NCBI GenBank assembly: GCA_964620905.1
Contig: CAZUKA010000002.1
Span: 25,496-89,495 of the forward strand
DNA: 64,000 nt
Direction of reading: 5' to 3'
DNA from: an uncultured Gammaproteobacteria bacterium
Lineage (GTDB): Bacteria; Patescibacteriota; Patescibacteriia; S139-126
Part shown: positions 1-64,000 of the stretch, piece by piece
Layout of the letters: the number at the start of each line of letters is the position of its first letter
Numbering within the stretch: the first letter of the stretch is position 1
Made by a program: the position numbers and the translations under genes
Notes under the pieces: generated by a model
Told to the model about the DNA's origin: nothing
Seen by the model: only the letters and a program-made list of their open reading frames with translations
Databases searched by the model: none

Positions 1-995
1 TAGCAGGTATGAATTGGGTTCGAGGAATTGAATTAAAGGATGAGGTTTTAAATTTACCACCCTTACCCAACATAAAAAGTGGCCAAGTGCGTCAAGTCGA
101 TATTTTGCCAGACTATATTAAACATATTTTATCTTTTATTGATGTTAAACAGATTAAACCGTTTAAAGTTGTAGTTGATGCTGGTAATGGTATGGCTGGT
201 AAAATTGTGCCGTTGTTGGCAAAACATCTACCAATTGAGATTGTACCATTGAATTTTGATCTGGATGGCAGTTTTCCGGCTCATCCTTCAAATCCGCTTT
301 TACCGGAAAGTCAAAAGGAGATAAGCAAAAAAACAGTTGCCACCGAAGCGGATTTTGGTGTTATTTTTGATGGCGATACTGATCGACTGTTTTTTGTTGA
401 TGAGCAAGGAAAATTTATTAGAGCCGATGTCACTTTATTATTATTGGCTAAAATGTTTTTAACTAGAGAACCAGGGGCAGGTATAGTTTATAATGTAATA
501 TGTTCAAAAATAGTACCAGAGAAAATTTTAGAATGGGGGGGGCGACCTATAAAATCACCAGCAGGGTACATTAATATTGCCAATAACATGCGTTCCCAAC
601 AAGGAATAATGGGAGGAGAGCTGTCTGCTCATTATTCTTTTCGAGATAATGCTTATAGTGATTCCGGTTTTATTGCTTGGTTAATTTTATTGCAACTTTT
701 ATCTGAATATAATCAGCCTTTATCGGAAATTGTTAAACCTTTTTATAAGTATGCTAAAAACGCAGAAATTAATTTGGCTGTTAGTGATAGTGAGGAAAAA
801 ATTGAAGCCATAAAAAAATATTTTGTTGATGGTCGTCAAGATTTTACTGACGGTGTAACAGTAGAATATGCTGATTGGTGGGTTAATGTTCGACCGTCAA
901 ATACCGAACCGCTTTTACGGGTAACCGTGGAAGCAAACAATGAAGATTTACTGCGGAGAAAATCAGATTTAGTTTTAAAGATAATTGCCGGTTAA
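1..995 (+). CDS. phosphohexomutase family protein (GlmM/ManB-like), 5'-truncated by window edge
   Basis: Reading frame is open to window start. The translated region begins in domain II (KVVVDAGNGMAG) and the catalytic domain I is missing, so the N-terminus lies upstream. Domain II-IV motifs (FGVIFDGDTDR, C-terminal TEPLLRV) are present. Confidence 0.7.
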   Translation, partial: AGMNWVRGIELKDEVLNLPPLPNIKSGQVRQVDILPDYIKHILSFIDVKQIKPFKVVVDAGNGMAGKIVPLLAKHLPIEIVPLNFDLDGSFPAHPSNPLLPESQKEISKKTVATEADFGVIFDGDTDRLFFVDEQGKFIRADVTLLLLAKMFLTREPGAGIVYNVICSKIVPEKILEWGGRPIKSPAGYINIANNMRSQQGIMGGELSAHYSFRDNAYSDSGFIAWLILLQLLSEYNQPLSEIVKPFYKYAKNAEINLAVSDSEEKIEAIKKYFVDGRQDFTDGVTVEYADWWVNVRPSNTEPLLRVTVEANNEDLLRRKSDLVLKIIAG

Positions 996-1052
996 AAAAA
1001 TTAAGATGATAGATATAATAGCCCAATAAGATTTATTTTATATTTTTTAATT

Positions 1053-1925
1053 ATGATTGGAGTTTTTGATTCAGGAATTGGCGGTTTGACCGTGGTCAAA
1101 CAAATAAAAAGAATTTTACCCCAGTATGATCTGATTTATTTTGGTGATACGGCGCGCGTGCCTTATGGTAATAAATCAGAAGCCTTGATTAAACAATACG
1201 CCTTGCAGGATGCAAAATTTTTGATCAAGCATGGCGCCAAAGTGATTGTGGTTGCTTGCAATACTGTTTCAGCTGTAGCTTTAGAAAAATTACGTTCTGA
1301 TCTAGCGGTACCATTTTTTGGGGTGATTGAACCGGCTTGGCAGGCAGCAGTCGCAGCGACTGTTTCGGGGCGGATTGGTGTGATTGGTACAAGGGCTACT
1401 ATCAACTCCAATGTTTTTTTAAAACAGTTGAAAGCTATGAAGAACGATTCGCCAATTGAAGTTAATTCGGCATTAAACGAACCAGCCTTTTTGAGAAAAA
1501 ACAGAGCACTGCCCAAAAAATTAAAATTCAAGCTCAAACTGTTTTCTCAAACCGCGCCTTTGCTAGTACCATTGATTGAAGAAAACTATTTCGATAAACC
1601 AGAGACTGTAAAGATATTGAAGCAGTATCTTTATCCTTTAAAGCAAGCACAAATTGATACTTTGATTTTAGGTTGTACCCATTATCCCATTATTTATGAT
1701 TTGATTGCTAAAAAAATGAAACAGGTCAGAATTATTGATTCGGCCGCCAGTGTAGCTAGACAATTGAGTGATTATTTAGACACCAATCAAGATTTAGCTC
1801 GGAGTCTTTCGCGGCGCGGTCAAACCAGGTTTTTTGTGTCTGATTTAACTCCGCATCTGAATATTGTCGCCCGTAATTTTATGGGTAAAAGTATCAATTT
1901 AGAATCAACCGAGACAGAGTTTTGA
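1053..1925 (+). CDS. murI: glutamate racemase
   Basis: MIGVFDSGIGGLTV N-terminus, VVACNTVSAV and LGCTHYP catalytic cysteine motifs, 290 aa. Confidence 0.9.
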   Translation: MIGVFDSGIGGLTVVKQIKRILPQYDLIYFGDTARVPYGNKSEALIKQYALQDAKFLIKHGAKVIVVACNTVSAVALEKLRSDLAVPFFGVIEPAWQAAVAATVSGRIGVIGTRATINSNVFLKQLKAMKNDSPIEVNSALNEPAFLRKNRALPKKLKFKLKLFSQTAPLLVPLIEENYFDKPETVKILKQYLYPLKQAQIDTLILGCTHYPIIYDLIAKKMKQVRIIDSAASVARQLSDYLDTNQDLARSLSRRGQTRFFVSDLTPHLNIVARNFMGKSINLESTETEF

Positions 1926-2004
1926 TCCGAACAAAAAATTTATCCAACTATCTTTTTTTTCTGCGCCAGATTTGATATACTTGTCAGGTGATATTGACTG
2001 CTTT

Positions 2005-4224
2005 ATGAAAAAAAGAAAATATAATATCAATCAAAAATTAAACGCCTGGAAAGAAAGTTTTCATTTGACCGCGGAAACAAAAAAATCCATTGGCGTAGTT
2101 TTGTTGTTATTGTTGGCGTTACTTTTAATTTTAAGTTTATTTGCCAAAGCCGGACCGCTAGGGATATATTTGTTGAAGTTTTTACAATTTTCATTTGGGA
2201 AAATTTATTTTTTGATGCCTTTTTTATTTTTATTTTTTGGACTGGTGGCTATTGGTGGCCAACGTTTTGGTGTCAAAGCCAATCATTATTTTGGGTTAGT
2301 CTTGTTGTTTTTATCATTACTGGGTTTGTTGCATCTCCGTCGCGATATTTCCGCTATGTCATTTTTCAGTCTTACTGTTGCTGATGGTGGTGGATTTTTT
2401 GGCTGGTTGGTGGTTTTGCCACTTTTTAAGTTGATAGGTTTTTGGGGTAGCGGCGTGATGCTTTCGGCTCTACTTCTTATTTCTCTATTTTTGACTTTTA
2501 ACACTTCTTTCCAATCAATTTTAAATAAGTTTGATAGTTTATTTTTAGGTTGGCAAAAAATAACTTCTTGGTGGCAGCATTTTAGGCATTCTGACCGACA
2601 AGTAGTAACGACTTGGGAGAATGAGGATGATATAAATATTGAGAAGGATACAGAGACAGAAGAACCATTGTCCGAGACCGTAGATTTTTCTCGTCGTGAA
2701 TTAGAGGAGAAAAATGGCCAGCAAGCCGAACTATTATCAGTACCCAAAGCAGTGGTAAAAATAGAATTGCCCATTCAATTGTTAAATCCAACCAGAAGTA
2801 AACCAACCAGTGGTGATATTCAAGCAAATAAAGAAAAAATCAGAAAAGCCTTGCAAAATTTTGGTATTGAAGTCGAAATGGGAGAAGTGAGCGTTGGTCC
2901 AACCGTAACCCAATACACCCTGCGACCGATTGAAGGAGTAAAACTTGCTAGTATCACGGCGTTGCACAATGATTTAGCTTTGGCCTTGGCCGCTCATCCC
3001 ATCAGAATTGAGGCGCCGATTCCTGGCAAAGCTTTGGTTGGGATTGAAGTTCCCAACCAATCAATTGCTACTGTGGCTTTACGGGAGGTAGTTGACTCTC
3101 AAGAATTTAGAAACCGATCAAACAATCTAACTATTGGTTTAGGTAAAGACGTAGCTGGTAAGGTTTGGTTGGCCAGTTTGGAAAAAATGCCCCATTTATT
3201 GATTGCTGGTGCAACGGGTAGCGGTAAATCAGTTTGCATCAATACTATTATTGTCAGTTTACTGTATCAAAATAATCCGGAAGATCTACGTTTTATTTTA
3301 GTTGATCCAAAACGAGTGGAATTATCAGCTTATAATGACTTACCGTATTTGTATACACCAGTGATTACTGATGTTCAAAAAACTATCAATGCTCTGAAAT
3401 GGGCTGTGGGTGAGATGGATCAGCGTTATATCAAACTGTCACAAACTCGCCACAAAAACATTGCTGGTTACAATTTAGATTTTCCCAAGGAAAAAATGCC
3501 TTATATTATCATTATTATTGATGAGTTGGCAGACTTGATGTCAATTGCCGCTCAAGAAGTGGAGGCAGCTATTATCAGACTGGCTCAAATGGCCAGAGCC
3601 GTGGGCATTCATTTGGTACTAGCAACTCAGCGCCCGTCGGTAAATGTGATTACTGGTTTGATCAAGGCAAATATAACCACTAGAATCGCTTTTGCCGTAG
3701 CTTCACAAACTGACTCGCGAACTATTTTAGATAGCGCGGGAGCAGAGAAATTATTAGGTAAAGGCGATATGCTTTATATTTCTGCTGATATTTCCAAACC
3801 CAAACGTTTACAATCAGCTTTTGTTTCTGATGAAGAAATTGGTAGAATTACCGATTATATCAAAAAACAGACTGGTACTAGCGTTGACTATGATGAGTCA
3901 ATCACAGAAAAGAAAACAAAAAATATAAATGGTGTCGACTATGGCGGTGGCGGAGAAGATGATATGTTGGATGAGGCTAGGCATTTAGTGATTAGCACCC
4001 AAAAAGCCTCAGCGTCCTATTTGCAACGGCGTTTGCGGGTTGGTTATGCTCGGGCAGCGAGACTACTTGATTTATTGGAAGAAGAAGGAGTGATTGGACC
4101 GGGCGACGGTGCTAAACCGCGAGAGGTCTTGATTGCTCGTGACGAGTATGATTCTATCGGTCAGACTGATTTTGCCAGTGATGATTATGATCAAAATTCA
4201 GAATCAGAAGCGGAAGATAAATAA
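2005..4224 (+). CDS. ftsK: DNA translocase FtsK/SpoIIIE
   Basis: N-terminal multi-TM region, Walker A GATGSGKSVCIN, FtsK motor and C-terminal gamma-domain-like region (YLQRRLRVGYARAARLLDLLEEEGVIGP). Start chosen at MKKRKYN; the ORF track extends to 1972. Confidence 0.85.
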   Translation: MKKRKYNINQKLNAWKESFHLTAETKKSIGVVLLLLLALLLILSLFAKAGPLGIYLLKFLQFSFGKIYFLMPFLFLFFGLVAIGGQRFGVKANHYFGLVLLFLSLLGLLHLRRDISAMSFFSLTVADGGGFFGWLVVLPLFKLIGFWGSGVMLSALLLISLFLTFNTSFQSILNKFDSLFLGWQKITSWWQHFRHSDRQVVTTWENEDDINIEKDTETEEPLSETVDFSRRELEEKNGQQAELLSVPKAVVKIELPIQLLNPTRSKPTSGDIQANKEKIRKALQNFGIEVEMGEVSVGPTVTQYTLRPIEGVKLASITALHNDLALALAAHPIRIEAPIPGKALVGIEVPNQSIATVALREVVDSQEFRNRSNNLTIGLGKDVAGKVWLASLEKMPHLLIAGATGSGKSVCINTIIVSLLYQNNPEDLRFILVDPKRVELSAYNDLPYLYTPVITDVQKTINALKWAVGEMDQRYIKLSQTRHKNIAGYNLDFPKEKMPYIIIIIDELADLMSIAAQEVEAAIIRLAQMARAVGIHLVLATQRPSVNVITGLIKANITTRIAFAVASQTDSRTILDSAGAEKLLGKGDMLYISADISKPKRLQSAFVSDEEIGRITDYIKKQTGTSVDYDESITEKKTKNINGVDYGGGGEDDMLDEARHLVISTQKASASYLQRRLRVGYARAARLLDLLEEEGVIGPGDGAKPREVLIARDEYDSIGQTDFASDDYDQNSESEAEDK

Positions 4225-4225
4225 T

Positions 4226-4912
4226 ATGGTTTCATTCACAGTTCGAAAAATAAATACCCCCATCGGTGAGTTAGGAGAACTTTTGGCCAAAAAAAGACAA
4301 ATTGCTGGTTGGAGTTTGTCACAATTGAGCCGACGCTTGTCTATTGCCGAAAGATATCTAGCAGCTATAGAAGCGGAAGATTGGCAGCGTTTACCCGGTG
4401 AGGTTTATATTTTGAATTTTTTACGTCGTTATGCTTTGGCAGTCGGTTTGGATCCAGTGCGGGTAGAAAAAAAATTTCAGCAACAAAAACCAAACTTAAA
4501 TTCAAGTAGTATTCATAGTTTACAAAAAACATTACCACTGCCAGCTAGACAATTTATAAATTTACCTAAATTTGTCAGGAATTTTTTTATTTTTTCTTTA
4601 CTGTTAGTACTTTTTGGTTATATTAGCTGGCAGACTAAAGCTTATTTTACGCCTCCCCAGTTGAGGATTTTTTACCCAACTGATAACCTAATTGTAGCAG
4701 AGCCTAATATTGTTTTATCCGGGCAGACTGATTCTGAAGCAGAAGTGATGATCAATGACATTTTAACAGCAGTAAATAATGGGCAGTTTGCTGAGGAAAT
4801 AGATTTACAACCCGGCATAAACATTTTAAAAATTACTGCCACCAAAAAAAATGGACCAGCTCAAGAAGTTTTTATACGAGTTTGGTGGCGTTCAGCTAAT
4901 GAAAATAATTAA
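4226..4912 (+). CDS. RodZ-like cytoskeleton protein (N-terminal XRE-type HTH, single TM, C-terminal domain)
   Basis: HTH ([60 protein letters not shown]) matches the RodZ N-terminal pattern, followed by a TM helix. ATG lies immediately after the ftsK stop. Confidence 0.6.
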
Positions 4913-4929
4913 TAATTTATAAAAAATAT

Positions 4930-5952
4930 ATGGTAAAAAACGAAACAACTAACGATCAAAAGCACCAAGCTACCGCCAGCGCAATAGAACAAATAAAAAG
5001 CAAATTTGGTGAGGGTTCAATCATGAAATTTGGACAAGCAAAAACCATGGTGGTAGATGCAGTTTCTACTGGTTGTTTATCTTTGGATATAGCTTTAGGT
5101 GTTGGTGGTGTGCCACGGGGACGGATAATAGAAATATTTGGTCCCGAAGCTTCTGGTAAAACAACCTTAGCTCAACACATTGTTGCTGAAGTACAAAAGT
5201 TAGGTGGTACAGCTGCTTTTGTGGATGCGGAACATGCTTTAGATCCCGAATACGCACAAAAGATAGGGGTAAATGTAAATGAATTACTAATCTCACAGCC
5301 CGATACTGGTGAACAGGCTTTAGAAATTGTCGAAACCTTAGTACGTTCCAACGGAGTTGATGTTATTGTTATTGATTCAGTTGCAGCTTTAGTGCCACGA
5401 GCAGAAATCGAAGGTGAGATGGGCGATTCGCATATGGGATTGCAAGCTAGATTAATGTCGCAAGCTTTGCGCAAATTGACTGGAATCGTATCAAAGACTA
5501 AAACCGTAGTTGTTTTTATCAATCAGACTAGACAGAAAATCGGCGTTTTTTTTGGTAATCCAGAAACAACTACCGGCGGTACGGCTTTGAAGTTTTATTG
5601 TTCGGTACGAATTGAAGTTAGACGTAGTGCCCAGATCAAACAAGGTGATAAGATTATTGGTAATCGAGTCAAAGCTAAGGTAGTGAAAAATAAAGTCTCA
5701 GCTCCTTTTCGAGCTACGGAATTTGACATCATGTACAATGAAGGAATTTCCCGCGCTGGTGATATGATAGATACCGGGGTAGAGTGGGGAGTGATAAAAA
5801 AAAGTGGCAATACTTATGCTTTTGCTGAGGAAAAATTGGGAGTAGGTAGAGAAAATGCCAAGGTTTATTTACGCCAAAATACAAAATTGATGGATAAAAT
5901 ATATAGGGCAGTTTGGGATGCGGTTAAGGAAAAACGTAAAACAGAAAATTAA
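4930..5952 (+). CDS. recA: recombinase RecA
   Basis: [23 protein letters not shown] Walker A and full-length RecA similarity, 340 aa. Confidence 0.95.
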
Positions 5953-5963
5953 TTTTTTAAATA

Positions 5964-5995
5964 AAAAAATCGTTCCTATTGAGAACGGTTTTTTT
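5964..5995. terminator. bidirectional rho-independent terminator between recA and efp
   Basis: Hairpin cgttcctattgagaacg flanked by an A-run and a T-run. Confidence 0.7.
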
Positions 5996-6002
5996 ATTTA
6001 AT

Positions 6003-6560
6003 TTATACCCTTTCGACGTATTCGCCAGTTTCCGTATTAACTCGAATCTTGTCGCCCGAATTGATAAACATTGGTGCTTGGATTGTCAGACCATTTTCCA
6101 AAGTGATTTGTTTGGTCACTGATCCAGCTGAATCACCTCGGACACCAGGTGGCGCTTCGGTAACAGTATACTCTACTTTGGTTGGCAAAGAAATTGTGAC
6201 TGGTTTATTGTTATATAAAAGTACATCAACTTCCAGACCTTCTTTTAGGAATTTAATCATTTCCGAAATTTCATTTTTAGTTAAAGAAAATTGTTCGTAG
6301 GTTGTACCATCCATAAAATGATAACCATCACCATCAGCATATAAAAAAGCCGCTCGCCGTCTTTGAATATCCGCTTCATCGACTTTATCACCGCCGTTAA
6401 ATGATTTTTCTATCACTTGTCCAGTGATAAGATTTTTTAATTTAGTGCGCAAAGTAGCACCGCTTCGGGCTACTTTGATATGTTGAGTGAATTGTACCAC
6501 ATAAGGTGCTCCGTCTATTTCCAGTACACGCCCAAGCTTAATTTCTGACATTTCTAACAT
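6003..6560 (-). CDS. efp: elongation factor P
   Basis: 185 aa, EF-P KOW/OB domains (KLGRVLEIDGAPYVV...KPVTISLPTKVEYTVTEAPPGVRGDSA). Confidence 0.9.
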   Translation of the reverse strand: MLEMSEIKLGRVLEIDGAPYVVQFTQHIKVARSGATLRTKLKNLITGQVIEKSFNGGDKVDEADIQRRRAAFLYADGDGYHFMDGTTYEQFSLTKNEISEMIKFLKEGLEVDVLLYNNKPVTISLPTKVEYTVTEAPPGVRGDSAGSVTKQITLENGLTIQAPMFINSGDKIRVNTETGEYVERV

Positions 6561-6646
6561 AAATATAAAATCTAGAATTAAGAAAAATTAAAAAGAAAAT
6601 TAATAAATAATTTTAAGCTAAAAGTTGTAAGCTAATTACCCTAATA

Positions 6647-6874
6647 TTATCTGGTAGTGTAGGGCAGCAATGCCATGAAGCGAGCCCGTTTGATGGCTTG
6701 GGCTAGTTTTCTTTGGTGACCGGTACAAACTCCAGATTTGCGCCGCGGTACAATTTTCCCATACGAGGAAGTAAAGCGTCGGATTGACTCGGCGTGTTTG
6801 TAATCAATCACCTGAATATTGTGTAAACAAAAATAACAATTTTTTGGTTTTTCAACTGTAGTTTTTTTATTCAT
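6647..6874 (-). CDS. rpsR: 30S ribosomal protein S18
   Basis: 75 aa, CYFCLHN...SGVCTGHQRKLAQAIKRARFMALLPY. Confidence 0.9.
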   Translation of the reverse strand: MNKKTTVEKPKNCYFCLHNIQVIDYKHAESIRRFTSSYGKIVPRRKSGVCTGHQRKLAQAIKRARFMALLPYTTR

Positions 6875-6880
6875 ATGGTT

Positions 6881-7321
6881 TTAAAAAGGAATTTCATCAA
6901 CATTTATTTCTTCTTCCGCAGGATTAGTTGGGGCTGGTTGTTCGTAGTTATCGGTTTGATTGTTTCTCGTTGGTGGTTGATTTTGTCCGCCACCAATTCT
7001 ATCCAACATAATCATATTTTCGGCGACAATTTCCGTACGATACCTTTTGTTGCCTTGTTGGTCATCCCAACTGCGGGTTTGTAATCGGCCCTCGATATAA
7101 ACTTTACTACCTTTGGTTAGATACTGGGCACAAATTTCACCCAGTTTTCGCCAAGCCACGATGTTATGATATTCTACTTTTTCTTGGCGATTGCCATTGG
7201 CATCATTCCAAACCAGATTGGTGGCAACACTGAAAGTAGTAACATTGGTACCTTGGGGGGTGGTTCTTGTTTCAGGATCACGGGTTAAGTTACCTATGAT
7301 CATCGCTTTGTTGAGGTTCAT
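6881..7321 (-). CDS. ssb: single-stranded DNA-binding protein
   Basis: OB fold (MNLNKAMIIGNLTRDPETRTTPQGTNVTTFSVATN), acidic C-terminal tail DEIPF. Confidence 0.9.
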   Translation of the reverse strand: MNLNKAMIIGNLTRDPETRTTPQGTNVTTFSVATNLVWNDANGNRQEKVEYHNIVAWRKLGEICAQYLTKGSKVYIEGRLQTRSWDDQQGNKRYRTEIVAENMIMLDRIGGGQNQPPTRNNQTDNYEQPAPTNPAEEEINVDEIPF

Positions 7322-7341
7322 ATATTTAGAAAGATAAATTT

Positions 7342-7797
7342 TTAAATTTTTTCGTCAGCTAAAATTTCATCTAATTTTTTATCTAATTCTTCCAAAGAAA
7401 TTTTGTTTTGCGTATTTTCAATTTTGTTGTATTCTTTCTTTTCCCGTTTGTCCTTATCCGGTGGAGTTTGCATACGGGTTTTTTCTTTCTCTCGTTCTTC
7501 TCTACTTTTTGGTTTAGTTTTAATTATTAAAAAACGCAATAAATTTTCTTCCAATCTTAATTTTTTTTCTGTACTCACCAATTTTTCTGGAGCTAAAATA
7601 AGTTCCAAGAGAAAATAGTAACCATAACGAAGGTGTTTGACCGGGTAAGCCATCCTTTTGCGGCCAAAATTATCTTGGTAAGAAATTTCACCGTCTTGGG
7701 CAATAAAAAAATCTGTAATTTTTTTAATTACAGCTGGTACTTCATTCTCAGCTAGGGTGCCGGGAATAATACCTAAAAATTCGTAATATTGTTTCAT
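7342..7797 (-). CDS. rpsF: 30S ribosomal protein S6 with ~50-aa lysine/glutamate-rich C-terminal extension
   Basis: S6 core (MKQYYEFLGII...GRKRMAYPVKH) in the conserved rpsF-ssb-rpsR arrangement. Confidence 0.85.
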   Translation of the reverse strand: MKQYYEFLGIIPGTLAENEVPAVIKKITDFFIAQDGEISYQDNFGRKRMAYPVKHLRYGYYFLLELILAPEKLVSTEKKLRLEENLLRFLIIKTKPKSREEREKEKTRMQTPPDKDKREKKEYNKIENTQNKISLEELDKKLDEILADEKI

Positions 7798-7923
7798 AAA
7801 TTTTCCTTTGGTTCCTACCTGTGACCAATGGTCAAAGGTTGGACTGCCTGTTATTGGGCAGAGGTTGGTTAATTATTAATATTTTGGGTACAATTTAGGT
7901 ATTGATAAATTATCATAAAACCC

Positions 7924-9132
7924 ATGAAACAGTCAAGTATCAATAAATATTTTTTTATTTTAGGTAGCCATCCAGCTTTATCCGTAGCAGAAATTTTAGC
8001 TTATTTAAATACAAAAAAATGCCAATTTTCTGTTACTCAGGCTGTAAAGGACTGTCTAACAATAACTAGCAACAATATTTTATCCTCTGATATTTTACAG
8101 TTTATTGGTGGCAGTATAAAATTTGGGCAAATAGAAAAAAGTATATTTAACCAACCAACCGAAAACGATTTGATTGATTTATTGCCGCTTACCGATAAGA
8201 TATTTTTTGGACTATCATATTATTCAGATAAGTTAGATAGAAAAAATTTACCTGATTTATTGCGTCTGGGCTTGGGAGTGAAAAGAATGTTGAAAAACAA
8301 AGGTAAAAATTGCCGATTGGTTACTAGTCGACAGACAAATCTTTCGGCAGTGGTAATTAGTAAAAATAAATTGTTGAGTACTTCTGGAGTAGAAATAGTA
8401 ATTGTGGTTGCTAAGCAAGGTTATTTATTGGGAAAAACTTTGGCCGTACAACCATTTGAACAATTAAGTCAGAGAGATTATGGTCGTCCCCAGCGAGATG
8501 ATCACAGCGGCCTGTTGCCACCCAAGTTAGCTCAAATCATGTTGAATTTAAGTCAAACAATTCCTGACGAACTAATTTTAGACCCTTTTTGTGGTTCTGG
8601 TACTATACTGCAAGAAGCTTTATGGCAAGGTCGGCGGCAGATTATTGGTTCTGATATCTCAACTAAGGCAGTGGCTGATAGTAAAAAAAATTTAGCTTGG
8701 TTGCAAAGTCAGTATGGTTTGTCATTAAATGAGGTAAAATTTTTTCAATCATCAGTTAAAGAATTAACCAAGACAATAAAGTTAGAGAGCATAGCGGCAA
8801 TTGTCACTGAGCCAGATTTGGGTCGGCCGGATATTAGTCAAAAAAATTTATTAACGGAAAAAGTCAGGTTGGAAAAATTATATTTAGAGGCTTATCAAGT
8901 TTTTTTTAAATTATTGAAAAAAAGCGGCCGAGTAGTAATGGTCTGGCCGGTTTTTTTCCAAGATAATTTTTTAGATATTGAGCAGCAAGTTGAAAAGATA
9001 GGTTTTAAAAAGATTAGGCTGTTGCCGACCGAATTATTAAATATTTATAAGTTAAATAAAAGAAATAATTTACAATATGCCAGAGCAGAACAAAAAGTGG
9101 CTAGAGAAATTACTAGTTGGCAAAAAATTTAA
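7924..9132 (+). CDS. putative SAM-dependent nucleic-acid methyltransferase (UPF0020/Trm11-like)
   Basis: DPFCGSGTILQEA motif-I-like SAM-binding signature; 402 aa. Family assignment is approximate. Confidence 0.5.
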   Translation: MKQSSINKYFFILGSHPALSVAEILAYLNTKKCQFSVTQAVKDCLTITSNNILSSDILQFIGGSIKFGQIEKSIFNQPTENDLIDLLPLTDKIFFGLSYYSDKLDRKNLPDLLRLGLGVKRMLKNKGKNCRLVTSRQTNLSAVVISKNKLLSTSGVEIVIVVAKQGYLLGKTLAVQPFEQLSQRDYGRPQRDDHSGLLPPKLAQIMLNLSQTIPDELILDPFCGSGTILQEALWQGRRQIIGSDISTKAVADSKKNLAWLQSQYGLSLNEVKFFQSSVKELTKTIKLESIAAIVTEPDLGRPDISQKNLLTEKVRLEKLYLEAYQVFFKLLKKSGRVVMVWPVFFQDNFLDIEQQVEKIGFKKIRLLPTELLNIYKLNKRNNLQYARAEQKVAREITSWQKI

Positions 9133-10213
9133 ATTTTTATTAATTTTTTTATTATTGAATACATTGGGGCTGTGTGTTTATACGGTATTTTATTTTTTAC
9201 AGGTTAAAAGCCATTCCTTTTTTTATCCTGGAGTTTTGACTAGCTACAACCAATTAAAATCAGCCCAAACTATTGACAGGCAAGAAGTAGTAAATAGTCG
9301 GGAACTTATTTTTGGCGGTGATGTGATGTTATCCCGCCATGTACAAACTTTACAAGAAAAACAAGGTTCTTATTTGTCAGCTTGGGAAAATATTTATAAA
9401 AAATTTAATCAAGCTGATTTAGCAATTATCAACCTTGAATCTCCTTTTGCTAATATTGGTCCTTATCCTACCGAAGGTATGACTTTTCGAGCTAAACCAG
9501 AAAACATGAAAGCTTTACTGCAGGCTGGGATTGATGTGGTACATCTGGCTAATAATCACTTTGGCAACGCAGGTCAAGAAGGCATGGAATATACTTTAAA
9601 ATTATTAGCTGAAAATAATATTTCATTTGTTGGTGCTGGTTTAAATAAGCAAGAAGCTTATCAAGGGAAAATTATTGAAATTGAAGATTGGCGAGTTGGG
9701 GTAGTTGGACAAAGTTATGATGTACCTTGGTATGCGGTTGGAGAAAATTCTCCTGGTATTGCGGTTTATGATTTAGAGAAATTGCGTTTCGCTATTGGAG
9801 AGCTGAAGGCCAACCAAGCTGATTTTATTGTAACTATGTTTCATGGTGGGATAGAGTATACCCATACTCCCAATCAAGAACAAATAAATTTTGCTCATAC
9901 AGCCATTGAGGCGGGGGCTGATGTGGTAATTGGTCATCATCCGCACTGGATTCAGGACGCAGAAGAATATCAGGGTAAATATATTTTTTATTCTTTGGGC
10001 AATCTGATTTTTGATCAAAACTGGTCTCAAGAGACCAGTCAAGGATTGGTAGTCAGTCTAGAGATTGTTGATAATAAAGTAACTAAGGTAATTTTAAGGC
10101 CGGTTATTATTGAAGAAAATTTTCGTCCGCGCTTTACCACTTTGACTGAAAGTGAAAATATTTTGCACAACGTCAAATTACCTTTTGCTTATGAACTATC
10201 AGTTGACAATTAA
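9077..10213 (+). CDS. CapA/PGA-capsule-synthesis family metallophosphatase, membrane anchored
   Basis: N-terminal TM, GGDVMLSRHV and GHHPHW metallophosphoesterase motifs. The start overlaps the upstream gene by ~56 nt, so the start is uncertain. Confidence 0.6.
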   Translation: MPEQNKKWLEKLLVGKKFKFLLIFLLLNTLGLCVYTVFYFLQVKSHSFFYPGVLTSYNQLKSAQTIDRQEVVNSRELIFGGDVMLSRHVQTLQEKQGSYLSAWENIYKKFNQADLAIINLESPFANIGPYPTEGMTFRAKPENMKALLQAGIDVVHLANNHFGNAGQEGMEYTLKLLAENNISFVGAGLNKQEAYQGKIIEIEDWRVGVVGQSYDVPWYAVGENSPGIAVYDLEKLRFAIGELKANQADFIVTMFHGGIEYTHTPNQEQINFAHTAIEAGADVVIGHHPHWIQDAEEYQGKYIFYSLGNLIFDQNWSQETSQGLVVSLEIVDNKVTKVILRPVIIEENFRPRFTTLTESENILHNVKLPFAYELSVDN

Positions 10214-10261
10214 TCCAATACTAAGTAAGATACTCTAATTAATAATTTACAGGAGGTAATT

Positions 10262-10804
10262 TTGAGTTCTTTTAAAAAAAATATTCCCAATTTATTGAGT
10301 TTATCTCGTATTTTTCCTTTTACACTATTACTAGTTTATGTTATCACTCTGGGTGATAAATGGTTATTTTCTTTGGTGGCAGTTTTTGCTTCGTTAACTG
10401 ATTGGCTTGATGGTTATTTGGCCAGACGTTGGCAAGTGGTTTCCCAATTAGGTATTATTTTAGATCCTATTGCCGATAAAGTTATTATTGGCGCTGGTGT
10501 TATTGCCTTATATGTTTTGGCTTATGTACCTTTGTGGTTGTTGCTAACCATTATTGTCAAAGATTTTTTTATATTGTTGGGAGGGTTGTTACTAACCTAT
10601 AAGTACACAATCGAAATTCCGCCGTCCAATTGGTCGGGAAAATCTGCAACCGTCATAATCACTATTACCTTGTTTTTACATTTTTATTTTTCTAGTGATG
10701 ATTTATTAGTTTTTCAGTTAATGACAGTTCTAAGTGTAGTAGTAGTTATATTCAATTATTCTCAAAGATTTTTCATTTTGAAGAATCATTTGTCAGGGGT
10801 CTAA
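10262..10804 (+). CDS. CDP-alcohol phosphatidyltransferase family protein
   Basis: DGYLARRW...LDPIADK signature and multiple TM helices. TTG start 7 nt after a GGAGG RBS. Confidence 0.75.
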   Translation: MSSFKKNIPNLLSLSRIFPFTLLLVYVITLGDKWLFSLVAVFASLTDWLDGYLARRWQVVSQLGIILDPIADKVIIGAGVIALYVLAYVPLWLLLTIIVKDFFILLGGLLLTYKYTIEIPPSNWSGKSATVIITITLFLHFYFSSDDLLVFQLMTVLSVVVVIFNYSQRFFILKNHLSGV

Positions 10805-10824
10805 ATTTAGACCTCTTTTTATTA

Positions 10825-10853
10825 TTGACAAATTGGCAAAAAAGGTGTATAAT
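10825..10853 (+). promoter_or_regulatory. consensus sigma70-type promoter (TTGACA-17 bp-TATAAT) driving the DGR target gene
   Basis: Perfect -35 TTGACA, 17-nt spacer and perfect -10 TATAAT. An 8-bp inverted repeat (ttggtaaa/tttaccaa) follows in the leader. Confidence 0.7.
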
Positions 10854-10924
10854 GAATGGTTGGTAAAATAAATAATTGTCTTTACCAACAAGTACTTTAT
10901 CAAAAATAAAGAAAGGAACTGCTC

Positions 10925-11638
10925 ATGAAAAAGCATGAGACATCGGTCCTGACCGCTGGTCAGATGAAAGAGCTTTCCAGTGCTATATTGGAAGCAATCC
11001 CTGCCAATTTACCAACCAGTACTGCCCAGTACTGGATAGGCAACAAAAAAAAGTTGCAAAAAATTTTACGTGAAGCACTTGGCGTTCAACCTTTTTTTGA
11101 TTATCTTGCCGACTGGCAAGATTTCTACCGGGATGTGTTTAACCTGGAGTTTGATTTTTCTGAAATCTCTATTCCTGATAAAAAATCAGGTTTTGACAGA
11201 TTAATAATTGTTGCTCCCGGCATGACACCCCAAGTCTTATTCAATAAATGTTCCGAGTTGTTTTCAACTTGGAAATACACTGATAAATCTTTGGATGAGG
11301 TAATAACCTCTGACCGCACTTCTGCAAACGGCGCTTATGCCGTCTGGTTCCGCGATAGAGTGGAAGCAGATGAGGAGATGAAAAACATCTACGCCAATCA
11401 GCTTAAAAAGCAAAAAGTAATCAGCATTACCTTAGAAGAACGTCTCTTAATGGAACTTAAGTTCTATCAAGAGACTGGGAAACATTTAGATGTTTCCAAT
11501 ATTACTTTATGTGCAGGTTCTCGCCATGACGGCGGCAACGTCCCGGGCGTCGACTGGCTCGATAGTGAGCTCGAGGTCAGCTGGTATGACCCTGACAATC
11601 AGCACGACGATCTGCGTTGTCGTGTAGCAGTGGTCTAA
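10925..11638 (+). CDS. DGR variable (target) protein, 237 aa, VR in the C-terminal 38 codons
   Basis: The last ~118 nt of the CDS are a GC-rich repeat of the TR. Variable positions fall in codons corresponding to TR AAC/AAT/AAG/GAC. C-terminus WYDPDNQHDDLRCRVAVV. Confidence 0.85.
   Translation: MKKHETSVLTAGQMKELSSAILEAIPANLPTSTAQYWIGNKKKLQKILREALGVQPFFDYLADWQDFYRDVFNLEFDFSEISIPDKKSGFDRLIIVAPGMTPQVLFNKCSELFSTWKYTDKSLDEVITSDRTSANGAYAVWFRDRVEADEEMKNIYANQLKKQKVISITLEERLLMELKFYQETGKHLDVSNITLCAGSRHDGGNVPGVDWLDSELEVSWYDPDNQHDDLRCRVAVV
11515..11632 (+). repeat. DGR variable repeat (VR)
   Basis: Aligned by eye to 11900-12017. It differs only where the TR has A. Confidence 0.85.
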
Positions 11639-11658
11639 CTCTTTTCTTTTCTCTCTTT

Positions 11659-11690
11659 AACCCTTTCATAAAAATGAAAGGGTTTTAATT
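11659..11690 (+). terminator. hairpin/terminator ~25 nt downstream of VR (aaccctttcat-aaaaa-tgaaagggtt + T-rich)
   Basis: 10-bp perfect stem. The position matches the stem-loop commonly found downstream of DGR VRs. Confidence 0.6.
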
Positions 11691-11899
11691 TATGTAAAAA
11701 TATTTTATATTGTTTAAGGCTGTAAAATCGATTTCGCAGATGCGGGATAACGATTTGCCGTTTTTTTTAGACACTGCTTGTCTGTTTTTGATAAAGATGT
11801 ATAAGATACTACTTTATAAAAAAAGTCCGAACTCGCGTCGGTTAACTCAGATAACTTTGTTAAAGGTTGTCGGTGTAAGGGATGAAAACAGGCAAAATA

Positions 11900-12017
11900 A
11901 GGTTCTCGCAATGACGACGACAACGTCCCGAACGTCAACTGGAACGATAGTAAGCTCAAGGTCAACTGGTATAACCCTGACAATCAGAACGACAATCTGC
12001 GTTGTCGTGTAGAAGTG
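11900..12017 (+). repeat. DGR template repeat (TR), non-coding, Asn-codon (AAC) rich
   Basis: Translated in the VR frame it reads RNDDDNVPNVNWNDSKLKVNWYNPDNQNDNLRCRV. 7 AAC codons, 6 of them diversified in the VR. Confidence 0.85.
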
Positions 12018-12023
12018 TCTTTT

Positions 12024-12050
12024 AAACCCGCTCTTTATTGGAGCGGGTTT
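12024..12050 (+). other. GC-rich hairpin immediately 3' of TR (aaacccgctc-tttattg-gagcgggttt)
   Basis: 10-bp stem. It overlaps the stop of the minus-strand Avd-like ORF. Confidence 0.5.
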
Positions 12051-12390
12051 ATTTATAAAGAGATTTTATCCAACCATTAGTCATTTTTGACATTTCTTGC
12101 AAAATGGAGATTAATTCTAGATATTGTTTTTGGGAAATAATTGTTAGTTCTTGGCAAATTCTTAGTAATCGTTTTGTAATTTCAATATTAATTCGTGATT
12201 TTTCTAAAATATTAATCTTGGTTGATTTGTTTGACAGAGCGGCTTCAATCAGTAGAGTAATAATGTTTAAACATATGTTTTCAATTTTAAGAAAAATTCC
12301 CAACTTATCTTTTTTTGCTAGTCTGGATGAAATTTGGTATATTTTTTTATATAATTCAAAACTTCTATGTACCAACGGCACATTTTGCAA
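12049..12390 (-). CDS. Avd-like accessory variability determinant (four-helix-bundle protein, 23S-rRNA-IVS protein family)
   Basis: 113 aa amphipathic helical protein. Pattern (HRSFELYKKIYQIS...IENICLNIITLLIEAALSNKS...LEKSRINIEITKRLLRICQEL...MTNGWIKSLYK) matches the PF05635/TIGR02436 family that includes DGR Avd. It is encoded antiparallel to TR and RT. The start is TTG or GTG; there is no ATG. Confidence 0.65.
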   Translation of the reverse strand: MQNVPLVHRSFELYKKIYQISSRLAKKDKLGIFLKIENICLNIITLLIEAALSNKSTKINILEKSRINIEITKRLLRICQELTIISQKQYLELISILQEMSKMTNGWIKSLYK

Positions 12391-13432
12391 AAACTCGTCG
12401 GGGGGGGGGATTAAAGGACATAATTTATTTGAGCAAATTATTAGTTTAGATAATTTGTTTTGCGCCTGGCGCGAGTTTCAGTGCGGAAAAATGAAAAAAC
12501 CCGATGTGCGTGAGTTTGCTTTTGCTTTGGAAGATAATATTTTTTCCTTGCACGACGAATTAAAAAATAAAACTTACCGACACTCTCATTATACTTCATT
12601 TTATGTATCTGACCCAAAGCTAAGGCATATTCATAAGGCCTGTGTCAGGGACAGGGTATTGCACCATGCGATATTTAGAGTTTTATATCCTGTGTTTGAT
12701 AAGTCATTTATTTTTGATTCTTATTCCTGTCGGTTAAAAAAAGGCACGCACAGGGCAGTTGATAGGTTAGAGAGATTTTGCCTTATGGTCAGTCAGAATA
12801 ATAATTACAACTTTTACTATCTAAAATGTGATATTAAGAAATTTTTTGTTTCGGTTGATCAGGAGATTTTAGTTTGTCTTATCAAGAAAAAAATTGTTGA
12901 TCCAGACGCACTCTGGTTGATACAAGAAATTACTAATAGTTTTCAGACTAGCAATAACAAAGGATTACCGTTGGGTAATGTCACTAGCCAGCTTTTAGCT
13001 AACATTTATTTAAACAAACTTGATCAGTTTATAAAACATCAGCTAAAGGCTAAATATTATCTCAGATATTGCGATGATTTTTTGCTATTATCACCTGATA
13101 AAAATTTATTGGTTGATTATGTCGGGTTGATTGATGATTTTTTACAGAACCATTTAAAACTCAATCTCCATCCTGACAAAATAATCATAAAAAAATACAA
13201 CCAGGGAATTGACTGGTTGGGCTATGTGGTTTTGCCGCATTACCGGCTACTGCGCACCAAAACCAGGCACAGGATTATTGAGCGGATTAAGAATAAACAA
13301 AGAGATTTTAAGTCAGGAGTTGTCAGTCAAGAGCATTTTTGCCAGTCAGTCCAGTCGTATCTGGGAGTGCTTGAGCATTGTTCCGGGTATAAAATAGAGC
13401 GAGAGATGCTGCGCCTTGTGAGTAATGATTAG
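12367..13432 (+). CDS. DGR-type reverse transcriptase (frame interrupted by the G10 tract at 12400-12409 in this assembly)
   Basis: RT motifs: CRLKKGTHRAV (motif 2), YYLKCDIKKFF (motif 3/A), GLPLGNVTSQLLANIY (motif 4 with DGR-specific SQ), RYCDDFLLL (motif 5/C, YxDD), LGYVV (motif 6). The co-linear frame is open from 12104 but its first ATG is at 12491, inside the conserved N-terminal region. The ATG at 12367 is in frame only if the G-run is 9 rather than 10. Confidence 0.85.
12400..12409. repeat. G10 homopolymer at the 5' end of the RT gene / 5' UTR of the Avd-like gene
   Basis: Ten consecutive G in a ~35 % GC genome. It sits 31 nt after the ATG at 12367 and 10 nt upstream of the minus-strand Avd-like start. 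Confidence 0.8.
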
Positions 13433-13503
13433 ATTTTATTGACAAGGTTGGTATTTTTTATTAAACTTGGAAAAATATTTGTACCTAAAAAAATGGAGAG
13501 AAA

Positions 13504-13806
13504 ATGAACAATTTAGAAAAATTGATTTTTAAGATCAATCAACAGCAGACGGTTTTTAAAATAGAGCATGAACAAATAACCAATAGTCTTATATTGACTA
13601 TTAGTGTTAATAAAACCGACAAAGAAGATTTAAAAAAATTACTCAAAAAAATAAGAAAGAATTACCAGTGTGAAAATCTCACCGGCACAAATGAGCCAAC
13701 CTCACCTGTTTTTGGTCAAAATACCAATCTAGCTATTTACAGTTTAATTTTTCATTCGCAAAAAGAAATAGAAAAAGTCATTAAATTTATCGGGACTCAT
13801 TGTTGA
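13504..13806 (+). CDS. hypothetical protein (100 aa)
   Basis: ORF with a GGAGAG RBS and an upstream TTGACA box, followed by the hairpin gggactcattgttgagtccc. Confidence 0.45.
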   Translation: MNNLEKLIFKINQQQTVFKIEHEQITNSLILTISVNKTDKEDLKKLLKKIRKNYQCENLTGTNEPTSPVFGQNTNLAIYSLIFHSQKEIEKVIKFIGTHC

Positions 13807-13825
13807 GTCCCGTTTCGATGTGTTG

Positions 13826-13860
13826 GAAATAAAATAAAAAAGACACTATATTACTGTCTT
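13826..13860 (-). terminator. rho-independent terminator for the ychF-yfiH minus-strand unit
   Basis: Hairpin agacactatattactgtct preceded on plus by an A-run (T-run on minus). Confidence 0.55.
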
Positions 13861-13897
13861 ACATAGTGTTGTTTTTTTTCCGACTTAGTTTTTTATT

Positions 13898-14653
13898 TTA
13901 TCTATCAAACCCAATAATAGAAGCAAATCTTCCTTGATCTTTTAAACCAGCTTTTTTATCACGATAGTGAGAAAAAAATTTTTTATCATGGCCGGTACAA
14001 ATATTACTTGTGAATAAATTCTGTGGTTGAATTCCGGATGCTAATAATTGTTTGGTAATATATTTTATATTATCAATATGATATAAACCTGATTGATCTT
14101 GCTTTAAATAAGGTTGCCAGTTTTCCTTTGTTAAAACTTCATGATCAGGGTAAGCATAACAACAATCATGTAGGGCCGGACCAATACCAATTAGTAGATT
14201 CATCGGATCAGAATGAAAATTATTTTTGAACGCATCAATAACTTTGATAGGTAAAGCAAGGTCGGTATTACGCCAACCGCAATGAGCTAAGCCCACTGCT
14301 TTATAAATTGGATCAAATATTAATAGCGAAGCACAGTCGGCAACGATATGAAATATAAATAAATTTGGTTGATTGGTAATTAGGGCGTCAGCTTTAAGTT
14401 TATAGTCATTATTTAAAATACTACCATCAGCTTCATTGGTAGTTACAATTAAAATTTTATCATTGTGTTCAAGTTGTGTTGTTACAACTTGCGAGGGTTT
14501 AATATTATACAATTTTAGAAAATTGATCCGATTATTCTGTACAGTCCTGGTCTTACCCCAGCGGAAAGACATATTACCTTCATTGACTGTTGAAAAGGCA
14601 TGAATAAATTTAGTCAGTTTATTCAATTCTTTTATTTGGTAAAGCATAATCAA
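13898..14653 (-). CDS. YfiH/PgeF family (laccase-domain, DUF152) protein
   Basis: Conserved HCGWRN motif and 251-aa length typical of the family. Confidence 0.75.
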   Translation of the reverse strand: MIMLYQIKELNKLTKFIHAFSTVNEGNMSFRWGKTRTVQNNRINFLKLYNIKPSQVVTTQLEHNDKILIVTTNEADGSILNNDYKLKADALITNQPNLFIFHIVADCASLLIFDPIYKAVGLAHCGWRNTDLALPIKVIDAFKNNFHSDPMNLLIGIGPALHDCCYAYPDHEVLTKENWQPYLKQDQSGLYHIDNIKYITKQLLASGIQPQNLFTSNICTGHDKKFFSHYRDKKAGLKDQGRFASIIGFDR

Positions 14654-15714
14654 ACACTAAATCGAAAATGCATCACATCCCCGTCTTGTACCACATAGTC
14701 CTTGCCTTCCAGTCGTAGTTTGCCAGCTTCACGTGCTCCCAATTCACCCTGGTAAACAACAAAATCATTATAAGAAATAGTTTCTGCTCTGATAAAACCG
14801 TGCTCAAAGTCTGTATGAATTACTCCCGCTGCTTGGGGGGCTTTGGTGCCAGCCGTTACTGTCCAAGCGCGGGATTCTTTGGGACCAGAGGTAAAATAAG
14901 TGATTAAGTTTAGAATTTGATAACTAGCATTAATCAATTTATCAAGTCCGGTTTCTTTAATACCACTGTCTGCTAAATATTTTCTCATTTCTTCATCAGT
15001 TAATTCAGTCAGATCAGCCTCCAGTTTGGCACAAATTTTTATGGTATTGGGTGGTAAGTTTATTTCCTTACTTATATCCTCTTCGGAAACATTGTAAACA
15101 TAAAGCAGGGGTTTATTGGTCAAGAGATTTAATGATTTAATCATTTTTTTTTCTTCTTCAGAAAATTCTAGGGAACTCACCCAGCGACCCTGTTCTAAAG
15201 ATAATTTTATTTTTTCAAGCAATATTTTTTCTTGATCAAGCAACTTATCGTGAGGCCCTTTCAATTGGGAAATAGTTTTATCTAGACGTTTGTTAACTGT
15301 TTCTAGATCAGCGAAGACCAGTTCCAAATTGATAGTCTCTTTGTCAGCTTCTGGATCAATTTTACCATTTACATGAATAATATTTGAGTCAGAAAAATTT
15401 CTCACTACTTCTACGATCGCATCAACTTCTCTGATATGAGATAAGAATTTATTGCCCAAACCCTCACCTTTGTGAGCGTCTTTAACTAAACCAGCAATAT
15501 CCACAAATTCAATTATGGTCGGTATGGTTTTTTGTGACTTAGAAATTTCAGTTAATTTGTTTAAACGTTGATCAGGAACTTCTACTACGCCGACATTGGG
15601 GTCAATTGTACAGAAAGGATAATTTTGCGCATCAGCTTGGTTTCTGGTCAAGGCGTTAAACAAGGTTGATTTGCCGACATTAGGTAGGCCGACAATTCCG
15701 ATTTGGAAGGACAT
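14650..15714 (-). CDS. ychF: ribosome-binding ATPase YchF
   Basis: GIVGLPNVGKSTLFNALT G1 motif, TGS-like C-terminus (DGDVMHFRF), 354 aa. Confidence 0.9.
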   Translation of the reverse strand: MSFQIGIVGLPNVGKSTLFNALTRNQADAQNYPFCTIDPNVGVVEVPDQRLNKLTEISKSQKTIPTIIEFVDIAGLVKDAHKGEGLGNKFLSHIREVDAIVEVVRNFSDSNIIHVNGKIDPEADKETINLELVFADLETVNKRLDKTISQLKGPHDKLLDQEKILLEKIKLSLEQGRWVSSLEFSEEEKKMIKSLNLLTNKPLLYVYNVSEEDISKEINLPPNTIKICAKLEADLTELTDEEMRKYLADSGIKETGLDKLINASYQILNLITYFTSGPKESRAWTVTAGTKAPQAAGVIHTDFEHGFIRAETISYNDFVVYQGELGAREAGKLRLEGKDYVVQDGDVMHFRFSV

Positions 15715-15850
15715 ATTGATGGGCTAATGAATTATAAATTTTAAATTTTAAATTATAAATCAATTTTTAAATTTTTAATTTTATAAATAAATCCAAATTT
15801 TTAAACGTTTAAAAATTATTTAAAAATTCAAAAATTACAAAATTAAAAAT
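15715..15850. repeat. AT-rich low-complexity tract with taaatttt-type microrepeats in a divergent promoter region
   Basis: aattataaattttaaattttaaattataaatcaatttttaaatttttaattttataaa. Similar tracts occur at 58590-58680 and 59920-59950. Confidence 0.6.
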
Positions 15851-15998
15851 TAATAACCGAGTCCAAGTAGGTAATTGTGTGGTTAGTATCGCCCGGTAGT
15901 CCCGGTAATTCATATTTCCATTCGGAGGTAATTGTAGCGGCAAATATATTATCAGTCAATTGGCTAGTAAATAATATTTACTATGCTAAAATTATTAT

Positions 15999-16334
15999 AT
16001 GTCAAAATATTTTTATATTTTTATAGTTGTATTGATGAGTGCGTTTGGTGTCTGGGGAGACTATTTTATAAAACTTTCCGGCAATACTCAGAAATATATT
16101 TTGGTCAAATGGTTTATTATAGGTTTGCTGATCTATTCATTTTCAGCATTTGGATGGTTTTTTGTCATGAAACATATCAAATTGTCTACCTTGGGAGTTT
16201 ACTACGCTTTAACCACAGTTATTTTGTTGGTAGGGGTTGGCGTGGTTGTATTTAAAGAAACGCTAAACGTATTTGAAGTTATTGGCGTATTGTTAGCGGT
16301 AGCTTCGTTGATACTTTTGGCTCGTTTTACCTGA
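15999..16334 (+). CDS. small 4-TM membrane protein, SMR/ArnE-like (DMT superfamily)
   Basis: 111 aa, four predicted TM helices, length and topology typical of SMR/ArnE proteins. Confidence 0.55.
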   Translation: MSKYFYIFIVVLMSAFGVWGDYFIKLSGNTQKYILVKWFIIGLLIYSFSAFGWFFVMKHIKLSTLGVYYALTTVILLVGVGVVVFKETLNVFEVIGVLLAVASLILLARFT

Positions 16335-16395
16335 GTAAGTTATTTGTTTATTGTTCAATAAATTGTTATAATTAATCTCGCTATTAATCAAATTT

Positions 16396-16644
16396 ATGAT
16401 CACCAAAGAATTTTTCAATCATCTGACCAAAACGATTGACGCGGTATTTTGGGGATTGTTTTTGCAAGGTGTTACTTTATTTTTACTGGCACTGCTTATA
16501 TTTATTTTTCCTAAAGCTTTGATAGTCTTGGCAGTAGTATTTTTCTTGTGGTTGTCATTTATATCATTGTTACTGGCATATCGGGTCTGGAGTTCAAAAA
16601 AGAAATATCATAAGTATTGGCGTTGGTTGGAAGACAAAAAATGA
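16396..16644 (+). CDS. small membrane protein (82 aa), hypothetical
   Basis: Two hydrophobic helices. It abuts the next gene. Confidence 0.45.
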   Translation: MITKEFFNHLTKTIDAVFWGLFLQGVTLFLLALLIFIFPKALIVLAVVFFLWLSFISLLLAYRVWSSKKKYHKYWRWLEDKK

Positions 16645-16645
16645 T

Positions 16646-17428
16646 ATGGGTAAAAAAATAGTTTTTGATTTGGAAACAAAAAAAACTTTTGAGGAAGTCG
16701 GTGGGCACCAAAATGCCCATCTTTTAGGTATGTCGGTCTGTGGAGTGTATGATTATGAGTCAGGCAAGTACCGGGCATATAGAGAATCAAATATTAAAGA
16801 ATTGGAAGATTTATTTAGACAAGCGGAGTTGTTGATCGGATTTAATTCCAAACATTTTGACAATACGGTTTTACAACCTTATTTTAATTTTGATTTAAAA
16901 ATTTTGCCGCATTTGGATATTTTGGAAGAAGTAGTCAAAAAATTGGGTTTTCGTATTCGTTTGGAAAGCTTAGCACAGAGTACTTTGCTGTCCGGTAAAT
17001 CTGGTAGTGGATTGGATGCTATCAATTATTATCGCAGCAACAATTGGGATAAGTTGATAAAATATTGTTTGGATGATGTACGGGTTACTAAAAATTTGTA
17101 CGAATACGGTCAAAGACACGGTCGGCTCTGGTATTCGTCCAGCGGTAAATTGGTACCGTTTGTTGCTTCCTGGGGAGAATCACCCACAATTGTTGATATA
17201 TTAAAAAACGCTCTTCGTAAACACGAGCAGGTGGAAGTTGAATATTTACATCCAGTTGAAAATAACGTCCATCAACTTACCAAGCAACTTGATTTACGAG
17301 AAGTTGATCAGGAAAAAATAAAAGCTTATGATATAACTGACAAAATAGAAAGAGTTTTTGTTGTTGCCAGAGTTTTGTCAGTAAAAGTTGTTGGGGAAAT
17401 GTCATCCTTTCAGCCCTCGCTGTTTTAA
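16646..17428 (+). CDS. 3'-5' exonuclease, DEDDy (DnaQ-like/RNase D-like) family
   Basis: IVFDLETKK (Exo I), FNSKHFD (Exo II-like), YCLDDV (Y-x3-D Exo III). Confidence 0.6.
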   Translation: MGKKIVFDLETKKTFEEVGGHQNAHLLGMSVCGVYDYESGKYRAYRESNIKELEDLFRQAELLIGFNSKHFDNTVLQPYFNFDLKILPHLDILEEVVKKLGFRIRLESLAQSTLLSGKSGSGLDAINYYRSNNWDKLIKYCLDDVRVTKNLYEYGQRHGRLWYSSSGKLVPFVASWGESPTIVDILKNALRKHEQVEVEYLHPVENNVHQLTKQLDLREVDQEKIKAYDITDKIERVFVVARVLSVKVVGEMSSFQPSLF

Positions 17429-17454
17429 TTTTATTTTTTTGTTATGATTAGAAT

Positions 17455-18534
17455 ATGAAAACTATTGGTATTATTTGTGGCGGTCGCAGCACTGAACACG
17501 AAATTTCTCTGCAATCAGCCAAAAACATATTGCAAGCACTTCCAGCTGATAAATATCAGGCGGTGCTTTTAGGTATAGATAAAATGGGCAATTGGCGACT
17601 TTATGATAGTCAGACCGCATTTATCAATACCGATGATCACAAAGCCATAGCTTTATCCGATCAAGGCATAAATATTGCTCTCAGTCAGGGTGGAGAGATA
17701 ATTGGTTTAGTTGATGGTCAAATAATAAATCAGTTGGATGTGGTTTTTCCGGTAGTCCATGGTACTGGCGGAGAAGATGGAACTCTACAAGGATTATTGC
17801 AAATGTTGGATATACCTTATGTTGGTCCAGGAGTTTTGTCATCAGCTGTTTGCATGGATAAAGATTTTGCCAAAAAAATTTTGGTAGGCAATAATTTGCC
17901 AGTAGTGCCCTATCGGGTGTATTTTACCACAGCAACTGCAATTGCTGATTTTGAAATATTGGTCAAAGATTTATCCTTACCTTTTTTTGTTAAACCTTCT
18001 GCTCAAGGATCATCTGTTGGTATTCATAAGGTTAGTGATTTTAAAGATTTTCAAACAGCTATCAAAGACGCTTTTCAGTTTGATAGCAAAATTTTGGTAG
18101 AGAAGTTTATTCGCGGACGAGAGGTAGAATGTTCTGTGTTGGGTAATGATCAACCCCGAGCATCACTTCCCGGGGAGATTATACCGCAACATGAGTTTTA
18201 TTCTTATGAAGCAAAATATCTTGATGATCAAGGCGCAGTTTTGGTTGCGCCGGCGCAACTGACCGATATTCAAGTTAAAAAAATTCAAGATTTGGCCGTA
18301 AAAACATTTTTGGCATTGGCGTGCGAGGGCATGGCGCGAGTTGATTTTTTCTTGACGGAAACTGAGATTTTTATCAACGAAATAAATACTATTCCGGGTT
18401 TTACTAAAATCAGTATGTATCCAAGATTGTGGCAGGTGAGCGGTCTGTCTTATAGCGATTTAATCCATGAGTTAATTCAGTTGGCAGTCCAGCGACAACA
18501 AGCTCAGAAAAAAATTAAAACTTCTTATGTTTAA
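17455..18534 (+). CDS. ddl: D-alanine--D-alanine ligase
   Basis: MKTIGIICGGRSTEHEISLQSA N-terminus and ATP-grasp motifs, 359 aa. Confidence 0.9.
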   Translation: MKTIGIICGGRSTEHEISLQSAKNILQALPADKYQAVLLGIDKMGNWRLYDSQTAFINTDDHKAIALSDQGINIALSQGGEIIGLVDGQIINQLDVVFPVVHGTGGEDGTLQGLLQMLDIPYVGPGVLSSAVCMDKDFAKKILVGNNLPVVPYRVYFTTATAIADFEILVKDLSLPFFVKPSAQGSSVGIHKVSDFKDFQTAIKDAFQFDSKILVEKFIRGREVECSVLGNDQPRASLPGEIIPQHEFYSYEAKYLDDQGAVLVAPAQLTDIQVKKIQDLAVKTFLALACEGMARVDFFLTETEIFINEINTIPGFTKISMYPRLWQVSGLSYSDLIHELIQLAVQRQQAQKKIKTSYV

Positions 18535-19027
18535 TCACGCTTTCAATAAACAACAAAAATTTTTTTTGTTTTTTTTGCGAATATTTTTAGGTTTTATTTT
18601 TTTGTGGGCTTTTTTGGATAAAACTTTTGGCCTGGGTTTATCTACGCCAAAAAATCGTGCCTGGATTAGTGGCGGTTCTCCGACCGCCGGGTATCTGGGC
18701 AATTTACAAGGCTCACTAGCTAATGTTTTTAGTAATATGTCAGAAAGTTCAGTGGTTGCTTGGCTGTTTATGCTCGGGCTTTTGGGGGTGGGACTGGCTT
18801 TGCTGTTGGGCATTGGTATGAAAATAGCAGCTGCCGCGGGCAGTCTGATGATGTTTTTTATTTATTTATCGCAACTACCACTCAAAACCAACCCCTTTAT
18901 TGATCAACATTTGATTTATATTTTAGTTTTATGGATCTTGTTATTTTTTCAGGCCGGTGATTGTTTTGGTTTGGCTAAATGGTGGTCAGAATTGAAATTT
19001 ATAAAGAAGAATAATTGGTTAAAATAA
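18527..19027 (+). CDS. DoxX family membrane protein
   Basis: LRIFLGFIFLWAFLDK motif, 4 TM helices. Confidence 0.6.
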   Translation: MFNHAFNKQQKFFLFFLRIFLGFIFLWAFLDKTFGLGLSTPKNRAWISGGSPTAGYLGNLQGSLANVFSNMSESSVVAWLFMLGLLGVGLALLLGIGMKIAAAAGSLMMFFIYLSQLPLKTNPFIDQHLIYILVLWILLFFQAGDCFGLAKWWSELKFIKKNNWLK

Positions 19028-19028
19028 T

Positions 19029-19622
19029 ATGGATCAATTGGAAAAAGATTTAATGTTTATTTATGAGATTGGTACTTTGCGACATATTAAAAGAGCTTGG
19101 GAACAATTTTTAGCCCCTGGCTTTGCTAATATCACTGAGCATATTTTTCGTGTCACTTGGTTAGCTTTGTTGATAGCTAAACACGAACAAACGGGCGATG
19201 AAAACAAAATTATAAAAATGAGTTTAGTACATGATTTGCCAGAAGTACGTTGTGGTGATAGTCATCATATTTCTCGTCGTTACACTAAACGTGATGAACA
19301 AAAAGCAGCTAATGATTTATTTAGTAGTTTATCCGGGGGTGACCAATGGCAGAAATTATATGATGAATATGAACTTAGACAATGTATTGAAGCAAAAATA
19401 GTTAAAGATGCTGATAATTTGGACGTTGATTTAGAAATTGCTGAGCAGGATGCTAAGGGCAATAGTTTTAGAGAATTATATAAAGATAATCGTGAAACTG
19501 TGGCGCGTGATTACTTTACTGATACAGCAAAAAATTTATATCGTTTGATTATTTCCTCCAACCCTCACCAATGGCAAAAATTTTCTCGTAGTCGTTTTAA
19601 TGATGGTGATTGGAAACAGTAA
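19029..19622 (+). CDS. HD-domain phosphohydrolase (YfbR-like)
   Basis: H...HDLPE...D metal-binding pattern (VHDLPEVRCGD). Confidence 0.7.
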   Translation: MDQLEKDLMFIYEIGTLRHIKRAWEQFLAPGFANITEHIFRVTWLALLIAKHEQTGDENKIIKMSLVHDLPEVRCGDSHHISRRYTKRDEQKAANDLFSSLSGGDQWQKLYDEYELRQCIEAKIVKDADNLDVDLEIAEQDAKGNSFRELYKDNRETVARDYFTDTAKNLYRLIISSNPHQWQKFSRSRFNDGDWKQ

Positions 19623-19664
19623 AAGCAAAAGACAATTTTTAACTTATCAGACTGTTTTTTAGTT

Positions 19665-20936
19665 TTATAATTCTTGATAAAGAGGAAATTTAGTCGTTAA
19701 ATCAGTGACGATTTTTTTGACTTTGTTTTTGGTAACTTCATCGCCAATATTTTTTATAACCTCTACTATCAATTCGCCCACTAGTTTTGTTTCCTCTTCT
19801 TTTAAACCGCGGGTGGTGATTGCTGGAGTGCCCAGTCTTAAACCCGATGGGTCAGTTGGTTTTCTCTGTTCACCCGGGATACTATTTTTATTGGTATAAA
19901 TTCCCACTTCATCCAGAACAGTCTCTACCTCGCGACCGCTATGCCCGGTATTTGTTAGATCGATCAGTAATAAATGGTTGTCAGTTCCGCCACTGACTAA
20001 TTCCAAACCATTATCTTGTAAAGTTTGGGCCAATGTTTGGGCGTTGTTTATGACTTGTTGCTGATAGTTTTTGAATTCAGGCAACAGTACTTCTTTGAAA
20101 GCCACAGCTTTGGCAGCAATAATATGTTCTAGAGGGCCTCCTTGGGTGCCAGGAAAGACCGCACTGTCTACGCTCTGCGCCAAATCTTTTTTGGCCATTG
20201 GTTCTAAGCGATTTTTATTTTTACTTAAAATAATTGCCCCTCTAGGACCGCGTAAGGTTTTGTGAGTAGTAGCTGTTACTATATCAGCTAGGGGAATAGG
20301 ATCAGGATGAAGTCCAGTAGCAACAAGGCCAGCAATGTGAGCCATATCTACCATAAAATAAGCTCTGATTTCATCAGCAATTTCTTTGAAAGCAGAAAAA
20401 TTTATAGTTCGAGGATAGGCGGAAGCACCGGCTAAAATAAGTTTTGGTCGATGACGAAGAGCTAAATCTCTGACATCATCAAAGTCAATTAGTCCATTTT
20501 TAGTATTTACACCATAGTGAATAAAATGATAAAATTTTCCAGAAAAATTTACTTTATGTCCATGCGTCAAATGTCCCCCTTCAGATAAACTCATTGACAA
20601 TACCGTATCACCCACTTCAAGTAAAGCAAGATAAGCAGCCGCATTGGCTTGAGAGCCAGAGTGTGGCTGGACATTGACATGTTCAGCTTGAAAAATTTCT
20701 TGCGCTCGAGCAATAGCTAATTTTTCTATTTGGTCAATAAATTCATTGCCACCATAATATCTTTTGTCTGGATATCCTTCCGCATATTTATTGGTAAGTA
20801 TGCTACCGACTGCTTCCAATACTGCCTGGGAGACATAATTTTCCGAAGCAATCATTTCCAACCCCTTTCGTTGTCTAGATAACTCTTGGCTGATAATTTT
20901 GTATATTTCTGAGTCAAATTGTTGTAGGTGTTTCAT
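19665..20936 (-). CDS. glyA: serine hydroxymethyltransferase
   Basis: Full-length SHMT similarity including the PLP-lysine region ([12 protein letters not shown]). Start placed at MKHLQQFD; the ORF track extends to 20972. Confidence 0.9.
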
Positions 20937-20995
20937 GTAGGTAATTTTAATCATTGCCATCACATTTGGCAAATAAAAAACCCCCTTAGAGAGGG

Positions 20996-21337
20996 TTATA
21001 TTTTGATTCTGAGTCTTTTAAGACTTGGTTTTTTTATTGTTGGAAATTTTTCCAATAATTTCTTTATTTTTATATAGTCGCTAGGATTAATGTATATGAC
21101 ACTATAAAAACATTCGTCTTGATATCTGAACTCATTTTTCATGTAGCAGTTTGGGTTATCGGGAATTTTTTGTTTGCTATTTTTACTCCAGCCATTTTTT
21201 TTAAAGTCTTCATGCTTGACTGTTCTATCGCGATATTTTTTATTGATGTTTTGTTCAAATAAAGATTCAAACTCTGAAAAAAATTTTCTTGGTATGATTA
21301 GAGGTATTTGCAAAAAAGCAATAATTCTTAGTTCCAT
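20996..21337 (-). CDS. hypothetical protein (113 aa)
   Basis: ORF only; no recognisable motif. Confidence 0.4.
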
Positions 21338-21430
21338 TTTATTTCCCTTTTTAATGAATGAATGTCTTAGTGTAGATTATTTTTGTTTAATTGTCAACTC
21401 AGTTTTTAGTTTAAGATCCAATTTAACTAT

Positions 21431-21454
21431 AAAACCGCCTTTGGAGCGGTTTTT
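21431..21454. terminator. bidirectional terminator (aaaaccgcctttggagcggttttt)
   Basis: Perfect 8-bp stem with a T-run, placed at the 3' end of the elp3-like gene. Confidence 0.7.
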
Positions 21455-23066
21455 ATAGTTTTTTTACCATATAGGTGCCTTGCAGATGATAACCCAATTT
21501 TTTACGATAGTATTCTCTGACTCCAATGCCGGCAATAACAGCCATTTTTTTAAAGCCATTTTTTTGAGCAATATTTTCCGCTTCTTGCATCAATCTTTTA
21601 CCTAAGCCTCGATGTTGAACTTTGTCAGAGTTATTACTATCATGACGAACCAATTCACCATAAACATGTAGTTCTCTGACTAGGGCAGCATTTTTTATTT
21701 CTGGAAACAAAACTTTGTTTTGTTTTGCATTTAGACGCAAACGCACAAAACCATAGATGGCAGTACGGTTTTTATTTTCCAAAGAAATAAAAAATTCTTT
21801 ACCCCCGCCAGCTTCATATTCATCAAGAAACAATTGGGCTTTATCCAAGTCATTACTTTGGTAGCGGGCTTCGCGACAACGAATACAGTGGCAGCGCAAG
21901 TTTCTTTTTTTTAGTTCCGCCTGTAGCATTTCGCGCAGATTGGTTATTTTATTACCAGCGCGGATACTTTGTTCAGGAAAATCACGAATCAGCCGATTGA
22001 TGCGACAGTAGAAAGGAACAATTTGTTTTAATTCTAGTAGTAGGTCAAATAGTTTTTTTTCAGGGTAAGGTTGGTATTTACCAGATTGATACCATTCATA
22101 AAGTGGGGCAAATTCACTGACAATGGTTGGATAAATTTTGATTTGGTCGGGACGAAAATTTGGGTCGGCGAAAATTTGCCATAAAGTTTTTTTGTCTTTT
22201 GCCAAAGTTGCACCCGGTAGGTTCTGCATAACATGATGATCAATTTTAAAACCATTTTCACGCAAGCGTCTGGTAGCAATAATTGAATCTTTGATCAAAT
22301 GTCCGCGAACTATTAAATCCAAAATTTTATCATCCAGTATTTGAATGCCAAGTTGTACTCTAGTGCAACCCAAAGTGCGTAGTCTTTTGGTTTCTTTTTC
22401 GGTCACCCAATCTGGCCTAGTTTCCAAAGTAATACCAATGATGCGGTAGGTTGCGGTTTCATTTATTTTTTGAGCTTGGGATAAACTGTAAGAACGGTAT
22501 TTTTTTGGAATGGATTTATTAGCAAAGACATAGGGGAAATAGTTGGCTGCTTCAAAACAACGTTTGATGAACCATTGTTGGTAAGACCAAGGATAAGCTG
22601 ACCAAGTGCCACCTAACACCAAAAGTTCTATTTTGTCTGGTTCATGACCATTGAGAAAAAGTGCTCGCATGCGATTGTGGACTTGCCAGTAAGGATCAAA
22701 TTTATTAGCAACAGCCCGCATCGCTCCTGGTTCAGTAGAGAGATAACTCTTGGGCATCCCAGGTTCCAACGGACAATAGATACATTTTCCTGGACAGGGA
22801 TAGGGTTTGGTAAGCACAGTAATAGGTGTTACCCCGGACAAGGTTCGGGTAGCCCTAACTTTTAGTAGTTCATTGATTTTTTGTTGCGGTTTTACTTTTT
22901 TATTTTTTATAAGCTTTTGATATACTAAACGTAGCTCGTTTTTTGGTTGAGGCGGTAGTTTATAATGAGTGGAAATTTTTCTGTTAATAGCTAAAAATTG
23001 CTCTTCGGTAGTAGTCGGATGAGCAAGTAGAGCATTGATAATTTCTTGTTGGGCAACTTGTTTCAT
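21453..23066 (-). CDS. Elp3-like radical-SAM/GNAT acetyltransferase (tRNA wobble-uridine modification)
   Basis: Radical-SAM cysteine cluster (CPGKCIYCP), Elp3 central region, C-terminal GNAT (QHRGLGKRLMQEAE). Start placed at MKQVAQQ. Confidence 0.8.
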   Translation of the reverse strand: MKQVAQQEIINALLAHPTTTEEQFLAINRKISTHYKLPPQPKNELRLVYQKLIKNKKVKPQQKINELLKVRATRTLSGVTPITVLTKPYPCPGKCIYCPLEPGMPKSYLSTEPGAMRAVANKFDPYWQVHNRMRALFLNGHEPDKIELLVLGGTWSAYPWSYQQWFIKRCFEAANYFPYVFANKSIPKKYRSYSLSQAQKINETATYRIIGITLETRPDWVTEKETKRLRTLGCTRVQLGIQILDDKILDLIVRGHLIKDSIIATRRLRENGFKIDHHVMQNLPGATLAKDKKTLWQIFADPNFRPDQIKIYPTIVSEFAPLYEWYQSGKYQPYPEKKLFDLLLELKQIVPFYCRINRLIRDFPEQSIRAGNKITNLREMLQAELKKRNLRCHCIRCREARYQSNDLDKAQLFLDEYEAGGGKEFFISLENKNRTAIYGFVRLRLNAKQNKVLFPEIKNAALVRELHVYGELVRHDSNNSDKVQHRGLGKRLMQEAENIAQKNGFKKMAVIAGIGVREYYRKKLGYHLQGTYMVKKL

Positions 23067-23069
23067 AAT

Positions 23070-23810
23070 ATGAAAAAAAACAAAGCGGAAAAAATAATTA
23101 AGCAACTAGCAGTTGGCTATGATCTCATTGCGGACGATTTTTCCGAATCAAGATACAAAATCTGGCCGGAAATGACTGTTTGGCAAAAGCATATTCTGGC
23201 GGGACAAAAAATTTTAGATATTGGCTGTGGTAATGGTCGGATGATGCAACTTTTGACTGATAAAAATATTGAATATGTTGGTTTTGATATTTCCGGTAAA
23301 CTCATCAATATCGCGCGCGACAAGTGTCAGCAGTATAGCTTTAAAACAGTTGATTTTCAAGTCGGTGATATGAGGAATCTGCCTTATCAGGAAAATATAT
23401 TTGATATCATATTGGCCGTAGCGGTACTACATCATTTACCTCATCCTGATAATCGTTGGCAAGCGTTACAGGAGATTTATCGGGTTTTAAAACCGGGTGG
23501 TTTGTTACTTATGAATAATTGGTATTTTTGGAACGCTTATGCCAATAAAAAATATCAAATAAAAAAACAGATCTTAGTCAATTGGTGGCGGGGATTGGAA
23601 AAGCAAGGGTTGTTTATCCCTTGGAAAAATACAAACGGACAACCAATAATGAATCGTTATTACTATGCTTACAAAAAAAAAGAATTAGCCCACCTTTTAA
23701 ATCAATCTGGATTTTTAGTTGTTAGCCACCAAGTAGTTGGACGTCAAATAATAGAAAATAAAACCGCCAAGTTTGAAAGTTTATTGACAGTAGCTCAAAA
23801 ACCCAACTGA
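23070..23810 (+). CDS. class I SAM-dependent methyltransferase
   Basis: ILDIGCGNGRMMQLL (motif I) and LKPGGLLL (post-I/II). Start placed at MKKNKAEK. Confidence 0.7.
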   Translation: MKKNKAEKIIKQLAVGYDLIADDFSESRYKIWPEMTVWQKHILAGQKILDIGCGNGRMMQLLTDKNIEYVGFDISGKLINIARDKCQQYSFKTVDFQVGDMRNLPYQENIFDIILAVAVLHHLPHPDNRWQALQEIYRVLKPGGLLLMNNWYFWNAYANKKYQIKKQILVNWWRGLEKQGLFIPWKNTNGQPIMNRYYYAYKKKELAHLLNQSGFLVVSHQVVGRQIIENKTAKFESLLTVAQKPN

Positions 23811-23855
23811 TTTATTTTTTTCTTTTAAAATGTTAAAATAAGAAAAACAACAACT

Positions 23856-25010
23856 ATGAAAAAAATATTATTATTTATTGTTATTGTAATATTTTTTGGG
23901 GGTAGTACAGCTAGTGCCCAAACTATCAATGATAACCATTTTGCCAGCGGTGAAAATTTAGTAATTGAGGGTAATTATCAAAAAGATTTATTTTTATTTG
24001 GTACCAATATAAATTTTGCCGGTACGGTTAGAGGTGATTTATTTTTATTTGGACAAAATATTAAAATCAGAGGAGATGTTGAAGGCAACGTTTTTTTCTT
24101 AGCTGGAAATATTGAATCTGATACTTATATCGGTGGATCACTTAGAGGGGTTGCGCAACAAGTGAGTTTGAAAAATAGGATAGGAAAAAATGTCACCTTG
24201 GTTGCCCAAACGATTGATTCTACTGCTCTGGTTGGTTGGCATGGCTATTTTACCGCCACCAATATGAATATTGGCGGTGAATTTGAACGTTTAGATGTTA
24301 AGGCAGTTAAGGCTGAGCTTGGACCAAGGGTATATTCGGCATTGGTTATTTCCAGCCCAACCCCTAATAGTCGAATAGTTATTAGTAAAACAGCCGAAAT
24401 TGATGGTAATCTTGACTATCAAGGACCAAATAAATTGCAGGTAGATGAGGGAGCGGTAATCCACGGTCAAGTAAGTGAAAATTTATTGACTGTAAAAAAA
24501 TATCAGCAATTTTCTTTTGACAAGATTTTTTGGTGGCTAGTGTTTTTGTTTGGCTTATTGGCGGTTGGTTTGGTTCTTATTAATTTTTTGGATGTAAAAA
24601 TTTTAACTTTCAATAACATTATCACCACGGAAAAATTTAGTTTGCTAACTTCGGGTCTGGCGATATTTTTTCTGGTGCCATTGTTGATAATAATATTATT
24701 TGTCAGTTTTATTGGCATCCCCTTGTCTTTGCTATTATTGTTTATTTATTTTGCCTTGTTTTACTTAGTACAGGTTTTATTGGCAATTTGGTTGGGTGAT
24801 TTATTATTGAGTAAAGTAAGCAATAAACCAAAATTGACTCCAATAAATAAAAAATATTTATTTTGGTGTCTAGTAGTAGGAGCAGTAATTTGGCGGCTAT
24901 TGCTGATTGTTCCGGTGTTTGGTAGTTTGTTGCATTTATTATTCTTTTTACTTTTATTGGGCGCCATTTGGCGAAAATATAAGTTGAGTCTTAAAGAAAC
25001 GAAAATATGA
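23856..25010 (+). CDS. secreted/membrane protein with bactofilin-like beta-helical repeats and C-terminal multi-TM region
   Basis: Signal peptide, repeated G-x-V/I-x-G-D/N-hydrophobic units (GTVRGDLFLFGQNIKIRGDVEGNVFFLAGNIESD), 4 C-terminal TM helices. Confidence 0.5.
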   Translation: MKKILLFIVIVIFFGGSTASAQTINDNHFASGENLVIEGNYQKDLFLFGTNINFAGTVRGDLFLFGQNIKIRGDVEGNVFFLAGNIESDTYIGGSLRGVAQQVSLKNRIGKNVTLVAQTIDSTALVGWHGYFTATNMNIGGEFERLDVKAVKAELGPRVYSALVISSPTPNSRIVISKTAEIDGNLDYQGPNKLQVDEGAVIHGQVSENLLTVKKYQQFSFDKIFWWLVFLFGLLAVGLVLINFLDVKILTFNNIITTEKFSLLTSGLAIFFLVPLLIIILFVSFIGIPLSLLLLFIYFALFYLVQVLLAIWLGDLLLSKVSNKPKLTPINKKYLFWCLVVGAVIWRLLLIVPVFGSLLHLLFFLLLLGAIWRKYKLSLKETKI

Positions 25011-25855
25011 GTTTAGATATTAAAGTCAGAAAAAAAACCAACCCTTCCAATTCAAAAAATATGGTGGCAAATCCCATCAAACCAGAAATTGTTAAATCAA
25101 ATAAAACTACCAATCAACCGCCTCCACCAGAAAAAAAATCCAAACAGAAAAAGTACAAGAATTTCTGGTGGTGGTTTTTGTTTTTGATTTTATTTTTTGT
25201 TTTTGTCATTATTTTATTTTTTATCTGGCAACAAAGTAAGGAAGGCATATTAAATACAGGACAGTCAAAACAGGCAACACCTGGTATTGTTTCAACTTTT
25301 ACTCCACCAGTGGTGTTAGATGATTCTACTTCCCCAAACAACCAGACAAGTGAAGATTTTGATTTTGATCTCTTGACTGGTAGAGTTGATGATTTTGATC
25401 AGGTATTTACGGAAGTAAGTTATAATTTATCTGCTACTAGTACTGGTTTCGCTACTGGTAGTGCTAAAGTTTTAGAAACTGAAGAAATCAATAAGCGTTT
25501 TGTTGATTTATTTAAACAAGCTAAAGAGTTATATATTTTTTTGGATAAACAAGTGATGCAATTGAAAGATAAACTTGAAGAAAATAACTTGAATGGTGAT
25601 AGTATTGATGATTATTTAAATAATAGTGATGATTTTTTATCGCGTATTTCCGGTGAATTGCAAGTGATGGAGGCATTTTTAGAACTTGATGAAAATCAAA
25701 ATTTTGCCAATGAAATTATGATATCTTTCAAAAATATGAATGATTATTTTAAACAAATCAGAAATATGACCAAATTAATCAATCAGCAGATTACAGAAAA
25801 TTTAAACATTGATTCCGATATTTCTACTAGTACAGCTACCTCTACTTTAAATTAG
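25007..25855 (+). CDS. hypothetical membrane-anchored protein (282 aa)
   Basis: Single TM after a Pro/Lys-rich N-terminus; acidic low-complexity C-terminal half. Confidence 0.45.
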   Translation: MSLDIKVRKKTNPSNSKNMVANPIKPEIVKSNKTTNQPPPPEKKSKQKKYKNFWWWFLFLILFFVFVIILFFIWQQSKEGILNTGQSKQATPGIVSTFTPPVVLDDSTSPNNQTSEDFDFDLLTGRVDDFDQVFTEVSYNLSATSTGFATGSAKVLETEEINKRFVDLFKQAKELYIFLDKQVMQLKDKLEENNLNGDSIDDYLNNSDDFLSRISGELQVMEAFLELDENQNFANEIMISFKNMNDYFKQIRNMTKLINQQITENLNIDSDISTSTATSTLN

Positions 25856-25957
25856 AAATTATATTTTACCAGTGATTGATGGTTATTTGTTATTTTGAGA
25901 GTAATAGATTATTTTTTAAATTTTGCTATAATTATATTATTAAATAATAAACATTTT

Positions 25958-26185
25958 ATGGCCGACAAAGTCAAAAAAATTGAGGTCGATCGTGAGTTAT
26001 GTATTGGTGCTGCTTCATGTGTTGGTATTGCGCCGGAGGCTTATGAGTTAGATGAAGAAAACATTGCTATTGTTAAGCAGGGCTGGGAATCATTATCAGA
26101 CGAAACGCTAATTGCTTCAGCAGAAAGTTGTCCGACTAAAGCTATTTTTGTTTACGGTGCCAACAACGAACAAATTTTTCCTTAA
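25958..26185 (+). CDS. 4Fe-4S single-cluster ferredoxin
   Basis: CIGAASCVGIAPEAY ... ESCPTKAI cysteine pattern. Start placed at MADKV. Confidence 0.7.
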   Translation: MADKVKKIEVDRELCIGAASCVGIAPEAYELDEENIAIVKQGWESLSDETLIASAESCPTKAIFVYGANNEQIFP

Positions 26186-26224
26186 GTTCGTAAGGTTAAA
26201 TTTCGTAAGGTTAAATATTTTTTT

Positions 26225-26566
26225 ATGAGATTTATTTTCCGTTGGTTAATTAATGCCTTATTACTTTTATTGGTGGCATATGTTTTTCCAGGTATAGAAG
26301 TGACTAGTTTTTATATTGCTCTAATTACCGCGGCTGTTTTGGGATTGGTAAATGCTTTGATTCGACCAATTATTATACTAATTACTTTACCTATAAATTT
26401 ACTTACCTTGGGGTTATTTATCTTAGTTATCAATGCCTTATTGTTTTTATTTGTTGCTTCTTTTATTGATGGTTTCACGATTACTGATTTTTGGTCGGCT
26501 TTTTGGGGAGCGCTATTTTTGAGTTTAGGTTCTTGGTTTTCCAATAAATTTATTGCCAAAAATTAA
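26225..26566 (+). CDS. YvlD/DUF360 (phage-holin-4-like) membrane protein
   Basis: LLVAYVFPGIEV...LGLVNALIRPIIILITLPINLLTLGLFILVINALLF pattern characteristic of DUF360. Confidence 0.6.
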   Translation: MRFIFRWLINALLLLLVAYVFPGIEVTSFYIALITAAVLGLVNALIRPIIILITLPINLLTLGLFILVINALLFLFVASFIDGFTITDFWSAFWGALFLSLGSWFSNKFIAKN

Positions 26567-26568
26567 TT

Positions 26569-27180
26569 ATGGGCAATTTTTTTAACAAATTAATTCCAAA
26601 ATTGAGACAAGAATTTATCCTGGTAATTTTTTTATTGGCCGGTTATGCCGTTGCCCAACTAGATCTAAATCAAATTCAGGTTTCAATGATTTACAGTGCT
26701 TTATTGTTTTTGTTGGTGGTATGGTTGATAAAGATTTTTATCAGAGAAGATTTTACTAGGTATTATAAAAGTTTTATTATTTTGGTGTCTGGCATAGCGA
26801 TGTTGGCAATAGGTTTATATTCTTTTATTAGTTATTATTTACAAATTATTGCCAATCAAACCTATTCAATCATTGAATATTTTTATCTTTTTTTTCCAGG
26901 GTGGGTAATGTTGGAAGGTGCGCTAATGTTATTTATATTAAATTTTGATAGTGCTATCAAAAGTTTTGATTTAGCTGGTAAGGTAGAAATTACCGAACCG
27001 TTATTAGGTGATTATTTGACGGTAGCCCTAGCTACCGTAGTATTGATTATTTTGGGAGATTTTATTCTTGATTTTCCTTGGCATTTGAATATCTGTTTAG
27101 TGCTCACGGTTAATTTGATAGTTATTAACCAATTTGCTGGACAAGTTGATCAACCCAAAAAAATTAAAGAAAAAAAATAA
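26569..27180 (+). CDS. hypothetical polytopic membrane protein (203 aa)
   Basis: Five hydrophobic segments. Confidence 0.4.
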   Translation: MGNFFNKLIPKLRQEFILVIFLLAGYAVAQLDLNQIQVSMIYSALLFLLVVWLIKIFIREDFTRYYKSFIILVSGIAMLAIGLYSFISYYLQIIANQTYSIIEYFYLFFPGWVMLEGALMLFILNFDSAIKSFDLAGKVEITEPLLGDYLTVALATVVLIILGDFILDFPWHLNICLVLTVNLIVINQFAGQVDQPKKIKEKK

Positions 27181-27242
27181 TGTGGCAGAATATTTTAAAT
27201 TTTATTTTAATGTTATTTGAGCAGATTATAGATCTTCGAAAG

Positions 27243-27270
27243 TAAAAATCCGCATGTTGTGCGGATTTTT
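27243..27270 (+). terminator. rho-independent terminator (aaaaatccgcatgttgtgcggatttttt)
   Basis: 8-bp stem with a T-run. Confidence 0.7.
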
Positions 27271-27353
27271 TAAAATTAAAAAAATTTAGTTAATAAAGTT
27301 TAAATTCTAACTTTTCCTAAATTATCTCATTTAAATCACTTCAACCCTAAATT

Positions 27354-28016
27354 TTAGGTTTTATTTATTTTGTGCCATAACCACCACGAATAGCCCATAG
27401 TAAAAAAAACAGTTAAAAAAATTGTTAGTCCAAAAATCCAAATATAAATTTTAGGATCAAATAAAATTCCTAAGATCATCAATAAGCCAGATAGAAAAAA
27501 TATTTTTCCACCTAGACGGTGAGTTTTATTCCAGATCTCTTCGTTGGCCAGAGTCCAAGGCGTACGAATACCTACAAACCAGTTTTTTTTCACTTTAGGT
27601 AGCAGATTCCCAATTACCATAAACAATAAACCAATACTCAAAGGAACAATTTTAGCGATTGGTACATTGTAACCGAGACAGTTGCAGGAGCTTGCTAAAT
27701 AAAGCAGAGTAAAAAGAGTTACTAAAGATAAGCGAATAGATTGGTAAGCCGTGGAAAATTCCTCATAACGTTTTTTAAAAGGATCAAATAAAGGTAAATA
27801 TAAAAGTAATAAATATAAAAATAGAATAAGCCCGGGGAAGAAAAAAGCAGCAAAAGTTTTATTTGACCAACCATCTGGTTGTCCGGCTAAATTCCAATGG
27901 ACTGGAACAGAATCGGGAAAATTAGAAAAAAAATAAATACTAGCCAGGAAGTTTATAATTATTAAAATTACTGCCCATTGTTCTTTTTGCCAATTGATCT
28001 GGTAAGGTAATTTCAT
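27354..28016 (-). CDS. SdpI/YhfL-family membrane protein (DUF1648)
   Basis: N-terminal DUF1648-like VPVHWNLAGQPDGWSNK motif and multiple TM helices. Located downstream of an ArsR-type regulator gene. Confidence 0.6.
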   Translation of the reverse strand: MKLPYQINWQKEQWAVILIIINFLASIYFFSNFPDSVPVHWNLAGQPDGWSNKTFAAFFFPGLILFLYLLLLYLPLFDPFKKRYEEFSTAYQSIRLSLVTLFTLLYLASSCNCLGYNVPIAKIVPLSIGLLFMVIGNLLPKVKKNWFVGIRTPWTLANEEIWNKTHRLGGKIFFLSGLLMILGILFDPKIYIWIFGLTIFLTVFFTMGYSWWLWHKINKT

Positions 28017-28024
28017 ATAGTAAG

Positions 28025-28291
28025 TTAATATTTAGTAAATATTTTTGTCAGTTGGCTGATAATTTCTTCTAGCACCGATAGGTTAAGACTATAAATAATA
28101 TTTTTTCCTTGACGTCGACGGGAAATAAGACCGACAGTATATAGAATATTTAGATGGTAAGAAAGTGAAGCTCCACTTATACTAAAATGAGATAACAGTT
28201 CGCTGACCGACAAATCCTTTTTTTTGAGCAAGTTTAGGATTTTTTGTCGATTGCTGTCGGCTAGAGCCCAAATGATATTTTTGGTGGACAT
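28025..28291 (-). CDS. ArsR/SmtB-family transcriptional repressor (SdpR-like)
   Basis: Winged HTH (LSVSELLSHFSISGASLSYHLNILYTVGLISRRRQGKNIIYSL). The ORF track start is 9 nt further upstream at 28300. Confidence 0.7.
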   Translation of the reverse strand: MSTKNIIWALADSNRQKILNLLKKKDLSVSELLSHFSISGASLSYHLNILYTVGLISRRRQGKNIIYSLNLSVLEEIISQLTKIFTKY

Positions 28292-28325
28292 AAATAACAT
28301 TTAGATATATATCTAAATGTTATTT
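28292..28325. promoter_or_regulatory. perfect 34-bp palindrome (17-bp arms) at the 5' end of the ArsR-family gene; putative autoregulatory operator
   Basis: aaataacatttagatat|atatctaaatgttattt. Confidence 0.55.
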
Positions 28326-28403
28326 TATTTAGACTTATTTGTCAATAGATGTTTTTTAAAGTAGTGTTTTTTGTGTTATAATAATTATGAATTTTAAAAC
28401 CCT

Positions 28404-31064
28404 ATGTCGTTTTCGGTAGACAAAAATAGTCAAGCCAAACAAAAAAATTTTTTTGTTTTTTTGTCCGTTTTTGGGTTAACATTTTTTTTATTATTATTAG
28501 GTTATAGTTTACGAGCCCAAAATATCGTTTACCCGATAGAAATTTTAAATTTGTTTGATGGTCAAACAATTTCTTCAACAACTTATAAATTTAAATTTGA
28601 AGCAAAAAATGAGATTGAATTTTTGGAATTGCGTTTTATCCCTTTAGGTAGTGCTGATGCAAAAGGACGTCAGGCTTATGCTAAAAGAGAGAGCGGGAGT
28701 AGCAATATTTGGATTTTTGATTTAGAGACTACTCAATTGGGCAGTGGTAATTTTCGTTTGGAAACCGTGGCAATTTATTCTGATCAAACAACAGTTGCTG
28801 GACAAACTAAAAATTTTACCATTGCTCAAAATCTGACCTTTGATACAAAAATAAAAATCGCTAGCCCTGTATCAGGACAAATAATAAATGAACCAATTTA
28901 TTTTACAGCTGAAACAAATATTCCTGTTGCGGAAATAGTTTTTTCAATTTTTGACAGCAATAAAATCTTGCAAGATCAACTAATAAGTAGCACTTCCACC
29001 CCGACTTTATATCATCAAGTCAAATTTTTACCATCAACAATATCCAGAGATGGGAAGTATCTACTACAAGCAGAGTATATTAGTCCAACTAGCACTTTCT
29101 CTTCCCTGGCAGTGGATTTTTATATAGCCAATTCTGTAGCTGATATTAATACTTCCACAACAAGCATTTTTCTAGTTTCTCCTGTTGAGCAGGCAACTAT
29201 TGTGGGTAATGTTTTATTGCAAGCAAAGGTTTCCACTTCGGTTGATGAAGTTTATTTTCGTTTGGATAGTGATTTTATTCCTGCCAGAAGGTTTGATCAG
29301 AATATTTGGCAAGAATATATTTTGACCAATAATTATACTACCGGTACCAAAGATTTATTGGCTGTAGCTCGTCTGAGTGAGAAGGAGTATTACAGTAACC
29401 GTGTGCAAGTAAAAATAGGTAATGATGATTCTATCAGACCAAATCAAGATTTACCAAAACAGCCCAGCTATATAATTACCACGCCGTTGGTTGATAATAG
29501 TAATACCAATTCCCTGAATTCCACGACAACAGTAAATATTTTAGATGAAAGTACCACCACCAGCCCAATAGAACCAACAAATTTATCAGAATCAGAGCAG
29601 AGATTAATTGAATGTCAAAATCAGGACATAAAAAATATCAGTTGTGGGGTTTATTTAAAAAATAAAGATAGTTTTACAGCTGAGTGTATCAATAAGGTTT
29701 TAAATGTGGATGAATGTTTGACCGGATTTTCTAAATGTCAAGTTGGCGGTATTGTTGATATTGATTTATGTCAAAAATATCTGACCGAACCGCGGGCAGC
29801 GCGCTGGTGTGATTTGGTTGAATTTAAAAATCAACCATTATGTCAAAATTATTTATTAGAGAAAAGAACGTCTGGTTTAATCAGACCAGAGGTTGATTTA
29901 ATTTGTTTACAACAATCAATTTTCAATTCCCAAGCTTGTCAGCGTTTTAAGGAATATATTAGCTTGTCTACTGAATGTCAACAAGCCGGTTTTAAACGAT
30001 TAGCTGATTGCCGTCAGTTTTTGCAAGCCAATATCTTACCCGCGGCTTGTAGACTTATTGGTCAAAGTGATTTAGCTCTGTGTCAGCAAAATATTTTACA
30101 AAAATATCAGACCGGCGGTTATTGCCAAGATGAAAACTGCCGTGAGGATTTAAAAAAATTTATTGGTGAATTGTCGGCTCGTGAAATTTCTTTGCATATT
30201 CTAAAAGAAGTACAGCAGAAAAAGACCAATGGTTTTCTAACGAATGATGATCTGGGTTGGTCGCCCGTTCAAGCTTTACAATCTCGTTTGGCAGTTTCTT
30301 TGCAGCCAAATTTTTCTTATCAGTTGCTACCGGCTGATGATCAAATCAAAATATCTCAAGGTTTTATTTCTCAACCGCTGCCAGCAATGGTAGTCAAAGA
30401 CTCTGATCAAGATGGCTTGCCTGATGATATGGAGCGGAGAATCGGTTCGGATCTTACCAGCTCAGATACTGACGATGATGGTTATAATGATTTAACTGAA
30501 GTTTTAAATGGTTATGATCCTTTACTTGCAGGAGCTAAGTGGTCAAGATTACTGTCGGCAGTAGAAAAAGCTATCATCAATAGGCAAACATTCCAACATC
30601 CTGTGGTTGGTGGTCAGGAGACAGACGAATTGCAAATTGAATCAATAACCAATTCACCAGCCGAAGTAAATGCCAACTTATTACTACGTGGTACAGGACC
30701 GGCTTACGGGGTTTTGAGTCTTTATTTTTATTCTGATTTACCATTGTTGGCTACCGTTCAGGTTGATGAATACGGTCGTTGGCAATATGATTTGTCAGAT
30801 AGTTTGACTGACGGATCACATCAAGTATATTTGGTAATCAATGATGAAACTGGTAAGGTGCAAAAAAAATCAACGCCACAAGTATTTTTTATCAATCAAG
30901 CCAAAGCCGCAGCCGTAGGTGAATTTATTGATTTGACTGTTTCCGAAGAAACTACTGCACTTGAGAAGTATTATATTTGGGGTGCGACAGTTCCGATACT
31001 TTTAGCTTTGGGTCTATTTTTATTTTTGCGTCGCCGCCATAAAGATGAAATTCAATTATCATGA
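28404..31064 (+). CDS. large cell-surface protein (886 aa) with signal peptide, Cys-rich central region, thrombospondin-3-like Ca-binding repeat, C-terminal TM anchor
   Basis: N-terminal hydrophobic signal. DSDQDGLPDDMERRIGSDLTSSDTDDDGYNDLTEVLNGYDPL motif. C-terminal hydrophobic helix followed by RRRHK. Confidence 0.55.
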   Translation: MSFSVDKNSQAKQKNFFVFLSVFGLTFFLLLLGYSLRAQNIVYPIEILNLFDGQTISSTTYKFKFEAKNEIEFLELRFIPLGSADAKGRQAYAKRESGSSNIWIFDLETTQLGSGNFRLETVAIYSDQTTVAGQTKNFTIAQNLTFDTKIKIASPVSGQIINEPIYFTAETNIPVAEIVFSIFDSNKILQDQLISSTSTPTLYHQVKFLPSTISRDGKYLLQAEYISPTSTFSSLAVDFYIANSVADINTSTTSIFLVSPVEQATIVGNVLLQAKVSTSVDEVYFRLDSDFIPARRFDQNIWQEYILTNNYTTGTKDLLAVARLSEKEYYSNRVQVKIGNDDSIRPNQDLPKQPSYIITTPLVDNSNTNSLNSTTTVNILDESTTTSPIEPTNLSESEQRLIECQNQDIKNISCGVYLKNKDSFTAECINKVLNVDECLTGFSKCQVGGIVDIDLCQKYLTEPRAARWCDLVEFKNQPLCQNYLLEKRTSGLIRPEVDLICLQQSIFNSQACQRFKEYISLSTECQQAGFKRLADCRQFLQANILPAACRLIGQSDLALCQQNILQKYQTGGYCQDENCREDLKKFIGELSAREISLHILKEVQQKKTNGFLTNDDLGWSPVQALQSRLAVSLQPNFSYQLLPADDQIKISQGFISQPLPAMVVKDSDQDGLPDDMERRIGSDLTSSDTDDDGYNDLTEVLNGYDPLLAGAKWSRLLSAVEKAIINRQTFQHPVVGGQETDELQIESITNSPAEVNANLLLRGTGPAYGVLSLYFYSDLPLLATVQVDEYGRWQYDLSDSLTDGSHQVYLVINDETGKVQKKSTPQVFFINQAKAAAVGEFIDLTVSEETTALEKYYIWGATVPILLALGLFLFLRRRHKDEIQLS

Positions 31065-32425
31065 AGAAATTATTTTTACATAAAAATTTTCAGCTTATTT
31101 ATGGATTGATTTTGGTAATTTTGGTACCGGTGGTAATAATTGTCAACACCCTTTCGCTCAATCGAAATTTTAGACACAATTTAGATATTCAATTACAACG
31201 ACAAGCTTTATCCTTTGGTCGATTATTTAATGTATCTTTGTATAATTCTACTTGGCAACCAAATGAAGTTCAGGCAGTAATTGATGCCACTCTAGACAAA
31301 CAAAAAGATATTAGATTGATATCGGTTTTAACTGCTGATAATGATAATTTTCGCGTGGTTGCTAGTTCAGTTGTTGGTCAGGTAAATCAACAAGTTTTTT
31401 CCACCCATTATTTTTTTTCTTGGCAGCGCAGTGAAGCCATTGCCAGTTTAGTAAGCAAGGAGAGTTTATTTGAGTTATTTCCTCAATCTGATCAAATTAT
31501 CAGTTCTGATAGTCGTTTTTGGTTGGTAGTAATGCCATTGGTTGACCAGGAAAATCAAAAAAAATTATTACTCACCATGGTCGTGTCTTTAGATGTCATG
31601 GATCAACTTATCACTTCAACCTTGTTAAGAAGCTATATATTTTTGACCATTACTGTATTAATCCTCATTTTATTATTGTCAGCCAATACTAGATTGTTTA
31701 CCTATGCTTCACTTTATCGTAAAATTAAAGAAGTTGATGAGATGAAAGATGAATTTATATCCATCGCTTCACATGAATTACGTACACCTCTGACAGTGAT
31801 CAAGGGATACATTTCTATGTTGATAGCCGATGGCAAGAATATATTGACTGCCGAACTGCGTGGTTATTTAGACACTATCAATAATTCCGCTGACCGTTTG
31901 TCAGCTTTGGTTGAAGATTTATTGAATGTTTCTCGGATTGAACAGGGACGCTTGCAAATGGAAATACAGTCATTGGATCCCTTACCGGTGATTAAAGAAG
32001 TATTAGCTGAATTGCAAGTTGAGGCGGAACGGAAAAGTATAATGTTGTCCTGTGAATGTAGCAGTAATTATTTAATAAAAGTTGATCCAGCTAGATTGAA
32101 GCAAGTGTTGATCAATATAGTTGGTAACGCGATTAAATATACAATTACTGGTACGGTCAAAGTCAAACTGACAGTAAAAAATGGACAGTTGGAAATCAGA
32201 ACAATTGATTCCGGTATTGGTATGTCAGCAGTAGAGCGGGAACGACTCTTTCAAAAATTTTATCGCATCAAAAATGATAAAACAAAAAACATTGTTGGTA
32301 CTGGTCTAGGCTTGTGGATTACCAAGGCGGTTGTGGAGTTGATGGGCGGACAGATATATATTGATAGTATCGAAGGGGTGGGTACACAAGTGAGTATTAA
32401 TTTTCCTCTAATAAAAAACAATTAA
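31061..32425 (+). CDS. sensor histidine kinase
   Basis: Two N-terminal TM segments, H-box SHELRTPLTVIKGY, N/G1/G2 boxes (GTGLGLWI). Confidence 0.8.
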   Translation: MKKLFLHKNFQLIYGLILVILVPVVIIVNTLSLNRNFRHNLDIQLQRQALSFGRLFNVSLYNSTWQPNEVQAVIDATLDKQKDIRLISVLTADNDNFRVVASSVVGQVNQQVFSTHYFFSWQRSEAIASLVSKESLFELFPQSDQIISSDSRFWLVVMPLVDQENQKKLLLTMVVSLDVMDQLITSTLLRSYIFLTITVLILILLLSANTRLFTYASLYRKIKEVDEMKDEFISIASHELRTPLTVIKGYISMLIADGKNILTAELRGYLDTINNSADRLSALVEDLLNVSRIEQGRLQMEIQSLDPLPVIKEVLAELQVEAERKSIMLSCECSSNYLIKVDPARLKQVLINIVGNAIKYTITGTVKVKLTVKNGQLEIRTIDSGIGMSAVERERLFQKFYRIKNDKTKNIVGTGLGLWITKAVVELMGGQIYIDSIEGVGTQVSINFPLIKNN

Positions 32426-32434
32426 TTTTAATTT

Positions 32435-32797
32435 ATGATAAAAAAAATATTGATAGCAGAAGATGAGCCGGACATACTGAAAATGTTGCAAGATATGTTG
32501 CAAACAGCCGGTTGGCAGGTAACCGCTGCTGCTGACGGTGAAGAAGCTTTGCAAAAGTTGTCAGCGGATAATTTTGATCTACTATTGCTTGATATGCAGA
32601 TGCCCAATAAAGATGGTTTTGCAGTTTTGGAGATTCTGCAAAGCGAGGGCAAATTACCCAAACAAAAAGTGGTAATCTTATCCAATATTGACAATGAGAA
32701 ATGGGTTAAGCGTGCCAAAGAATTGGGAGCGATCGATTATTGGTTGAAAGTCGAAGTCCACCTCACAGAATTGATAGAAAAAATAAAAAAATTATAA
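32435..32797 (+). CDS. single-domain response regulator (CheY-like receiver)
   Basis: ILIAEDEPD...LLLDMQMP...K motif, 120 aa, no output domain. Confidence 0.8.
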   Translation: MIKKILIAEDEPDILKMLQDMLQTAGWQVTAAADGEEALQKLSADNFDLLLLDMQMPNKDGFAVLEILQSEGKLPKQKVVILSNIDNEKWVKRAKELGAIDYWLKVEVHLTELIEKIKKL

Positions 32798-34549
32798 ACT
32801 CTTAGTAAAGTTTTTTTCGCTCTGTTGTTGCCACAGCAGCGCATAAAGCTGGCTATGCTTGAGTAATTCTGCGTGACTACCTTGGGCAGAAATTTTGCCA
32901 TTTTGTAAAACATAAATTATATCAGCATGCTGGATAGTGGCTAGTCGATGGGCTACTAAAATCCTTATTAAGTTGGGATTTGTTTTTTCAATATCTTTGA
33001 TAGTTTTGGTAATTGCTTGTTCAGTAATCGAGTCAAGACTACTAGTAGCTTCATCAAAAATTATTATTTCTGGTTGTCGTAGCAAAGCACGAGCTATTGC
33101 TAAACGTTGTTTTTCTCCACCCGAAAGTTTAAGCCCTCCTTCACCAATTTTTGTATTCAAGCCATACTGACTTCGGTTGATGATACTGTCGGCCGCAGCG
33201 GCTTGCAATGCTTCTAGACACTGCTGGTCGGTCGCCTGAGGATTTATAAAATTCAGATTATCTTTGATTGTGCCAGCAAAAAGTTGAGTATCTTGGGAAA
33301 CCAAACCGATTTTTTTTCGTAAATGACTAAAATCAATCTCGTCGTGCTTTATTTGATTATAAAAAATTTCACCGCTGGTTGGTTTGTAAAGTCCGACTAA
33401 TAGTTTGATCAATGTAGTTTTACCCGAGCCACTAGGTCCAACCAAAGCCACAGTCTGACCAGCAGTGATTTTTATATTTATATTTTTTACTGACGGATCC
33501 TGACTGGATTGATAAATAAAATCAACTTGGTTGAAAGTGATAGTTGTCAGACGTTTGATATCTTTGGGATTTAGTGGTTTGATTTCGGCTGGCAATTCCA
33601 ATATTTTTTTTAATTGTTCACCGCTAGCTTCTGCTTCTCGGTATTCTGTCACCAACTGACCCAAGTCAGTCAAAGGAGTAAAGATTAAAAAAGAATAAAA
33701 TAGCAAAGTAAAAAATTCACCCAAAGTGATGATTTGTATATAAATCAACCACAACATTAAAAGCAACATACCTGACCGCAAAAAATTTATGAGGGTACCT
33801 TGAATGAAACTCATCGTTCTTACCAACTTTATTTTTTTTAGTTCCAACTGCAAAATTTGTTCATTGACTAAATTCAGCCGATCAATTTCTTGTTTTTCCA
33901 ATCCTAGGCTTTTGACCAGTTCTACATTTCTAATGGTTTCTGTGGTTGAACCGGCCAAGTCGGCTTTTTGTTTGATAATTTCCGTTTGGGCTTGTTTGAT
34001 TTTACGACTAATATAAAAAGTTACACCAGCCAAAGAGGGAATAATCGTCAGGAAAGTGAGCCCCAAAGACCAGTGCACAAAAAAAGCGTAAATCAAAACA
34101 AACAGAATACCAATTAGTGAGAAAAATAAAATATCAATAAGGCTACGGATCAATTTTTCTGCGTCTTGCCGAGCTTTATTTAAATTTTGTAGCAGTTCGC
34201 CACTGCGTTGATCTTCAAAATTTACATAAGGCAGGGAAAATGAATGCTTGATACTGTCAGCGTAAAGACTGGTGCCAAGTTTTTGAGCAATCATACTGAC
34301 ATAATAATCCTGGAAATTTTTAGCAAGGCGTGAAATCAAAGCTACCGCAATCGCCAAAAGCAAAAGCGTTAGAACGCCAAATAAAAATTCGTGACTAGCT
34401 AGTCCATTGAATTTAGTGGCATAGCGATCAATAATCAAGCGAAAAATTTGTGGATCCAACAGTGAAAAAACACGGTTAATAAGCGCTAAAAAAAGAGATA
34501 AAATAAATATCCCCTTATAATTTTTTAAATACTGCCAAAATAATTTCAT
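32792..34549 (-). CDS. ABC exporter, fused permease/ATPase (MsbA-like)
   Basis: Six TM helices, Walker A GPSGSGKTT, signature LSGGEKQRLAIARA, Walker B IIFDEATS. Confidence 0.85.
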   Translation of the reverse strand: MKLFWQYLKNYKGIFILSLFLALINRVFSLLDPQIFRLIIDRYATKFNGLASHEFLFGVLTLLLLAIAVALISRLAKNFQDYYVSMIAQKLGTSLYADSIKHSFSLPYVNFEDQRSGELLQNLNKARQDAEKLIRSLIDILFFSLIGILFVLIYAFFVHWSLGLTFLTIIPSLAGVTFYISRKIKQAQTEIIKQKADLAGSTTETIRNVELVKSLGLEKQEIDRLNLVNEQILQLELKKIKLVRTMSFIQGTLINFLRSGMLLLMLWLIYIQIITLGEFFTLLFYSFLIFTPLTDLGQLVTEYREAEASGEQLKKILELPAEIKPLNPKDIKRLTTITFNQVDFIYQSSQDPSVKNINIKITAGQTVALVGPSGSGKTTLIKLLVGLYKPTSGEIFYNQIKHDEIDFSHLRKKIGLVSQDTQLFAGTIKDNLNFINPQATDQQCLEALQAAAADSIINRSQYGLNTKIGEGGLKLSGGEKQRLAIARALLRQPEIIIFDEATSSLDSITEQAITKTIKDIEKTNPNLIRILVAHRLATIQHADIIYVLQNGKISAQGSHAELLKHSQLYALLWQQQSEKNFTKSL

Positions 34550-34614
34550 AAATTTAGTCTAGCCAATAGTGTAGCATAAAAAACAATAATATAAAATTAA
34601 TTGAATTTGAAATC

Positions 34615-35052
34615 TTAAGATTTATCTTTCATATTTTTCAATTTATTGATGGTTTTTTTAATTTGTTGAACGCTAAGTATTTTTCTTGGTTGACCTCGGT
34701 GATTGAGATTGCCAATGTGAGTATTGGGTATGATATGGTAGTGTAAATGTAAAATACTTTTGCCCGAACCTGCTAGACTACCATCTCTGACTAAAACACT
34801 TATATTTTTTATTTTCAATTGATGTAATTTACTTATACCTTGGCGAATCAATTTATCAATATTCTCTCGTTCCTTGGTTTTTAAATGCAAAAAAGATACA
34901 ATATGTCTTTTGGGTATAACTAGTAAATGATAAGGATGATAGGGAGCTAAAGCAAAAGTCAGAAAAGCAGTTTTATTTTGATAAATTATTTCTTGTTGGC
35001 AATGACAAAAAGGACATTTTCTGATTTTTTTTATAAAGTTACTATAAAGCAT
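34615..35052 (-). CDS. HIT-family hydrolase
   Basis: HLHYHIIP histidine triad, CxxC at the N-terminus. Confidence 0.7.
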   Translation of the reverse strand: MLYSNFIKKIRKCPFCHCQQEIIYQNKTAFLTFALAPYHPYHLLVIPKRHIVSFLHLKTKERENIDKLIRQGISKLHQLKIKNISVLVRDGSLAGSGKSILHLHYHIIPNTHIGNLNHRGQPRKILSVQQIKKTINKLKNMKDKS

Positions 35053-35149
35053 AAAAATTATTAAAATATTATAATATTATAACATTTTTTAAGTTTTTCT
35101 GGTTTATCCACAGGTTATTAAATTAAGGCACTTGACCATAAAATATTGG

Positions 35150-35462
35150 TAGTGTAAGTTAATCAGTACCGAAACTTAAATTTTGAATCTTGCTCTTTAA
35201 ACTCCCTATTAGGGAAACACAAACTCCCAATAAGGGAAAATTAATTCGCGGTGCGGAAATAGATGTAAGTGATCATATGATCAAAAAATAAAACGAAATG
35301 TTATGCGCAAGCAAAACGTCTTCCGAAGAAGAAACACTATACATCAAGCTAAAAGCAAACATTTTCCGCAAGGAGACTCCAAAGACAAGATTCACCCTAA
35401 CCCGTCCCATTGGACATTTTCTATACCCTAATTTAGAAAACTGTCTACGGACGGGTTTTTTT
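35150..35462 (+). other. structured non-coding region upstream of plsY: two tandem 16-nt hairpin units plus a long terminator-like stem-loop (candidate sRNA/attenuator)
   Basis: ctccctattagggaaa (35202-35217) and ctcccaataagggaaaa (35224-35240). Long stem cccgtcc...ggacggg + T7 at 35401-35462. A GNRA hairpin ttttccGCAAggagac is also present. Confidence 0.35.
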
Positions 35463-35534
35463 CTTGCCAAAAAAACAAATTGGATATAAAATAATTTAAT
35501 TCATTTTCTTTAATAATTTAAAAGGAGTAGTAAA

Positions 35535-36215
35535 ATGATCTTATATAGTTTATATTGGTTACCCAGATTAAATTTTGAATTACCAATTAGTTTGCCGTCA
35601 GAAACAGTAAATTTTGTTTGCCTAATCATTTTGTCTTATCTTTTAGGTTCAATTCCTTTTGGCTATCTGATTGCTAAGCGCAAACATATTAACATCCAAA
35701 AAGTTGGTAGTGGCAACATTGGCGCTACCAATGTATTTAGAACTATGGGTGCTAAATGGGGTGCTCTGACATTGATTTTGGATATGGCCAAAGGTTTTTT
35801 GGCTATCAGCTTAGCAAATATTTTTTTTGACCAGCCCCAAGATGGTCATTATATATTAGCTGGGAGTCTGGCTATCATTGGCCACTTTAAACCAATCTGG
35901 TTGAACTTCAAAGGCGGCAAAGTTGTTGCCACCTCACTGGGGGTATTGTTGGGACTTAGTCCGGCTTGGTTTATTGTTACTATTGTGTTGGTTTTTACCG
36001 CCACAATACTATTTGCCAAAAAGTTTGGCTCAAAAAAAATTGCTTCCCAGAAAGTGGCTTTGGGATCTATGTTTGGAGCTATTTCAGCAGTCTTAGTAAA
36101 AATAATTTTTGGTGGTGGTTTTAATCAACAAAATTTTGAGATTACCTTATTTATAATTGGTATTACTATCATTATTTTACTTGCTCATAAAGACAACATC
36201 AAAAAAATAATCTGA
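35535..36215 (+). CDS. plsY: glycerol-3-phosphate acyltransferase PlsY
   Basis: LLGSIPFGYLIAK...GSGNIGATNVFR motifs. The N-terminal extension relative to typical PlsY makes the start uncertain. Confidence 0.8.
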   Translation: MILYSLYWLPRLNFELPISLPSETVNFVCLIILSYLLGSIPFGYLIAKRKHINIQKVGSGNIGATNVFRTMGAKWGALTLILDMAKGFLAISLANIFFDQPQDGHYILAGSLAIIGHFKPIWLNFKGGKVVATSLGVLLGLSPAWFIVTIVLVFTATILFAKKFGSKKIASQKVALGSMFGAISAVLVKIIFGGGFNQQNFEITLFIIGITIIILLAHKDNIKKII

Positions 36216-36217
36216 CT

Positions 36218-36245
36218 TTGCCCTCTATTTAGAGGGCTTTTTTTA
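36218..36245 (+). terminator. rho-independent terminator after plsY
   Basis: gccctctatttagagggc + T8. Confidence 0.75.
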
Positions 36246-36288
36246 TTGAAGGCGGTATGATAAGCTGGGTAAGATAAAAGGAGGATTT

Positions 36289-36579
36289 ATGTTCGTTTTA
36301 AAAATTGATTTAGCTTATTTGCATATTCATGCCGGTATGTATACCGATAAAAAATCTCTCCACAGCTCAATGTATTGGCGCTGTCTGTATACAGAAGAAA
36401 TTATTGAATGGTTAGATGTTGAGATATTGATAGTTGATAAAAATAAAATATATCAGGAAATAATCAGTCGGCCGTTTTGTCCAAAATGTAAACCAAAGGC
36501 AGTAAAATATTCTCATCTAAATTTTCCTGACATTAAAGAGCCAATACCAAAACACCAACTAATTGAAGTACTGTGGTAA
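36289..36579 (+). CDS. hypothetical protein (96 aa) with CxxC pair
   Basis: ORF with RBS AAAGGAGG 6 nt upstream, CPKCKPK motif. Confidence 0.45.
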   Translation: MFVLKIDLAYLHIHAGMYTDKKSLHSSMYWRCLYTEEIIEWLDVEILIVDKNKIYQEIISRPFCPKCKPKAVKYSHLNFPDIKEPIPKHQLIEVLW

Positions 36580-36582
36580 TAT

Positions 36583-36610
36583 AAAAACCCGCCCTAGAGA
36601 GCGGGTTTTT
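36583..36610. terminator. bidirectional terminator between convergent genes
   Basis: aaaaacccgccctagagagcgggttttt. Confidence 0.75.
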
Positions 36611-36629
36611 AATTTTAGCAAAATTTTGC

Positions 36630-36971
36630 TTAGTTCCAGTTTCGTTGACGATTGCCACCGCCGCCACCACCAAAACCGCGTCCGCGACTACCAAAATCTC
36701 GGCGAGGACGATCAGTCATTGGGCGAGCTTCGCTAACTCTGATAGTGCGACCATCAAGTTCTTTGCCGTCAAACATCTCAATGGCTTTTTGCGCTTCGTC
36801 TTCAGTAGCCATTTCCACAAAACCAAAACCCTTGGACCGGCCTGACATTTTGTCAGTGATCACTGTGGCAGATTCTACAGTACCGGCTTGAGCGAAAGCT
36901 TCTTGTAGGCTTTCCTGGGTAGTATCATAAGATAAGCTACCGATGTAAAGTTTTTTGTTCATAATATACAC
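36630..36971 (-). CDS. RRM-type RNA-binding protein with Gly/Arg-rich C-terminal tail
   Basis: RNP-2 KLYIGSLSY and RNP-1 KGFGFVEM; RGRGFGGGGGG tail. Confidence 0.85.
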   Translation of the reverse strand: MYIMNKKLYIGSLSYDTTQESLQEAFAQAGTVESATVITDKMSGRSKGFGFVEMATEDEAQKAIEMFDGKELDGRTIRVSEARPMTDRPRRDFGSRGRGFGGGGGGNRQRNWN

Positions 36972-37192
36972 TTACACAAATAAAATTCGCAAGAGCGACC
37001 TAACTATTTTTTTGGGACTTACACTCCTTTAAATTTGTGTAAGCAAATATAAAATAGAAACACTTGCTGAAAATAAGTATTTCATATTTTGCTGTTTTTG
37101 TCAACAGCTGTCTTGACAGTTGAGCAAAAATAAGATAATTTAATATATTCGTTTATTAAAATAAATTTTTCAACAAACAAAAGGAGACAAAA

Positions 37193-37531
37193 ATGAGCAC
37201 ACCCCAGGAATTAAAAGACCAAGAAGAATTAGAACAAACCGGAAAAATTGCTGGCCAAAGACCAGTTGATATTATCAGACAAATGAATCCAAAAATTCAC
37301 ATTCCTACCGGTGCGGAATTGGCTGGTATGATAAAAAAACAAACCGAAGAAGATCTGGATAAATCGGTTGGTTTAGACCGACAACAAGTTTTTGAGTATG
37401 CCCAAGGTTTGGGCTATACCGGTTCTGATGATTTTAATAAAATTTCAGAATTTATGGTGGCCGCCCAAGGTTTGCAGCCGATCTATGACGATCGGGAAAA
37501 GAAGTATTTTATTGAAGCTATAAGTTTTTAA
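37193..37531 (+). CDS. hypothetical protein (112 aa)
   Basis: AGGAG RBS, upstream TTGACA-17-TAATTT promoter, terminator at 37548-37573. Confidence 0.5.
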   Translation: MSTPQELKDQEELEQTGKIAGQRPVDIIRQMNPKIHIPTGAELAGMIKKQTEEDLDKSVGLDRQQVFEYAQGLGYTGSDDFNKISEFMVAAQGLQPIYDDREKKYFIEAISF

Positions 37532-37547
37532 TTTCAAATAAAAACAT

Positions 37548-37573
37548 TAAACCGCATCAAGAGTATGCGGTTT
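37548..37573 (+). terminator. rho-independent terminator
   Basis: aaaccgcatcaagagtatgcggtttt. Confidence 0.7.
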
Positions 37574-37674
37574 TACTATTGATTTTTTGTAAAAATTATG
37601 CTATAATTAAATATATAGGTTAAAAATCCTCAATATTTTGAGGTAAAAATAAAAATAAAAATTAAAAAAATTCT

Positions 37675-40626
37675 ATGAAAAAAACAATTTTTACACTTTT
37701 GATTTTTGCTTTGGGATTTGGATTAATTCCAAATTATTTTATTTTTAACAAAGTCAGCGTTAATGTAGCTAATGCAGAAGCAAGCTGTCCTACAGTTACT
37801 ATTGACAATTCAACCTATCGCCTAGAACCATGTAACATGAATTTTGAAATGGTTGATGGTGAAGGTAATAAAGATTTCCAAGTAAAAATAGTTCAAGGCG
37901 GTCAATCAACTTTGTATGGTTTTCAGAGATATGGGTATGGCGTAGGATTTCCAACCTATGCGATTTTAGGCGATAGTAGTGGAGGAGTAAACGGAACTGA
38001 TAAAATTTTGTCATTTAGTTTACAAGATAGTGTATTGAACAGTGATGGTAATCAAAATAAAGTATATTCAGGTTATCTACCCATACAAATTTTTCATGGA
38101 TCATGGAATGGGGTATATGAGGAGTTAAAATTAAATTTAACTGTTACAGTCAAACCAGAATCATTTGTTGAACCTTTTGTTTACAATGTGGGTCCGGAGT
38201 GGAAATTTATTTCACCAGTCACCAATTTAATGATAGGCCAACCGATTTTAAACTTTTTTCCAAATTTGGAAAATGTTTATTATTATGATAACGGTTATAA
38301 ACAAGCAAATAATTTTGAAATGGGCAAGGGTTATTGGTTGAAAAATAAAACCAGTCAGACAATTTATGCTACTGGTACACCAATTACTTCCGTAACTTAC
38401 AATCTACCTGCTCAAGGTCAACATCTGATTGGCGCGCCGTTTCTAATGAATTTATCAGATGTACCTTGTGTGATTGATGTGTTGCATTACAACAGTCAAA
38501 CCAATACTTATGATTCAAATTTTGAAATAGCCAAAGGTTCAGCTGCGTTTGTCAAAACAAATGGAAGCTGTAGTTTTACCAAATTAATTGATCGGGTAAA
38601 GGTGGTTATATCAGCACCAACCGTCACTGATATTACTTCAAGTTCTGCTAAAGTTTCCTATAGTATCAGTGGTACCAATAGTACCAATCCGACAATGTGT
38701 TTTGGTACCATTGACTCATCAGTCAATAATTGTTCTGGTATGTCGGTAGTGGCCAAACCAGATGGAACTTTCGAAACTAGTTATAATTTTAGTGGTTTAC
38801 AACCCAATACCAAATATTTTTATCAATTGATTTTGGATAAAAGTACCGGTTTTGAAATCAAAGATAAGGTTTATTCATTTGTTACATCCAATAATTCATC
38901 TTACAATTTGTTTGTAACTTCACCAGTTAAGGGTATAAAGTGGTATTTGGGTGAAAAATATTCAATAAATTGGAAGGCAACTGATGTTCCAGCTGATTAC
39001 ATGGTTGGTATAATGCTCTCAAACAACGGATTGGATAAGGAAATAATAAATTGTTTTGCAAAAATTCCTGTTTCACAAAATTCTTTTGAATGGGTAGTGC
39101 CAAAAGATCAATTGATAGGTGAAAAATATACTATCAAGCTTGGTATTTATAAAGTTGATTCACCTCAAAATGCCTGTGTTGGTCAAGTCCCAATGGTAGA
39201 AAGTGATTATTTTAGTATTTTAAAAGAAAAACCAGTTGTGGGTGATAATAATATTACCTCCCCCTACCTTTTTGCTTTAAATGGCCAAGAAGACAAAGAA
39301 GGAAAAGTAAATTCTGATATTTATGCTAGTTTCAATCGGATGATATTAGGTGGTAGGGTCGGTAAGGGCGTGGAAAAAGTTAAGATCAATTTGATATTAC
39401 CAACAATGGGACCCACCGAAGTCAGTGATGATTGTGAATTGGATTTAATAAAGAATAGTAATACTTGCCAAAGTTTGGAAGCAGTCGGCTTGGTGAATAA
39501 TCAAGCCAACAATCAGGCCGTGTTGAAGATTGATATGAGTAAAAATAATTACGAAAGCCTAAGGTTTGATGTAACTTATAGTTCAGCTGCCAATCCTACT
39601 GACTATACGGTAGATATTGGTGATTCAATTAGTAATGATGGTTGGGGTGGAGATGCTGGTCATCAAACTAACGATGCCGAAGTCCAAATTTACAATACCC
39701 ATCTATCAATTTTTGGTAATGACAATACTGTTGGTGAAAGAAGATTATACAATCTGGGTTATTATGTATCAGCTGGTGATACTGTGAGTATTACAGTTAG
39801 AAATAATTCCGTGCAATGGTCAAAAGTGAAATCGGCTATTGCTGATGTAGTTGTTCCAGATTCTGTATCAGTTGAAAAACCAATCGCCGAGATAAAAGAA
39901 AAAGCCACTTTGCTTTATGAAGGAGAAATTTCTAGCATTTTATCCGAACTCAACACTGTCAGAGACACAGTAAGAGAGCAAGAGATTGAAATCAAATATT
40001 TGAGAGCTTTGATTCAAAACCTTGCTCAGGTAAATGAAAGTATGAAAGAGATGATAAATCATTTTATTACCTACGGTGTTGATACCAATAGTATGAAATT
40101 GGGTGAAGGGGAAAGAGCAGCAGTGGTATATTCCTTTAAGGAAGCCTTTGGCAAATTGCCAGAAAGTGAAGTTGATTTTGAAGATGTGATCAAAATTGCC
40201 AATGGTCGGTGGCCGGAAAAGAAAAGTGATCAAGCTTTAGCTTCTGCCCGAGCAGAATTTGCCAAAATTTATCAGCGTGCCGACAATGCCAACAACCCCA
40301 ATGACCAAGCAGCTGTTACTATCATGGCTTATGGTTTAAGGCAAAAAGCTGAAAATAGAAATTTGTTGAGTGAACAGAACGGTTTGAAAATCTTTGCTGA
40401 ACTTTATGACAAAAATCCACAAACAACCACTGACTGGAATATATTGCAAGCCATCACTTATTCTGGTGCAACTAGAGAAGTGATAGATACTGATAAGGAT
40501 GGTTTGTCAGATGAAATGGAGAAGCGACTAGGTACTGATCCAAAAAATTCTGACACTGACGGCGATAGTTATTTGGATGGGCAAGAAGTAGTCCATGGTT
40601 ATAACCCCCTGCAAAAAGCTCAATAA
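37675..40626 (+). CDS. large secreted surface protein (983 aa) with FN3-like segment and C-terminal thrombospondin-3-like Ca-binding repeat
   Basis: Signal peptide. DTDKDGLSDEMEKRLGTDPKNSDTDGDSYLDGQEVVHGYNPL at the C-terminus. FN3-like ITSSSAKVSYSISG region. Confidence 0.55.
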   Translation: MKKTIFTLLIFALGFGLIPNYFIFNKVSVNVANAEASCPTVTIDNSTYRLEPCNMNFEMVDGEGNKDFQVKIVQGGQSTLYGFQRYGYGVGFPTYAILGDSSGGVNGTDKILSFSLQDSVLNSDGNQNKVYSGYLPIQIFHGSWNGVYEELKLNLTVTVKPESFVEPFVYNVGPEWKFISPVTNLMIGQPILNFFPNLENVYYYDNGYKQANNFEMGKGYWLKNKTSQTIYATGTPITSVTYNLPAQGQHLIGAPFLMNLSDVPCVIDVLHYNSQTNTYDSNFEIAKGSAAFVKTNGSCSFTKLIDRVKVVISAPTVTDITSSSAKVSYSISGTNSTNPTMCFGTIDSSVNNCSGMSVVAKPDGTFETSYNFSGLQPNTKYFYQLILDKSTGFEIKDKVYSFVTSNNSSYNLFVTSPVKGIKWYLGEKYSINWKATDVPADYMVGIMLSNNGLDKEIINCFAKIPVSQNSFEWVVPKDQLIGEKYTIKLGIYKVDSPQNACVGQVPMVESDYFSILKEKPVVGDNNITSPYLFALNGQEDKEGKVNSDIYASFNRMILGGRVGKGVEKVKINLILPTMGPTEVSDDCELDLIKNSNTCQSLEAVGLVNNQANNQAVLKIDMSKNNYESLRFDVTYSSAANPTDYTVDIGDSISNDGWGGDAGHQTNDAEVQIYNTHLSIFGNDNTVGERRLYNLGYYVSAGDTVSITVRNNSVQWSKVKSAIADVVVPDSVSVEKPIAEIKEKATLLYEGEISSILSELNTVRDTVREQEIEIKYLRALIQNLAQVNESMKEMINHFITYGVDTNSMKLGEGERAAVVYSFKEAFGKLPESEVDFEDVIKIANGRWPEKKSDQALASARAEFAKIYQRADNANNPNDQAAVTIMAYGLRQKAENRNLLSEQNGLKIFAELYDKNPQTTTDWNILQAITYSGATREVIDTDKDGLSDEMEKRLGTDPKNSDTDGDSYLDGQEVVHGYNPLQKAQ

Positions 40627-40636
40627 ATATTTTATT

Positions 40637-40666
40637 ACCACCCTGGCAATTAGGCCAGGGTGGTTT
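40637..40666 (+). terminator. rho-independent terminator
   Basis: accaccctggcaattaggccagggtggttttt. Confidence 0.75.
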
Positions 40667-40752
40667 TTGATCAAAAATAAATTGCTTCATTTTTTTAAAA
40701 TAAAGAGTAAAATTAGTATAGATAGTATCTAAATTAAATAATATATTTAATT

Positions 40753-41793
40753 ATGTTTTTACCACTTTTGCTTTTAGTCGTTGGTTTGGGGGTTTTATTA
40801 CTGGGGGCTGAAATTTTGGTCAAAGGCGCTTCGTCAATCTCTAAAAAACTTGGCATTCCTTCAATAGTGATAGGACTGACGATTGTGTCTTTTGGTACCT
40901 CTGCCCCGGAACTAATCGTCAATTTTCTATCTGCCTTCAAAGGCAGTACTGATTTGGCCTTGGGAAATATTATTGGTAGTAACATTGCCAATATTTTACT
41001 TATTTTGGGAGCATCGGCTTTACTTATAGATTTACGGGTGCAAAAAAATACTACTTGGAAAGAGATTCCCTTTGCCGCGCTAGCGGTATTGGCTGTGTTT
41101 GTGATGGCCAATGACCGGTTGTTTGATCACGAGGCGGCGGATGTAATTACCCGTGCTGACGGTTGGGTGTTGTTGATGTTTTTTGCTATTTTTATGTACT
41201 ATACTTTTGAGTTGACTCGTTCGGGTGGAGGGAACAGAGAAATAGAAAAAACTATTGGTTCAGTTTCGGTACAAAAATATACTTTGAAGCTTTCTCGCAA
41301 AGGTACTGGCAATGCTGGTGAAGGTGAGATTAAAATCTATCCAGTATATATTTCTTCTCTGATGGTATTGGGAGGTATTTTGGCATTATTTTTGGGAGGT
41401 AAATTGTTGGTGGATAATGCTATTAGTCTTGCTCAGTCAGCCGGTTGGTCAGAAATGCTGATTGGTTTGACGATCGTAGCGGTTGGCACTTCTTTGCCGG
41501 AACTAGCTACTTCGGTATTAGCTGCACGTAAAGGCCAGTCAGACATTGCAATTGGCAACGTAGTGGGATCAAATATTTTCAATATTTTTTGGATTCTTGG
41601 TGTCACCAGTGTAATCAGTCCGATACCAGTTAGTTTGTCGGCAAATTTTGATATTATTTTTTGTTTGATAGCTACAATAGTTTTGTTTATCACGATGTTT
41701 ATTGGTAAGCGGCATTTATTGCAAAGATGGCAAGGCGGAGTTTTTTTGCTAGTTTATGTATTGTATATAGTATATTTGATTATCCGAGGGTAA
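40753..41793 (+). CDS. Ca2+/cation antiporter (CaCA family, YrbG-like)
   Basis: Two alpha-repeat signatures (GNIIGSNIANILLILG and GNVVGSNIFNIFWILG) and 10 TM helices. Confidence 0.8.
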   Translation: MFLPLLLLVVGLGVLLLGAEILVKGASSISKKLGIPSIVIGLTIVSFGTSAPELIVNFLSAFKGSTDLALGNIIGSNIANILLILGASALLIDLRVQKNTTWKEIPFAALAVLAVFVMANDRLFDHEAADVITRADGWVLLMFFAIFMYYTFELTRSGGGNREIEKTIGSVSVQKYTLKLSRKGTGNAGEGEIKIYPVYISSLMVLGGILALFLGGKLLVDNAISLAQSAGWSEMLIGLTIVAVGTSLPELATSVLAARKGQSDIAIGNVVGSNIFNIFWILGVTSVISPIPVSLSANFDIIFCLIATIVLFITMFIGKRHLLQRWQGGVFLLVYVLYIVYLIIRG

Positions 41794-41818
41794 AAATTAT
41801 TTTCTGATTGATATAATT

Positions 41819-42547
41819 TTGCTAGATAAAAATTCAAACATCATGAATTTAAAAAGTGATTTACCAAAAAAACCCAGTGTCTTTAATAAGATAGATTTTA
41901 AAAAAATTGGCACCGGCGCACATTTTACTGAAGGAAAGTTTAATTCCACCAGAGGTCTCGGTCTCAAGGGACAATTGGGAAATCTTAAACGCAGCGCCAG
42001 ATTTACTGCCACCGCAAATTTGTCAAAGAAAAATTTGCAAACCATGTATGATCTAATCAATGAAAGATTGAAAAATAAAGCGGTAAATTCCAAGGTAGGT
42101 ATTTCCGCTAGAGATAAAAAGATGATAATGTCAGCTGCTTATAAGCTCACCAAGCAACATGAATCAAATTTTTCTCGAGAAGACATGGAGGATTTAAGGA
42201 AGGTAGTAGATGAGTTGAAAATTGCAAGTGAAGAAAATATTTTATCAAAAAAAGAAAATAGTAGTCAAAGTGTTATTTCGCAAATAGATAAAAACAATTT
42301 TACAATTGAAAATAAAAAAAATCTTGCCACTGGCCAAGGTGCTATTCCCAATAGATCAGTTGAACTTAGCACCAATTTATCTGCGGAATTTTTATCCAAA
42401 GCAAACACTGATCAGCCTGCTTTGAAAGAAAATCCAAAAAATATTACTGATGAGCCAATAGTTTTTGAAAATATCAATCGTAAAAAGATTGATCAAGATC
42501 AGGATAAAATTCCCAGTCCGTCAGAAGCAAAAGATTTGCCAATTTAA
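41819..42547 (+). CDS. hypothetical low-complexity protein (242 aa)
   Basis: ORF only; the start could be the internal Met at 41843. Confidence 0.4.
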   Translation: MLDKNSNIMNLKSDLPKKPSVFNKIDFKKIGTGAHFTEGKFNSTRGLGLKGQLGNLKRSARFTATANLSKKNLQTMYDLINERLKNKAVNSKVGISARDKKMIMSAAYKLTKQHESNFSREDMEDLRKVVDELKIASEENILSKKENSSQSVISQIDKNNFTIENKKNLATGQGAIPNRSVELSTNLSAEFLSKANTDQPALKENPKNITDEPIVFENINRKKIDQDQDKIPSPSEAKDLPI

Positions 42548-42553
42548 TTTTTT

Positions 42554-43300
42554 ATGAGTTTAGATTATATCAAGTATAAATGGGAAGAGTTGGGTCGGAG
42601 AGACCCTTTGTGGTCGGTTTTGACTTGGGAGGATAAAAAAGATATGCAGTGGGATAGAAACTTTTTTTATCACACCGGAGAAGTGGAAATAGATAAACTT
42701 TTTTTGGATATTGAAAATTTGCCTAGCAAATTGCAATATGATGAAGCTTTGGATTTTGGTTGTGGAGTAGGGAGACTGACCTTTCCTTTGACCAAAAAAT
42801 TTAATCGGGTAATTGGCGTAGATATTGCTTCTGCCATGATCGATTATGCCAAAGCAGCCAATAATCAGCGGGCATCCTTTTTGGTAAATAACCGTGCTGA
42901 TCTAAAAATTTTTGCTGACAATAAATTTGATTTTGTTTTATCATTGATTACTCTGCAACATCTACCCACAAGTTTAGTGAAGAAATATATAAAAGAATTT
43001 ATTAGAGTTGTCAAACCCGGAGGACTAGTAGTTTTTGAAATGCCTGATCACCCGCTGGAGATTGAAAAAAATTTTAGCAAGAAAATTAAATATCAATTCA
43101 AACAATTTTTGCCTTATTCCTGGTTGTCTCAATACGAAGCCAAACAAGAAAACAACGCTTTATATATAGATATGCATGGGTTGAGCCAAAAAAGAGTTAA
43201 AAAGATTATAAAAAATAGTCATGGTGAATTGCTGGATTGTAAGATCAGTGCTAATGCCGGAAAAGAGTGGGTTTGTTTTAAATATTTTGTAACCAAGTGA
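42554..43300 (+). CDS. class I SAM-dependent methyltransferase
   Basis: LDFGCGVGRLTFPL (motif I), VKPGGLVVF. Confidence 0.7.
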   Translation: MSLDYIKYKWEELGRRDPLWSVLTWEDKKDMQWDRNFFYHTGEVEIDKLFLDIENLPSKLQYDEALDFGCGVGRLTFPLTKKFNRVIGVDIASAMIDYAKAANNQRASFLVNNRADLKIFADNKFDFVLSLITLQHLPTSLVKKYIKEFIRVVKPGGLVVFEMPDHPLEIEKNFSKKIKYQFKQFLPYSWLSQYEAKQENNALYIDMHGLSQKRVKKIIKNSHGELLDCKISANAGKEWVCFKYFVTK

Positions 43301-43310
43301 TTTTTAGATT

Positions 43311-43925
43311 ATGAAAAGCAGAGAAAGAATTGAATCAAGAAAAAATATTAAAGAAGTCAATGAGAAAAAAGTATTAGCTTTTGCTAAATTGTGGCAAGAG
43401 ACGATTGGGCCCAATGCGACCGACCAGACATTAAATATTAAATACAATTTACCATATCCCAAGGAAGATTTTTTGGACTATTTATTGAAAAAAAATCAAG
43501 TTTTATTACACGGTTCTTGTAGAACAGATATTGAAACTTTAGAACCTCATCAGGCCAATGATAGAGAAAAGGAGTTTGGCAATAAAAATGGAGTGTATGC
43601 GGTAAAAGATCCTCTTTTACCGATTTTTTATGCTATCCAGAATAGAGAAAAAATTGATGGTTTGATTGTCAGTGGTGTAAAAACTGATCCCGAAACAGAA
43701 GAAAATAAATATGAATTTAAAATGTCAAAAAATATTCTTGCTGCTCAACCTTGGACCAATGGTATGGTTTATATTTTGGATAAAAAAAGTTTTTTGCAAG
43801 GCCAAGATGATGATGGGGAGTTTGGTCGTGAGTGGGTATCGGAAAAACCTGTTAAACCACTAGCTAAACTTGAGGTTGGACCAAAAGACTTTCGATTTTT
43901 AAAAGAGATAGAATCCTTAGAATAA
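43311..43925 (+). CDS. hypothetical protein (204 aa)
   Basis: ORF only. Confidence 0.4.
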   Translation: MKSRERIESRKNIKEVNEKKVLAFAKLWQETIGPNATDQTLNIKYNLPYPKEDFLDYLLKKNQVLLHGSCRTDIETLEPHQANDREKEFGNKNGVYAVKDPLLPIFYAIQNREKIDGLIVSGVKTDPETEENKYEFKMSKNILAAQPWTNGMVYILDKKSFLQGQDDDGEFGREWVSEKPVKPLAKLEVGPKDFRFLKEIESLE

Positions 43926-43932
43926 AATATTT

Positions 43933-44382
43933 ATGAAGTTCACAACTAAAATTAATATCAATTGGCCAGTGACAAAAACTTTTACTGCTCTCAATAGTCC
44001 CGCAATGATGCAGCGGGTTGCTTGGCCAGTGGTGATATTTAAACCAGTTAAACTTAGTATTTTTCCCGAACAATGGGAACAGGGAATTGTTTATCGTATG
44101 AATATGTATTTATTCGGATTTTTACCCATGGGTTGGCAAGAGCTAAAAATTTCATCACAGACAGATGAAATAAATAAAATATATATTTTAAAAGATGTTG
44201 GTCCAGGTTGGGCAGTTAAATGGTGGGACCATAAAGTTATACTCAAACCAGTTACAGAAAATATTACTAGTTATGATGAAATTTTAGAACTTAAAACTGG
44301 ATTCTTAGGACCGATTATATGGCTTGGGATGAAGTTACTTTTTGTTTGGCGTAAGTATAGATGGTTGAAATTGACTGAATAA
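43933..44382 (+). CDS. hypothetical protein (149 aa)
   Basis: ORF only. Confidence 0.4.
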   Translation: MKFTTKININWPVTKTFTALNSPAMMQRVAWPVVIFKPVKLSIFPEQWEQGIVYRMNMYLFGFLPMGWQELKISSQTDEINKIYILKDVGPGWAVKWWDHKVILKPVTENITSYDEILELKTGFLGPIIWLGMKLLFVWRKYRWLKLTE

Positions 44383-44552
44383 AACATACCATTATCAGTG
44401 AGGTTTATATATCTAATAAATCAAAAAAATAATATAATCTTAATAATTCTAAGTCTAACAAATTGTATTATTGTGATTAGAGCCAAGGTGATAATTGGTT
44501 TAGTTGTAGAAACACTTGTTTTGTATAAAAATTATTATATATAAATACTTTT

Positions 44553-45713
44553 ATGTTAATCAAACATTTTAAAACTATTATCCCAGTAGCTATTTTAATT
44601 ATGATACTTCTGTTGAGTTATATTTTTTGGCAAAGTAGCCAAGAAAGTAAACAAATACAAATCTTACCACCAAAACCTCCTTCACAGCCGAGTGTAGCTA
44701 TTGATCAAGGTATTGAAACCACATTCAGTCAATCTGAATATTCAAACGATGGAGCTACCAGCGAGACGGTTAAATTGACCATAAGAAATACAACCGAGGA
44801 AACTTATTATTTATATACCCCCGCTTGTGCCGCAGGTTGGCCGCAAGTACAGTATTTTTTTGAATCTGATAAAGGTGAACCAGAACCGCAATTTGTTAAA
44901 CAAACTATTGCTATATCACCACCTTGTAACATGGTTCCATACTTAGATGAGTTTAAATCGGGCGCAATACATACTTTTGAGTGGGACCAAGTCAATTATT
45001 CAGAATCAGAAGATGATCATGATGATTGGAGGCCAAAATTTGTTCCCGCAGGAGATTACCGTATGATTATTAGTTTATTTAAGAATAAAGAAGGTGATGA
45101 TAGGTATGCTCAAGGGGTTGAATCGTTTGTAGTTTTTACTCAACCATTTAAAATAAAATATAATAAACCAAGTGAACGAATAAGTATAATATCTCCTGAC
45201 AAAGGTGATTTCTTAAAGAGTGGCGAAACCTACACTATCCAGTGGCAAGGTGCTAAGAGTGATAAGGTTAATTTATATTATGGGGTTGATTGGCGGATGG
45301 ATTTAAATCCTCAACAAAAGCAAGAACTTGTCTTAAACGTTGCTAACACAGGAAGTTATGATTGGCAAGTGCCAAACCTTTTCGACACTTATTCTTATGG
45401 CAATGATTATGTTATAAAAATAGAAGAAGTTGGCGGAGATGGCATTGGGTACAGTGAGGTATTTAAATTTAGAGCTGTTGCCAAACCAGCAATAATAGAT
45501 TATCGGGGTCCTAGAGAAGACAGACACAATTTTAGTCCAGCAGAAACTGGATGTAATGAGCTTATGGCTAAGTATACTTCTAGTCAAGCTTTTAGTAATA
45601 ACGGATTTAGTAGTTGTGAGTTGATTGAATTTAGTATTGGTACAACACTTAAAGAGTGTGATGCTTTTAATACTCCCTTAGGATGTAATATCTGTAAGTT
45701 TGATTGTAAATAA
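44553..45713 (+). CDS. secreted protein with N-terminal signal-anchor (paralogous family) and Cys-rich C-terminus
   Basis: N-terminus MLIKHFKTIIPVAILIMILLLSYIFWQS, related to the next three genes. C-terminal CNELMAKY...CELIEF...CDAFNTPLGCNICKFDCK. Confidence 0.5.
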   Translation: MLIKHFKTIIPVAILIMILLLSYIFWQSSQESKQIQILPPKPPSQPSVAIDQGIETTFSQSEYSNDGATSETVKLTIRNTTEETYYLYTPACAAGWPQVQYFFESDKGEPEPQFVKQTIAISPPCNMVPYLDEFKSGAIHTFEWDQVNYSESEDDHDDWRPKFVPAGDYRMIISLFKNKEGDDRYAQGVESFVVFTQPFKIKYNKPSERISIISPDKGDFLKSGETYTIQWQGAKSDKVNLYYGVDWRMDLNPQQKQELVLNVANTGSYDWQVPNLFDTYSYGNDYVIKIEEVGGDGIGYSEVFKFRAVAKPAIIDYRGPREDRHNFSPAETGCNELMAKYTSSQAFSNNGFSSCELIEFSIGTTLKECDAFNTPLGCNICKFDCK

Positions 45714-45726
45714 AATTCAAATTTAT

Positions 45727-46092
45727 ATGAACAAATCATTGAAAGTTACATTCTTAGTGATAGTAATATTAATAGCGGGTGGTGTTTTTTTATTTGGTTA
45801 TTTAAATAATTTTTTTGTAAGTTTTGGTATATGTAGACCCGGCAATATTTTAGTCAGCAATAATCAATTTAGTGGTGCACCTGATTATTGCTATAAGCCA
45901 AGTGGTTGGGAAGGTAAATTTTGTGATAAAAAATCTGACTGTGGTAGCCATCCATTATCAGAATGTGTGTTAAATAATAAAGATGCGATAAATAACAAAG
46001 GGGTTTGTAAAGATATGGTCAAACAAGGTTGTTATGTTTTGATAGATGAAGGTGGTAATTTTGGTGAGGAGACCACAGTTTGTTATGATTGA
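45727..46092 (+). CDS. small secreted Cys-rich protein (paralogous family)
   Basis: MNKSLKVTFLVIVILIAGGVFLFGYLNNFF, then 8 Cys. Confidence 0.5.
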   Translation: MNKSLKVTFLVIVILIAGGVFLFGYLNNFFVSFGICRPGNILVSNNQFSGAPDYCYKPSGWEGKFCDKKSDCGSHPLSECVLNNKDAINNKGVCKDMVKQGCYVLIDEGGNFGEETTVCYD

Positions 46093-46128
46093 TCAATTTA
46101 ATACATAGATTTTTATTTGATTTGTTAT

Positions 46129-46419
46129 ATGAAGAGAAGAAATATAATTATTTTAGTAGTTATTATTTTAGTAAGCGTTGTATTGATTTTATGGTTTTTA
46201 TATAATCCAAGAACTAGGCCACAAACAAACAAAGATTATGGTTGTTTTTTGCGATGTAAACAATCCGGATACAATAGAGGTATTTGTTTAAATGGGGGAA
46301 GTGGAATAGGAAGCGGTTGTGAGCAAGCCGGAGGCACGCAAGTTTTTGACCGTGATAACCCAATTCCTGGATGTGATTTTGAATCTATTGGTTCTTGGGA
46401 AGAATGTTGTTGTTTCTAA
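46129..46419 (+). CDS. small secreted Cys-rich protein (paralogous family)
   Basis: MKRRNIIILVVIILVSVVLILWFLYNP, then 8 Cys ending EECCCF. Confidence 0.5.
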   Translation: MKRRNIIILVVIILVSVVLILWFLYNPRTRPQTNKDYGCFLRCKQSGYNRGICLNGGSGIGSGCEQAGGTQVFDRDNPIPGCDFESIGSWEECCCF

Positions 46420-46462
46420 TATAAATATCGGCACTGGTAATAATAAATAAAATATAAAATCT

Positions 46463-46888
46463 ATGAATAAGTCATTAAAAAATATTATCCCAATTGTATT
46501 AGTATTAATTGCAGGTGTTGTTAGTATAGGTTATTTTATTTGGCAGAGTAGAATTGATAATAAATTACCTATTTCTAATGGAAGAAATTGTTTTAATGAA
46601 AATGTGTCAAAAAGTTATGACGGTGTTGGTTGTGTAGAGAAATATGAAATGTTTGATGGAATAAATTTTAAAGATGCCGTTTGCTGTGAGGGATTAGTAG
46701 AAATAAAACCAGACCTTGAACCAAAATCTTGTCTTCCATATAAGGTCGAAACTAAAGGCAGTGATGGGTTAGGAGAAGATTGTTATTTTGGAGCGATGCA
46801 TCCCTTGGGCTTATGCATGCCTTGTGGCGACGGAGTCTGTGAGCCATTAGAGAATTGGTGCAATTGCCCAGCAGACTGTAATAAATGA
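46463..46888 (+). CDS. small secreted Cys-rich protein (paralogous family)
   Basis: MNKSLKNIIPIVLVLIAGVVSIGYFIWQS, then 12 Cys. Confidence 0.5.
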   Translation: MNKSLKNIIPIVLVLIAGVVSIGYFIWQSRIDNKLPISNGRNCFNENVSKSYDGVGCVEKYEMFDGINFKDAVCCEGLVEIKPDLEPKSCLPYKVETKGSDGLGEDCYFGAMHPLGLCMPCGDGVCEPLENWCNCPADCNK

Positions 46889-47099
46889 TTTTTATGAGAG
46901 ATTTTATTAAAAAGCATCCTTTCGTATTTTATATTGTGGTATTCTTTATAGTAGTTGTTTAATTATTTGTCTTAGACTATATAATAAAAATAAAACCGGA
47001 TATTATATAAATTGATTAAGTAGATTTATTAAGTATAAATACAAAAATCGCTCCTTAGCAGAGCGATTTTTTTATTAAATAAGATATAAATTATATTTT

Positions 47100-48080
47100 T
47101 TATATTTTTGTTCTGACAATTATACTAATAGCAATTAAAACAACAATAGCCCCTACCCATTGTTCGATTGAAAATATATTATCATGAAAAATAAATTCCA
47201 ATACCACCGCACTCACCGGGAACGTCATTTCATAAATTGTGGATTGGGAAGCAAGGATTTTTTTTAAACCCCAATAATATAGCAAAATAGAGGTACCACC
47301 AGTAGTTAGAGCCACTACTATAAAAGCTCCGATCAAACTCCAATTGATAGCATCAAAACCATTAATTCCTTGATAGTTGGTATTAACACCTACTGAATTT
47401 AGAATTGAGATTACAATTATTATTATAGCCATGATCCCAGTTGTCAGATAAAATCGTAAGGCAGTACCTAAGCTATGACTAATTTTAGTGACTGCCTTTT
47501 TGGAGAAAACTGTGGAAGATCCAAAAGAAAATGCTGCTAAAATGGCTAGCATAGCTGGGATAAACATACTAGTCGTATCAAAGTCTGGTTGACTGAATCC
47601 AAAGGTTAGGATATAACTGCCAATCAAGGCTACAAAAGCCCAAAAGTAGAACATTTTTTTTGGTCGTTCTTTTAACCACAGAAGTGCTAACAGAATAGCA
47701 AAAATAGGCTGCAGTTTTTGTAATAGAAGAACAACGGAAATATTTAGATGCCCAGTATGGACAATTACGATAGCAGCGATGATTGCCATAGTACCAATTG
47801 CACCGCCAAATAAACTAGTTAAAATCAAGGCCAACCAATCTTTTTTGTCTAAATTTTTAAGCTGACTTCTTTTTTTGAAAAAGAAATATGATAGAAAAAT
47901 GGAGGCTACGGCGTGTAACATAAAAACAAAAGTAGGCACATCTGATAGTCCCAAATCAACAATCCAAGGTGTTAGTACCACTCCATCAAAGGCCCATAAA
48001 AATGCCGCCAACATAACGGCCAATACAGAAAAAATTTCAATATGTTTTTTCATATAAGAAATTATAACAGAAATAAACAT
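47100..48080 (-). CDS. EamA/DMT-family transporter
   Basis: 10 TM helices in two EamA-like halves. Confidence 0.7.
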   Translation of the reverse strand: MFISVIISYMKKHIEIFSVLAVMLAAFLWAFDGVVLTPWIVDLGLSDVPTFVFMLHAVASIFLSYFFFKKRSQLKNLDKKDWLALILTSLFGGAIGTMAIIAAIVIVHTGHLNISVVLLLQKLQPIFAILLALLWLKERPKKMFYFWAFVALIGSYILTFGFSQPDFDTTSMFIPAMLAILAAFSFGSSTVFSKKAVTKISHSLGTALRFYLTTGIMAIIIIVISILNSVGVNTNYQGINGFDAINWSLIGAFIVVALTTGGTSILLYYWGLKKILASQSTIYEMTFPVSAVVLEFIFHDNIFSIEQWVGAIVVLIAISIIVRTKI

Positions 48081-48390
48081 ATTATTCTATTTATATTAAA
48101 TATACAAAATATCTTTGGAATATTAAGATTGTTTGAAAAAAATTTATAGGTAAGACATAAATTTAAAATATAAACTACTCCATATTCGGAGCGTTTTTTT
48201 CTTATCTAAACAAACTGTCAAATTTTGTAAAATAATGAGGTGCTTAAGTGAATTACATTAAAACTAAGGTGATTTTTGGCTTTGTTAATGAAGTTGAATT
48301 ATAACCAATTAGTATTGACTTTTTCCTAAAAATTTGCTATTATTTAATGTTTAGTAATAATTAACAATCAAAAAATTACTGGAGAAAAAA

Positions 48391-48606
48391 ATGAAAAAGG
48401 ATGTTGGTCCCACTATCTTATTAATTGTTGGATTTTGTATATGTATTATGTCAGTTTTGAGCTGGCAGATGACTTGGTACATTAATCCATGGATTGGAAC
48501 AATTGGTTTATTATTTGGTTTAGTTCTAATTTTTTTATCTTTAATTTTTTCATTTATTATAAAAATAATAAATGGTATATTGAAAACAATAATCAATTTT
48601 TTTTAA
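48391..48606 (+). CDS. small 2-TM membrane protein (71 aa)
   Basis: GGAG RBS at -8, two hydrophobic helices, terminator hairpin downstream. Confidence 0.45.
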   Translation: MKKDVGPTILLIVGFCICIMSVLSWQMTWYINPWIGTIGLLFGLVLIFLSLIFSFIIKIINGILKTIINFF

Positions 48607-48745
48607 CCTAAAAAATATAAATTTTTTATAACTGCTCTCTTATAGAGCGGTTTTTTATTAACTAAGGTGTCTGGATTTTTGAGGAGAAGGTAGTATTTCA
48701 GGTGAAATTTTGATAAAATAAAAGTAATATAATTTACTAAAATAT

Positions 48746-48928
48746 ATGTATAAAATAAACAAACATATGTATAAGGAAATTGATAAGTACAATTATAAAG
48801 GTTGGTTAAACTCTGATAGCTTTATAAAAAGAGTAATCGCCGTCAATGGTTATTTTTTAACAGGGCAATTACTCCTTTTATTTATTGCTAGTATTGTCAC
48901 TTTCATTTTAGTTTCTAATTTTATTTAG
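48746..48928 (+). CDS. small membrane protein (60 aa)
   Basis: Short ORF with a C-terminal TM, located between repeat modules. Confidence 0.3.
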   Translation: MYKINKHMYKEIDKYNYKGWLNSDSFIKRVIAVNGYFLTGQLLLLFIASIVTFILVSNFI

Positions 48929-48963
48929 TTACTAAATTTATTTTATTTTAAGTTGTTAGTTTT

Positions 48964-49100
48964 AAAACCACTCCTCTCGGAGCGGTTTTTTCTATGTCAA
49001 AATATGTAAAATGGGGTCCCACCAGGTGCGATTTTGGAACCCCTTGATTGAGGAGTTGAAGTTGTGGATGGAGGGGTTGGAGATGGTGGTTTAGATTAGA
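48964..49100 (+). repeat. terminator + conserved block module, copy (tRNA-His-proximal repeat family)
   Basis: aaaaccactcctctcggagcggttttttctatgtcaaaatatgtaaaatggggtcccaccaggtgcgattttggaaccccttgattgaggagttgaagttgtgg... Confidence 0.8.
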
Positions 49101-49157
49101 TAGCAAATAAAAAAGGTCTACTAAAATTAGCAGACCTAAATTTTTTAAAAATTTTAA

Positions 49158-49400
49158 CTAATCTGTATCAGCTTTTATGCATCCACCAATAACTATACCG
49201 ATTCCAGCAATTGCCGCTACAATAAAAAGAGGTGATTGATGCCCCTCTAATGGCAAAAATACTTGTACAATTGATGCAAATCCACAAACACTTATTATTG
49301 CCCCAGTAAACCTAGGAAGAATTTTTGCTAATATGATAAGTACCAGACCAATTATTTGTAGACCCGCACAGATGATTGATAAAGTTTCCAAGTTAAACAT
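49158..49400 (-). CDS. small 3-TM membrane protein (80 aa)
   Basis: ORF on the minus strand inside the repeat-delimited array. Confidence 0.4.
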   Translation of the reverse strand: MFNLETLSIICAGLQIIGLVLIILAKILPRFTGAIISVCGFASIVQVFLPLEGHQSPLFIVAAIAGIGIVIGGCIKADTD

Positions 49401-49477
49401 TTTAACCCCACTATTTATTTGTATTGTTAATGTGAATTAATGGAGTATAATAGCATAAGTATATTGAATTGTCAATA

Positions 49478-49630
49478 TAAAACCGCTCCTTTCGGAGCGG
49501 TTTTTTCTATGTAAAAATATGTAAAATGGGGTGGCACCAGGTGCGATTTTGGAATCCCTTGATTGAGGAGTTGAAGTTGTGGGTAAGTGGTATTAGAGAT
49601 TGCTGTTTAGGTAGGATTTTGGTAGAATTA
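49478..49630 (+). repeat. terminator + conserved block + extended -10 (TGGTAGAAT) module, copy
   Basis: Near-identical to the 48964-49100 and 56382-56532 copies. ATG of the downstream gene is 6 nt after TAGAAT. Confidence 0.8.
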
Positions 49631-49634
49631 AAGT

Positions 49635-50003
49635 ATGAATGAATATATAATGCCATCAGAATTTTCTAATTTTTTTAAGCCAACTAAACGTAAAGTACTA
49701 GTATCTTTACTAATACCGTTTATAATATTAGGACTGCCTTTATTATTTTTAGTAATCAGAGCCTTTTTGTGTTTTAACTGGAATGGTTATAATTGTTCAG
49801 GTGCCACAGATGCAATATTTGAGATTCTTTCATATCCTTTCTTATTATTATTTATTGTACCATTAGAAAAACTAGAATTATTTTTTTCACCAAAAACATT
49901 TAGTGGCGAAGTTATATTATTTATAAGTTTAATTATTTTTTATTTATTTTTGAGTTATCTTTTTGTTTCATTTTATTATCATAAAAGGAATAAAAATATT
50001 TAA
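49635..50003 (+). CDS. membrane protein (122 aa)
   Basis: ORF immediately downstream of a module promoter; 3 TM helices. Confidence 0.45.
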   Translation: MNEYIMPSEFSNFFKPTKRKVLVSLLIPFIILGLPLLFLVIRAFLCFNWNGYNCSGATDAIFEILSYPFLLLFIVPLEKLELFFSPKTFSGEVILFISLIIFYLFLSYLFVSFYYHKRNKNI

Positions 50004-50025
50004 ATTTTTATATAATAAATAAAAA

Positions 50026-50170
50026 TTGCCCCCTCTCGGAGCGGTTTTTTCTTATCTAAATCTACTGTCAAATTATGTAAAATGGGGTGCCTTCGTAGAC
50101 GCTATTAGAACTAAGATTATTTATAGTTTTGAGGAAGAGATGGCTCAATAGGTAAGTTTTTGGTAGAATT
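50026..50170 (+). repeat. repeat module, variant copy
   Basis: ccccctctcggagcggttttttcttatctaaatctactgtcaaattatgtaaaatggggtgcc ... tttttggtagaatt. Confidence 0.75.
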
Positions 50171-50175
50171 AGTAT

Positions 50176-50802
50176 ATGATTAGATTTTTCAGTAAAATAT
50201 TTTTACCATTTAAAGTGGCTGGCGGATATGCAATAGTATTAACATTATTTGTTGTTGGAGTTTCAGCATTTGTTTATTCTGGTGGATTTCTAGATTTGCC
50301 CTTAATTTTTATTTTTTTACCACCATTTCCGGCAATAATTACACTTCCAATTACAATTGTAATATGTTGGTTTATTGCATCATTATTAATTAAATTACAA
50401 AGAAAAATATTACCAAATAAAGAACGTTTATTTACCTATTCAATTATCATAATTCTAGTTTTAATTATATTTATATTTTCTGTTCCTGTTTATGCAACAC
50501 GTATAATTAAAATAATTCCAACCTCTCAGATTTGTTGGATTGCGGATAACTGGGATAATTGGGCGCCTAGTAATAAATACGAAGGTACTAAATGTTATAC
50601 TGCGTTAGCAATTAAAAAAAACGATTTAGATCTATGTGGTGATCTTAATTATGAATTCTTGAGAGAGGGATGTTATGTACAGATGGCAATTTTTAATAAT
50701 GATATCACTATTTGTGAAAAGTATATTCATAAAGTTCCTAATTATATATATCCCGATACTAATATTAATGATTGTAAAAAAAGAGTTCAACGAGGAAAAT
50801 AA
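50176..50802 (+). CDS. membrane protein with Cys-rich C-terminal domain (208 aa)
   Basis: Multi-TM N-terminal half; C-terminus with 8 Cys (CWIADNW...CYTALA...CGDLNYEFLREGCYVQ...CEKY...CKK). Confidence 0.45.
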   Translation: MIRFFSKIFLPFKVAGGYAIVLTLFVVGVSAFVYSGGFLDLPLIFIFLPPFPAIITLPITIVICWFIASLLIKLQRKILPNKERLFTYSIIIILVLIIFIFSVPVYATRIIKIIPTSQICWIADNWDNWAPSNKYEGTKCYTALAIKKNDLDLCGDLNYEFLREGCYVQMAIFNNDITICEKYIHKVPNYIYPDTNINDCKKRVQRGK

Positions 50803-50819
50803 TTTTAATTTAATAATTA

Positions 50820-50900
50820 CAAACCGCCCCCTCTCGGAGCGGTTTTTTCTTATCTAAATCTACTGTCAAATTTTGTAAAATGGGGTCGCTTGGGAACTTA
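50820..50900 (+). repeat. repeat module, partial copy (terminator + proximal block)
   Basis: aaaccgccccctctcggagcggttttttcttatctaaatctactgtcaaattttgtaaaatggggtcgc. Confidence 0.75.
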
Positions 50901-51048
50901 AGTTATAACTTTAAAATGATTAGTGATATATCACACCCCTAATGAATTTAAAATGGTTAAAATAAATTTTTGTATAAATACTATGCCAGGCAAGAATATA
51001 AATTACCGATCTAAGATTGTTTGATGCCCCTATATTTTTTATTTGCAA

Positions 51049-54000
51049 TTATTTTTTAAACCAAGGGGAATGGGTATAACCTTCTTTACCCGACCAGAGG
51101 TAGAGAGTGGGAATATCGGAATAAAGTTCTTGATGAATATCGCTTGAATAAGTCCAAAAAATAATATTTTTAAATTCTTTTTTAAGAGCTTCGGATTCAA
51201 TTTTTCTCATCACATAATATCTCTTGGCTTCATTTTTATAATCCTTAAATCCTCTATGTTTGGCTGATTTTTCTAGCTCGGCACTGTTTTTTAAATCTCG
51301 CCACTCTCTTTCTGTTAATAATTTAAGATTATTTTTTATTATAATGTCAGATAATTTTTGTCTTTTCCATAGTTCACTTAAATATTTACTGGTATATCCA
51401 GCTTTTTTAATAAGTTTTTTTATTTCTTTTAGATATTGTTCATAAGTATTTTTATTATACTTATTCAACCTTGCATGTTCGTTAGCTAAAATAAAAATAA
51501 AATTAAGACCCGGCTTATAAATGTTTTTAATTTGATTATTTAACTGTTGAAATTTTTTTAATGCCGCTAAGTCTTTTTCGTCTATTTTTAATTTATCAGA
51601 TGCTCCCCAGAAACCAACTAAATCAATCGGTTTATTTTTTAAAACAAACTGATTGATTGCAAAGGCGATCTCGTCCTCCTTATAGGGGACATCTCTTGAA
51701 ATATTTCTTTGATTGAATAATTTTAAAATTTCATCAGCTATAGATGGTTTAATAAATTGTGGCAAACTCGCCCTCATTAACCAAGGATAGATTTTATACC
51801 ACGCTTGTCTAGCATTTTCTATACCCGCACTATTGATTTTTAATTTTTTATCCCAAAATTTTATTAATTCATTAAACATAACATCATGATTTAGCATAGT
51901 TGGAAATTCATTTGTAAAATATTTCAAAGCCTTAATTTTGTTTTTCTTTATAAAATTTATTGTTTCTTTTAAAGCCGAAACAAAAGATATGATTGCGGGT
52001 TGAAATTTTGGATCAAGATTATCGCAGATTGTAATACCTGTAAATAAATAATCTCTAAAATAATCTTCAAAAGAATAAACAATATGTCCCCCGCGACCAA
52101 CTAAGTCTAATGCATAATCTACAGTCATAATACCAATATCCACCTTTCTTTCTTTTAATGCCTTAACTAAGGCATTAGATTTAATAGGAATAAATTTTTT
52201 ATTGGGTAATATTTTTTTAGCAAGTGTATTGGTTGTTGAAAATTCTTGATAGGTACCAATTTTGTAATTATAAAAATCATCTAATTTTTTAATTTTTATA
52301 TTTGGGTCTAATGTAACTGCGACCACGGGAACACGACCGATTAATTGTCCAACAATTTTTCCTTTGGTTTTAAAATTTGAAGCAAAAGAAAAAACTGGAT
52401 CAGCGATACCTATTTGAGCAGAGCCTGACATTAAGGAATTATAAGTTAAATCATCGCCCCCCGAAGAAATAAAATCTATATCTAGTTTGTGTTTTTTATA
52501 ATAACCTAATTTGGCTGCTAAGTAGGCCGGAAAATAAAGGGGCATTCTTGAAAATTCAGCCACCAACATTCTGTATTCTCCCGGCTTATCATCGATAGTA
52601 CTTAATGTTTCTTTAGTGATTATTCGATGATAATTTTTATGTAGTTTATTAAATTTAAGATTTTTGTACTTGTTGAAATAAACTAATTCTTCTTCGGTTA
52701 AAAAACCATATCTCTGTTTAGTTGGATAATCTAGTTTACCTTTATTTTCTGATAATACTGCCTTGGCCACATCGCCATCTTGTGTTCTAAAATTAAAACC
52801 AACATTCATACCTGCACCATTGGAAAATGGAACTTTGTAACGCCAGGCAATATAATCGGGCAAGAATTCTTCGGCTACCTTTCTTAAAATATATTTAGTA
52901 GTAACTTGATGATTTTCTCTTTTAATTTTTAGACTACCATCAATTTGTAGGGCAAATTCTGCGACTTTGGTATCAAAAAATGGAGCTCGAGTTTCCAATG
53001 TATGTTTCATAGACATTCTATCCACGCGCATATTATGGCTTCGTTCCAAATCATTAGTGATTAGATAGCAACCCTTATTTACATGTTCATCACTTAATCT
53101 TGAAAACTCATTATAGCCCCCAAATAGTTCATCTGCTGCTTCACCAACTAATGCTATACGATAACCAGCTCGAACCACTTCTTTTGAAAGGATGTCTAGC
53201 GCAAAAGATTGTCTTATAACTTGAGCCTCATACATTTCTAGATGATAGATTAAGTTTTCAAATTCTTTTGCATAATCAACATTCGGATAAACAATATGAT
53301 ATTTATAATTATTGTCTTTGCATAACTTTAAAGAAGCTTCATAATCAGAAGAGCCTGGGAAGCCAAGTATAAAGGCAGTTACGTTTTTATGAAATCTTGT
53401 AGCTATCTCCATTATAAGACTACTGTCAACACCACCGCTTAATAAAACTGCGATTGGCAAATCAGTATCAACTCTTTTTTTTACTGCTTCGACCATTAAT
53501 TCAGTTAATTTTGTTTTTGCAAAATCTAAATCTTTAATTTTGTTGTTGTAATTTATTTTGTGATAAGCTTTTATTCTCCCATTATACATATAACATCCTT
53601 TGGGGAAAATTTTTACTTCTTTTATAAAATCGAATTGTACTAGCTGTTTTATTTCCGAACCAAAATAAAAGTTTTTATTTTTATCTCTAGCATAAAATAA
53701 AGGTTTTACACCAAAACGATCTCTAGCTACAAAAAAATTATTTTTCTTAGTATCATAAATTACAAAGGCATACATTTCCGAATCAATTTTTTCGATCATT
53801 TTTTCTCCGTACTCCTCATACAAATGTGCTAATACTTCCGTGTCACAATCCGTTTTGAATTTATGCTTCTTTTTTTCTAATTGAGATCGTAATTCTTTAT
53901 AATTAAATATTTCACCGTTTTGGGCAGCAAAAATAGTACCATCTTCATTAGATAGCGGTTGATGACCAGTATCACGACCAACAATTGGTAAGCGATTGGC

Positions 54001-54132
54001 TCCTAAGGCACCTTTCTCAAAAACTCTTAATTCATAAAAATTAGTACCTCGATGTTTAATCTTACTTAAAGAATCTCTCATGAATAATTCTTTTTTTTGG
54101 TAATTGCCGAAAACAGCTGTAATTCCACACAT
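51049..54132 (-). CDS. asparagine-synthetase (glutamine-hydrolysing) homologue fused to an NMT1/SsuA-like periplasmic-binding-fold domain and a ~280-aa C-terminal domain of unknown function (1027 aa)
   Basis: Ntn amidotransferase MCGITAVFG, PP-loop SGGVDSS, AsnB C-domain. Residues ~520-760 resemble NMT1/THI5/SsuA binding proteins. The C-terminal third has no recognisable family. Confidence 0.75.
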   Translation of the reverse strand: MCGITAVFGNYQKKELFMRDSLSKIKHRGTNFYELRVFEKGALGANRLPIVGRDTGHQPLSNEDGTIFAAQNGEIFNYKELRSQLEKKKHKFKTDCDTEVLAHLYEEYGEKMIEKIDSEMYAFVIYDTKKNNFFVARDRFGVKPLFYARDKNKNFYFGSEIKQLVQFDFIKEVKIFPKGCYMYNGRIKAYHKINYNNKIKDLDFAKTKLTELMVEAVKKRVDTDLPIAVLLSGGVDSSLIMEIATRFHKNVTAFILGFPGSSDYEASLKLCKDNNYKYHIVYPNVDYAKEFENLIYHLEMYEAQVIRQSFALDILSKEVVRAGYRIALVGEAADELFGGYNEFSRLSDEHVNKGCYLITNDLERSHNMRVDRMSMKHTLETRAPFFDTKVAEFALQIDGSLKIKRENHQVTTKYILRKVAEEFLPDYIAWRYKVPFSNGAGMNVGFNFRTQDGDVAKAVLSENKGKLDYPTKQRYGFLTEEELVYFNKYKNLKFNKLHKNYHRIITKETLSTIDDKPGEYRMLVAEFSRMPLYFPAYLAAKLGYYKKHKLDIDFISSGGDDLTYNSLMSGSAQIGIADPVFSFASNFKTKGKIVGQLIGRVPVVAVTLDPNIKIKKLDDFYNYKIGTYQEFSTTNTLAKKILPNKKFIPIKSNALVKALKERKVDIGIMTVDYALDLVGRGGHIVYSFEDYFRDYLFTGITICDNLDPKFQPAIISFVSALKETINFIKKNKIKALKYFTNEFPTMLNHDVMFNELIKFWDKKLKINSAGIENARQAWYKIYPWLMRASLPQFIKPSIADEILKLFNQRNISRDVPYKEDEIAFAINQFVLKNKPIDLVGFWGASDKLKIDEKDLAALKKFQQLNNQIKNIYKPGLNFIFILANEHARLNKYNKNTYEQYLKEIKKLIKKAGYTSKYLSELWKRQKLSDIIIKNNLKLLTEREWRDLKNSAELEKSAKHRGFKDYKNEAKRYYVMRKIESEALKKEFKNIIFWTYSSDIHQELYSDIPTLYLWSGKEGYTHSPWFKK

Positions 54133-54222
54133 AAATTATGATTTTAATAAATAATTTATTTTGTAAAAAATAAAATTTTAAAAGAGTTATATAAATATTT
54201 TTTAATAGTCTAATTATATCAC

Positions 54223-54375
54223 AAAACCGCCCCATCTCGGAGCGGTTTTTTTAATGTTATAAATCGGCCTGAATGGCTGTGCCATCTGAAGCTTTAGCGT
54301 AGGATGGGGTGGCACCAGGTGCTATTTTTGAACCCCTTGATTGAGGAGTTAAAGTTGTGGGTGGAGTCAATGGTA
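54223..54375 (+). repeat. repeat module copy (upstream of the AsnB-fusion start)
   Basis: aaaaccgccccatctcggagcggttttttt ... ggatggggtggcaccaggtgctatttttgaaccccttgattgaggagttaaagttgtgggtggag. Confidence 0.75.
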
Positions 54376-54518
54376 ACGTGTTAATATTGACTTTTTCGTA
54401 AAAATATGCTACAATTCAATATTCTAAATCGTACATACACAATAAAAAATAAGCCATCGAGAGGATGGCGATGTTCAAAAAACATTGACACGAGAAGTGT
54501 CAGAAAGGATTCAACATC

Positions 54519-54920
54519 GTGAAGGCAAAACAAATTATAACAGCTTTACAGTTCGCAGCCAGCGAACTTGTCATCGAACTCTGTTCAGATTTACGCCTCG
54601 TATTCCGAGAGAATGCACCATTACCAAGGCAGGGTTTAAATTTGAAAATATTATACAGAGCAAACGCTAGTGTACTAAAAGATGGATTTCCTGAATTAGG
54701 ACTTACTCACTACTCTAACGCATATCTGTTCCAAGTCGAAATAGAAGTTGTAGGATGGGAAAAGAAAAATAAACTACGTTGTTGGTTTGCTAAAAGCCAA
54801 ACGCAAGAGCATCCAGGCTGGTGGCCTCTTAAAGGGGAATTGAATTATAATCGTACAAAAATTGAATTTCATTGCCGTGCCAAAGAAAATAATGCAATAG
54901 AAATTTTTGAACATCGATAG
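54519..54920 (+). CDS. hypothetical protein (133 aa), locally GC-elevated
   Basis: ORF preceded by the palindrome TGACAC-N5-GTGTCA (54485-54501), which overlaps a TTGACA box. Confidence 0.4.
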   Translation: MKAKQIITALQFAASELVIELCSDLRLVFRENAPLPRQGLNLKILYRANASVLKDGFPELGLTHYSNAYLFQVEIEVVGWEKKNKLRCWFAKSQTQEHPGWWPLKGELNYNRTKIEFHCRAKENNAIEIFEHR

Positions 54921-54952
54921 CCCAAAGAACAAACGTTAATTTCGTTTCCTAT

Positions 54953-54980
54953 AAAACCGCTCCTCATCTGAGCGGTTTTT
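54953..54980 (+). terminator. family terminator hairpin (aaaaccgctcctcatctgagcggttttt)
   Basis: Same hairpin family as the module terminators. Confidence 0.7.
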
Positions 54981-55063
54981 AAATTTATATTTTTTAATTC
55001 AATTGGGGTCAATTCAAAATCACCAAACCTGGCAAACCAAGTTTTTTAGCTTATATAAAACAA

Positions 55064-55196
55064 AAGCACCTCCTCGGTAGAGGAGATGTTCTTATGGGGT
55101 GGCACCAGGTGCGATTTTGGAACTCTTTGATTGAGGAATTGAAAAAGTGGGTGGAGGGGTTAGAGATGGTTGTTTAGGTAGGATTTTGGTAGAATT
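55064..55196 (+). repeat. repeat module conserved block + extended -10, copy
   Basis: ttatggggtggcaccaggtgcgattttggaactctttgattgaggaattgaaaaagtgggtggaggggttagagatggttgtttaggtaggattttggtagaatt. Confidence 0.8.
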
Positions 55197-55212
55197 AAAT
55201 TGAATTTATCAT

Positions 55213-55917
55213 TTGACTATGTCTAAAAGGTATTATCCAAATATTAAGTTTAGTGTTAGTTTAGCGAGAGAAAAAAAGATTTTTTTAGAGAGAAAAAGAA
55301 ATTTGCAAAAGTTTTTGCCCGCAGAAATAAGTTTTGTTACAAATAGAAAATACGCAAGTTATAGAAATGAATTATTATCCTCTTATTTGGATGTTTATTA
55401 TTCAGATAAGAAAAAGTTTTTAATAGAAAGTGTTAGAAATACAAAAAGTAAATGGCAGAAAGTAGAGAAAAAATTTTTTATAAAAGTTGATAAGATTTTT
55501 AATAATTGGCCTTGGCCTAAAGGTAATTATAGGGGGTATGTTTCTATTGCCCATTCTTTTCCTCGCAACATAAAGGATAAGACTTTTTCTTTTCCAGTAA
55601 AAGATTATATACCAGGACGAGAGAACAATGATATACGTGTGATAGCACACGAGATGCTTCATTTTATAGAATATGATTATTTACAGAAAAAATTTGGATT
55701 GAAAGCAAGTGAACACGATTCATTTGATAATACCTTTTGGCAATTTACCGAAAATTTAAATGTATTAATTCAAAATACTAGTTTTTGGAAAGAATTTAGT
55801 ACAGGTGTTAAATCAAAGCCATATGACGATTGTAAAAAAATGTATAATAAGATGAAAAGCATATGGGATAGAGATAAGAGTATTGATAGACTAGTTGATA
55901 AAATTTTTTATAGTTAA
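55213..55917 (+). CDS. hypothetical protein with HExxH zinc-metallopeptidase-like motif (234 aa)
   Basis: VIAHEMLHFIEYDY. No signal peptide. Driven by a module promoter. Confidence 0.45.
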   Translation: MTMSKRYYPNIKFSVSLAREKKIFLERKRNLQKFLPAEISFVTNRKYASYRNELLSSYLDVYYSDKKKFLIESVRNTKSKWQKVEKKFFIKVDKIFNNWPWPKGNYRGYVSIAHSFPRNIKDKTFSFPVKDYIPGRENNDIRVIAHEMLHFIEYDYLQKKFGLKASEHDSFDNTFWQFTENLNVLIQNTSFWKEFSTGVKSKPYDDCKKMYNKMKSIWDRDKSIDRLVDKIFYS

Positions 55918-55926
55918 TCAATTACA

Positions 55927-55955
55927 AAAGTCGCCCCATCTTGGAGCGGTTTTTC
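55927..55955 (+). terminator. family terminator hairpin (tcgccccatcttggagcggttttt)
   Basis: Same hairpin family. Confidence 0.65.
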
Positions 55956-56079
55956 TAACTTGACTATTCTATATAAGGGTTATAGGATAGTATGTTAGTT
56001 CATTAAAAAAATGTAAATAAAACCATCAAAAAATAAATAATTATTATAAACAAATTCAAAGAAAGATTAGGGTATTTAT

Positions 56080-56367
56080 ATGTCAGAACTTCATAATATT
56101 CAAGTCAAAATGGTTAAAGAAAACAAACCAGATTTAACTTTAGATGATTTGGAAATTTTTCACGCAGATTGTGGAGGAGGTAAAATTTCAAATAAAAATC
56201 TTCTAGGTGGTAAAAATTTAAAATGCACGAGATGTCTTGAAGAAGTGTATTTTTCATACAGTGAAATAGGAACAATATATAAAACCGCCCTTACGGGTGA
56301 AAAGCTGGAACTTGTGTGTTACAGAATAAATGGTAATAGATCCCATTTTATAGAAGTTCTTAATTAA
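56080..56367 (+). CDS. small zinc-ribbon protein (95 aa)
   Basis: CGGG...CTRC and a second C pair. Confidence 0.4.
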   Translation: MSELHNIQVKMVKENKPDLTLDDLEIFHADCGGGKISNKNLLGGKNLKCTRCLEEVYFSYSEIGTIYKTALTGEKLELVCYRINGNRSHFIEVLN

Positions 56368-56381
56368 TAAATTGTTTAATT

Positions 56382-56532
56382 AAACCGCCCCATCTCGGAG
56401 CGGTTTTTTCTTTGTCAAAATATGTAAAAATGGGGTGGCACCAGGTGCGATTTTGGAACCCCTTGATTGAGGAGCTAAAGTTGTGGGTGGAGGGGTTAGA
56501 GGTGGTTGTTTAGGTGAGCATTTGGTAGAATA
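56382..56532 (+). repeat. repeat module copy (terminator + conserved block + TGGTAGAAT)
   Basis: ttaaaccgccccatctcggagcggttttttctttgtcaaaatatgtaaaaatggggtggcaccaggtgcgattttggaaccccttgattgaggagctaaagttgtgggtggaggggttagaggtggttgtttaggtgagcatttggtagaat. Confidence 0.8.
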
Positions 56533-56556
56533 TAGGTAATATTAAACATAAATTCT

Positions 56557-57396
56557 ATGAGTAAGTCATTAAAAATTATTGTCCCTGTAATATTGGTATT
56601 AGTAGTAGGTGGTGCTGTGGCAGGATATTTGTATTGGCAAAATATAAACCCTGATGTTATAGAGGAACCACTGCCCCAACAACAAGTTAAAAGTGATGAT
56701 AAACAAGTACAAAATAATGAGACTGACAGTACAACCAATACAAATATAGACCGAATTAATTATTTAAAAGAAAATGTTCCTACTGAGATTTTAAATTATA
56801 ATTCTGATAAAGATAATAATGATTCAGATTTAGATGGTTTACCAGACAATCTCGAAGATATCTTAGGGACCAACCATAATAAATCAGATTCTGATGATGA
56901 TGGTTTTAATGATATAGATGAATTAAAAGCCGGCTATAATCCGCTTGGTAATGGAACGATTTTTGATTCAACAGATGATAAAATTAAGAGTAATGGATTG
57001 TGGTATTTTATTAGATATCAGCAATCAAATGATGCACAGCGTTTTAGTAATATTAGTACAATACGTACAGCTCTAGATTTATATTATAAAGATTATGGTG
57101 TTTACCCATCTGCAGAAGGTGAAATTATTCTTGGAAAAGATGTAAAAAGTTTAACAAAGTCAGGTTGGGGTAATGAGGTAGGTAGCGGAATGAATTATAT
57201 GAACTTAGTGTATGATAATACTTCTCCTGGTGGTATTCCTTTTACATATTGCACCACTGATAATAATGATATAGAGAAGTGTTCTAAATCCATTTCTTCT
57301 TATATAATAAAATTTAAACTTGAGATTGGAGTTCAAACAGATTTTGGAGTTTTAGGTCCAGGATTGCACATCGCTACACCAAATGGTTTTCAATAA
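56557..57396 (+). CDS. membrane-anchored protein with thrombospondin-3-like Ca-binding segment and C-terminal pseudopilin/type-IV-pilin-like globular domain
   Basis: N-terminus MSKSLKIIVPVILVLVVGGAVAGYLYWQ (family signal-anchor). DSDLDGLPDNLEDILGTNHNKSDSDDDGFNDIDELKAGYNPL. The segment QRFSNISTIRTALDLYYKDYGVYPS matches the GspG/pilin alpha-beta loop motif. No canonical G-FTLIE prepilin N-terminus. Confidence 0.5.
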   Translation: MSKSLKIIVPVILVLVVGGAVAGYLYWQNINPDVIEEPLPQQQVKSDDKQVQNNETDSTTNTNIDRINYLKENVPTEILNYNSDKDNNDSDLDGLPDNLEDILGTNHNKSDSDDDGFNDIDELKAGYNPLGNGTIFDSTDDKIKSNGLWYFIRYQQSNDAQRFSNISTIRTALDLYYKDYGVYPSAEGEIILGKDVKSLTKSGWGNEVGSGMNYMNLVYDNTSPGGIPFTYCTTDNNDIEKCSKSISSYIIKFKLEIGVQTDFGVLGPGLHIATPNGFQ

Positions 57397-57426
57397 ATAT
57401 ATTTTAATAGTGTTTATTCTATTTAC

Positions 57427-57475
57427 AAAACCGCCCCCTCTCGGAGCGGTTTTTTCTATGTCAAAATATGTAAAA
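57427..57475 (+). repeat. terminal repeat-module copy (terminator + proximal block) abutting the tRNA-His 3' end
   Basis: ccgccccctctcggagcggttttttctatgtcaaaatatgtaaaa, followed directly by tggggtggc, which is the 3' end of tRNA-His. Confidence 0.8.
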
Positions 57476-57550
57476 TGGGGTGGCTAGAGGGAGTCGAACC
57501 CTCGCCAGCGGGACCACAACCCGCTGTTCTACCGTTAAACTATAGCCACC
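57476..57550 (-). tRNA. tRNA-His (anticodon GTG), encoded CCA, G-1:C73
   Basis: Reverse complement folds as G(-1)GTGGCTA acceptor, anticodon stem GCGGG/CCCGC with loop TTGTGGT, T-arm GGGTTCGACTCCC, 3' TAGCCAC-C-CCA. Confidence 0.85.
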
Positions 57551-57585
57551 ATGATAGGTTAGTATAAAGTAAAAAGTCGCAAGTA

Positions 57586-57885
57586 TCAAGCAGAGGGAGA
57601 ATTTTTTTGTTTTGATTTTTTATTTGTTAGTTTACCAATTAGCAGAATTAGTAAATATATAGTTGTTGTCCCTATTAAGCCTGCTAGTGAAGCTGATAGA
57701 TATTTATTGTTTATTCCCATGATTTGGTAATCAGGCATCAAGGAAACATAGTTTGTTTGTGGCCATGACAGACCAATAAATTCAGCACTTACTTCCAAAC
57801 CATCAGGATTGCCGGAAGCAAAAAGTGATAAACCACCAGCTATCAGTAGAGCAACTACAAAAAGAATTGTCCATTTATTTTTCAT
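57586..57885 (-). CDS. PDGLE-domain membrane protein (CbiN-like partner of CbiM)
   Basis: GNPDGLE motif, N- and C-terminal TM helices, overlaps the cbiM-like gene by 11 nt. Confidence 0.65.
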   Translation of the reverse strand: MKNKWTILFVVALLIAGGLSLFASGNPDGLEVSAEFIGLSWPQTNYVSLMPDYQIMGINNKYLSASLAGLIGTTTIYLLILLIGKLTNKKSKQKNSPSA

Positions 57886-58585
57886 TGTTTTTGATCCACA
57901 AGTTATATTTGTATTTTGCTAGTAAGAATATAATTAGCAGTGTAATTAAACCTTCACTCAAACCAATTAGTGTGTGATATTTCAACATAACCGGCACAAC
58001 TAGACCAAATTTTGTAGTTCCCGAAATTACCATGACCAAAGAAGTGCCCAGAGCTGCCAGTAAAACTGATGTTAAGGAGCTGATAAAAATTTTTCCATAA
58101 AAGAATTTTTTATTTTTTAAAATTAAATTTATACCATAAGTGGTCAAAACTGTAAGGAGACTCATATTGAAAATATTTGCTCCCAAGGCGAGCAATCCAC
58201 CGTCAGCAAAAAATATTGCTTGGATCGCGATTACTAAAGACATCGCAATAATGGCCAGCCAAGGACCTAAAATAAAAAAAGCCAGTGCTCCACCCACAAA
58301 ATGTCCGCTAGTCCCGTCAGCAATGGGAAAGTTTACCATTTGTAAGGCAAAAATTAGAGCTGCTACCGAGGCAGCGGAATAAATTTTTTCTTTGCCAGTA
58401 TCTGTGAGTTGTACTGTTTCTTGACTAGAAGTTTGTGGCTCAGTGGCAAGTTGACCAGAAAAAATTTTTACTTTTTTTAGTATCCCAGTTTTTACTTTAG
58501 CTAAAGCTAGTGAAAATGCACCAATCGCTGCACCAAACAGTGCCGAAGCTGTACCTGGGTTTAAAAAATCATTGGGAAGATGCAT
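57875..58585 (-). CDS. cbiM: CbiM/NikM-family ECF-type metal (Co/Ni) transporter substrate-capture component
   Basis: N-terminal MHLPNDFL (CbiM MHIPDG-type motif) and 6-7 TM helices. Confidence 0.7.
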   Translation of the reverse strand: MHLPNDFLNPGTASALFGAAIGAFSLALAKVKTGILKKVKIFSGQLATEPQTSSQETVQLTDTGKEKIYSAASVAALIFALQMVNFPIADGTSGHFVGGALAFFILGPWLAIIAMSLVIAIQAIFFADGGLLALGANIFNMSLLTVLTTYGINLILKNKKFFYGKIFISSLTSVLLAALGTSLVMVISGTTKFGLVVPVMLKYHTLIGLSEGLITLLIIFLLAKYKYNLWIKNNEK

Positions 58586-58725
58586 TAATTTAAATTATTA
58601 ATTACTAAATTTAAATTACTAATCAATTACAAATTATAAATTTTTAAATTTTATTTTTAGATAAAAATTAGTTATTAGTACTTTAATTTTATAATTTCAC
58701 TTCTTAATTCGTAATTCTAATTATC

Positions 58726-58800
58726 TGGTGCCCCGACCAGGACTCGAACCTGGATCTAGAGCTTAGAAGGCTCCTATTCTATCCCTTGAACTATCGGGGC
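58726..58800 (-). tRNA. tRNA-Arg (anticodon TCT), encoded CCA
   Basis: Reverse complement: GCCCCGA acceptor, anticodon arm GGAGC-CTTCTAA-GCTCT, T-arm CCAGGTTCGAGTCCTGG, 3' TCGGGGC-A-CCA. Confidence 0.85.
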
Positions 58801-58850
58801 TAAACTTTATAAAAATATCTAATAATTGAAGAAAGGTCAATAATGAATCA

Positions 58851-58880
58851 GAATTAGGAATTAAGAATTAGGAATTAAGG
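58851..58880. repeat. 4 tandem copies of an 8-mer (gaattagg/gaattaag); an inverted partial copy lies at 58703-58722 on the other side of tRNA-Arg
   Basis: gaattaggaattaagaattaggaattaagg vs cttaattcgtaattctaatta. Confidence 0.6.
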
Positions 58881-59852
58881 TTTTTTTCTATGATGGAAAT
58901 TTTTGTGAATTTCTTTGAGTTGGCGATTGGTAATGTGCGTATAAATTTGGGTAGTAGTGATAGAAGCGTGTCCGAGCATAGCCTGCACTGATCTGATATC
59001 AGCCCCGTTTTGCAAAAGATCAGTGGCAAAGGAATGTCGGAGTGTATGAGGGGTGACTTTTTTGGTGATACCAGCAGCTTTACTATAAAATTTAATAAGT
59101 CTTTCCACGCTTCTTGGTGTCAGAGCGTGGACAACTTTATTATCCTTTTTCAATCTTTTATTTTTGGCTCGATCGTGTCCGACAAAAAGCGATGGATCAA
59201 CATCTTGTCTCTTGTCCAGGTAAGTTCGCAGGGAATTTTTGGCATTGTCAGACAAAAAGACCAAACGATTTTTACCGCCTTTACCTGTTACGGTAAATTC
59301 GTCTTTTTTTAAATTGATTTGTTCACGGGTTAGATTGGTGAGTTCAGACACGCGCAGTCCGGTTGAAAAAAGCATTTCCAAAATCGCTTTATCGCGATAA
59401 CGAATGATTTCATTTTGTTCCAATTTTATTGGCGCATTGAGTAGTCTCTCCAAATCATCACCTTCGAGGAAGTCAACTTCTCTTTCTGGTTGTTTTGCCA
59501 GTTCAATCTTTTCTGACGCTAGTGTCTTAATGTCTTGCTTGGCTAGATATTTTAAAAAAGTTCGCAATGCGATAAGATGATAGTTTTGAGTTGATTTTTT
59601 CAACGGTTTTCCTTGTTTGTCGGTTTGACGATTGAGCCAAAGACGAAACTGTTTTATTTTGTGTAAAGTTATATCAGCTGGTTTAAGGTTTTTTTTACCC
59701 AACCAGGAAAAAAATCTCAATAAATAAAAACTATAATTTCTAATTGTGCGTAATGACCGTCCCTTTTCAATTTCCAAATAGTTTAAAAAATCTTTGGCCC
59801 ACCGACCCAAAGAATTAAAACTGTCCAGTTTTTTGATAGCGTTGTCTGACAT
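58875..59852 (-). CDS. tyrosine site-specific recombinase, XerC/XerD-like
   Basis: N-terminal SAM-like core-binding domain; catalytic R...HTLRHSFAT...LGHASITTTQIYTH with Tyr. Confidence 0.8.
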   Translation of the reverse strand: MSDNAIKKLDSFNSLGRWAKDFLNYLEIEKGRSLRTIRNYSFYLLRFFSWLGKKNLKPADITLHKIKQFRLWLNRQTDKQGKPLKKSTQNYHLIALRTFLKYLAKQDIKTLASEKIELAKQPEREVDFLEGDDLERLLNAPIKLEQNEIIRYRDKAILEMLFSTGLRVSELTNLTREQINLKKDEFTVTGKGGKNRLVFLSDNAKNSLRTYLDKRQDVDPSLFVGHDRAKNKRLKKDNKVVHALTPRSVERLIKFYSKAAGITKKVTPHTLRHSFATDLLQNGADIRSVQAMLGHASITTTQIYTHITNRQLKEIHKNFHHRKKP

Positions 59853-60094
59853 AAGGTAAATTTATTTTACGACACCAAAGTAAATAATGCAAATTAATTA
59901 GAATATAAAATATTGAATCTCAAATTTAAAATTTTAAATTTTAAATTTATAATTATCTTTTGACGCTTGTCAAAAAATAATATTTATGTTAGAATAAGCC
60001 TGCTCTATTATTTTAAGGAGCAGATTAATAAGTAATTACGATTTTCTTGGTTTGAGGTTTTTCCTTTTACTATGAAAATCGCGAAAGGATTTAT

Positions 60095-60451
60095 ATGTTG
60101 GATAAGAAAAAAAAGGAGGAGATAATAAAGAAATATCGTACTCACAAAAGTGATACTGGTTCTAGTGAGGTACAGATAGCTATTTTGACAGCCGAAATTG
60201 AAGATCTTACTAAACATTTAAAAAAACACAAGAAAGATCATTCTTCCCGTCGAGGTTTAATCAAAAAAGTCATCCAACGCAAGCGTTTGTTGCGTTATTT
60301 GGAAAAGGAAAATCAGGAAAGTTTCAGCAAGCTGTGCAAGAAATTGGGTATCAAAATGACACCATTAACCACAGCTGAAGAAGAGGAAGACTTTTTGAAA
60401 ACCGTGGAAGAAGAGGAGACAGAAACAGAGCCAGTTAATGAAGAAGAATAA
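60095..60451 (+). CDS. rpsO: 30S ribosomal protein S15 with ~30-aa acidic C-terminal extension
   Basis: KSDTGSSEVQIAILTAEIEDLTKHLKKHKKDHSSRRGLIKKVIQRKRLLRYL. Confidence 0.85.
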   Translation: MLDKKKKEEIIKKYRTHKSDTGSSEVQIAILTAEIEDLTKHLKKHKKDHSSRRGLIKKVIQRKRLLRYLEKENQESFSKLCKKLGIKMTPLTTAEEEEDFLKTVEEEETETEPVNEEE

Positions 60452-60462
60452 ATTTTAGTTTT

Positions 60463-60969
60463 ATGAAAAACACAGAGCAACGAGTGGCGATTTTAGTGGA
60501 TGTGGCCAATATGTATCATTCGGCTAAAAGTTTGTATCACAGCCGGGTGAATTTTCAAGAAATATTGAAAGCCGCTGTGGCTGAGCGTAAATTGGTGCGA
60601 GCGATCGCCTATGTAGTGCAATCATATAGTCCAGAAGAAAAAAATTTTTTTGAAGCTTTGGATAAACAGGGTTTTGCCATCAAGATAAAAGATTTACAGG
60701 TTTTTCCAGGGGGAATGAAAAAAGGTGATTGGGATGTAGGATTGACTATTGATGCGGTAAAATTTGCTTCCCGAGTCGATGTGATAGTTTTGGTAACTGG
60801 TGATGGCGATTATGAACCATTGGTTGAGTATTTACAAAATCAGGGTGTGCAAGTGGAAGTAGTGGCTTTTGGTCAAAGCGCTTCGCAACGATTGATTGAT
60901 CGGGCTGATATTTTTTTGGATATCTCTTCTCAAGTTAAGAAGTATCTGATCTTGAGAAAAGGAAAATAA
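60463..60969 (+). CDS. NYN-domain (LabA-like, PIN-fold) protein
   Basis: VAILVDVANMYHS...VLVTGDGDYEPLVEYLQNQGVQVEVVAF. Confidence 0.75.
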   Translation: MKNTEQRVAILVDVANMYHSAKSLYHSRVNFQEILKAAVAERKLVRAIAYVVQSYSPEEKNFFEALDKQGFAIKIKDLQVFPGGMKKGDWDVGLTIDAVKFASRVDVIVLVTGDGDYEPLVEYLQNQGVQVEVVAFGQSASQRLIDRADIFLDISSQVKKYLILRKGK

Positions 60970-61111
60970 TTTAATAAATTAATATTTGATCGAAAGATAG
61001 TTAGGCAGTCAGAGGTTATTTGAAGCATTTTGAAAATCACCATTTTTCAGAATAGTTCAAATAACTCAAGTAATTTGCCTAATATTTTTGGTCAATAAGA
61101 AAGGCAAAAAT

Positions 61112-63319
61112 ATGCGACAAAATTTTGAGACCGAATGGGCCGGTCGCAATTTGTATGTGGAAGTCGGCAAGTTAGCCGGACAAGCACATGGTGCTTGCAC
61201 AGTACGATATGGTGACACAGTGGTTTTAGCCACTGTGGTGCGCGGTGCCCAACCGCGAGAGGGAGTGGATTATTTCCCCTTGATGGTTGATTACGAAGAG
61301 AAAATGTATGCCGCGGGCAAGATAAAAGGATCACGTTTTATCAAACGTGAAGGCCGTGCGTCTGACGAAGCGGTACTAACTGCGCGTTTGATTGATCGCT
61401 CAATCAGACCTTTATTTAAGGAAACTGAACGTAAAGATGTTCAGGTAGTTTTGACCATATTATCAGTGGACAATGAAAATGATCCTGATGTACCTTCGTT
61501 GTTGGCAGCGGCTATTGCTTTACATATTTCTAGTGTACCTTGGAGCGGCCCGGTTGCTGGATTACGGATTGGACGTATTAACAATGAGTGGGTTCTGAAT
61601 CCAACTTATCAAGCACGGGAAAAATCCGAATTGGATTTGGTTTTAGTTGGTACCAATGAGGAAGTGGTGATGATCGAAGCTGGGGCTAAACAGGTGTCGG
61701 AAGAAGTGATGATTGAAGCACTGGAATTTGGTCATAAACATATAAAAAAGATTTTTCCTTTTTTTGATCAAATTAGAACAGCAGTGGGACGACCAAAAGA
61801 CGAAGAAGCACCAGTGAGCGAAGAAGTACAAAAAGAAAATAAGTTGATTGAGGACAAGGTAAATAAATTTTTACAGGCAGCCGATCTTAATAAGCTTTTT
61901 CCTTATCAATCAAAAATTGAGTATGCACAAAAAGTGCAGAGTTTAGAAGAAAAGTTAAACGAAGTTTTAAAAGCTGACAATGAAGTTTCCAAAGAAATGC
62001 GCAGTCGAGGGTTGGCTAAATTTTTATTGTATTTGGAAGCAGCGGCTAGAGATTTTGTTTTACAAAATAATCAGCGAGTTGACGGACGGGCGCTTGATGA
62101 AGTGAGAAAATTGGACGTGGAAGTTGGTTTGCTACCCCGTACCCATGGTAGCGGTTTGTTTACGCGCGGTGAGACCCAAGTCTTATCAGTCGTGACTTTA
62201 GGCGCACCGGGTGATGAGCAACTACTTGATACTATGGAGATGGAGGGTAAAAAACGCTATATGCATCATTATAATTTTCCACCTTTTAGTGTTGGTGAAA
62301 TATCCCCAATGCGTGGTCCCGGACGACGAGAGATTGGTCATGGGGCTTTAGCGGAAAAGGCACTGGAACCAGTTATTCCCAATAAAGAAGTTTTTCCTTA
62401 TACTATCAGGGTTGTTTCTGAGGTTTTATCTTCCAATGGCTCTTCTTCCCAGGCTTCAGTTTGTGGTTCAACTTTGGCTTTGATGGATGCGGGTGTACCA
62501 ATTATTGCGCCAGTTGCGGGTATTGCCATTGGGATGATGTCAAATCCAAAGGACAAAAATGATTATCGGATTTTGACTGATATACAAGGGGTAGAAGACC
62601 ATGCTGGTGATATGGATTTTAAAGTATCGGGTACCACTCAGGGCATAACTGCCATTCAACTAGATATTAAATTAGGTGGTATTAGTTATCAGGTCTGTCG
62701 CGAAGCAATTAGCCAAGCAAGATCAGCTCGTTTGCAGATACTTTCAAAAATGGCAGAAGTCATCCCAGTTCACCGTAGTGAATTATCACCTTATGCACCG
62801 CGGATAGTTACAATTAAAATTAGCCCTGACAAGATAAGAGAAGTGATCGGCACCGGTGGCAAAGTTATCAATGAAATTATTGATCAGACCGGTACCACGA
62901 TTGATATTGAACAGGATGGCACAGTGCTGGTGACTGGCAATGATCCAGTCCAAGTAAAAAAAGCAGTGGAATGGATACAAAATATTGTGCGTGAAGTAGA
63001 AGTGGGTGAAATTTTTGAAGGAACAGTTACTAGACTTATGGATTTTGGCGCTTTTGTTCAAATTTTACCTGGTAAAGAGGGAATGGTGCACATTAGTGAG
63101 TTAGAATGGCATCGGGTCAATACGGTTGAAGATGTTCTCCAGGTTGGAGATCAGGTCAAGGTAAAAGTAATTGAAATAGATGACCTAGGTAGAATAAATC
63201 TGTCGCGCAAGGTGTTGTTACCAAAACCGGAAGGATTTGTTGAATTGCCGCCGCGTACTTCTAGACCAGCTCGTCCACCCCAAAGATCAAACCGACATAA
63301 TAATAATTATCGTCGTTAA
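61112..63319 (+). CDS. pnp: polynucleotide phosphorylase (polyribonucleotide nucleotidyltransferase)
   Basis: Two RNase PH domains, KH and S1 domains (GEIFEGTVTRLMDFGAFVQILPGKEGMVHISEL). Start placed at MRQNFETEW. Confidence 0.9.
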   Translation: MRQNFETEWAGRNLYVEVGKLAGQAHGACTVRYGDTVVLATVVRGAQPREGVDYFPLMVDYEEKMYAAGKIKGSRFIKREGRASDEAVLTARLIDRSIRPLFKETERKDVQVVLTILSVDNENDPDVPSLLAAAIALHISSVPWSGPVAGLRIGRINNEWVLNPTYQAREKSELDLVLVGTNEEVVMIEAGAKQVSEEVMIEALEFGHKHIKKIFPFFDQIRTAVGRPKDEEAPVSEEVQKENKLIEDKVNKFLQAADLNKLFPYQSKIEYAQKVQSLEEKLNEVLKADNEVSKEMRSRGLAKFLLYLEAAARDFVLQNNQRVDGRALDEVRKLDVEVGLLPRTHGSGLFTRGETQVLSVVTLGAPGDEQLLDTMEMEGKKRYMHHYNFPPFSVGEISPMRGPGRREIGHGALAEKALEPVIPNKEVFPYTIRVVSEVLSSNGSSSQASVCGSTLALMDAGVPIIAPVAGIAIGMMSNPKDKNDYRILTDIQGVEDHAGDMDFKVSGTTQGITAIQLDIKLGGISYQVCREAISQARSARLQILSKMAEVIPVHRSELSPYAPRIVTIKISPDKIREVIGTGGKVINEIIDQTGTTIDIEQDGTVLVTGNDPVQVKKAVEWIQNIVREVEVGEIFEGTVTRLMDFGAFVQILPGKEGMVHISELEWHRVNTVEDVLQVGDQVKVKVIEIDDLGRINLSRKVLLPKPEGFVELPPRTSRPARPPQRSNRHNNNYRR

Positions 63320-63325
63320 CACTAC

Positions 63326-63359
63326 AAAAACTGCCCAGAGAAAAAGATGGGCAGTTTTT
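63326..63359 (+). terminator. rho-independent terminator after pnp
   Basis: ctgcccagagaaaaagatgggcag + T5. Confidence 0.7.
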
Positions 63360-63373
63360 GCTATAATACATAT

Positions 63374-64000
63374 ATGTTGAGTAGTGAAAAAAACAAAAAT
63401 TGGCAGAGATGGTTGTTGGCAATTTTGGTTGGTTTACTGGTGGTGTTTGGTTTAGTAACTATTGTATTTGAGGAGTGGACAATCAATCTTGATAATATCG
63501 TCAATATCTTGCCTGCTGAACCGGTGGTATTTTACATGCATTTTGATCAACGAATAGATGAAGAAAAAAATTGGTCGTCAGCGCCAGCAGTTTTAAAAGA
63601 TTATTTTAGCCAACAGTTGTCAGCCGATCTTATGCCGATTGAACTGGTAAATAAAATAGCCACTCCAGAATATGCTCTGGCGGTTTTTGCGGAAAATGAT
63701 CAGTTACTTTCAGCCTGGATTATGTTTTGGCCAAAAACAGATATTCCAGCCAGTTTGTTTGATTACCAGTTTGCTACTAGTGGTCCGTGGTTAATAGTCA
63801 GTCCAGCTGCCAGTAAAATTAAGCAAAATTATTTTCAAACCAACTGGCCGGATAATAAATTATCCACAAAAGTATGGCCAAAATTTACACGTCCCACCAC
63901 CCCGATTTATTTATATGCTGATACTGATCGTTTGCCAAGAATTAACCAAACGTTCAATTTAACAGGTGCTTGGCGTTTGGAAGTATTTCCTGGCCAGATG
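63374..64000 (+). CDS. hypothetical membrane-anchored protein, 3'-truncated by window end
   Basis: ATG at 63374, N-terminal TM (WQRWLLAILVGLLVVFGLVTIVF), frame open to the window end. Confidence 0.45.
   Translation, partial: MLSSEKNKNWQRWLLAILVGLLVVFGLVTIVFEEWTINLDNIVNILPAEPVVFYMHFDQRIDEEKNWSSAPAVLKDYFSQQLSADLMPIELVNKIATPEYALAVFAENDQLLSAWIMFWPKTDIPASLFDYQFATSGPWLIVSPAASKIKQNYFQTNWPDNKLSTKVWPKFTRPTTPIYLYADTDRLPRINQTFNLTGAWRLEVFPGQM

What the first reader, a model, noticed from the sequence alone, without database searches (positions are those of the whole stretch)
11515..12017. VR/TR pair: 15 of 15 mismatches fall on template adenines; TR is packed with AAC codons
Hand alignment of VR (11515-11632) and TR (11900-12017) gives 118 aligned positions with 15 differences. 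In every case the TR base is A and the VR base is G, C or T. No other base differs. Read in the VR frame, the TR encodes RNDDDNVPNVNWNDSKLKVNWYNPDNQNDNLRCRV, with 7 AAC codons, 6 of them diversified in the VR. The changes are cat->aat, ggc->gac (x2), ggc->aac, gac->aac, ctc->aac, gag->aag (x2), agc->aac, gac->aac, cac->aac, gat->aat and gca->gaa. This is the adenine-specific mutagenesis signature unique to DGRs. The 3' ends (ctgcgttgtcgtgtag) are identical, consistent with an IMH-like element.
Basis: seen in the sequence. Interest (0 to 1): 0.85.

Follow-up and report, generated by a model that had tools for sequence, protein, structure and literature searches.

The report
Diversity-generating retroelement in a CPR bacterium
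The repeat pair is the template and variable region of a real diversity-generating retroelement of the type already known from tiny candidate-phyla (CPR) bacteria, and comparing relatives shows that its template sits in a separate small RNA gene whose folded control region lies upstream of the template, not downstream as in the phage model system.

Summary
VR 11515-11632 and TR 11900-12017 align without gaps over 118 nt. All 15 differences fall on TR adenines (exact P 2.6e-9), and all are non-synonymous.

The other parts of a diversity-generating retroelement (DGR) are present:
- a 237-aa target protein whose predicted C-terminal fold is a C-type lectin carrying the VR;
- a reverse transcriptase (RT) whose best solved relative is the Bordetella phage bRT;
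- an Avd gene on the opposite strand.

This TR-(avd)-RT layout is the published "B3" architecture, typical of CPR bacteria. A sister strain has its own VR (28/28 differences on A). Its non-A TR changes are copied into its VR, so the element is, or recently was, active.

Two things go beyond the finding. First, the TR is part of a roughly 340-nt RNA gene, with a structured leader strongly supported by covariation (11712-11906), then the TR, then a terminator hairpin. The leader has the same local order of elements as the phage Sp RNA (7-bp duplex with the TR 3' end, 2 nt, 12-bp duplex next to the TR 5' end, stem-loop, A-run), but it lies upstream of the TR. It matches no Rfam family. Second, a G10 run sits at the avd/RT junction. 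This repeat is conserved in relatives and varies in length between otherwise identical loci.

Verdict: new member of a known kind.

The parts
10825..10853 (+). Promoter-like site upstream of the target gene (TTGACA, 17 nt spacer, TATAAT)
   Evidence: 12 of 12 consensus matches. This is a consensus match only, not evidence of function.
10925..11638 (+). Target (variable-protein) gene, 237 aa: an N-terminal helical region followed by a C-type-lectin-like domain that ends in the VR
11515..11632 (+). VR, the variable repeat: last 39 codons of the target gene
   Evidence: In the homologue alignment, variable columns cluster in this segment between invariant scaffold residues.
11641..11664 (+). Pyrimidine-rich block just after the VR, conserved across the 9 related loci aligned and absent after the TR. 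Candidate acceptor-site (IMH-like) mark.
   Evidence: invariant columns C9 T10 T11 T13 T17 C23 T24 T25 C31 T32 in 9 loci whose RTs are only about 60% identical. The function is inferred.
11659..11684 (+). Hairpin with a T-tail after the target gene. Terminator-like; possibly the counterpart of the hairpin downstream of IMH in the phage DGR.
   Evidence: 11-bp stem. By eye, 7 of the 9 aligned relatives carry a hairpin at the same place with unrelated sequence; L005 and L042 show none.
11712..11906 (+). Structured 5' leader of the TR RNA. Helices: P0 11718-11720/11757-11759; P1 11726-11736/11743-11755; strand a 11769-11775; invariant GC 11776-11777; P2 11778-11789/11884-11895; P3 11793-11802/11806-11815; A-run 11818-11824; P4 hairpin within 11826-11841; P5 11850-11858/11863-11871.
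   Evidence: Structure-blind MAFFT alignment A5: 97.9% of cells paired, 24 of 40 pairs with compensatory changes, 0 of 500 shuffles reach this, slid controls 40-56% paired. CM R1 hits the window at 171.5 bits and has significant hits (E <= 0.01) in 66 of the 100 sequences searched; 66 of the 68 hits lie on the RT strand, the other two being weak second hits. 62 distinct sequences: 96.2% paired, 38 of 40 pairs compensatory (model-fitted alignment). The single-sequence MFE fold recovers all helices. No Rfam family matches. P0 and P4 rest on the MFE fold and visual inspection only.
11900..12017 (+). TR, the template repeat (invariant donor)
   Evidence: It starts 4 nt after the 3' strand of P2.
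12014..12020 (+). Strand a' (AGTGTCT) at the TR 3' boundary, which pairs with leader strand a (AGACACT, 11769-11775)
   Evidence: Perfect 7 bp in the window, where both strands differ from the family consensus GGAAACT/AGTTTCC. Permutation test over 49 loci: own-locus score 6.28 against 5.69 +/- 0.07, 0 of 5000. Also recovered by the MFE fold.
12024..12050 (.). Hairpin between the convergent TR RNA (+) and avd (-). Looks like a bidirectional intrinsic terminator and may also be the 'Avd-binding stem-loop' proposed for DGRs in general.
   Evidence: (terminator family D3). A strong hairpin follows the TR in 14 of 16 loci of this architecture, with unrelated sequences and A/T tracts on both sides. 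Termination itself is inferred.
12049..12390 (-). [quoted passage not shown]
   Evidence: Pfam PF22296 bAvd 48.7 bits (gathering score 40). NCBIfam DivGenRetAVD E 5e-13 but below its cut-off. Same position and orientation in 26 of the 45 related genome loci. The start codon is uncertain.
12400..12409 (.). G10 homopolymer at the divergent avd/RT junction
   Evidence: 65 of 111 related loci have G7-G12 at this place, and a sister group has (GT)n instead. Length differs between loci with 100% identical flanks.
12413..13432 (+). DGR reverse transcriptase (conserved part). The true start codon is unresolved: the ORF is open back to 12104, but that extension is not conserved.
   Evidence: Pfam RVT_1 E 2e-20. 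PDB 8ub7_A (bRT) E 4.5e-38 over residues 3-294. Relatives carry stops just upstream of the G run.

Best explanation
This is the core of a chromosomal diversity-generating retroelement of the CPR (Patescibacteria) 'B3' type.

Shown here:
- The TR/VR pair differs only at TR adenines.
- The VR ends a gene for a C-type-lectin-fold protein.
- A bRT-like reverse transcriptase and an Avd homologue sit next to the TR.
- A sister strain carries a differently diversified VR, and its TR's non-A changes are mirrored in its VR.
- The TR is preceded by a roughly 190-nt RNA leader whose helices covary across more than 60 loci, and it is followed by a hairpin.

Inferred mechanism:
1. A short non-coding RNA (about 11718-12055) is transcribed on its own.
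2. RT-Avd binds the folded leader.
3. The 7-bp helix between leader strand a (11769-11775) and the TR 3' boundary (12014-12020) places the end of the template at the active site. cDNA synthesis is primed in cis from the leader, at or next to the invariant U-G-C at 11775-11777.
4. The RT copies the TR towards its 5' end, misincorporating opposite adenines.
5. It stops at the 12-bp helix P2, which abuts the TR 5' end.
6. The cDNA replaces the VR, guided by the A-poor 3' block and by VR-specific flanking sequence.

The result is variation at up to 37 adenine positions, recoding the ligand-binding face of the target protein.

The local order of leader elements matches the Sp RNA of the Bordetella phage DGR: stem-loop, primer strand, 2 nt, stop duplex, stem-loop, A-run. 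The difference is that the leader is joined to the 5' side of the TR, not the 3' side.
For: A-only mismatches, P 2.6e-9, all non-synonymous.

Proteins:
- RT: best solved relative is bRT at E 4.5e-38, with the [I/L]GxxxSQ and YxDD motifs aligned.
- Avd: Pfam bAvd above its gathering score.

Activity:
- Sister-strain contig L046 has 28 of 28 VR/TR mismatches on A.
- All 5 differences between the two strains' TRs at positions where both carry a non-A base are mirrored in the cognate VR.
- 33 other related loci also have A-biased TR/VR pairs.

Architecture: TR-(avd)-RT recurs in 26 of the 45 related genome loci. It is the published B3 architecture, which makes up 90% of the CPR DGR set (PMC5758913).

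Leader RNA:
- Covariation.
- CM hits (E <= 0.01) in 66 of 100 sequences searched; all strong hits on the RT strand.
- Helix a/a' covariation.
- The MFE fold of the window sequence alone reproduces the whole fold.
- The layout matches the bRT-Avd:RNA cryo-EM description: 7 canonical bp of template:primer duplex, 2 nt, an 11-bp stop duplex, a short stem-loop, then unpaired adenosines (bioRxiv 10.1101/2023.10.23.563531).

Boundaries across 38 loci: in the TR body, A sites differ from the VR at 54% and non-A sites at 0.9%. Inside a', non-A sites differ at 33%, so a' lies outside the copied zone.
Against: - No RNA or cDNA data exist for this element. Transcript ends, the priming nucleotide and the stop site are all inferred by analogy.
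- The RT has no canonical in-frame start codon near its conserved N-terminus. The G10 run could leave it out of phase, so present-day activity in this particular genome is not shown.
- Helix a/a' is imperfect in some relatives. A subclade has an A.C mismatch in the middle, and L010, L047 and L063 fit poorly.
- Adenines 3-5 nt upstream of a' are never changed in relatives (0 of 24). The adenine at -1 is changed in 30 of 32, and always to a pyrimidine. The exact cDNA start or transfer boundary is therefore unclear. The -1 difference may be a fixed donor/acceptor mark, or the result of protein-level selection (Glu to Ala/Val).
- Avd scores below the NCBIfam equivalog cut-off (49 against 80 bits).
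Confidence: 0.9

Rival explanations
1. A DGR that is currently switched off or decaying in this genome. The TR/VR signature would be a record of past activity, and the RT is not translated because it lacks a usable start or is out of phase at the G10 run.
For: No in-frame ATG/GTG/TTG lies between the G run and the conserved RT N-terminus. The only in-frame ATGs (12104, 12263, 12275) lie inside antisense avd, in an extension that relatives interrupt with stops. In relatives, a start-like NTG codon (TTG, CTG or GTG) fused to the G run is in frame with the RT in only about a third of loci.
Against: The RT, avd and target ORFs are all intact, with catalytic motifs present. The leader, a/a' and terminator are intact and compensated in this very sequence. 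The sister strain shows TR-to-VR transfer since the two strains diverged. A repeat-gated OFF state would be reversible and is not decay.
Confidence: 0.2
2. The upstream leader is only a promoter/5'-UTR or an unrelated small RNA. Under this reading the functional priming and RT-binding RNA lies downstream of the TR, as in the Bordetella phage: the hairpin 12024-12050 is the Avd-binding stem-loop and is followed by sequence antisense to avd.
For: Handa et al. report putative Avd-binding stem-loops just downstream of the TR, and up/downstream duplexes, in 207 of 278 Avd-containing DGRs including CPR ones. A hairpin does follow the TR in 14 of 16 loci of this architecture.
Against: - The segment immediately 5' of the TR, which forms the stop duplex in the phage, here pairs with an upstream partner. 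That pairing has compensatory changes at 8 of 12 pairs in the blind alignment.
- The TR 3' boundary pairs with the leader, with covariation.
- The hairpins have A- and T-tracts typical of bidirectional terminators.
- Handa et al. examined only 40 nt upstream of the TR, so they could not have seen the leader.
Confidence: 0.1
3. An ordinary diverged duplication whose differences fall on adenines by chance or through compositional bias.
For: None beyond the bare existence of a repeat.
Against: Hypergeometric P 2.6e-9. The same A-only pattern occurs in 34 related loci. An RT and avd are adjacent.
Confidence: 0.005

Closest known systems
CPR/DPANN DGRs with the B3 architecture TR-(avd)-RT (Wu et al. 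2018, NAR, PMC5758913; surveyed by Paul et al. 2017, which was not readable here)
   Same: Gene order and orientation: target with a 3' VR, then the TR, then avd on the reverse strand, then the RT. Host group is Patescibacteria. The target protein has no recognisable Pfam domain. The element lies on the chromosome among housekeeping genes.
   Different: Nothing essential; this locus is a further member. What is added here for the group is the covarying upstream leader, helix a/a', the terminator and the repeat tract at the RT start. I did not find these described in the papers I could search.
Bordetella phage BPP-1 DGR (mtd-VR, avd, TR, Sp, brt) and its DGR RNA as seen by cryo-EM (Handa et al., bioRxiv 10.1101/2023.10.23.563531)
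   Same: A-specific mutagenesis, a bRT-like RT, Avd and a C-type-lectin-fold target. The RNA logic also matches: a 7-bp duplex with the TR 3' end, 2 nt, an 11-12-bp duplex with the segment just 5' of the TR, a stem-loop, then unpaired adenosines.
   Different: - In the phage the structured RNA (Sp, 140 nt) follows the TR and runs into brt. Here it precedes the TR, and the RNA appears to end at a terminator 7-33 nt after the TR.
- avd is inverted and is not part of the RNA.
- There is no sequence or CM similarity to the phage Sp: Rfam, which should include RT-10 (the family built on the phage Sp), gives no hit here.
- The first template base is probably A here, not G.
Retron ncRNA (msr-msd)
   Same: A stand-alone ncRNA in which the structured part lies 5' of the template. 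A terminal helix is formed by the two ends of the template-containing loop, and an invariant G follows directly after its 5' strand, where retrons have their branching G. This comparison is geometric and rests on my own knowledge of retrons.
   Different: The RT belongs to the DGR clade, not the retron clade (NCBIfam retron_St85_RT 56.6 bits against a cut-off of 235). The template has a cognate A-diversified VR. Avd is present. No msDNA-type stem-loop template is seen.
Rfam RT-1 to RT-19 motifs (Weinberg et al. 2017, PMC5737381)
   Same: Structured RNAs next to bacterial RT genes. RT-10 is the phage Sp, and the authors guessed that other RT motifs serve other DGRs.
   Different: None of the 4227 Rfam 15 models reaches even E <= 1 on the leader, either in the window or in 10 related loci.

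Membership tests
Diversity-generating retroelement (DGR) | TR/VR near-repeat whose differences are (almost) all at TR adenines | tested here: met
   15 of 15 on A, P 2.6e-9.
Diversity-generating retroelement (DGR) | Reverse transcriptase of the DGR clade ([I/L/V]GxxxSQ in motif 4, YxDD) close to the TR | tested here: met
   Best PDB relative is bRT 8ub7_A at E 4.5e-38, against 9e-17 for group II intron RTs. LGNVTSQ aligns with IGSLTSQ, and YCDD with YMDD. No phylogeny was built.
Diversity-generating retroelement (DGR) | VR at the 3' end of a protein-coding gene, in a fold that tolerates variation (C-type lectin or Ig) | tested here: met
Diversity-generating retroelement (DGR) | Accessory protein (Avd or HRDC) | tested here: met
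   PF22296 bAvd 48.7 bits, above the gathering score of 40. NCBIfam DivGenRetAVD 49.2 bits, below its cut-off of 80. No PDB sequence hit.
Diversity-generating retroelement (DGR) | One-way TR-to-VR transfer (VR varies, TR stays invariant) | tested here: met
   Window against sister strain L046: the VRs differ at many A positions. All 5 TR differences at positions where both strains carry a non-A base are mirrored in each strain's own VR. This is comparative evidence, not experimental.
Diversity-generating retroelement (DGR) | IMH / IMH* elements marking acceptor and donor at the 3' end | tested here: inconclusive
   There is an A-poor, G+C-rich shared block, followed by divergent flanks. A pyrimidine-rich block conserved in the 9 aligned loci, plus a hairpin, follows the VR only. 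a' differs between TR and VR at 33% of non-A sites across loci.
B3 architecture of CPR DGRs (Wu et al. 2018) | Core order TR, avd on the reverse strand, RT | tested here: met
   TR 11900-12017 (+), avd 12049-12390 (-), RT 12413-13432 (+). Definition taken from PMC5758913.
Phage-type DGR RNA (Sp downstream of TR; Rfam RT-10) | [quoted passage not shown] | tested here: not met
   No Rfam hit at E <= 1. The TR-RT interval is occupied by a terminator-like hairpin and avd on the other strand. The covarying structure lies upstream. It works like Sp in layout but is not a member of that RNA family.
Retron | Retron-clade RT with an msr-msd ncRNA and no cognate variable repeat | tested here: not met
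   NCBIfam retron_St85_RT 56.6 bits, far below its cut-off of 235. A cognate VR exists.
Group II intron | RT/maturase inside a ribozyme of six domains | tested here: not met
   TIGR04416 133.5 bits against a cut-off of 300. No group II intron Rfam hit anywhere in the window.

The most novel reading that the evidence does not exclude
CPR B3-type DGRs would use a circularly permuted DGR RNA. The Sp-like domain that binds RT-Avd, supplies the priming nucleotide and forms the stop duplex would be encoded upstream of the TR, in a self-contained, terminator-ended ncRNA gene with retron-like 5'-structure/3'-template order. In addition, RT (and perhaps avd) expression would be gated by a hypermutable repeat (poly-G or (GT)n) at the divergent avd/RT junction, making hypermutation itself phase-variable. 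Neither feature appears in Rfam 15 or in the DGR papers I could read. I could not read Paul et al. 2017 or the final published version of Handa et al., so prior description is not excluded.
Probability: 0.45. Interest if true: 0.7.

Novelty: new member of a known kind. Interest (0 to 1): 0.45.

Why it matters
The DGR call itself is routine, because DGRs are known to be common in CPR bacteria. The value lies in what this locus and its relatives show about the mechanism.

- **A natural permutation of the phage RNA.** A family of more than 60 natural sequences places the primer strand, stop duplex, stem-loop and A-run on the other side of the template from the only DGR studied structurally. That amounts to a natural circular-permutation experiment on the cis-priming model.
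- **A defined RNA for reconstitution.** The analysis defines a compact RNA of about 340 nt that could be used to reconstitute a CPR DGR.
- **A better search model.** The covariance model finds these elements independently of the RT.
- **A testable control point.** The conserved, length-polymorphic repeat at the RT start suggests how cells with tiny genomes might switch a mutator on and off, which is an open question for DGRs.

Tried and rejected
- **Other VR copies.** An A-tolerant scan of both strands of the window found none, so the TR has a single target in the 64 kb.
- **Population variants of this exact TR.** A full-length pattern with N at every A found no match in metagenome contigs. 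The sister strain was reached through the protein.
- **Rfam.** Nothing on the leader or TR at gathering thresholds or at E <= 1, in the window or in 10 relatives. The only hits were chance matches to terminator-containing leader and sRNA models on the hairpin.
- **ORFs across the leader and TR.** ORFs 11710-12012 (+) and 11714-11983 (-) were rejected as genes. The conservation pattern consists of paired columns, with indels that are not multiples of 3.
- **ORF 13504-13806 downstream of the RT.** No family hit and no tblastn match in any of the 45 related genome loci searched. It is not part of the element.
- **Long RT ORF from 12104.** Rejected as the real N-terminus, because relatives carry in-frame stops just upstream of the G run.
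- **Structure-blind column test of a/a'.** MAFFT put the TR 3' ends in two registers one column apart, so I used a permutation test on best local pairing.
- **Position -1 (12013) as the first templated base.** This is compatible with the data but not proven.
Full report
**Observation.** At offset 385, window 11515-11632 (VR) and 11900-12017 (TR) align without gaps over 118 nt with 15 mismatches. In every one the TR base is A (10 A>G, 4 A>C, 1 A>T).
- With 37 A in the TR, the exact probability that all 15 fall on A is 2.6e-9.
- All 15 mismatches are at codon position 1 or 2 of ORF 10925-11638 and all change the amino acid.
- The TR carries 7 AAC and 3 AAT codons in that frame, and only 3 of its 37 A are at codon position 3.
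- Homology ends abruptly on both sides, and no other copy exists in the 64 kb on either strand.

**The surrounding genes.**
- *Target.* ORF 10925-11638 encodes a 237-aa protein with no Pfam or NCBIfam match. It has 299 homologues, and every one that carries an organism name is from Patescibacteria/CPR. In their alignment the scaffold residues of the last 40 positions are invariant (C196, G198, S199, R200, V206, P207, W211, P223, L230, R231, R233). The positions templated by TR adenines vary freely.
- *RT.* Downstream of the TR, ORF 12104-13432 contains an RVT_1 domain. Its conserved part (12413-13429) matches the Bordetella phage bRT chain 8ub7_A at E 4.5e-38 over almost its whole length, against 9e-17 for group II intron RTs. 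LGNVTSQ aligns with the DGR-specific IGSLTSQ, and YCDD with YMDD.
[quoted passage not shown] It also matches NCBIfam DivGenRetAVD, but below that model's cut-off.
- *Context.* The neighbours are housekeeping genes: EF-P, S18, SSB, S6, a CDP-alcohol phosphatidyltransferase, YchF and Ddl (apart from the transferase, which has a Pfam hit, I named these by reading the translations). The element is therefore chromosomal.

**Activity.** A 1165-nt JGI contig (L046) is a sister strain, with only scattered substitutions in the flanks.
- Its own VR/TR pair has 28 of 28 mismatches on TR adenines.
- Its VR differs from the window's VR at many A-templated positions.
- The five positions where the two strains' TRs differ and both carry a non-A base are each mirrored in that strain's own VR.

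Concerted change at non-A sites together with divergence at A sites is what repeated TR-to-VR transfer predicts. A script also found A-biased TR/VR pairs in 33 further related loci.

**Architecture.** Of 45 related RT loci from genomes, 26 have an avd homologue on the minus strand directly upstream of the RT, with the TR, and the target where the stretch reaches it, upstream on the plus strand. Wu et al. (PMC5758913) define this as architecture B3, TR-(avd)-RT. [quoted passage not shown] The inverted avd is therefore a known group trait and not an oddity of this window.

**The TR is part of a structured RNA gene.** The 267 nt between the VR and the TR are conserved in blocks across loci whose RTs are only about 60% identical.
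- *Blind alignment.* On a MAFFT alignment of 11 leaders, RNAalifold predicts four helices. With that structure, 97.9% of cells pair and 24 of 40 pairs show compensatory changes. No shuffle out of 500 reaches the observed values, and sliding the partners by 1-3 columns drops pairing to 40-56%.
- *Covariance model.* A model built from this alignment has significant hits (E <= 0.01) in 66 of 100 sequences searched. Of the 68 hits, 66 lie on the RT strand upstream of the RT; the exceptions are a weak minus-strand second hit in L102 and a weak second hit in L065, which lies about 1.6 kb upstream of the RT. There is exactly one hit in the window (11712-11906, 171.5 bits). On the 62 distinct matches, 96.2% of cells pair and 38 of 40 pairs are compensatory. 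That alignment is model-fitted, so it leans towards the structure.
- *Helices in the window.* P1 11726-11736/11743-11755. The long-range P2 11778-11789/11884-11895, whose 3' strand ends 4 nt before the TR. P3 11793-11802/11806-11815, followed by a run of seven A. P5 11850-11858/11863-11871. P0 and P4 are seen only in the MFE fold and by eye.
- *Rfam.* No family matches, even at E <= 1, in the window or in ten relatives.

**Helix a/a'.** The 7 nt directly 5' of an invariant GC and P2 (window AGACACT, 11769-11775) are complementary to 7 nt at the TR 3' boundary (AGTGTCT, 12014-12020).
- The family consensus is GGAAACT/AGTTTCC.
- Variants covary: TGAAACT/AGTTTCA, AGAAACT/AGTTTCT, TAGAACT/AGTTTTA, GGAGATT/AATCTCC, TAGCACT/AGTGCTG and ACAAACT/AGTTTGT.
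- MAFFT misregistered this short region, so I tested it by permutation. The mean best pairing of each leader with its own TR flank is 6.28. After shuffling flanks among 49 loci it is 5.69 +/- 0.07, and 0 of 5000 permutations reach the observed value.
- Some loci fit poorly: L010, L047, L063, and a subclade with a central A.C mismatch.
- The MFE fold of window 11712-12060 alone recovers a/a' together with every other helix.

**The hairpin after the TR.** A strong hairpin follows the TR in 14 of 16 B3 loci. The sequences are unrelated, with an A-tract before and a T-tract after, as expected for a bidirectional terminator between the convergent TR RNA and avd. In the window it is 12024-12050. Termination itself is inferred.

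**Comparison with the phage RNA.** In the cryo-EM structure of bRT-Avd with its RNA (bioRxiv 10.1101/2023.10.23.563531), the Sp RNA downstream of the TR contains, in order:
1. an Avd-binding stem-loop;
2. a primer strand that makes 7 canonical base pairs with the TR 3' end;
3. 2 nt;
4. a strand that makes 11 bp with the segment just 5' of the TR (the 'cPRT Stop');
5. a short stem-loop;
6. unpaired adenosines;
7. a single-stranded ring and a long RT-binding stem-loop.

The window's leader reads P1 stem-loop, strand a (7 bp with the TR 3' end), GC, P2 (12 bp with the segment just 5' of the TR), P3 stem-loop, A-run, then P4, P5 and conserved single strands. The local order is the same. The connection to the TR is different: the leader is joined to the 5' side, so the RNA is in effect a circular permutation of the phage RNA. 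It shares the 5'-structure/3'-template order of retron ncRNAs. That study examined other DGRs using only 40 nt upstream and 100 nt downstream of the TR, which cannot reveal this leader. Assigning functions to the helices (primer, stop, Avd- or RT-binding) is inference by analogy, and nothing here tests it.

**The 3' boundary.** Across 38 loci that have both repeats:
- TR-body adenines differ from the VR at 54% (419 of 776) and non-A sites at 0.9%.
- Inside a', non-A sites differ at 33%, so a' lies outside the copied zone, like IMH* against IMH.
By my reading of the alignments, the VR base there is always C or T, sometimes with a 1-nt insertion.
- Adenines 3-5 nt upstream of a' never differ (0 of 24).

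The last mismatch is thus not ordinary A-mutagenesis. It may reflect initiation at that base plus protein-level selection (GAA Glu to GCA/GTA Ala/Val at a conserved C-terminal position). It may equally be a fixed donor/acceptor mark. I cannot decide between these.

After the VR only, there is a pyrimidine-rich block (11641-11664) conserved across the 9 aligned relatives, followed by a hairpin (11659-11684). Seven of those nine relatives carry a hairpin at that position. Together these are a candidate acceptor signal.

**Repeat at the RT start.** G10 at 12400-12409 lies 10 nt from the first possible avd start, on the other strand, and 3 nt before the first conserved RT codon.
- Of 111 related loci with this region in view, 65 have G7-G12 at the same place, and a sister group has (GT)n there.
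- Length differs between loci whose 150-nt flanks are 100% identical on both sides: G11 against G12, and (GT)5G against (GT)8G.
- Many loci, including the window, have no canonical in-frame start near the RT N-terminus. A start-like NTG codon (TTG, CTG or GTG) fused to the G run is common, but it is in frame in only about a third of those loci.

This looks like a contingency locus, or a site of polymerase slippage, gating RT expression. I did not test it further.

**Verdict.** As a kind it is known, so it is a new member of the CPR B3 group. The parts I could not find described are the upstream Sp-like leader, helix a/a', the terminator-bounded RNA gene and the repeat tract. I searched Rfam 15, PMC5758913, PMC5737381 and the Handa preprint. 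I could not read Paul et al. 2017 or the journal version of the Handa study, so my claim of novelty for these parts is moderate.

Noticed in passing
window 12400-12409 (and the same site in L001-L126): A G10 run sits at the divergent avd/RT junction. Of 111 relatives, 65 have G7-G12 there and a sister group has (GT)n. Length differs between loci with identical flanks (G11/G12, and (GT)5G/(GT)8G). The RT lacks a canonical start codon nearby. This may be a phase-variation or slippage switch for the mutator.
   Followed up: partly
window 11712-11906, with 12014-12020: A structured RNA leader of about 190 nt lies upstream of the TR. Its helices covary, a 7-bp helix links it to the TR 3' boundary, and it matches no Rfam family. 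It mirrors the element order of the phage Sp RNA but sits on the other side of the template.
   Followed up: yes
window 12013 and 12009-12012; 38 related loci: The adenine just 5' of the a' strand differs between TR and VR in 30 of 32 loci, always to a pyrimidine and sometimes with a 1-nt insertion. Adenines 3-5 nt upstream of a' never differ (0 of 24). The 3' end of the transfer zone therefore does not behave like the TR body.
   Followed up: partly
window 11641-11664: A pyrimidine-rich block lies immediately after the VR (in some relatives it appears as two CTTGTACC-like half-sites). It is conserved across the 9 aligned loci and absent after the TR. It is a candidate acceptor-site signal.
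   Followed up: partly
window 12104-12412 (+): The RT reading frame stays open for about 100 codons antisense to avd. Relatives interrupt this extension with stops, so it looks like an accidental antisense open frame and not an N-terminal domain.
   Followed up: partly
window 48150-57470: Repeated intergenic modules of about 70-105 nt (families D1-D7), each with a terminator hairpin CCGC(C/T)CC...GGAGCGG followed by promoter-like and leader-like sequence. They precede several small ORFs. Those I read are a mix of predicted transmembrane, cysteine-rich and apparently soluble proteins.
   Followed up: no
window 30462-30520, 40549-40607, 56884-56942: Three genes share an acidic repeat of the form SD(T/S)D(D/G)D(G/S)(Y/F)...(G/H)(Y)(D/N)P, similar to a calcium-binding motif.
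   Followed up: no
window 13504-13806 (+): A 100-aa ORF directly after the RT has no family hit and no tblastn match in any of the 45 related genome loci searched. It is probably not part of the DGR.
   Followed up: partly

What the first reader, a model, noticed from the sequence alone, without database searches (positions are those of the whole stretch)
12049..12390. Avd-like four-helix-bundle gene encoded antiparallel to TR and RT, head-to-head with the RT start
The 113-aa minus-strand ORF has the helical periodicity and C-terminal signature (…EMSKMTNGWIKSLYK) of the 23S-rRNA-IVS/Avd family. It is transcribed in the opposite direction to TR and RT, starts with TTG/GTG, and would overlap the RT ATG by ~24 nt. 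The plus-strand frame antisense to it (12104-12366) is also open but reads as low-complexity junk. Canonical DGRs place avd co-directionally upstream of the TR. A divergent avd implies separate, possibly co-regulated promoters in the 12.37-12.42 kb overlap zone around the G10 tract.
Basis: partly seen in the sequence, partly recalled or inferred. Interest (0 to 1): 0.6.

Follow-up and report, generated by a model that had tools for sequence, protein, structure and literature searches.

The report
Reverse-facing DGR helper gene with slippery switch
The minus-strand ORF is a genuine Avd helper gene of a diversity-generating retroelement, and its backwards orientation is already the documented norm in candidate-phyla-radiation bacteria; what looks new is a hypervariable run of G's where the starts of avd and the reverse transcriptase overlap, which in this window puts both genes out of frame.

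Summary
Observation confirmed. The ORF 12049-12390 (-) matches Pfam bAvd above threshold, is predicted as a confident four-helix bundle like Bordetella Avd, and has conserved homologues. It lies between the TR (11900-12017) and the RT, on the opposite strand.

The orientation is not novel. Wu et al. 2018 (PMC5758913) define it as architecture B3, TR-(avd)-RT, found in 90% of their CPR DGRs. All 113 related loci I could score have it. The plus-strand frame antisense to avd is open by chance, in 1 of 82 relatives.

The RT ATG at 12367 is out of frame with the RT core because of the G10 tract (12400-12409). Avd probably starts at ATG 12421, beyond the tract, not at TTG/GTG.

The two ATG-led N-termini overlap antisense by 55 nt, with the tract in the middle. 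A G6-G14 tract is present in 106 of 114 relatives. It is often the only difference across 3-5 kb of otherwise identical DNA. It sets the frame of both genes together: 27% in frame, 51% +1, 22% +2. Codon usage shows both extensions are kept open. The five tract-less variants that could be scored are all in frame.

This looks like a slippage switch on RT and Avd, and I found no description of it. Switching within a population is untested.

The parts
10925..11638 (+). DGR target gene (237 aa, no family match), with the VR at its 3' end
   Evidence: ORF list. No Pfam or NCBIfam family. The VR/TR repeat ends 6 nt before the stop.
11515..11632 (+). Variable repeat (VR)
   Evidence: 118-nt direct repeat of the TR at 87% identity. 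All 15 mismatches are at TR adenines.
11706..11711 (+). -10-like box (TATATT) ahead of the TR leader; presumed promoter of the TR RNA
   Evidence: It aligns with a conserved TATAAT/TAAAAT box a few nt upstream of the near-invariant GGCT in 63 loci (alignment A3). Function is inferred.
11718..11899 (+). Conserved structured non-coding leader directly 5' of the TR
   Evidence: Alignment A3 of 63 loci. RNAalifold gives 35 pairs, 28 with compensatory changes, in three helices. No Rfam 15 match.
11900..12017 (+). Template repeat (TR)
   Evidence: In 63 relatives the adenine-bearing copy lies 21-85 nt from the avd stop, on the RT-sense strand.
12024..12050 (.). GC-rich hairpin followed by a T-run, between the TR and the avd stop; probable two-way terminator for the TR RNA and the avd mRNA
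   Evidence: Stem AAACCCGCTC/GAGCGGGTTT. An equivalent hairpin with a different sequence is found in 59 of 63 loci (z < -2, median dG -20.5 kcal/mol). Rfam leader models align to it only as a terminator stem.
12049..12390 (-). avd core ORF (113 aa as listed, starting at TTG 12390; other possible starts GTG 12381 and TTG 12375)
12391..12421 (-). Conserved avd N-terminal extension starting at ATG 12421-12419 (MSFNPPP...). It is +1 out of frame with the avd core at C10 and in frame at C9.
   Evidence: Homologue P0001 is called as MPSITPPPDDFLCNVPLVH. Tract-less relatives are in frame from the homologous ATG.
12400..12409 (.). G10/C10 homopolymer tract in the middle of the avd/RT 5' overlap
   Evidence: It is one of only two G/C runs of 7 or more in the 64 kb window. 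A tract of G6-G14 is present in 106 of 114 related loci. Its length differs between elements that are otherwise identical.
12367..12414 (+). RT leader ORF from the conserved ATG (MYQRHILQKLVGGGD*). It would fuse to the RT core at G9.
   Evidence: L001 with G9 reads MHERHLSQKLIGGGIKGHNLFEE.
12410..13432 (+). DGR reverse transcriptase core (340 aa; LGNVTSQ and YCDD motifs)
   Evidence: RVT_1 at 74 bits. Best PDB match is Bordetella bRT 8ub7_A, E = 4e-38, with query residue 4 aligned to bRT residue 6. Translation.
12327..12355 (+). Promoter-like site (ATGAAA-17-TATAAT) ending 12 nt before RT ATG 12367, inside the avd codons for F-E-L-Y-K
   Evidence: Consensus scan, 10 of 12 matches. A similar TATAAT/TAAAAT box sits at the same place in relatives (sequences). 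Function is inferred.

Best explanation
The minus-strand ORF is a genuine accessory variability determinant (Avd) of a chromosomal DGR of the candidate-phyla-radiation (Patescibacteria) type. The layout is: target/VR, then structured leader + TR + terminator hairpin, then avd on the opposite strand, then RT. This is architecture B3 of Wu et al. 2018.

By homology with the Bordetella phage system, Avd is a basic four-helix-bundle protein that oligomerises and binds the RT and the TR RNA. The complex makes adenine-mutagenised cDNA that replaces the VR.

The reverse orientation is the lineage norm. Here the TR appears to be its own short transcription unit, with a -10 box, a ~180-nt covarying leader, the TR and a terminator. 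It therefore does not need to be co-transcribed with avd or the RT.

avd and the RT are read divergently, and their true 5' ends overlap antisense by 55 nt. The RT ATG (12367) is the reverse complement of Avd's His8 codon. The avd ATG (12421) is the reverse complement of the RT's first conserved His codon. A G/C homopolymer sits between them.

Because of this geometry, any tract length puts both ATG-led ORFs in frame or both out of frame. In this window (G10) both are +1 out of frame. As assembled, the RT has no in-frame start next to its core. Avd can be made only from a weak internal TTG/GTG or by slippage.

Inferred, not shown: the tract is a slippage-driven switch or throttle on DGR activity. 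It could act by DNA-level phase variation. RNA-polymerase slippage or +1 ribosomal slippage at GGG-G / CCC-C are alternatives.
For: Avd identity:
- Pfam bAvd above threshold.
- Eleven homologues, all carrying PF22296.
- Model pLDDT 92.8; Foldseek TM 0.85-0.89 to 4dwl and 0.79-0.85 to the Avd chains of the 8ub7-8ube complexes.
- pI 9.8.

DGR context:
- TR/VR pair with 15 of 15 adenine-specific mismatches.
- The RT's best solved relative is Bordetella bRT, E = 4e-38.

Orientation is the norm:
- PMC5758913 Fig. 5 and text.
- 113 of 113 related loci are divergent.
- The TR is on the RT-sense strand next to the avd 3' end in 63 loci.

The TR as its own unit:
- Hairpin after the TR in 59 of 63 loci.
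- Covarying leader with 28 of 35 pairs compensated.

Overlap and tract:
- Geometry and frames.
- Tract present in 106 of 114 loci.
- Dereplicated frame states: 22 in frame, 42 at +1, 18 at +2.
- 11 of 18 near-identical clusters contain different tract lengths.
- In four pairs the tract is the only difference across 3.3-5.3 kb; a fifth pair has one additional SNP.
- Antisense-stop codons (TTA/CTA/TCA) are used 1 time in 136 in the overlap against 676 in 1711 in the rest of avd (p = 9e-27). On the RT side the figures are 0 in 58 against 846 in 2567 (p = 1.6e-10).
- All five scorable tract-less variants have both ATGs in frame.
- The window's G10 is reproduced in two independent Logan assemblies.
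Against: - No transcript, protein or read-level data exist, so transcription starts, the real start codons and switching within a population are all inferred.
- NCBIfam's Avd equivalog and PF05635/TIGR02436 score below their curated cut-offs, so this is a divergent Avd subfamily.
- The Avd profile finds no PDB sequence.
- Only 27% of elements are in frame and +1 is over-represented. My chi-square on the counts is about 12, p about 0.002. That fits a programmed-recoding model as well as a simple ON/OFF switch.
- Homopolymer length calls in metagenome assemblies can be wrong or can reflect mixed populations.
- 41 of 60 out-of-frame loci do have a TTG/GTG/ATG after the tract in the avd frame, so Avd may be less dependent on the tract than the RT is.
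- The avd promoter was not detected by the consensus scan.
Confidence: 0.85

Rival explanations
1. The tract is not a DNA-level ON/OFF switch but a programmed recoding site. RNA polymerase stutters on the G/C run, or ribosomes slip +1 on GGG-G (RT) and CCC-C (Avd, after a stalling Pro-Pro-Pro). The '+1' genomic state would then be the normal low-expression state of both proteins.
For: The +1 state is the commonest: 42 of 82 dereplicated loci, including this window in three assemblies. In +1 loci the ATG frame stops immediately after the tract at the conserved TTAA (peptides). Out-of-frame elements show no decay of either ORF. From general knowledge, CCC-C and GGG-G are classical +1 shift-prone sites.
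Against: All three frame states occur, and they interconvert between samples of the same element. A fixed recoding signal would not need that. There is no conserved stimulatory element. 22% of loci are in the +2 state, which needs a different shift. Tract-less variants are simply in frame.
Confidence: 0.3
2. The tract-length differences are sequencing or assembly artefacts at a poly-G run. The real sequence is G9 and both genes are always in frame.
For: Homopolymers are error-prone, and some MAGs come from long-read data. In the GTDB set, 8 of 15 G9 loci are in frame.
Against: G10 was recovered identically in the window and in two independent run-level assemblies. Lengths range from 6 to 14. 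There are 41 A/T runs of 7 or more in 41 kb of the same pairwise alignments, and none differ. In the metagenome set most G9 loci (21 of 29) are +1 and all 6 G8 loci are in frame, so no single 'true' length fits.
Confidence: 0.08
3. The tract is a non-coding regulatory element (promoter spacer, UTR or Shine-Dalgarno-like G-run) between the true starts. Avd would start at TTG/GTG (12390/12381), and the RT at a non-canonical codon just after the tract.
For: TTG at Avd residue 6 is present in 41 of 82 loci and GTG at residue 4 or 7 in 33. A G-run can pair with the anti-SD. Tract length would then be free to vary.
Against: There is no conserved canonical start between the tract and the RT core; the codons there are ATT, CTT or GTT. 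Strong avoidance of antisense-stop codons keeps both ATG-led extensions open. Both ATGs are retained, with open frames up to the tract, in 94% or more of loci. Tract-less relatives are in frame from the same ATGs. 19 of 60 out-of-frame loci have no ATG/GTG/TTG for avd after the tract.
Confidence: 0.07
4. The minus-strand ORF is spurious or a generic 23S-rRNA-IVS-type four-helix bundle unrelated to the DGR. The plus-strand 442-aa ORF (12104-13432) would be the real gene, an RT with a long N-terminal extension. This is how gene callers annotated the twin contigs.
For: The 442-aa plus ORF is open and was called as a gene in L051 and L052. PF05635-family structures 2gsc and 2rld are among the best fold matches.
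Against: The plus frame is open in only 1 of 82 relatives. Substitutions against L001 fall 37/12/52 on avd codon positions 1/2/3, which puts 37 on position 2 of the plus frame. Avd homologues sit next to a DGR RT in every locus. The bAvd profile scores higher than the IVS profile.
Confidence: 0.02

Closest known systems
CPR-type DGR cassette, architecture B3 'TR-(avd)-RT' (Wu, Gingery, Zimmerly et al., NAR 2018; PMC5758913)
   Same: Same order and orientation: target/VR, TR, avd on the reverse strand, RT. Same host group: every related locus is from a Patescibacteria/CPR MAG. That paper states that B3 makes up 90% of its CPR set.
   Different: Nothing differs in architecture. The searchable text of that paper does not contain 'start codon', 'promoter' or 'antisense', and its two uses of 'overlap' concern other things. 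So I found no mention of the avd/RT 5' overlap, the G/C tract, the TR leader or the TR terminator.
Bordetella phage BPP-1 DGR (avd-TR-brt; structures 4dwl, 8ub7)
   Same: Avd fold (TM 0.85-0.89). RT homology (E = 4e-38). Adenine-specific TR-to-VR differences. Presumably the same RT-Avd-RNA mutagenic retrohoming mechanism.
   Different: In BPP-1, avd is co-directional and upstream of the TR, and the RNA element needed for priming lies 3' of the TR, before brt (general knowledge). Here avd is antisense between the TR and the RT. The region 3' of the TR is only a terminator hairpin, and the conserved structured RNA is 5' of the TR. Both proteins carry N-terminal extensions that overlap across a homopolymer. 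Avd sequence identity is only about 16%.
23S rRNA intervening-sequence protein / four-helix-bundle family (PF05635, TIGR02436; structures 2gsc, 2rld)
   Same: Same fold; these are the top Foldseek hits, at TM about 0.9.
   Different: Scores fall below both curated cut-offs. The gene is always next to a DGR RT and TR, not in an rRNA intervening sequence.
Homopolymeric contingency loci (poly-G/C phase variation in Campylobacter, Neisseria, Haemophilus, Bordetella)
   Same: A G6-G14 run near the 5' end of a coding region. Its length differs among otherwise identical sequences, each step changes the reading frame, and the ORFs stay intact in OFF states.
   Different: One tract is shared by two antisense-overlapping genes and shifts both together. 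The controlled function is a targeted hypermutation machine rather than a surface structure. Reversible switching within a population is not demonstrated here.

Membership tests
Avd / bAvd (PF22296) | Profile match above the curated threshold | tested here: met
   PF22296 at 48.7 bits against a cut-off of 40, covering residues 10-110 of 113. All 11 homologues carry PF22296.
Avd / bAvd (PF22296) | NCBIfam equivalog NF033474 (DivGenRetAVD) above its cut-off | tested here: not met
   49.2 bits against a cut-off of 80, although E = 5e-13 over the full length. This is a divergent subfamily, not an equivalog-level match.
Avd / bAvd (PF22296) | Four-helix-bundle fold superimposable on Bordetella Avd | tested here: met
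   pLDDT 92.8, with helices at 5-22, 26-52, 55-81 and 87-112. 4dwl at TM 0.85-0.89 and rmsd 1.6-2.0 A; Avd chains of 8ub7 also match.
Avd / bAvd (PF22296) | Encoded next to a DGR reverse transcriptase and a TR | tested here: met
   The RT core starts 20 nt from the listed avd start, and the TR ends 31 nt from the avd stop. The same holds in all related loci.
Avd / bAvd (PF22296) | Basic homo-oligomer (pentamer) that binds the RT and nucleic acid | not testable with these tools
   Only the pI of 9.8 (19 K+R against 9 D+E) could be computed. Oligomer state and binding need experiments or a complex prediction.
Diversity-generating retroelement | TR/VR pair whose differences are confined to TR adenines, with the VR at the 3' end of an ORF | tested here: met
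   118 nt, with 15 of 15 mismatches at TR adenines. The VR ends 6 nt before the target stop.
Diversity-generating retroelement | RT of the DGR clade | tested here: met
   The best solved relative is Bordetella bRT 8ub7_A (E = 4e-38), ahead of group II intron RTs (8e-17). The translation contains LGNVTSQ and YCDD. No DGR-specific RT profile was available, and no phylogeny was done.
DGR architecture B3 (Wu et al. 2018) | Core order TR-(avd)-RT with avd on the reverse strand | tested here: met
   TR 11900-12017 (+), avd 12049-12390 (-), RT 12410-13432 (+). Definition in PMC5758913.
23S rRNA IVS protein family (PF05635 / TIGR02436) | Profile match above the curated threshold | tested here: not met
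   PF05635 at 30.7 against 33.8; TIGR02436 at 22.2 against 24.
Homopolymer contingency locus (phase variation) | Long mononucleotide run inside a coding region, rare elsewhere in the genome | tested here: met
   G10 at 12400-12409. There are only two G/C runs of 7 or more in the 64 kb window at 34% GC. In 570 kb of related loci there are 123 such runs, essentially one per locus. Both ATG-led ORFs cross the tract.
Homopolymer contingency locus (phase variation) | Tract-length polymorphism among otherwise identical sequences, changing the reading frame | tested here: met
   11 of 18 near-identical clusters carry two or three lengths. In four pairs the tract is the only difference in 3.3-5.3 kb; a fifth pair has one additional SNP. 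In-frame and out-of-frame alleles of the same element are seen in five clusters.
Homopolymer contingency locus (phase variation) | High-frequency reversible switching within a clonal population, with an expression phenotype | not testable with these tools
   This needs read-level allele counts, cultures or reporters. None were available.

The most novel reading that the evidence does not exclude
CPR-type DGRs carry a built-in stochastic switch that I did not find described. It is a hypermutable G/C homopolymer placed exactly in the codon-aligned antisense overlap of the avd and RT N-termini. A single slippage event turns both proteins of the mutagenesis machine on or off together, or throttles them through transcriptional or ribosomal slippage. 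Targeted hypermutation would then itself be a phase-variable, bet-hedged trait. In this window the element sits in the '+1' (off or low) state. The probability given covers both that the switch is functional and that it is undescribed. The key CPR DGR paper (Paul et al. 2017) was not held, so I could not check it.
Probability: 0.5. Interest if true: 0.75.

Novelty: new member of a known kind. Interest (0 to 1): 0.45.

Why it matters
As stated, the finding is a routine member of a published class: a reverse-oriented avd is what CPR DGRs normally have. Its practical value is for annotation. In these elements the RT and avd starts are routinely mis-called. Here a 442-aa RT with a junk N-terminus was called in the twin contigs, and truncated Avds starting at an internal Met were called elsewhere.

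The overlap zone matters more. If the G/C tract really gates RT and Avd, DGR activity in a vast, uncultured part of the bacterial tree would be stochastic and heritable-but-reversible. That would explain how cells limit the cost of a mutator. It also gives a simple, testable predictor: tract length modulo 3 should indicate which natural populations are actively diversifying their target proteins.

The separate TR transcription unit, with its covarying 5' leader, suggests that template recognition in these DGRs is organised differently from the Bordetella paradigm.

Tried and rejected
- Plus-strand coding of 12104-12366: rejected. The frame is open in 1 of 82 relatives, and the codon-position substitution pattern favours avd.
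- Rfam search of 10500-14000 at E <= 1: only sub-threshold terminator-like hits on the post-TR hairpin. Nothing on the TR leader or the overlap zone.
- Avd profile against PDB sequences: no hit. Only the fold comparison links it to 4dwl.
- Alternative RT starts. There is no conserved canonical start codon between the tract and the core. In-frame TTG/GTG upstream occur in about 13 of 28 out-of-frame GTDB loci, which is roughly what chance gives (my reading). The ATG inside 'TTAATGG' is in the third frame.
- Sigma-70 consensus scan: a plausible RT promoter, but no avd promoter hit in 12420-12500. Promoter claims are therefore left as inference.
- Literature searches for a homopolymer, slippage or frameshift feature in DGR RT genes, and text searches within Wu 2018, Roux 2021 and Paul 2022: nothing found. 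Paul et al. 2017 (Nat Microbiol) is not held, so prior description cannot be excluded.
- Population-level heterogeneity could not be examined because no reads were available. The second structure job, the representative-protein search and the viral collections were not used because the answer did not depend on them.

Full report
**What is at the coordinates**

The window carries a complete DGR.
- A 237-aa target gene (10925-11638, +) ends in a 118-nt variable repeat (VR, 11515-11632).
- The matching template repeat (TR) is at 11900-12017. It is 87% identical to the VR, and all 15 mismatches are at TR adenines.
- A 113-aa ORF lies on the minus strand at 12049-12390, with a TTG start.
- A reverse-transcriptase frame on the plus strand runs to 13432.

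**Is it Avd, and which strand codes?**

The ORF scores 48.7 bits on Pfam bAvd (PF22296, cut-off 40). It scores below the curated cut-offs on PF05635, TIGR02436 and the NCBIfam Avd equivalog.

A database search found 11 homologues at 35-74% identity, all carrying PF22296.

An AlphaFold model built on that alignment is a confident four-helix bundle (pLDDT 92.8). Its best solved neighbours are the IVS-family structures 2gsc and 2rld. Next come Bordetella Avd (4dwl, TM 0.85-0.89) and the Avd chains of the DGR ribonucleoprotein 8ub7. The protein is basic, with pI 9.8.

The plus-strand frame antisense to it is open for 200 nt or more in only 1 of 82 dereplicated relatives, namely this window. Substitutions against the closest relative fall 37/12/52 on avd codon positions 1/2/3. 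That would put 37 changes on the second position of the plus frame. The minus strand is therefore the coding strand. The 442-aa 'RT' that gene callers produced on two twin contigs is an artefact of a chance-open frame.

**Is the orientation unusual?**

No. Wu et al. 2018 (PMC5758913) classify DGR cassettes. They define architecture B3 as TR-(avd)-RT, with parentheses meaning the reverse strand. [quoted passage not shown]

I retrieved 46 related loci from GTDB genomes, essentially all Patescibacteria/CPR MAGs. I retrieved another 80 from metagenomes.
- In all 113 loci where both N-termini could be matched, avd and the RT are divergent.
- In 63 dereplicated loci with enough flank, the adenine-bearing repeat copy lies 21-85 nt beyond the avd stop, on the RT-sense strand.

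The window is thus a typical member of a known class.

**Why a reverse avd is workable here**

The TR looks like its own transcription unit.
- Directly 5' of the TR there is a ~180-nt non-coding element conserved across 63 loci.
- It is preceded by a TATAAT-like box.
- It folds into three helices, with compensatory changes in 28 of 35 predicted pairs.
- It has no Rfam match.
- Directly 3' of the TR, overlapping the avd stop codon, is a GC-rich hairpin with a T-run (12024-12050). An equivalent hairpin with a different sequence exists in 59 of 63 loci.

The TR RNA therefore probably ends before avd, and the hairpin can terminate avd from the other side. This part is inference from conservation. 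No transcript data were available.

**The head-to-head zone**

It reads MYQRHILQKLVGGGD and stops at 12412-12414. The G-run at 12400-12409 has ten G's.

The closest relative, L001 (RT 87% identical, syntenic), has G9. It reads straight through: MHERHLSQKLIGGGIKGHNLFEE.

The RT core begins immediately after the tract. Its residue 4 aligns with residue 6 of Bordetella bRT.

On the other strand there is an equally conserved ATG at 12421-12419. It is the reverse complement of the RT's first conserved His codon. The RT's ATG is in turn the reverse complement of Avd's His8 codon.

The RT-ATG frame is therefore codon-aligned with the Avd core frame, and the Avd-ATG frame is codon-aligned with the RT core frame. 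Any tract length puts both ATGs in frame or neither.
- With nine bases, Avd reads MSFN-PPP-DEFLQNVPLVH… and the RT reads …V-GGG-IKGH….
- With ten, as here, both are +1 out of frame.

**Are those ATGs the real starts?**

Three independent lines say yes.

1. Codon usage. Leu/Ser codons whose reverse complement is a stop (TTA, CTA, TCA) make up 676 of 1711 such codons in the body of avd. In the segment that overlaps the RT leader they make up 1 of 136 (p = 9e-27). On the RT side the figures are 0 of 58 against 846 of 2567 (p = 1.6e-10). Both extensions are being kept open.

2. ATG retention. Both ATGs, with open frames up to the tract, are retained in 94% or more of loci, whatever the current frame state.

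3. Tract-less relatives. Eight loci (six distinct sequences) lack a homopolymer at this position. In five of the six distinct sequences, both genes are in frame from the homologous ATGs. The sixth, L069, has a divergent GC-rich sequence and could not be scored.

One homologue, P0001, was already called with the MPSITPPP… N-terminus. However, 19 of 60 out-of-frame loci have no such codon.

**The tract is hypervariable**

- A G-run of 6-14 is present in 106 of 114 scorable loci.
- It is essentially the only long G/C run in each locus, and one of two in the whole 64-kb window (34% GC).
- Its codon phase differs between loci, so it is the nucleotides that are conserved, not a Gly3/Pro3 motif.
- Among 18 clusters of near-identical elements, 11 contain two or three different lengths.
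- In four pairs the tract is the only difference across 3.3-5.3 kb, and a fifth pair has one additional SNP. None of the 41 A/T runs of 7 or more in those alignments differs.
- After dereplication, 22 elements are in frame, 42 are +1 and 18 are +2. My chi-square against equal thirds is about 12, p about 0.002.
- The window's G10 is reproduced in two independent run-level assemblies.

**Interpretation of the tract**

The pattern matches a contingency locus: a slippage-prone run inside a coding region, polymorphic among identical flanks, flipping the frame, with no decay of the OFF alleles. Here one run is shared by two antisense genes, so it would gate the RT and Avd together.

The excess of +1 states and the TAA that follows the tract in that frame leave room for a recoding model. 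That model would involve RNA-polymerase stuttering, or +1 slippage at GGG-G / CCC-C after a Pro-Pro-Pro stall. I cannot separate the two models without reads, RNA or reporters.

An artefact explanation is unlikely given the reproducibility, the 6-14 range and the stability of the A/T runs. A purely non-coding role is unlikely given the codon-usage test.

I found no description of this feature. The full-text searches and the text of Wu 2018, Roux 2021 and a 2022 review contain nothing. The main CPR DGR paper (Paul et al. 2017) is not held, so novelty is provisional.

**Verdict**

The finding as written is correct in observation and ordinary in meaning. It is a bona fide, divergent-subfamily Avd in the standard CPR (B3) DGR layout.

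Its start codon and the 'RT ATG overlap' need re-reading in the light of the tract. In this window both the RT and the ATG-initiated Avd are one base out of frame.

The part worth further work is the tract itself and, secondarily, the structured TR leader.

Noticed in passing
window 12400-12409 (and the homologous position in L001-L132): A G6-G14 homopolymer lies in the antisense overlap of the avd and RT 5' ends. Its length is the only difference between otherwise identical elements, and it sets the frame of both genes. The window is G10, which is +1 for both.
   Followed up: yes
window 11718-11899 (alignment A3, 63 loci): A conserved ~180-nt non-coding element lies directly 5' of the TR, preceded by a TATAAT-like box (11706-11711). 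It has three helices, and 28 of 35 pairs show compensatory changes. No Rfam 15 family matches. It may be the RT/Avd-recognition domain of the TR RNA in this DGR class.
   Followed up: partly
window 12024-12050: A GC-rich hairpin plus T-run lies immediately 3' of the TR and overlaps the avd stop codon. The structure, but not the sequence, is conserved in 59 of 63 loci. It is a probable bidirectional terminator, so the TR is not co-transcribed with the RT.
   Followed up: partly
window 12104-13432 (+); L051 and L052 444-1772: Gene callers annotate a 442-aa RT whose first ~100 residues are the chance-open antisense of avd. Elsewhere, Avd homologues are called from an internal Met (P0005, P0007-P0009). 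Start-codon annotation of this DGR class is systematically off.
   Followed up: yes
L014/L109, L047, L048, L119, L125/L129: These related DGRs have no homopolymer at the same position. Both the RT and Avd are in frame from the homologous ATGs. They are natural 'locked-on' variants and useful as controls. L069 also lacks a tract, but its sequence there is divergent and GC-rich and it could not be scored.
   Followed up: partly
window 535-542: This is the only other long G/C run in the 64 kb: a G8 inside a 328-aa ORF (9-995, +), read as …EWGGRPIK…. I guessed phosphohexomutase-like from the translation alone. The ORF is in frame as assembled. I did not check whether the length varies in relatives.
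   Followed up: no
window 13504-13806 (+); L001 2828-3130: A 100-aa ORF lies just downstream of the RT, with no family match. It is conserved and syntenic in L001, L051 and L052. Beyond it on the opposite strand are Cu-oxidase_4-family and YchF-like genes. It is unclear whether it belongs to the DGR.
   Followed up: no
L007 and L049: In these two loci the RT match begins only at residue ~170-200 and abuts or overlaps avd. They may be rearranged or decayed cassettes.
   Followed up: no
L043 (CAZFZQ010000028.1): The record is labelled 'uncultured Gammaproteobacteria' but carries the same CPR-type avd/RT/tract cassette. This is probably a mis-binned contig. Horizontal transfer was not examined.
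   Followed up: no

Follow-up and report, generated by a model that had tools for sequence, protein, structure and literature searches.

The run of ten guanines at positions 12400-12409 probably acts as a slipped-strand, phase-variable switch on the activity of a DGR, and the present assembly would represent its off state. The window (the whole 64,000-nucleotide stretch of DNA analyzed) carries this tract in the middle of a 55-nt antisense overlap between the start regions of the DGR reverse transcriptase (RT) gene and the divergent accessory gene avd. A phase-variable RT had been proposed in the initial annotation, and that reading gains support from the conservation of the tract, from length alleles within species, from other repeat types at the same site and from an upstream ATG with the properties of a selected start. 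New in the present analysis is the suggestion that the tract breaks avd as well, since a conserved Avd ATG lies beyond it. The features of the element are listed below.

10925..11638, + strand: DGR target gene, 237 aa, without Pfam match (ORF and Pfam)
11515..11632, + strand: variable repeat (VR), 3' end of the target gene (repeat comparison with the TR)
11659..11684, + strand: terminator-like hairpin directly after the VR and target gene (sequence scan)
11900..12017, + strand: template repeat (TR), a 118-nt direct repeat of the VR, 87% identical (repeat comparison)
12024..12050, no strand assigned: hairpin AAACCCGCTC / GAGCGGGTTT between the TR end and the avd stop codon (read from the sequence)
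12049..12390, - strand: Avd body, a bAvd-like four-helix-bundle accessory protein (Pfam bAvd PF22296, E=1.2e-12)
12327..12355, + strand: promoter-like site (-35 ATGAAA, -10 TATAAT) ending 11 nt before the RT ATG (consensus scan)
12365..12421, - strand: distal Avd start ATG 12421-12419, antisense of the RT His codon CAT, with its short ORF in the C10 state (MSFNPPPRRVFAKCAVGT, stop 12367-12365; direct reading)
12367..12414, + strand: RT start codon ATG 12367 with its short ORF in the G10 state (MYQRHILQKLVGGGD, stop TAA 12412-12414; direct reading)
12400..12409: homopolymer G10/C10, the proposed slipped-strand switch (read directly)
12410..13432, + strand: RT body, 340 codons, with YCDD motif, one frame off its ATG (Pfam RVT_1, E=9e-21)

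The tract and the two start regions

The initial annotation correctly placed a G10 run at this site in a low-GC genome. The window has a GC content of 34.4% and G10 is its sole G/C homopolymer of at least nine, the runner-up being a G8 at 535-542; about 0.02 G10 runs are expected in the window under a first-order Markov model. An identical G10 is present in two Logan assemblies (SRR10807626 and SRR10807893), giving three assemblies of the strain from separate runs, an agreement that counts against a switch and also against a miscall. A search of JGI metagenomes for the exact flanks of the strain returned no match. Because three of three assemblies read G10, tract-length heterogeneity in the window strain is something that we infer; homopolymer lengths taken from short-read assemblies carry some risk of error.

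The RT has 7330 homologues at E<=1e-20 among the scored candidates, and those in Patescibacteria number in the thousands and adjoin bAvd genes, which marks it as a DGR-type RT. Each of the 15 positions at which TR and VR differ in the window is an adenine in the TR, as in a DGR TR/VR pair, implying past mutagenic activity of the element. Apart from the tract, both RT and Avd are intact (YCDD motif, full bAvd match). The region of the hairpin at 12024..12050 gives weak, sub-threshold Rfam matches of leader type; an Rfam scan around the tract found nothing significant.

With one G fewer, ATG 12367 reads MYQRHILQKLVGGGIKGHNLFEQ and continues through to 13432 as an uninterrupted RT of 354 aa, bearing out the earlier observation that this ATG is soon stopped in G10 and that loss of a G restores the gene. 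The accompanying claim that the RT frame has no ATG until about codon 130 holds downstream of the tract, where the first is at 12491, codon 130 of the 442-aa ORF 12104-13432 and within the conserved region. RT-frame ATGs upstream, at 12104, 12263 and 12275, fall within antisense avd and upstream of the promoter-like site, and the closest relative (L003) has no in-frame start matching them. This relative, with an RT 87% identical and the same neighboring genes, has G9, its RT ATG in frame and an in-frame counterpart of the distal Avd ATG. The -10 of the promoter-like site is 45 nt upstream of the tract. Matches of at least five of six to TATAAT occur upstream of the RT ATG in 41 of 48 related loci, most commonly ending 11 nt (18 loci) or 13 nt (9 loci) from it, a signal confounded by Avd coding on the opposite strand.

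As assembled, the Avd body ORF has TTG 12390 and GTG 12381 as its only start options, 9 and 18 nt past the C-run. The distance of about 10 nt between tract and Avd start given in the initial annotation applies to the TTG only; comparative evidence points to ATG 12421-12419, beyond the tract, as the real start. The ORF initiated by this ATG is out of frame in the G10 state of the window, and in a C9 version it reads MSFNPPPDEFLQNVPLVH into the bAvd-matching body of the DGR accessory gene as a protein of 123 aa. The C-run encodes Pro-Pro-Pro in the Avd frame, which is open through the run in every run-containing locus checked.

We propose that a hypermutable simple-sequence repeat has been placed where the 5' coding ends of the divergent RT (+, ATG 12367) and Avd (-, ATG 12421-12419) overlap; G10 does lie inside the overlapping N-terminal coding regions of both. 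Both genes are read across the tract in a single register, so its length would fix the two frames together. G9 or G12 would yield both proteins from their ATGs (RT of 354 or 355 aa, Avd of 123 or 124 aa), and G10 and G11 are computed to truncate both ATG frames, so that length toggles the frame in a manner consistent with the register analysis of 77 junctions below. In the assembled G10 state both ATG frames would end 2-11 codons past the tract, leaving no canonical start that the RT could use, though TTG 12390 and GTG 12381 might yet initiate a shorter Avd. The tract would gain or lose a G through slipped-strand mispairing as it is replicated, and the element would thereby flip between an active state, in which TR RNA gives rise to adenine-mutagenized cDNA that replaces the VR, and a frozen one. 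We infer that such switching is frequent and reversible in this organism and that the off state would abolish the RT; selection may act on it as bet-hedging, whereby the target is diversified and a variant then locked in.

Repeats and reading frames in related loci

Comparison of tract length across related genomes, a check suggested in the initial annotation, was carried out on 144 related Patescibacteria avd-RT junctions, 76 of which have G7-G12 at the tract position, with lengths peaking at G9-G10. Other lineages have (GT)7-9, (CT)10-18, (GA)9-18 or (TGATTGC)x11 at this position, and the repeats in loci L030 and L082 fall inside the open Avd reading frame. The remaining 659 kb of the same loci contain only seven G/C runs of at least seven and ten dinucleotide repeats. 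With GGG at just 18% of the Gly codons of these genes, substitutions would be expected to erode an uninterrupted G run that selection did not maintain; its retention, together with the varied repeats found at one site, counts in favor of selection on the repeat as such. No repeat of this kind was present upstream of any of 63 distant viral DGR RTs, making it specific to the Patescibacteria clade.

Across 77 junctions the frame relation is -1 (one G too many) in 41, 0 (in register) in 12 and +1 (one G too few) in 24, and these states are interspersed among close relatives in the RT tree. Both ATGs are in frame in 12 of 12 in-register relatives, in 8% of those with one G too many (n=40) and in 0% of those with one too few (n=24), the corresponding figure for repeat-free relatives being 81%. 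All four relatives examined with an interrupted tract or none (L015, L013, L031 and L068) have both genes intact and both ATGs in frame, the interrupted tract of L015 reading GGA GGT GGC; avd and RT starts overlap in L015, L013 and L068, and the NCBI record of L279 annotates an avd-RT overlap of 60 nt.

The equal correction needed by RT and Avd is not usable as independent proof, because each ATG is the codon-aligned antisense of a His codon in the other gene and the two corrections are therefore equal automatically. Codon choice (CAT vs CAC), repeat-free relatives and interrupted-tract relatives were used instead. The Avd His codon antisense to the RT ATG is CAT in 34 of 49 subgroup loci and never CAC (34 of 34 His cases), and at the RT codon opposite the Avd ATG, 21 of 40 loci have CAT and none has CAC (21 of 21), compared with a baseline usage of 404 CAT to 211 CAC; His codons were counted by motif, a fixed-position count being affected by N-terminal gaps. 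At the codons opposite the two ATGs, Lys is the usual residue in repeat-free relatives. Taken from sequence comparison, this pattern supports ATG 12367 behaving as a selected start codon.

It would be very surprising if the tract were instead noncoding, a 5'-UTR or Shine-Dalgarno-like element between abutting genes, with the RT starting from the non-ATG codon ATT 12410 and Avd from TTG 12390. In a subgroup of 19 junctions the RT does have its own ATG downstream of the run, mostly by 4-38 nt, which places the run in the RT 5'-UTR there; the TTG and GTG codons of the window lie in the Avd frame shortly past the C-run, and a G-run could pair with the anti-Shine-Dalgarno sequence. Against this, the window's own subgroup has no conserved start or near-cognate codon after the run, the far-side ATGs are conserved with exclusively CAT opposite them, the interrupted-tract relatives keep long overlapping ORFs in frame and all in-register loci are intact. 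Moreover, neither (GT)n nor eleven copies of a 7-mer can be a Shine-Dalgarno sequence, and in L030 and L082 the repeat is within open Avd coding sequence. A specific candidate, the G-run as Shine-Dalgarno sequence for a downstream ATG (cTTTAATGg), was rejected, since the ATG concerned does not share the RT frame and is absent from the window.

A tract that is hypermutable with no switching role, its G10 being a recent inactivating frameshift toward pseudogenization or an assembly miscall, is improbable, if less so than a noncoding tract. Length-10 homopolymers are error-prone in sequencing, part of the relatives' genomes are nanopore-based, and the 65 of 77 consensus junctions that are out of register would fit widespread decay. 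Against decay or miscalling stand the G10 agreed on by three assemblies from separate runs, the otherwise intact genes of the window and the presence of both ATGs in every in-register locus. A pure G run would also erode without selection given the rarity of GGG, different repeats have arisen at one site and VRs are actively diversified in tract-carrying populations.

Two findings count against the phase-variable switch at the level of the family. Of the three frame states, being in register is the least common in consensus sequences (12 of 77 vs one third expected), which is unexpected if the on state is usually needed. Some out-of-register loci carry alternative starts in the other frame, and for this reason off may not be fully off. 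Short database RTs (311-327 aa) were considered as a sign of the off state and rejected, gene callers truncating the RT whenever they call a full-length Avd.

Length alleles and VR diversity within species

Tract length varies within species between otherwise near-identical sequences. Species 3 has alleles G8, G9, G10 and G11 with 0 mismatches across 1650 nt of flank, species 1 has G9, G10, G11 and G12 with at most one mismatch in ~1.6 kb of flank, and species 2 has G9 in eight contigs and G10 in two. Beyond the two four-allele species, two further sets vary in tract length with identical flanks. Pairs of alleles differing by an in-frame +3 were observed, namely G9 with G12 and G8 with G11.

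In species 1 and 2 the VRs differ between almost all samples while all else is identical. Judging from these differences and from the 15 of 15 adenine differences in the window, the elements are probably live, the between-sample diversity coming from the related species. Every consensus contig sampled from species 2 and 3 has the RT ATG out of register. Their VRs are nonetheless diversified, which counts against the switch and indicates that RT must be produced in some way. Either a minority subpopulation in the on state or slippage during expression would account for this.

Slippage is known to occur at long homopolymers, and CCC-C is known to be prone to +1 shifts. The genome might accordingly stay at G10, with RT and Avd made at a low set level through RNA polymerase stutter on the G/C run or ribosomal +1 shifts on GGG-G and on CCC-C of the poly-proline stretch, the tract then being an attenuator rather than a DNA switch. 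We regard this as unlikely, though it is the strongest of the alternatives considered. It has in its favor the out-of-register but diversified species 2 and 3, as well as the commonest frame state, one G too many (41 of 77), which a +1 shift would correct. No single shift direction fits the family, however, as the opposite state is found in 24 of the 77 junctions and another 12 are already in register; the dinucleotide and heptanucleotide repeats of other lineages are not correctable by a one-base ribosomal slip, and length alleles are seen directly in DNA. The predicted fold of 12360-12480 is no better than that of shuffled sequences (z = -0.98), with no stable structure flanking the tract, and the distance from the run to the zero-frame stop varies across junctions and is not conserved.

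Programmed frameshifting, offered as an alternative in the initial annotation, is unsupported on the same grounds. Neither a prfB-type +1 nor a dnaX-type -1 event fits loci with no fixed frame relation (all three occur among relatives) and no conserved stimulator. A prfB-like +1 frameshift at the G-run followed by CTT TAA was rejected as a family feature, both the post-run sequence and the frame relation being variable.

Significance and comparison with known systems

Beyond the window, it is fairly probable, though less so than the switch itself, that simple-sequence repeat switches (poly-G, (GT)n, (CT)n, (GA)n or 7-mer) have evolved repeatedly across a large clade of Patescibacteria DGRs, within the stretch that encodes the Avd N-terminus; the subgroup that includes the window would have them in the N-terminal coding sequence of the antisense-overlapping RT too. 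Targeted hypermutation would then itself be phase-variable, with populations mostly off and the target diversified only in a stochastic on minority, a second-order bet-hedging that may be described as "mutate, then lock". A cost is to be expected when a functional target protein is mutated without restraint. If real, a switch in the start regions of RT and Avd that is both heritable and stochastic would offer a simple account of how activity is controlled in the very large group of DGRs in the Candidate Phyla Radiation (CPR), with one mechanism of hypermutation gating the other. Gene callers shorten or overlook RT and Avd at such loci, and DGR surveys therefore probably score many CPR elements wrongly, as defective or with incorrect N-termini.

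The window DGR resembles canonical DGRs (Bordetella phage BPP-1, Legionella, Treponema) in its DGR-clade RT, bAvd and TR/VR pair with adenine-only differences. It also matches the "B3" architecture TR-(avd)-RT, in which an inverted avd separates TR from RT, an arrangement reported to hold for 90% of CPR DGRs (PMC5758913). Our search of the DGR literature found no description of a repeat tract, overlapping avd/RT starts or frameshift on/off control, in line with the initial annotation, which knew of no phase-variable control of a DGR.

The tract is similar to the poly-G/C contingency loci of Campylobacter jejuni, Neisseria, Haemophilus and Helicobacter in being a G/C run of 8-12 near the 5' end of coding sequence in a low-GC genome, in varying in length, in related species, between near-identical strains and in setting the frame on or off by length modulo 3. 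Those loci are surface or restriction-modification genes, whereas here the genes encode enzymes of targeted hypermutation in uncultured Patescibacteria, and a single tract, shared by two start regions that overlap in antisense, would set both frames. In phage contingency loci, hypermutable repeat tracts serve reversible frameshifts outside the classical pathogens (bioRxiv 10.1101/2025.10.21.683753); as far as the accessible part of that preprint goes, these concern other genes and hosts and have no retroelement link.

The DGR tract shares with known cases of homopolymer recoding (the prfB +1 frameshift, Thermus dnaX, transcriptional slippage in IS elements and poly(A) rescue in endosymbionts) a homopolymer in a coding region that separates an ATG from an out-of-frame gene body. 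Those cases have one fixed frame relation and conserved stimulators, in contrast to the three relations and DNA-level alleles found here. Coregulation of two divergent genes by one repeat is known from the Haemophilus influenzae hifA/hifB fimbrial switch, where a (TA)n repeat lies between the genes. That repeat alters the -10/-35 spacing of overlapping promoters, whereas the present tract is downstream of both presumed transcription starts and would act on the reading frame. Switchable mutator states also exist, for example through reversible repeat-mediated inactivation of mismatch-repair genes, which turns the capacity to generate mutations heritably on and off. Mismatch-repair switches alter the mutation rate genome-wide, whereas the proposed DGR switch would gate mutagenesis of a single 118-nt target.

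The DGR and its G tract in the window

The locus in the window is a DGR, with the following features.

Features of the DGR locus
10925-11638: DGR target gene
11515-11632: variable repeat (VR)
11900-12017: template repeat (TR)
12049-12390, minus strand: bAvd gene, between TR and the reverse transcriptase gene, RT (PF22296, E=1.2e-12)
-10 TATAAT ending at 12355: promoter-like site, 11 nt before the RT ATG
12410-13432: RT body (RVT_1, E=9e-21), one frame off from ATG 12367

All 15 differences between TR and VR fall at TR adenines. GC-rich hairpins lie directly 3' of the TR (12024-12050, overlapping the avd stop codon) and directly 3' of the VR (11659-11684, scoring as an intrinsic terminator). 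A 100-aa ORF without a Pfam match (13504-13806) directly follows RT, keeps its position in the closest relative, L003, and in the related loci L001 and L002, and is possibly a further DGR-associated gene.

The G10 at 12400-12409 is the sole G/C run of at least 9 nt in 64 kb of DNA with a GC content of 34.4%, where about 0.02 would be expected. The second-longest, G8 at 535-542, is in frame (W-G-G-R) within ORF 9-995. Translation from ATG 12367 gives MYQRHILQKLVGGGD and then a stop at 12412-12414, and deleting one G restores an uninterrupted RT of 354 aa; the initial annotation had described the site correctly. At G10 in the window no canonical RT start was found in frame within 120 nt, which would make this an off state. 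L003 (RT 87% identical, flanking genes shared) carries G9 with the RT ATG in frame. An identical G10 is present in two independent Logan assemblies, and assembly error is an unlikely source of tract length for the family as a whole, while single genomes could be affected.

Antisense overlap of the avd and RT starts

The initial annotation had proposed a switch of RT alone; control of RT by the tract is supported, its exclusivity is not, since the Avd frame crosses the tract too. The C-run on the minus strand encodes Pro-Pro-Pro in the Avd frame at every run-containing locus checked. Past it, an RT His codon (CAT 12419-12421 in the window) reads as the Avd ATG on the opposite strand, and the His of the Avd motif P-[IL]-V-H likewise supplies the RT ATG in antisense. 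The start regions of RT and Avd thus share 55 nt (12367-12421) on opposite strands, with the tract in the middle of the overlap. From the far-side ATG, Avd reads MSFNPPPDEFLQNVPLVH... for 123 aa at C9 and stops after 18 codons at C10; at G10 in the window Avd could start at TTG 12390 or GTG 12381, which would shorten the protein by 11-14 residues. Each ATG lies in codon register with the gene on the other strand, so RT and Avd require equal tract length; this follows automatically from the arrangement and is no independent evidence.

Independent evidence beyond the coupling comes from codon choice, frame and register match, interrupted tracts, an existing annotation and promoter spacing. The His codons opposite the ATGs are CAT in 34/34 (Avd) and 21/21 (RT) cases and never CAC, against a baseline usage of 404 CAT to 211 CAC; four further cases have CAA (antisense TTG) at the Avd His-codon site, and repeat-free relatives mostly have Lys at these positions. 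In-frame ATGs for both genes follow register, that is, whether the sequences on the two sides of the tract are in frame with each other.

Junctions with an in-frame ATG for both genes
No run: n=68; 81%
Run, in register: n=12; 100%
Run, one G too many: n=40; 8%
Run, one G too few: n=24; 0%

At locus L015, GGA GGT GGC stands in place of the run, RT reads MNNRQISEGGGHSLY, Avd reads MATSLTDLPIVHK, and both genes are intact, as they are at L013, L031 and L068 with interrupted or no tracts. The NCBI record of L279 already annotates a 60-nt avd/RT overlap. A TATAAT match of at least 5/6 lies upstream of the RT ATG in 41 of 48 loci, ending most often 11 or 13 nt away, a spacing signal that is confounded by Avd coding.

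Whenever full-length Avd is called through the C-run, RT is annotated in a shortened form that begins internally (311-327 aa), apparently because gene callers refuse an antisense 5' overlap. This was seen in L084-L103 and in the clusters of proteins P0060, P0093, P0104 and P0078, where database RT lengths and N-termini are therefore unreliable.

Conservation and length alleles of the tract

Two sets of relatives were compared, with RTs 47-66% identical: 80 loci from species-representative genomes, almost all of which are assigned to Patescibacteria/CPR or listed as unclassified, and 80 loci from metagenomes. A divergent avd adjoins RT in 148 loci, and 80 of these have a G run of at least 7 exactly at the junction (three G7, six G8, 32 G9, 27 G10, ten G11 and two G12); poly-G occupies 76 of 144 unique junctions. 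The comparison of related genomes suggested in the initial annotation thus gives a conserved position with lengths from G7 to G12. GGG makes up only 18% of Gly and CCC 18% of Pro codons in the avd and RT genes, so the pure run is not a by-product of codon usage. In 19 junctions of a second subgroup RT has an ATG of its own on the downstream side, so that the run is crossed by Avd alone. The L111 junction has a composite A7G6 instead, out of register by one.

RT variants within 90%-identity protein clusters differ only N-terminally, by GGG versus GGGG or another frame, and tract length varies within species.

Tract alleles within species
Species 1 (L084-L093, L279): G9 x7, G10 x2, G11 x1, G12 x1; 0-1 mismatch over ~1.6-2.9 kb outside the VR
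Species 2 (L094-L103): G9 x8, G10 x2; 1.6 kb flanks identical save one base change beside the tract
Species 3 (L184-L190, L277, L278): G8 x1, G9 x5, G10 x2, G11 x1; flanks with 0 mismatches
Species 4 (L191-L196): G10 x5, G11 x1; 4/6 identical over ~500 nt, compared upstream only

The few other flank homopolymers (A7, T7, A8) are invariant, and both in-frame allele pairs, G9 with G12 and G8 with G11, are present. The G11 of L191 differs from L192-L196 by a T-to-G substitution beside G10, with no indel and the frame unchanged. In species 1 and 2 the VR, ~800-1100 nt upstream of the tract, differs among almost all samples while ~3 kb around it is identical, which indicates that these DGRs are active in nature. 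Indels within the VR are a 1-nt insertion (L090) and a 3-nt deletion (L100).

Other repeats and the proposed switch

Dinucleotide repeats occupy the same position at 7 of 144 unique junctions, and a heptanucleotide repeat occurs at L082.

Non-poly-G repeats at the avd-RT junction
(GT)7-9: L027, L030, L131
(CT)10-18: L066, L067
(GA)9-18: L083, L177
(TGATTGC)x11: L082

Elsewhere in these loci (659 kb) there are just seven G/C runs of at least 7 and ten dinucleotide repeats. At L030 and L082 the repeat lies N-terminally within an open, ATG-initiated Avd frame. On the RT tree each repeat type groups apart from the others, and among close relatives the three frame states are intermingled. A repeat upstream of RT was found in 3 of 17 clade members, one being (CT)19, and in 0 of 63 distant viral DGR RTs; viral contig L212 is among the loci with a non-poly-G repeat. 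The variety of frame-shifting repeats at this one functional position is an argument for selection of mutability itself and against explanations from poly-G chemistry (a Shine-Dalgarno role, G-quadruplex or Gly3/Pro3 motif).

Slipped-strand phase variation is the best-supported model for Avd, and for RT in the window's subgroup: a change in tract length would set the Avd frame and, in that subgroup, the RT frame. Comparative evidence (the conserved tract, within-species alleles and convergent repeats) strongly supports the toggling of RT first proposed, and extends it to control of both genes, to conservation across the family and to convergence of repeat types. The G10 state would abolish DGR activity, and G10 and G9 probably interconvert at a high rate. 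A dedicated programmed frameshift, offered initially as the alternative, finds no support: the relatives show all three frame relations, the stop in the zero frame varies in position, and folding and an Rfam scan found no RNA structure or family around the tract.

Consensus assemblies are least often in register (12 of 77 unique poly-G junctions, L003-L183) and most often carry one G too many (41 of 77), a distribution that may reflect mutational bias, selection for the off state or slippage-based expression. In species 2 and 3 the RT ATG is out of register in every sampled consensus contig, and VRs are nonetheless diversified. Populations mainly off with a transient 'on' minority would fit this pattern, as would slippage in transcription or translation, or alternative starts in the other frame. 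Candidates for such starts are an RT TTG or ATG located 2-26 nt ahead of the run and an Avd ATG abutting the C-run (ATGCCCCCCCCC) in species 2 (L094-L103), species 3 (L184-L190), L047 and L125. The abutting ATG differs in frame from the distal one, so that a tract length which puts Avd in frame leaves the RT ATG out of frame, a hint that the switch may have three states instead of two.

The initial annotation knew of no phase-variable DGR, and we found no report of repeat control in the full-text literature on DGRs or on phase-variable tracts in Patescibacteria, though an earlier mention is possible. A large DGR survey describes the reversed-avd architecture and not the repeat, and gives the TR-(avd)-RT order as that of 90% of CPR DGRs (PMC5758913).
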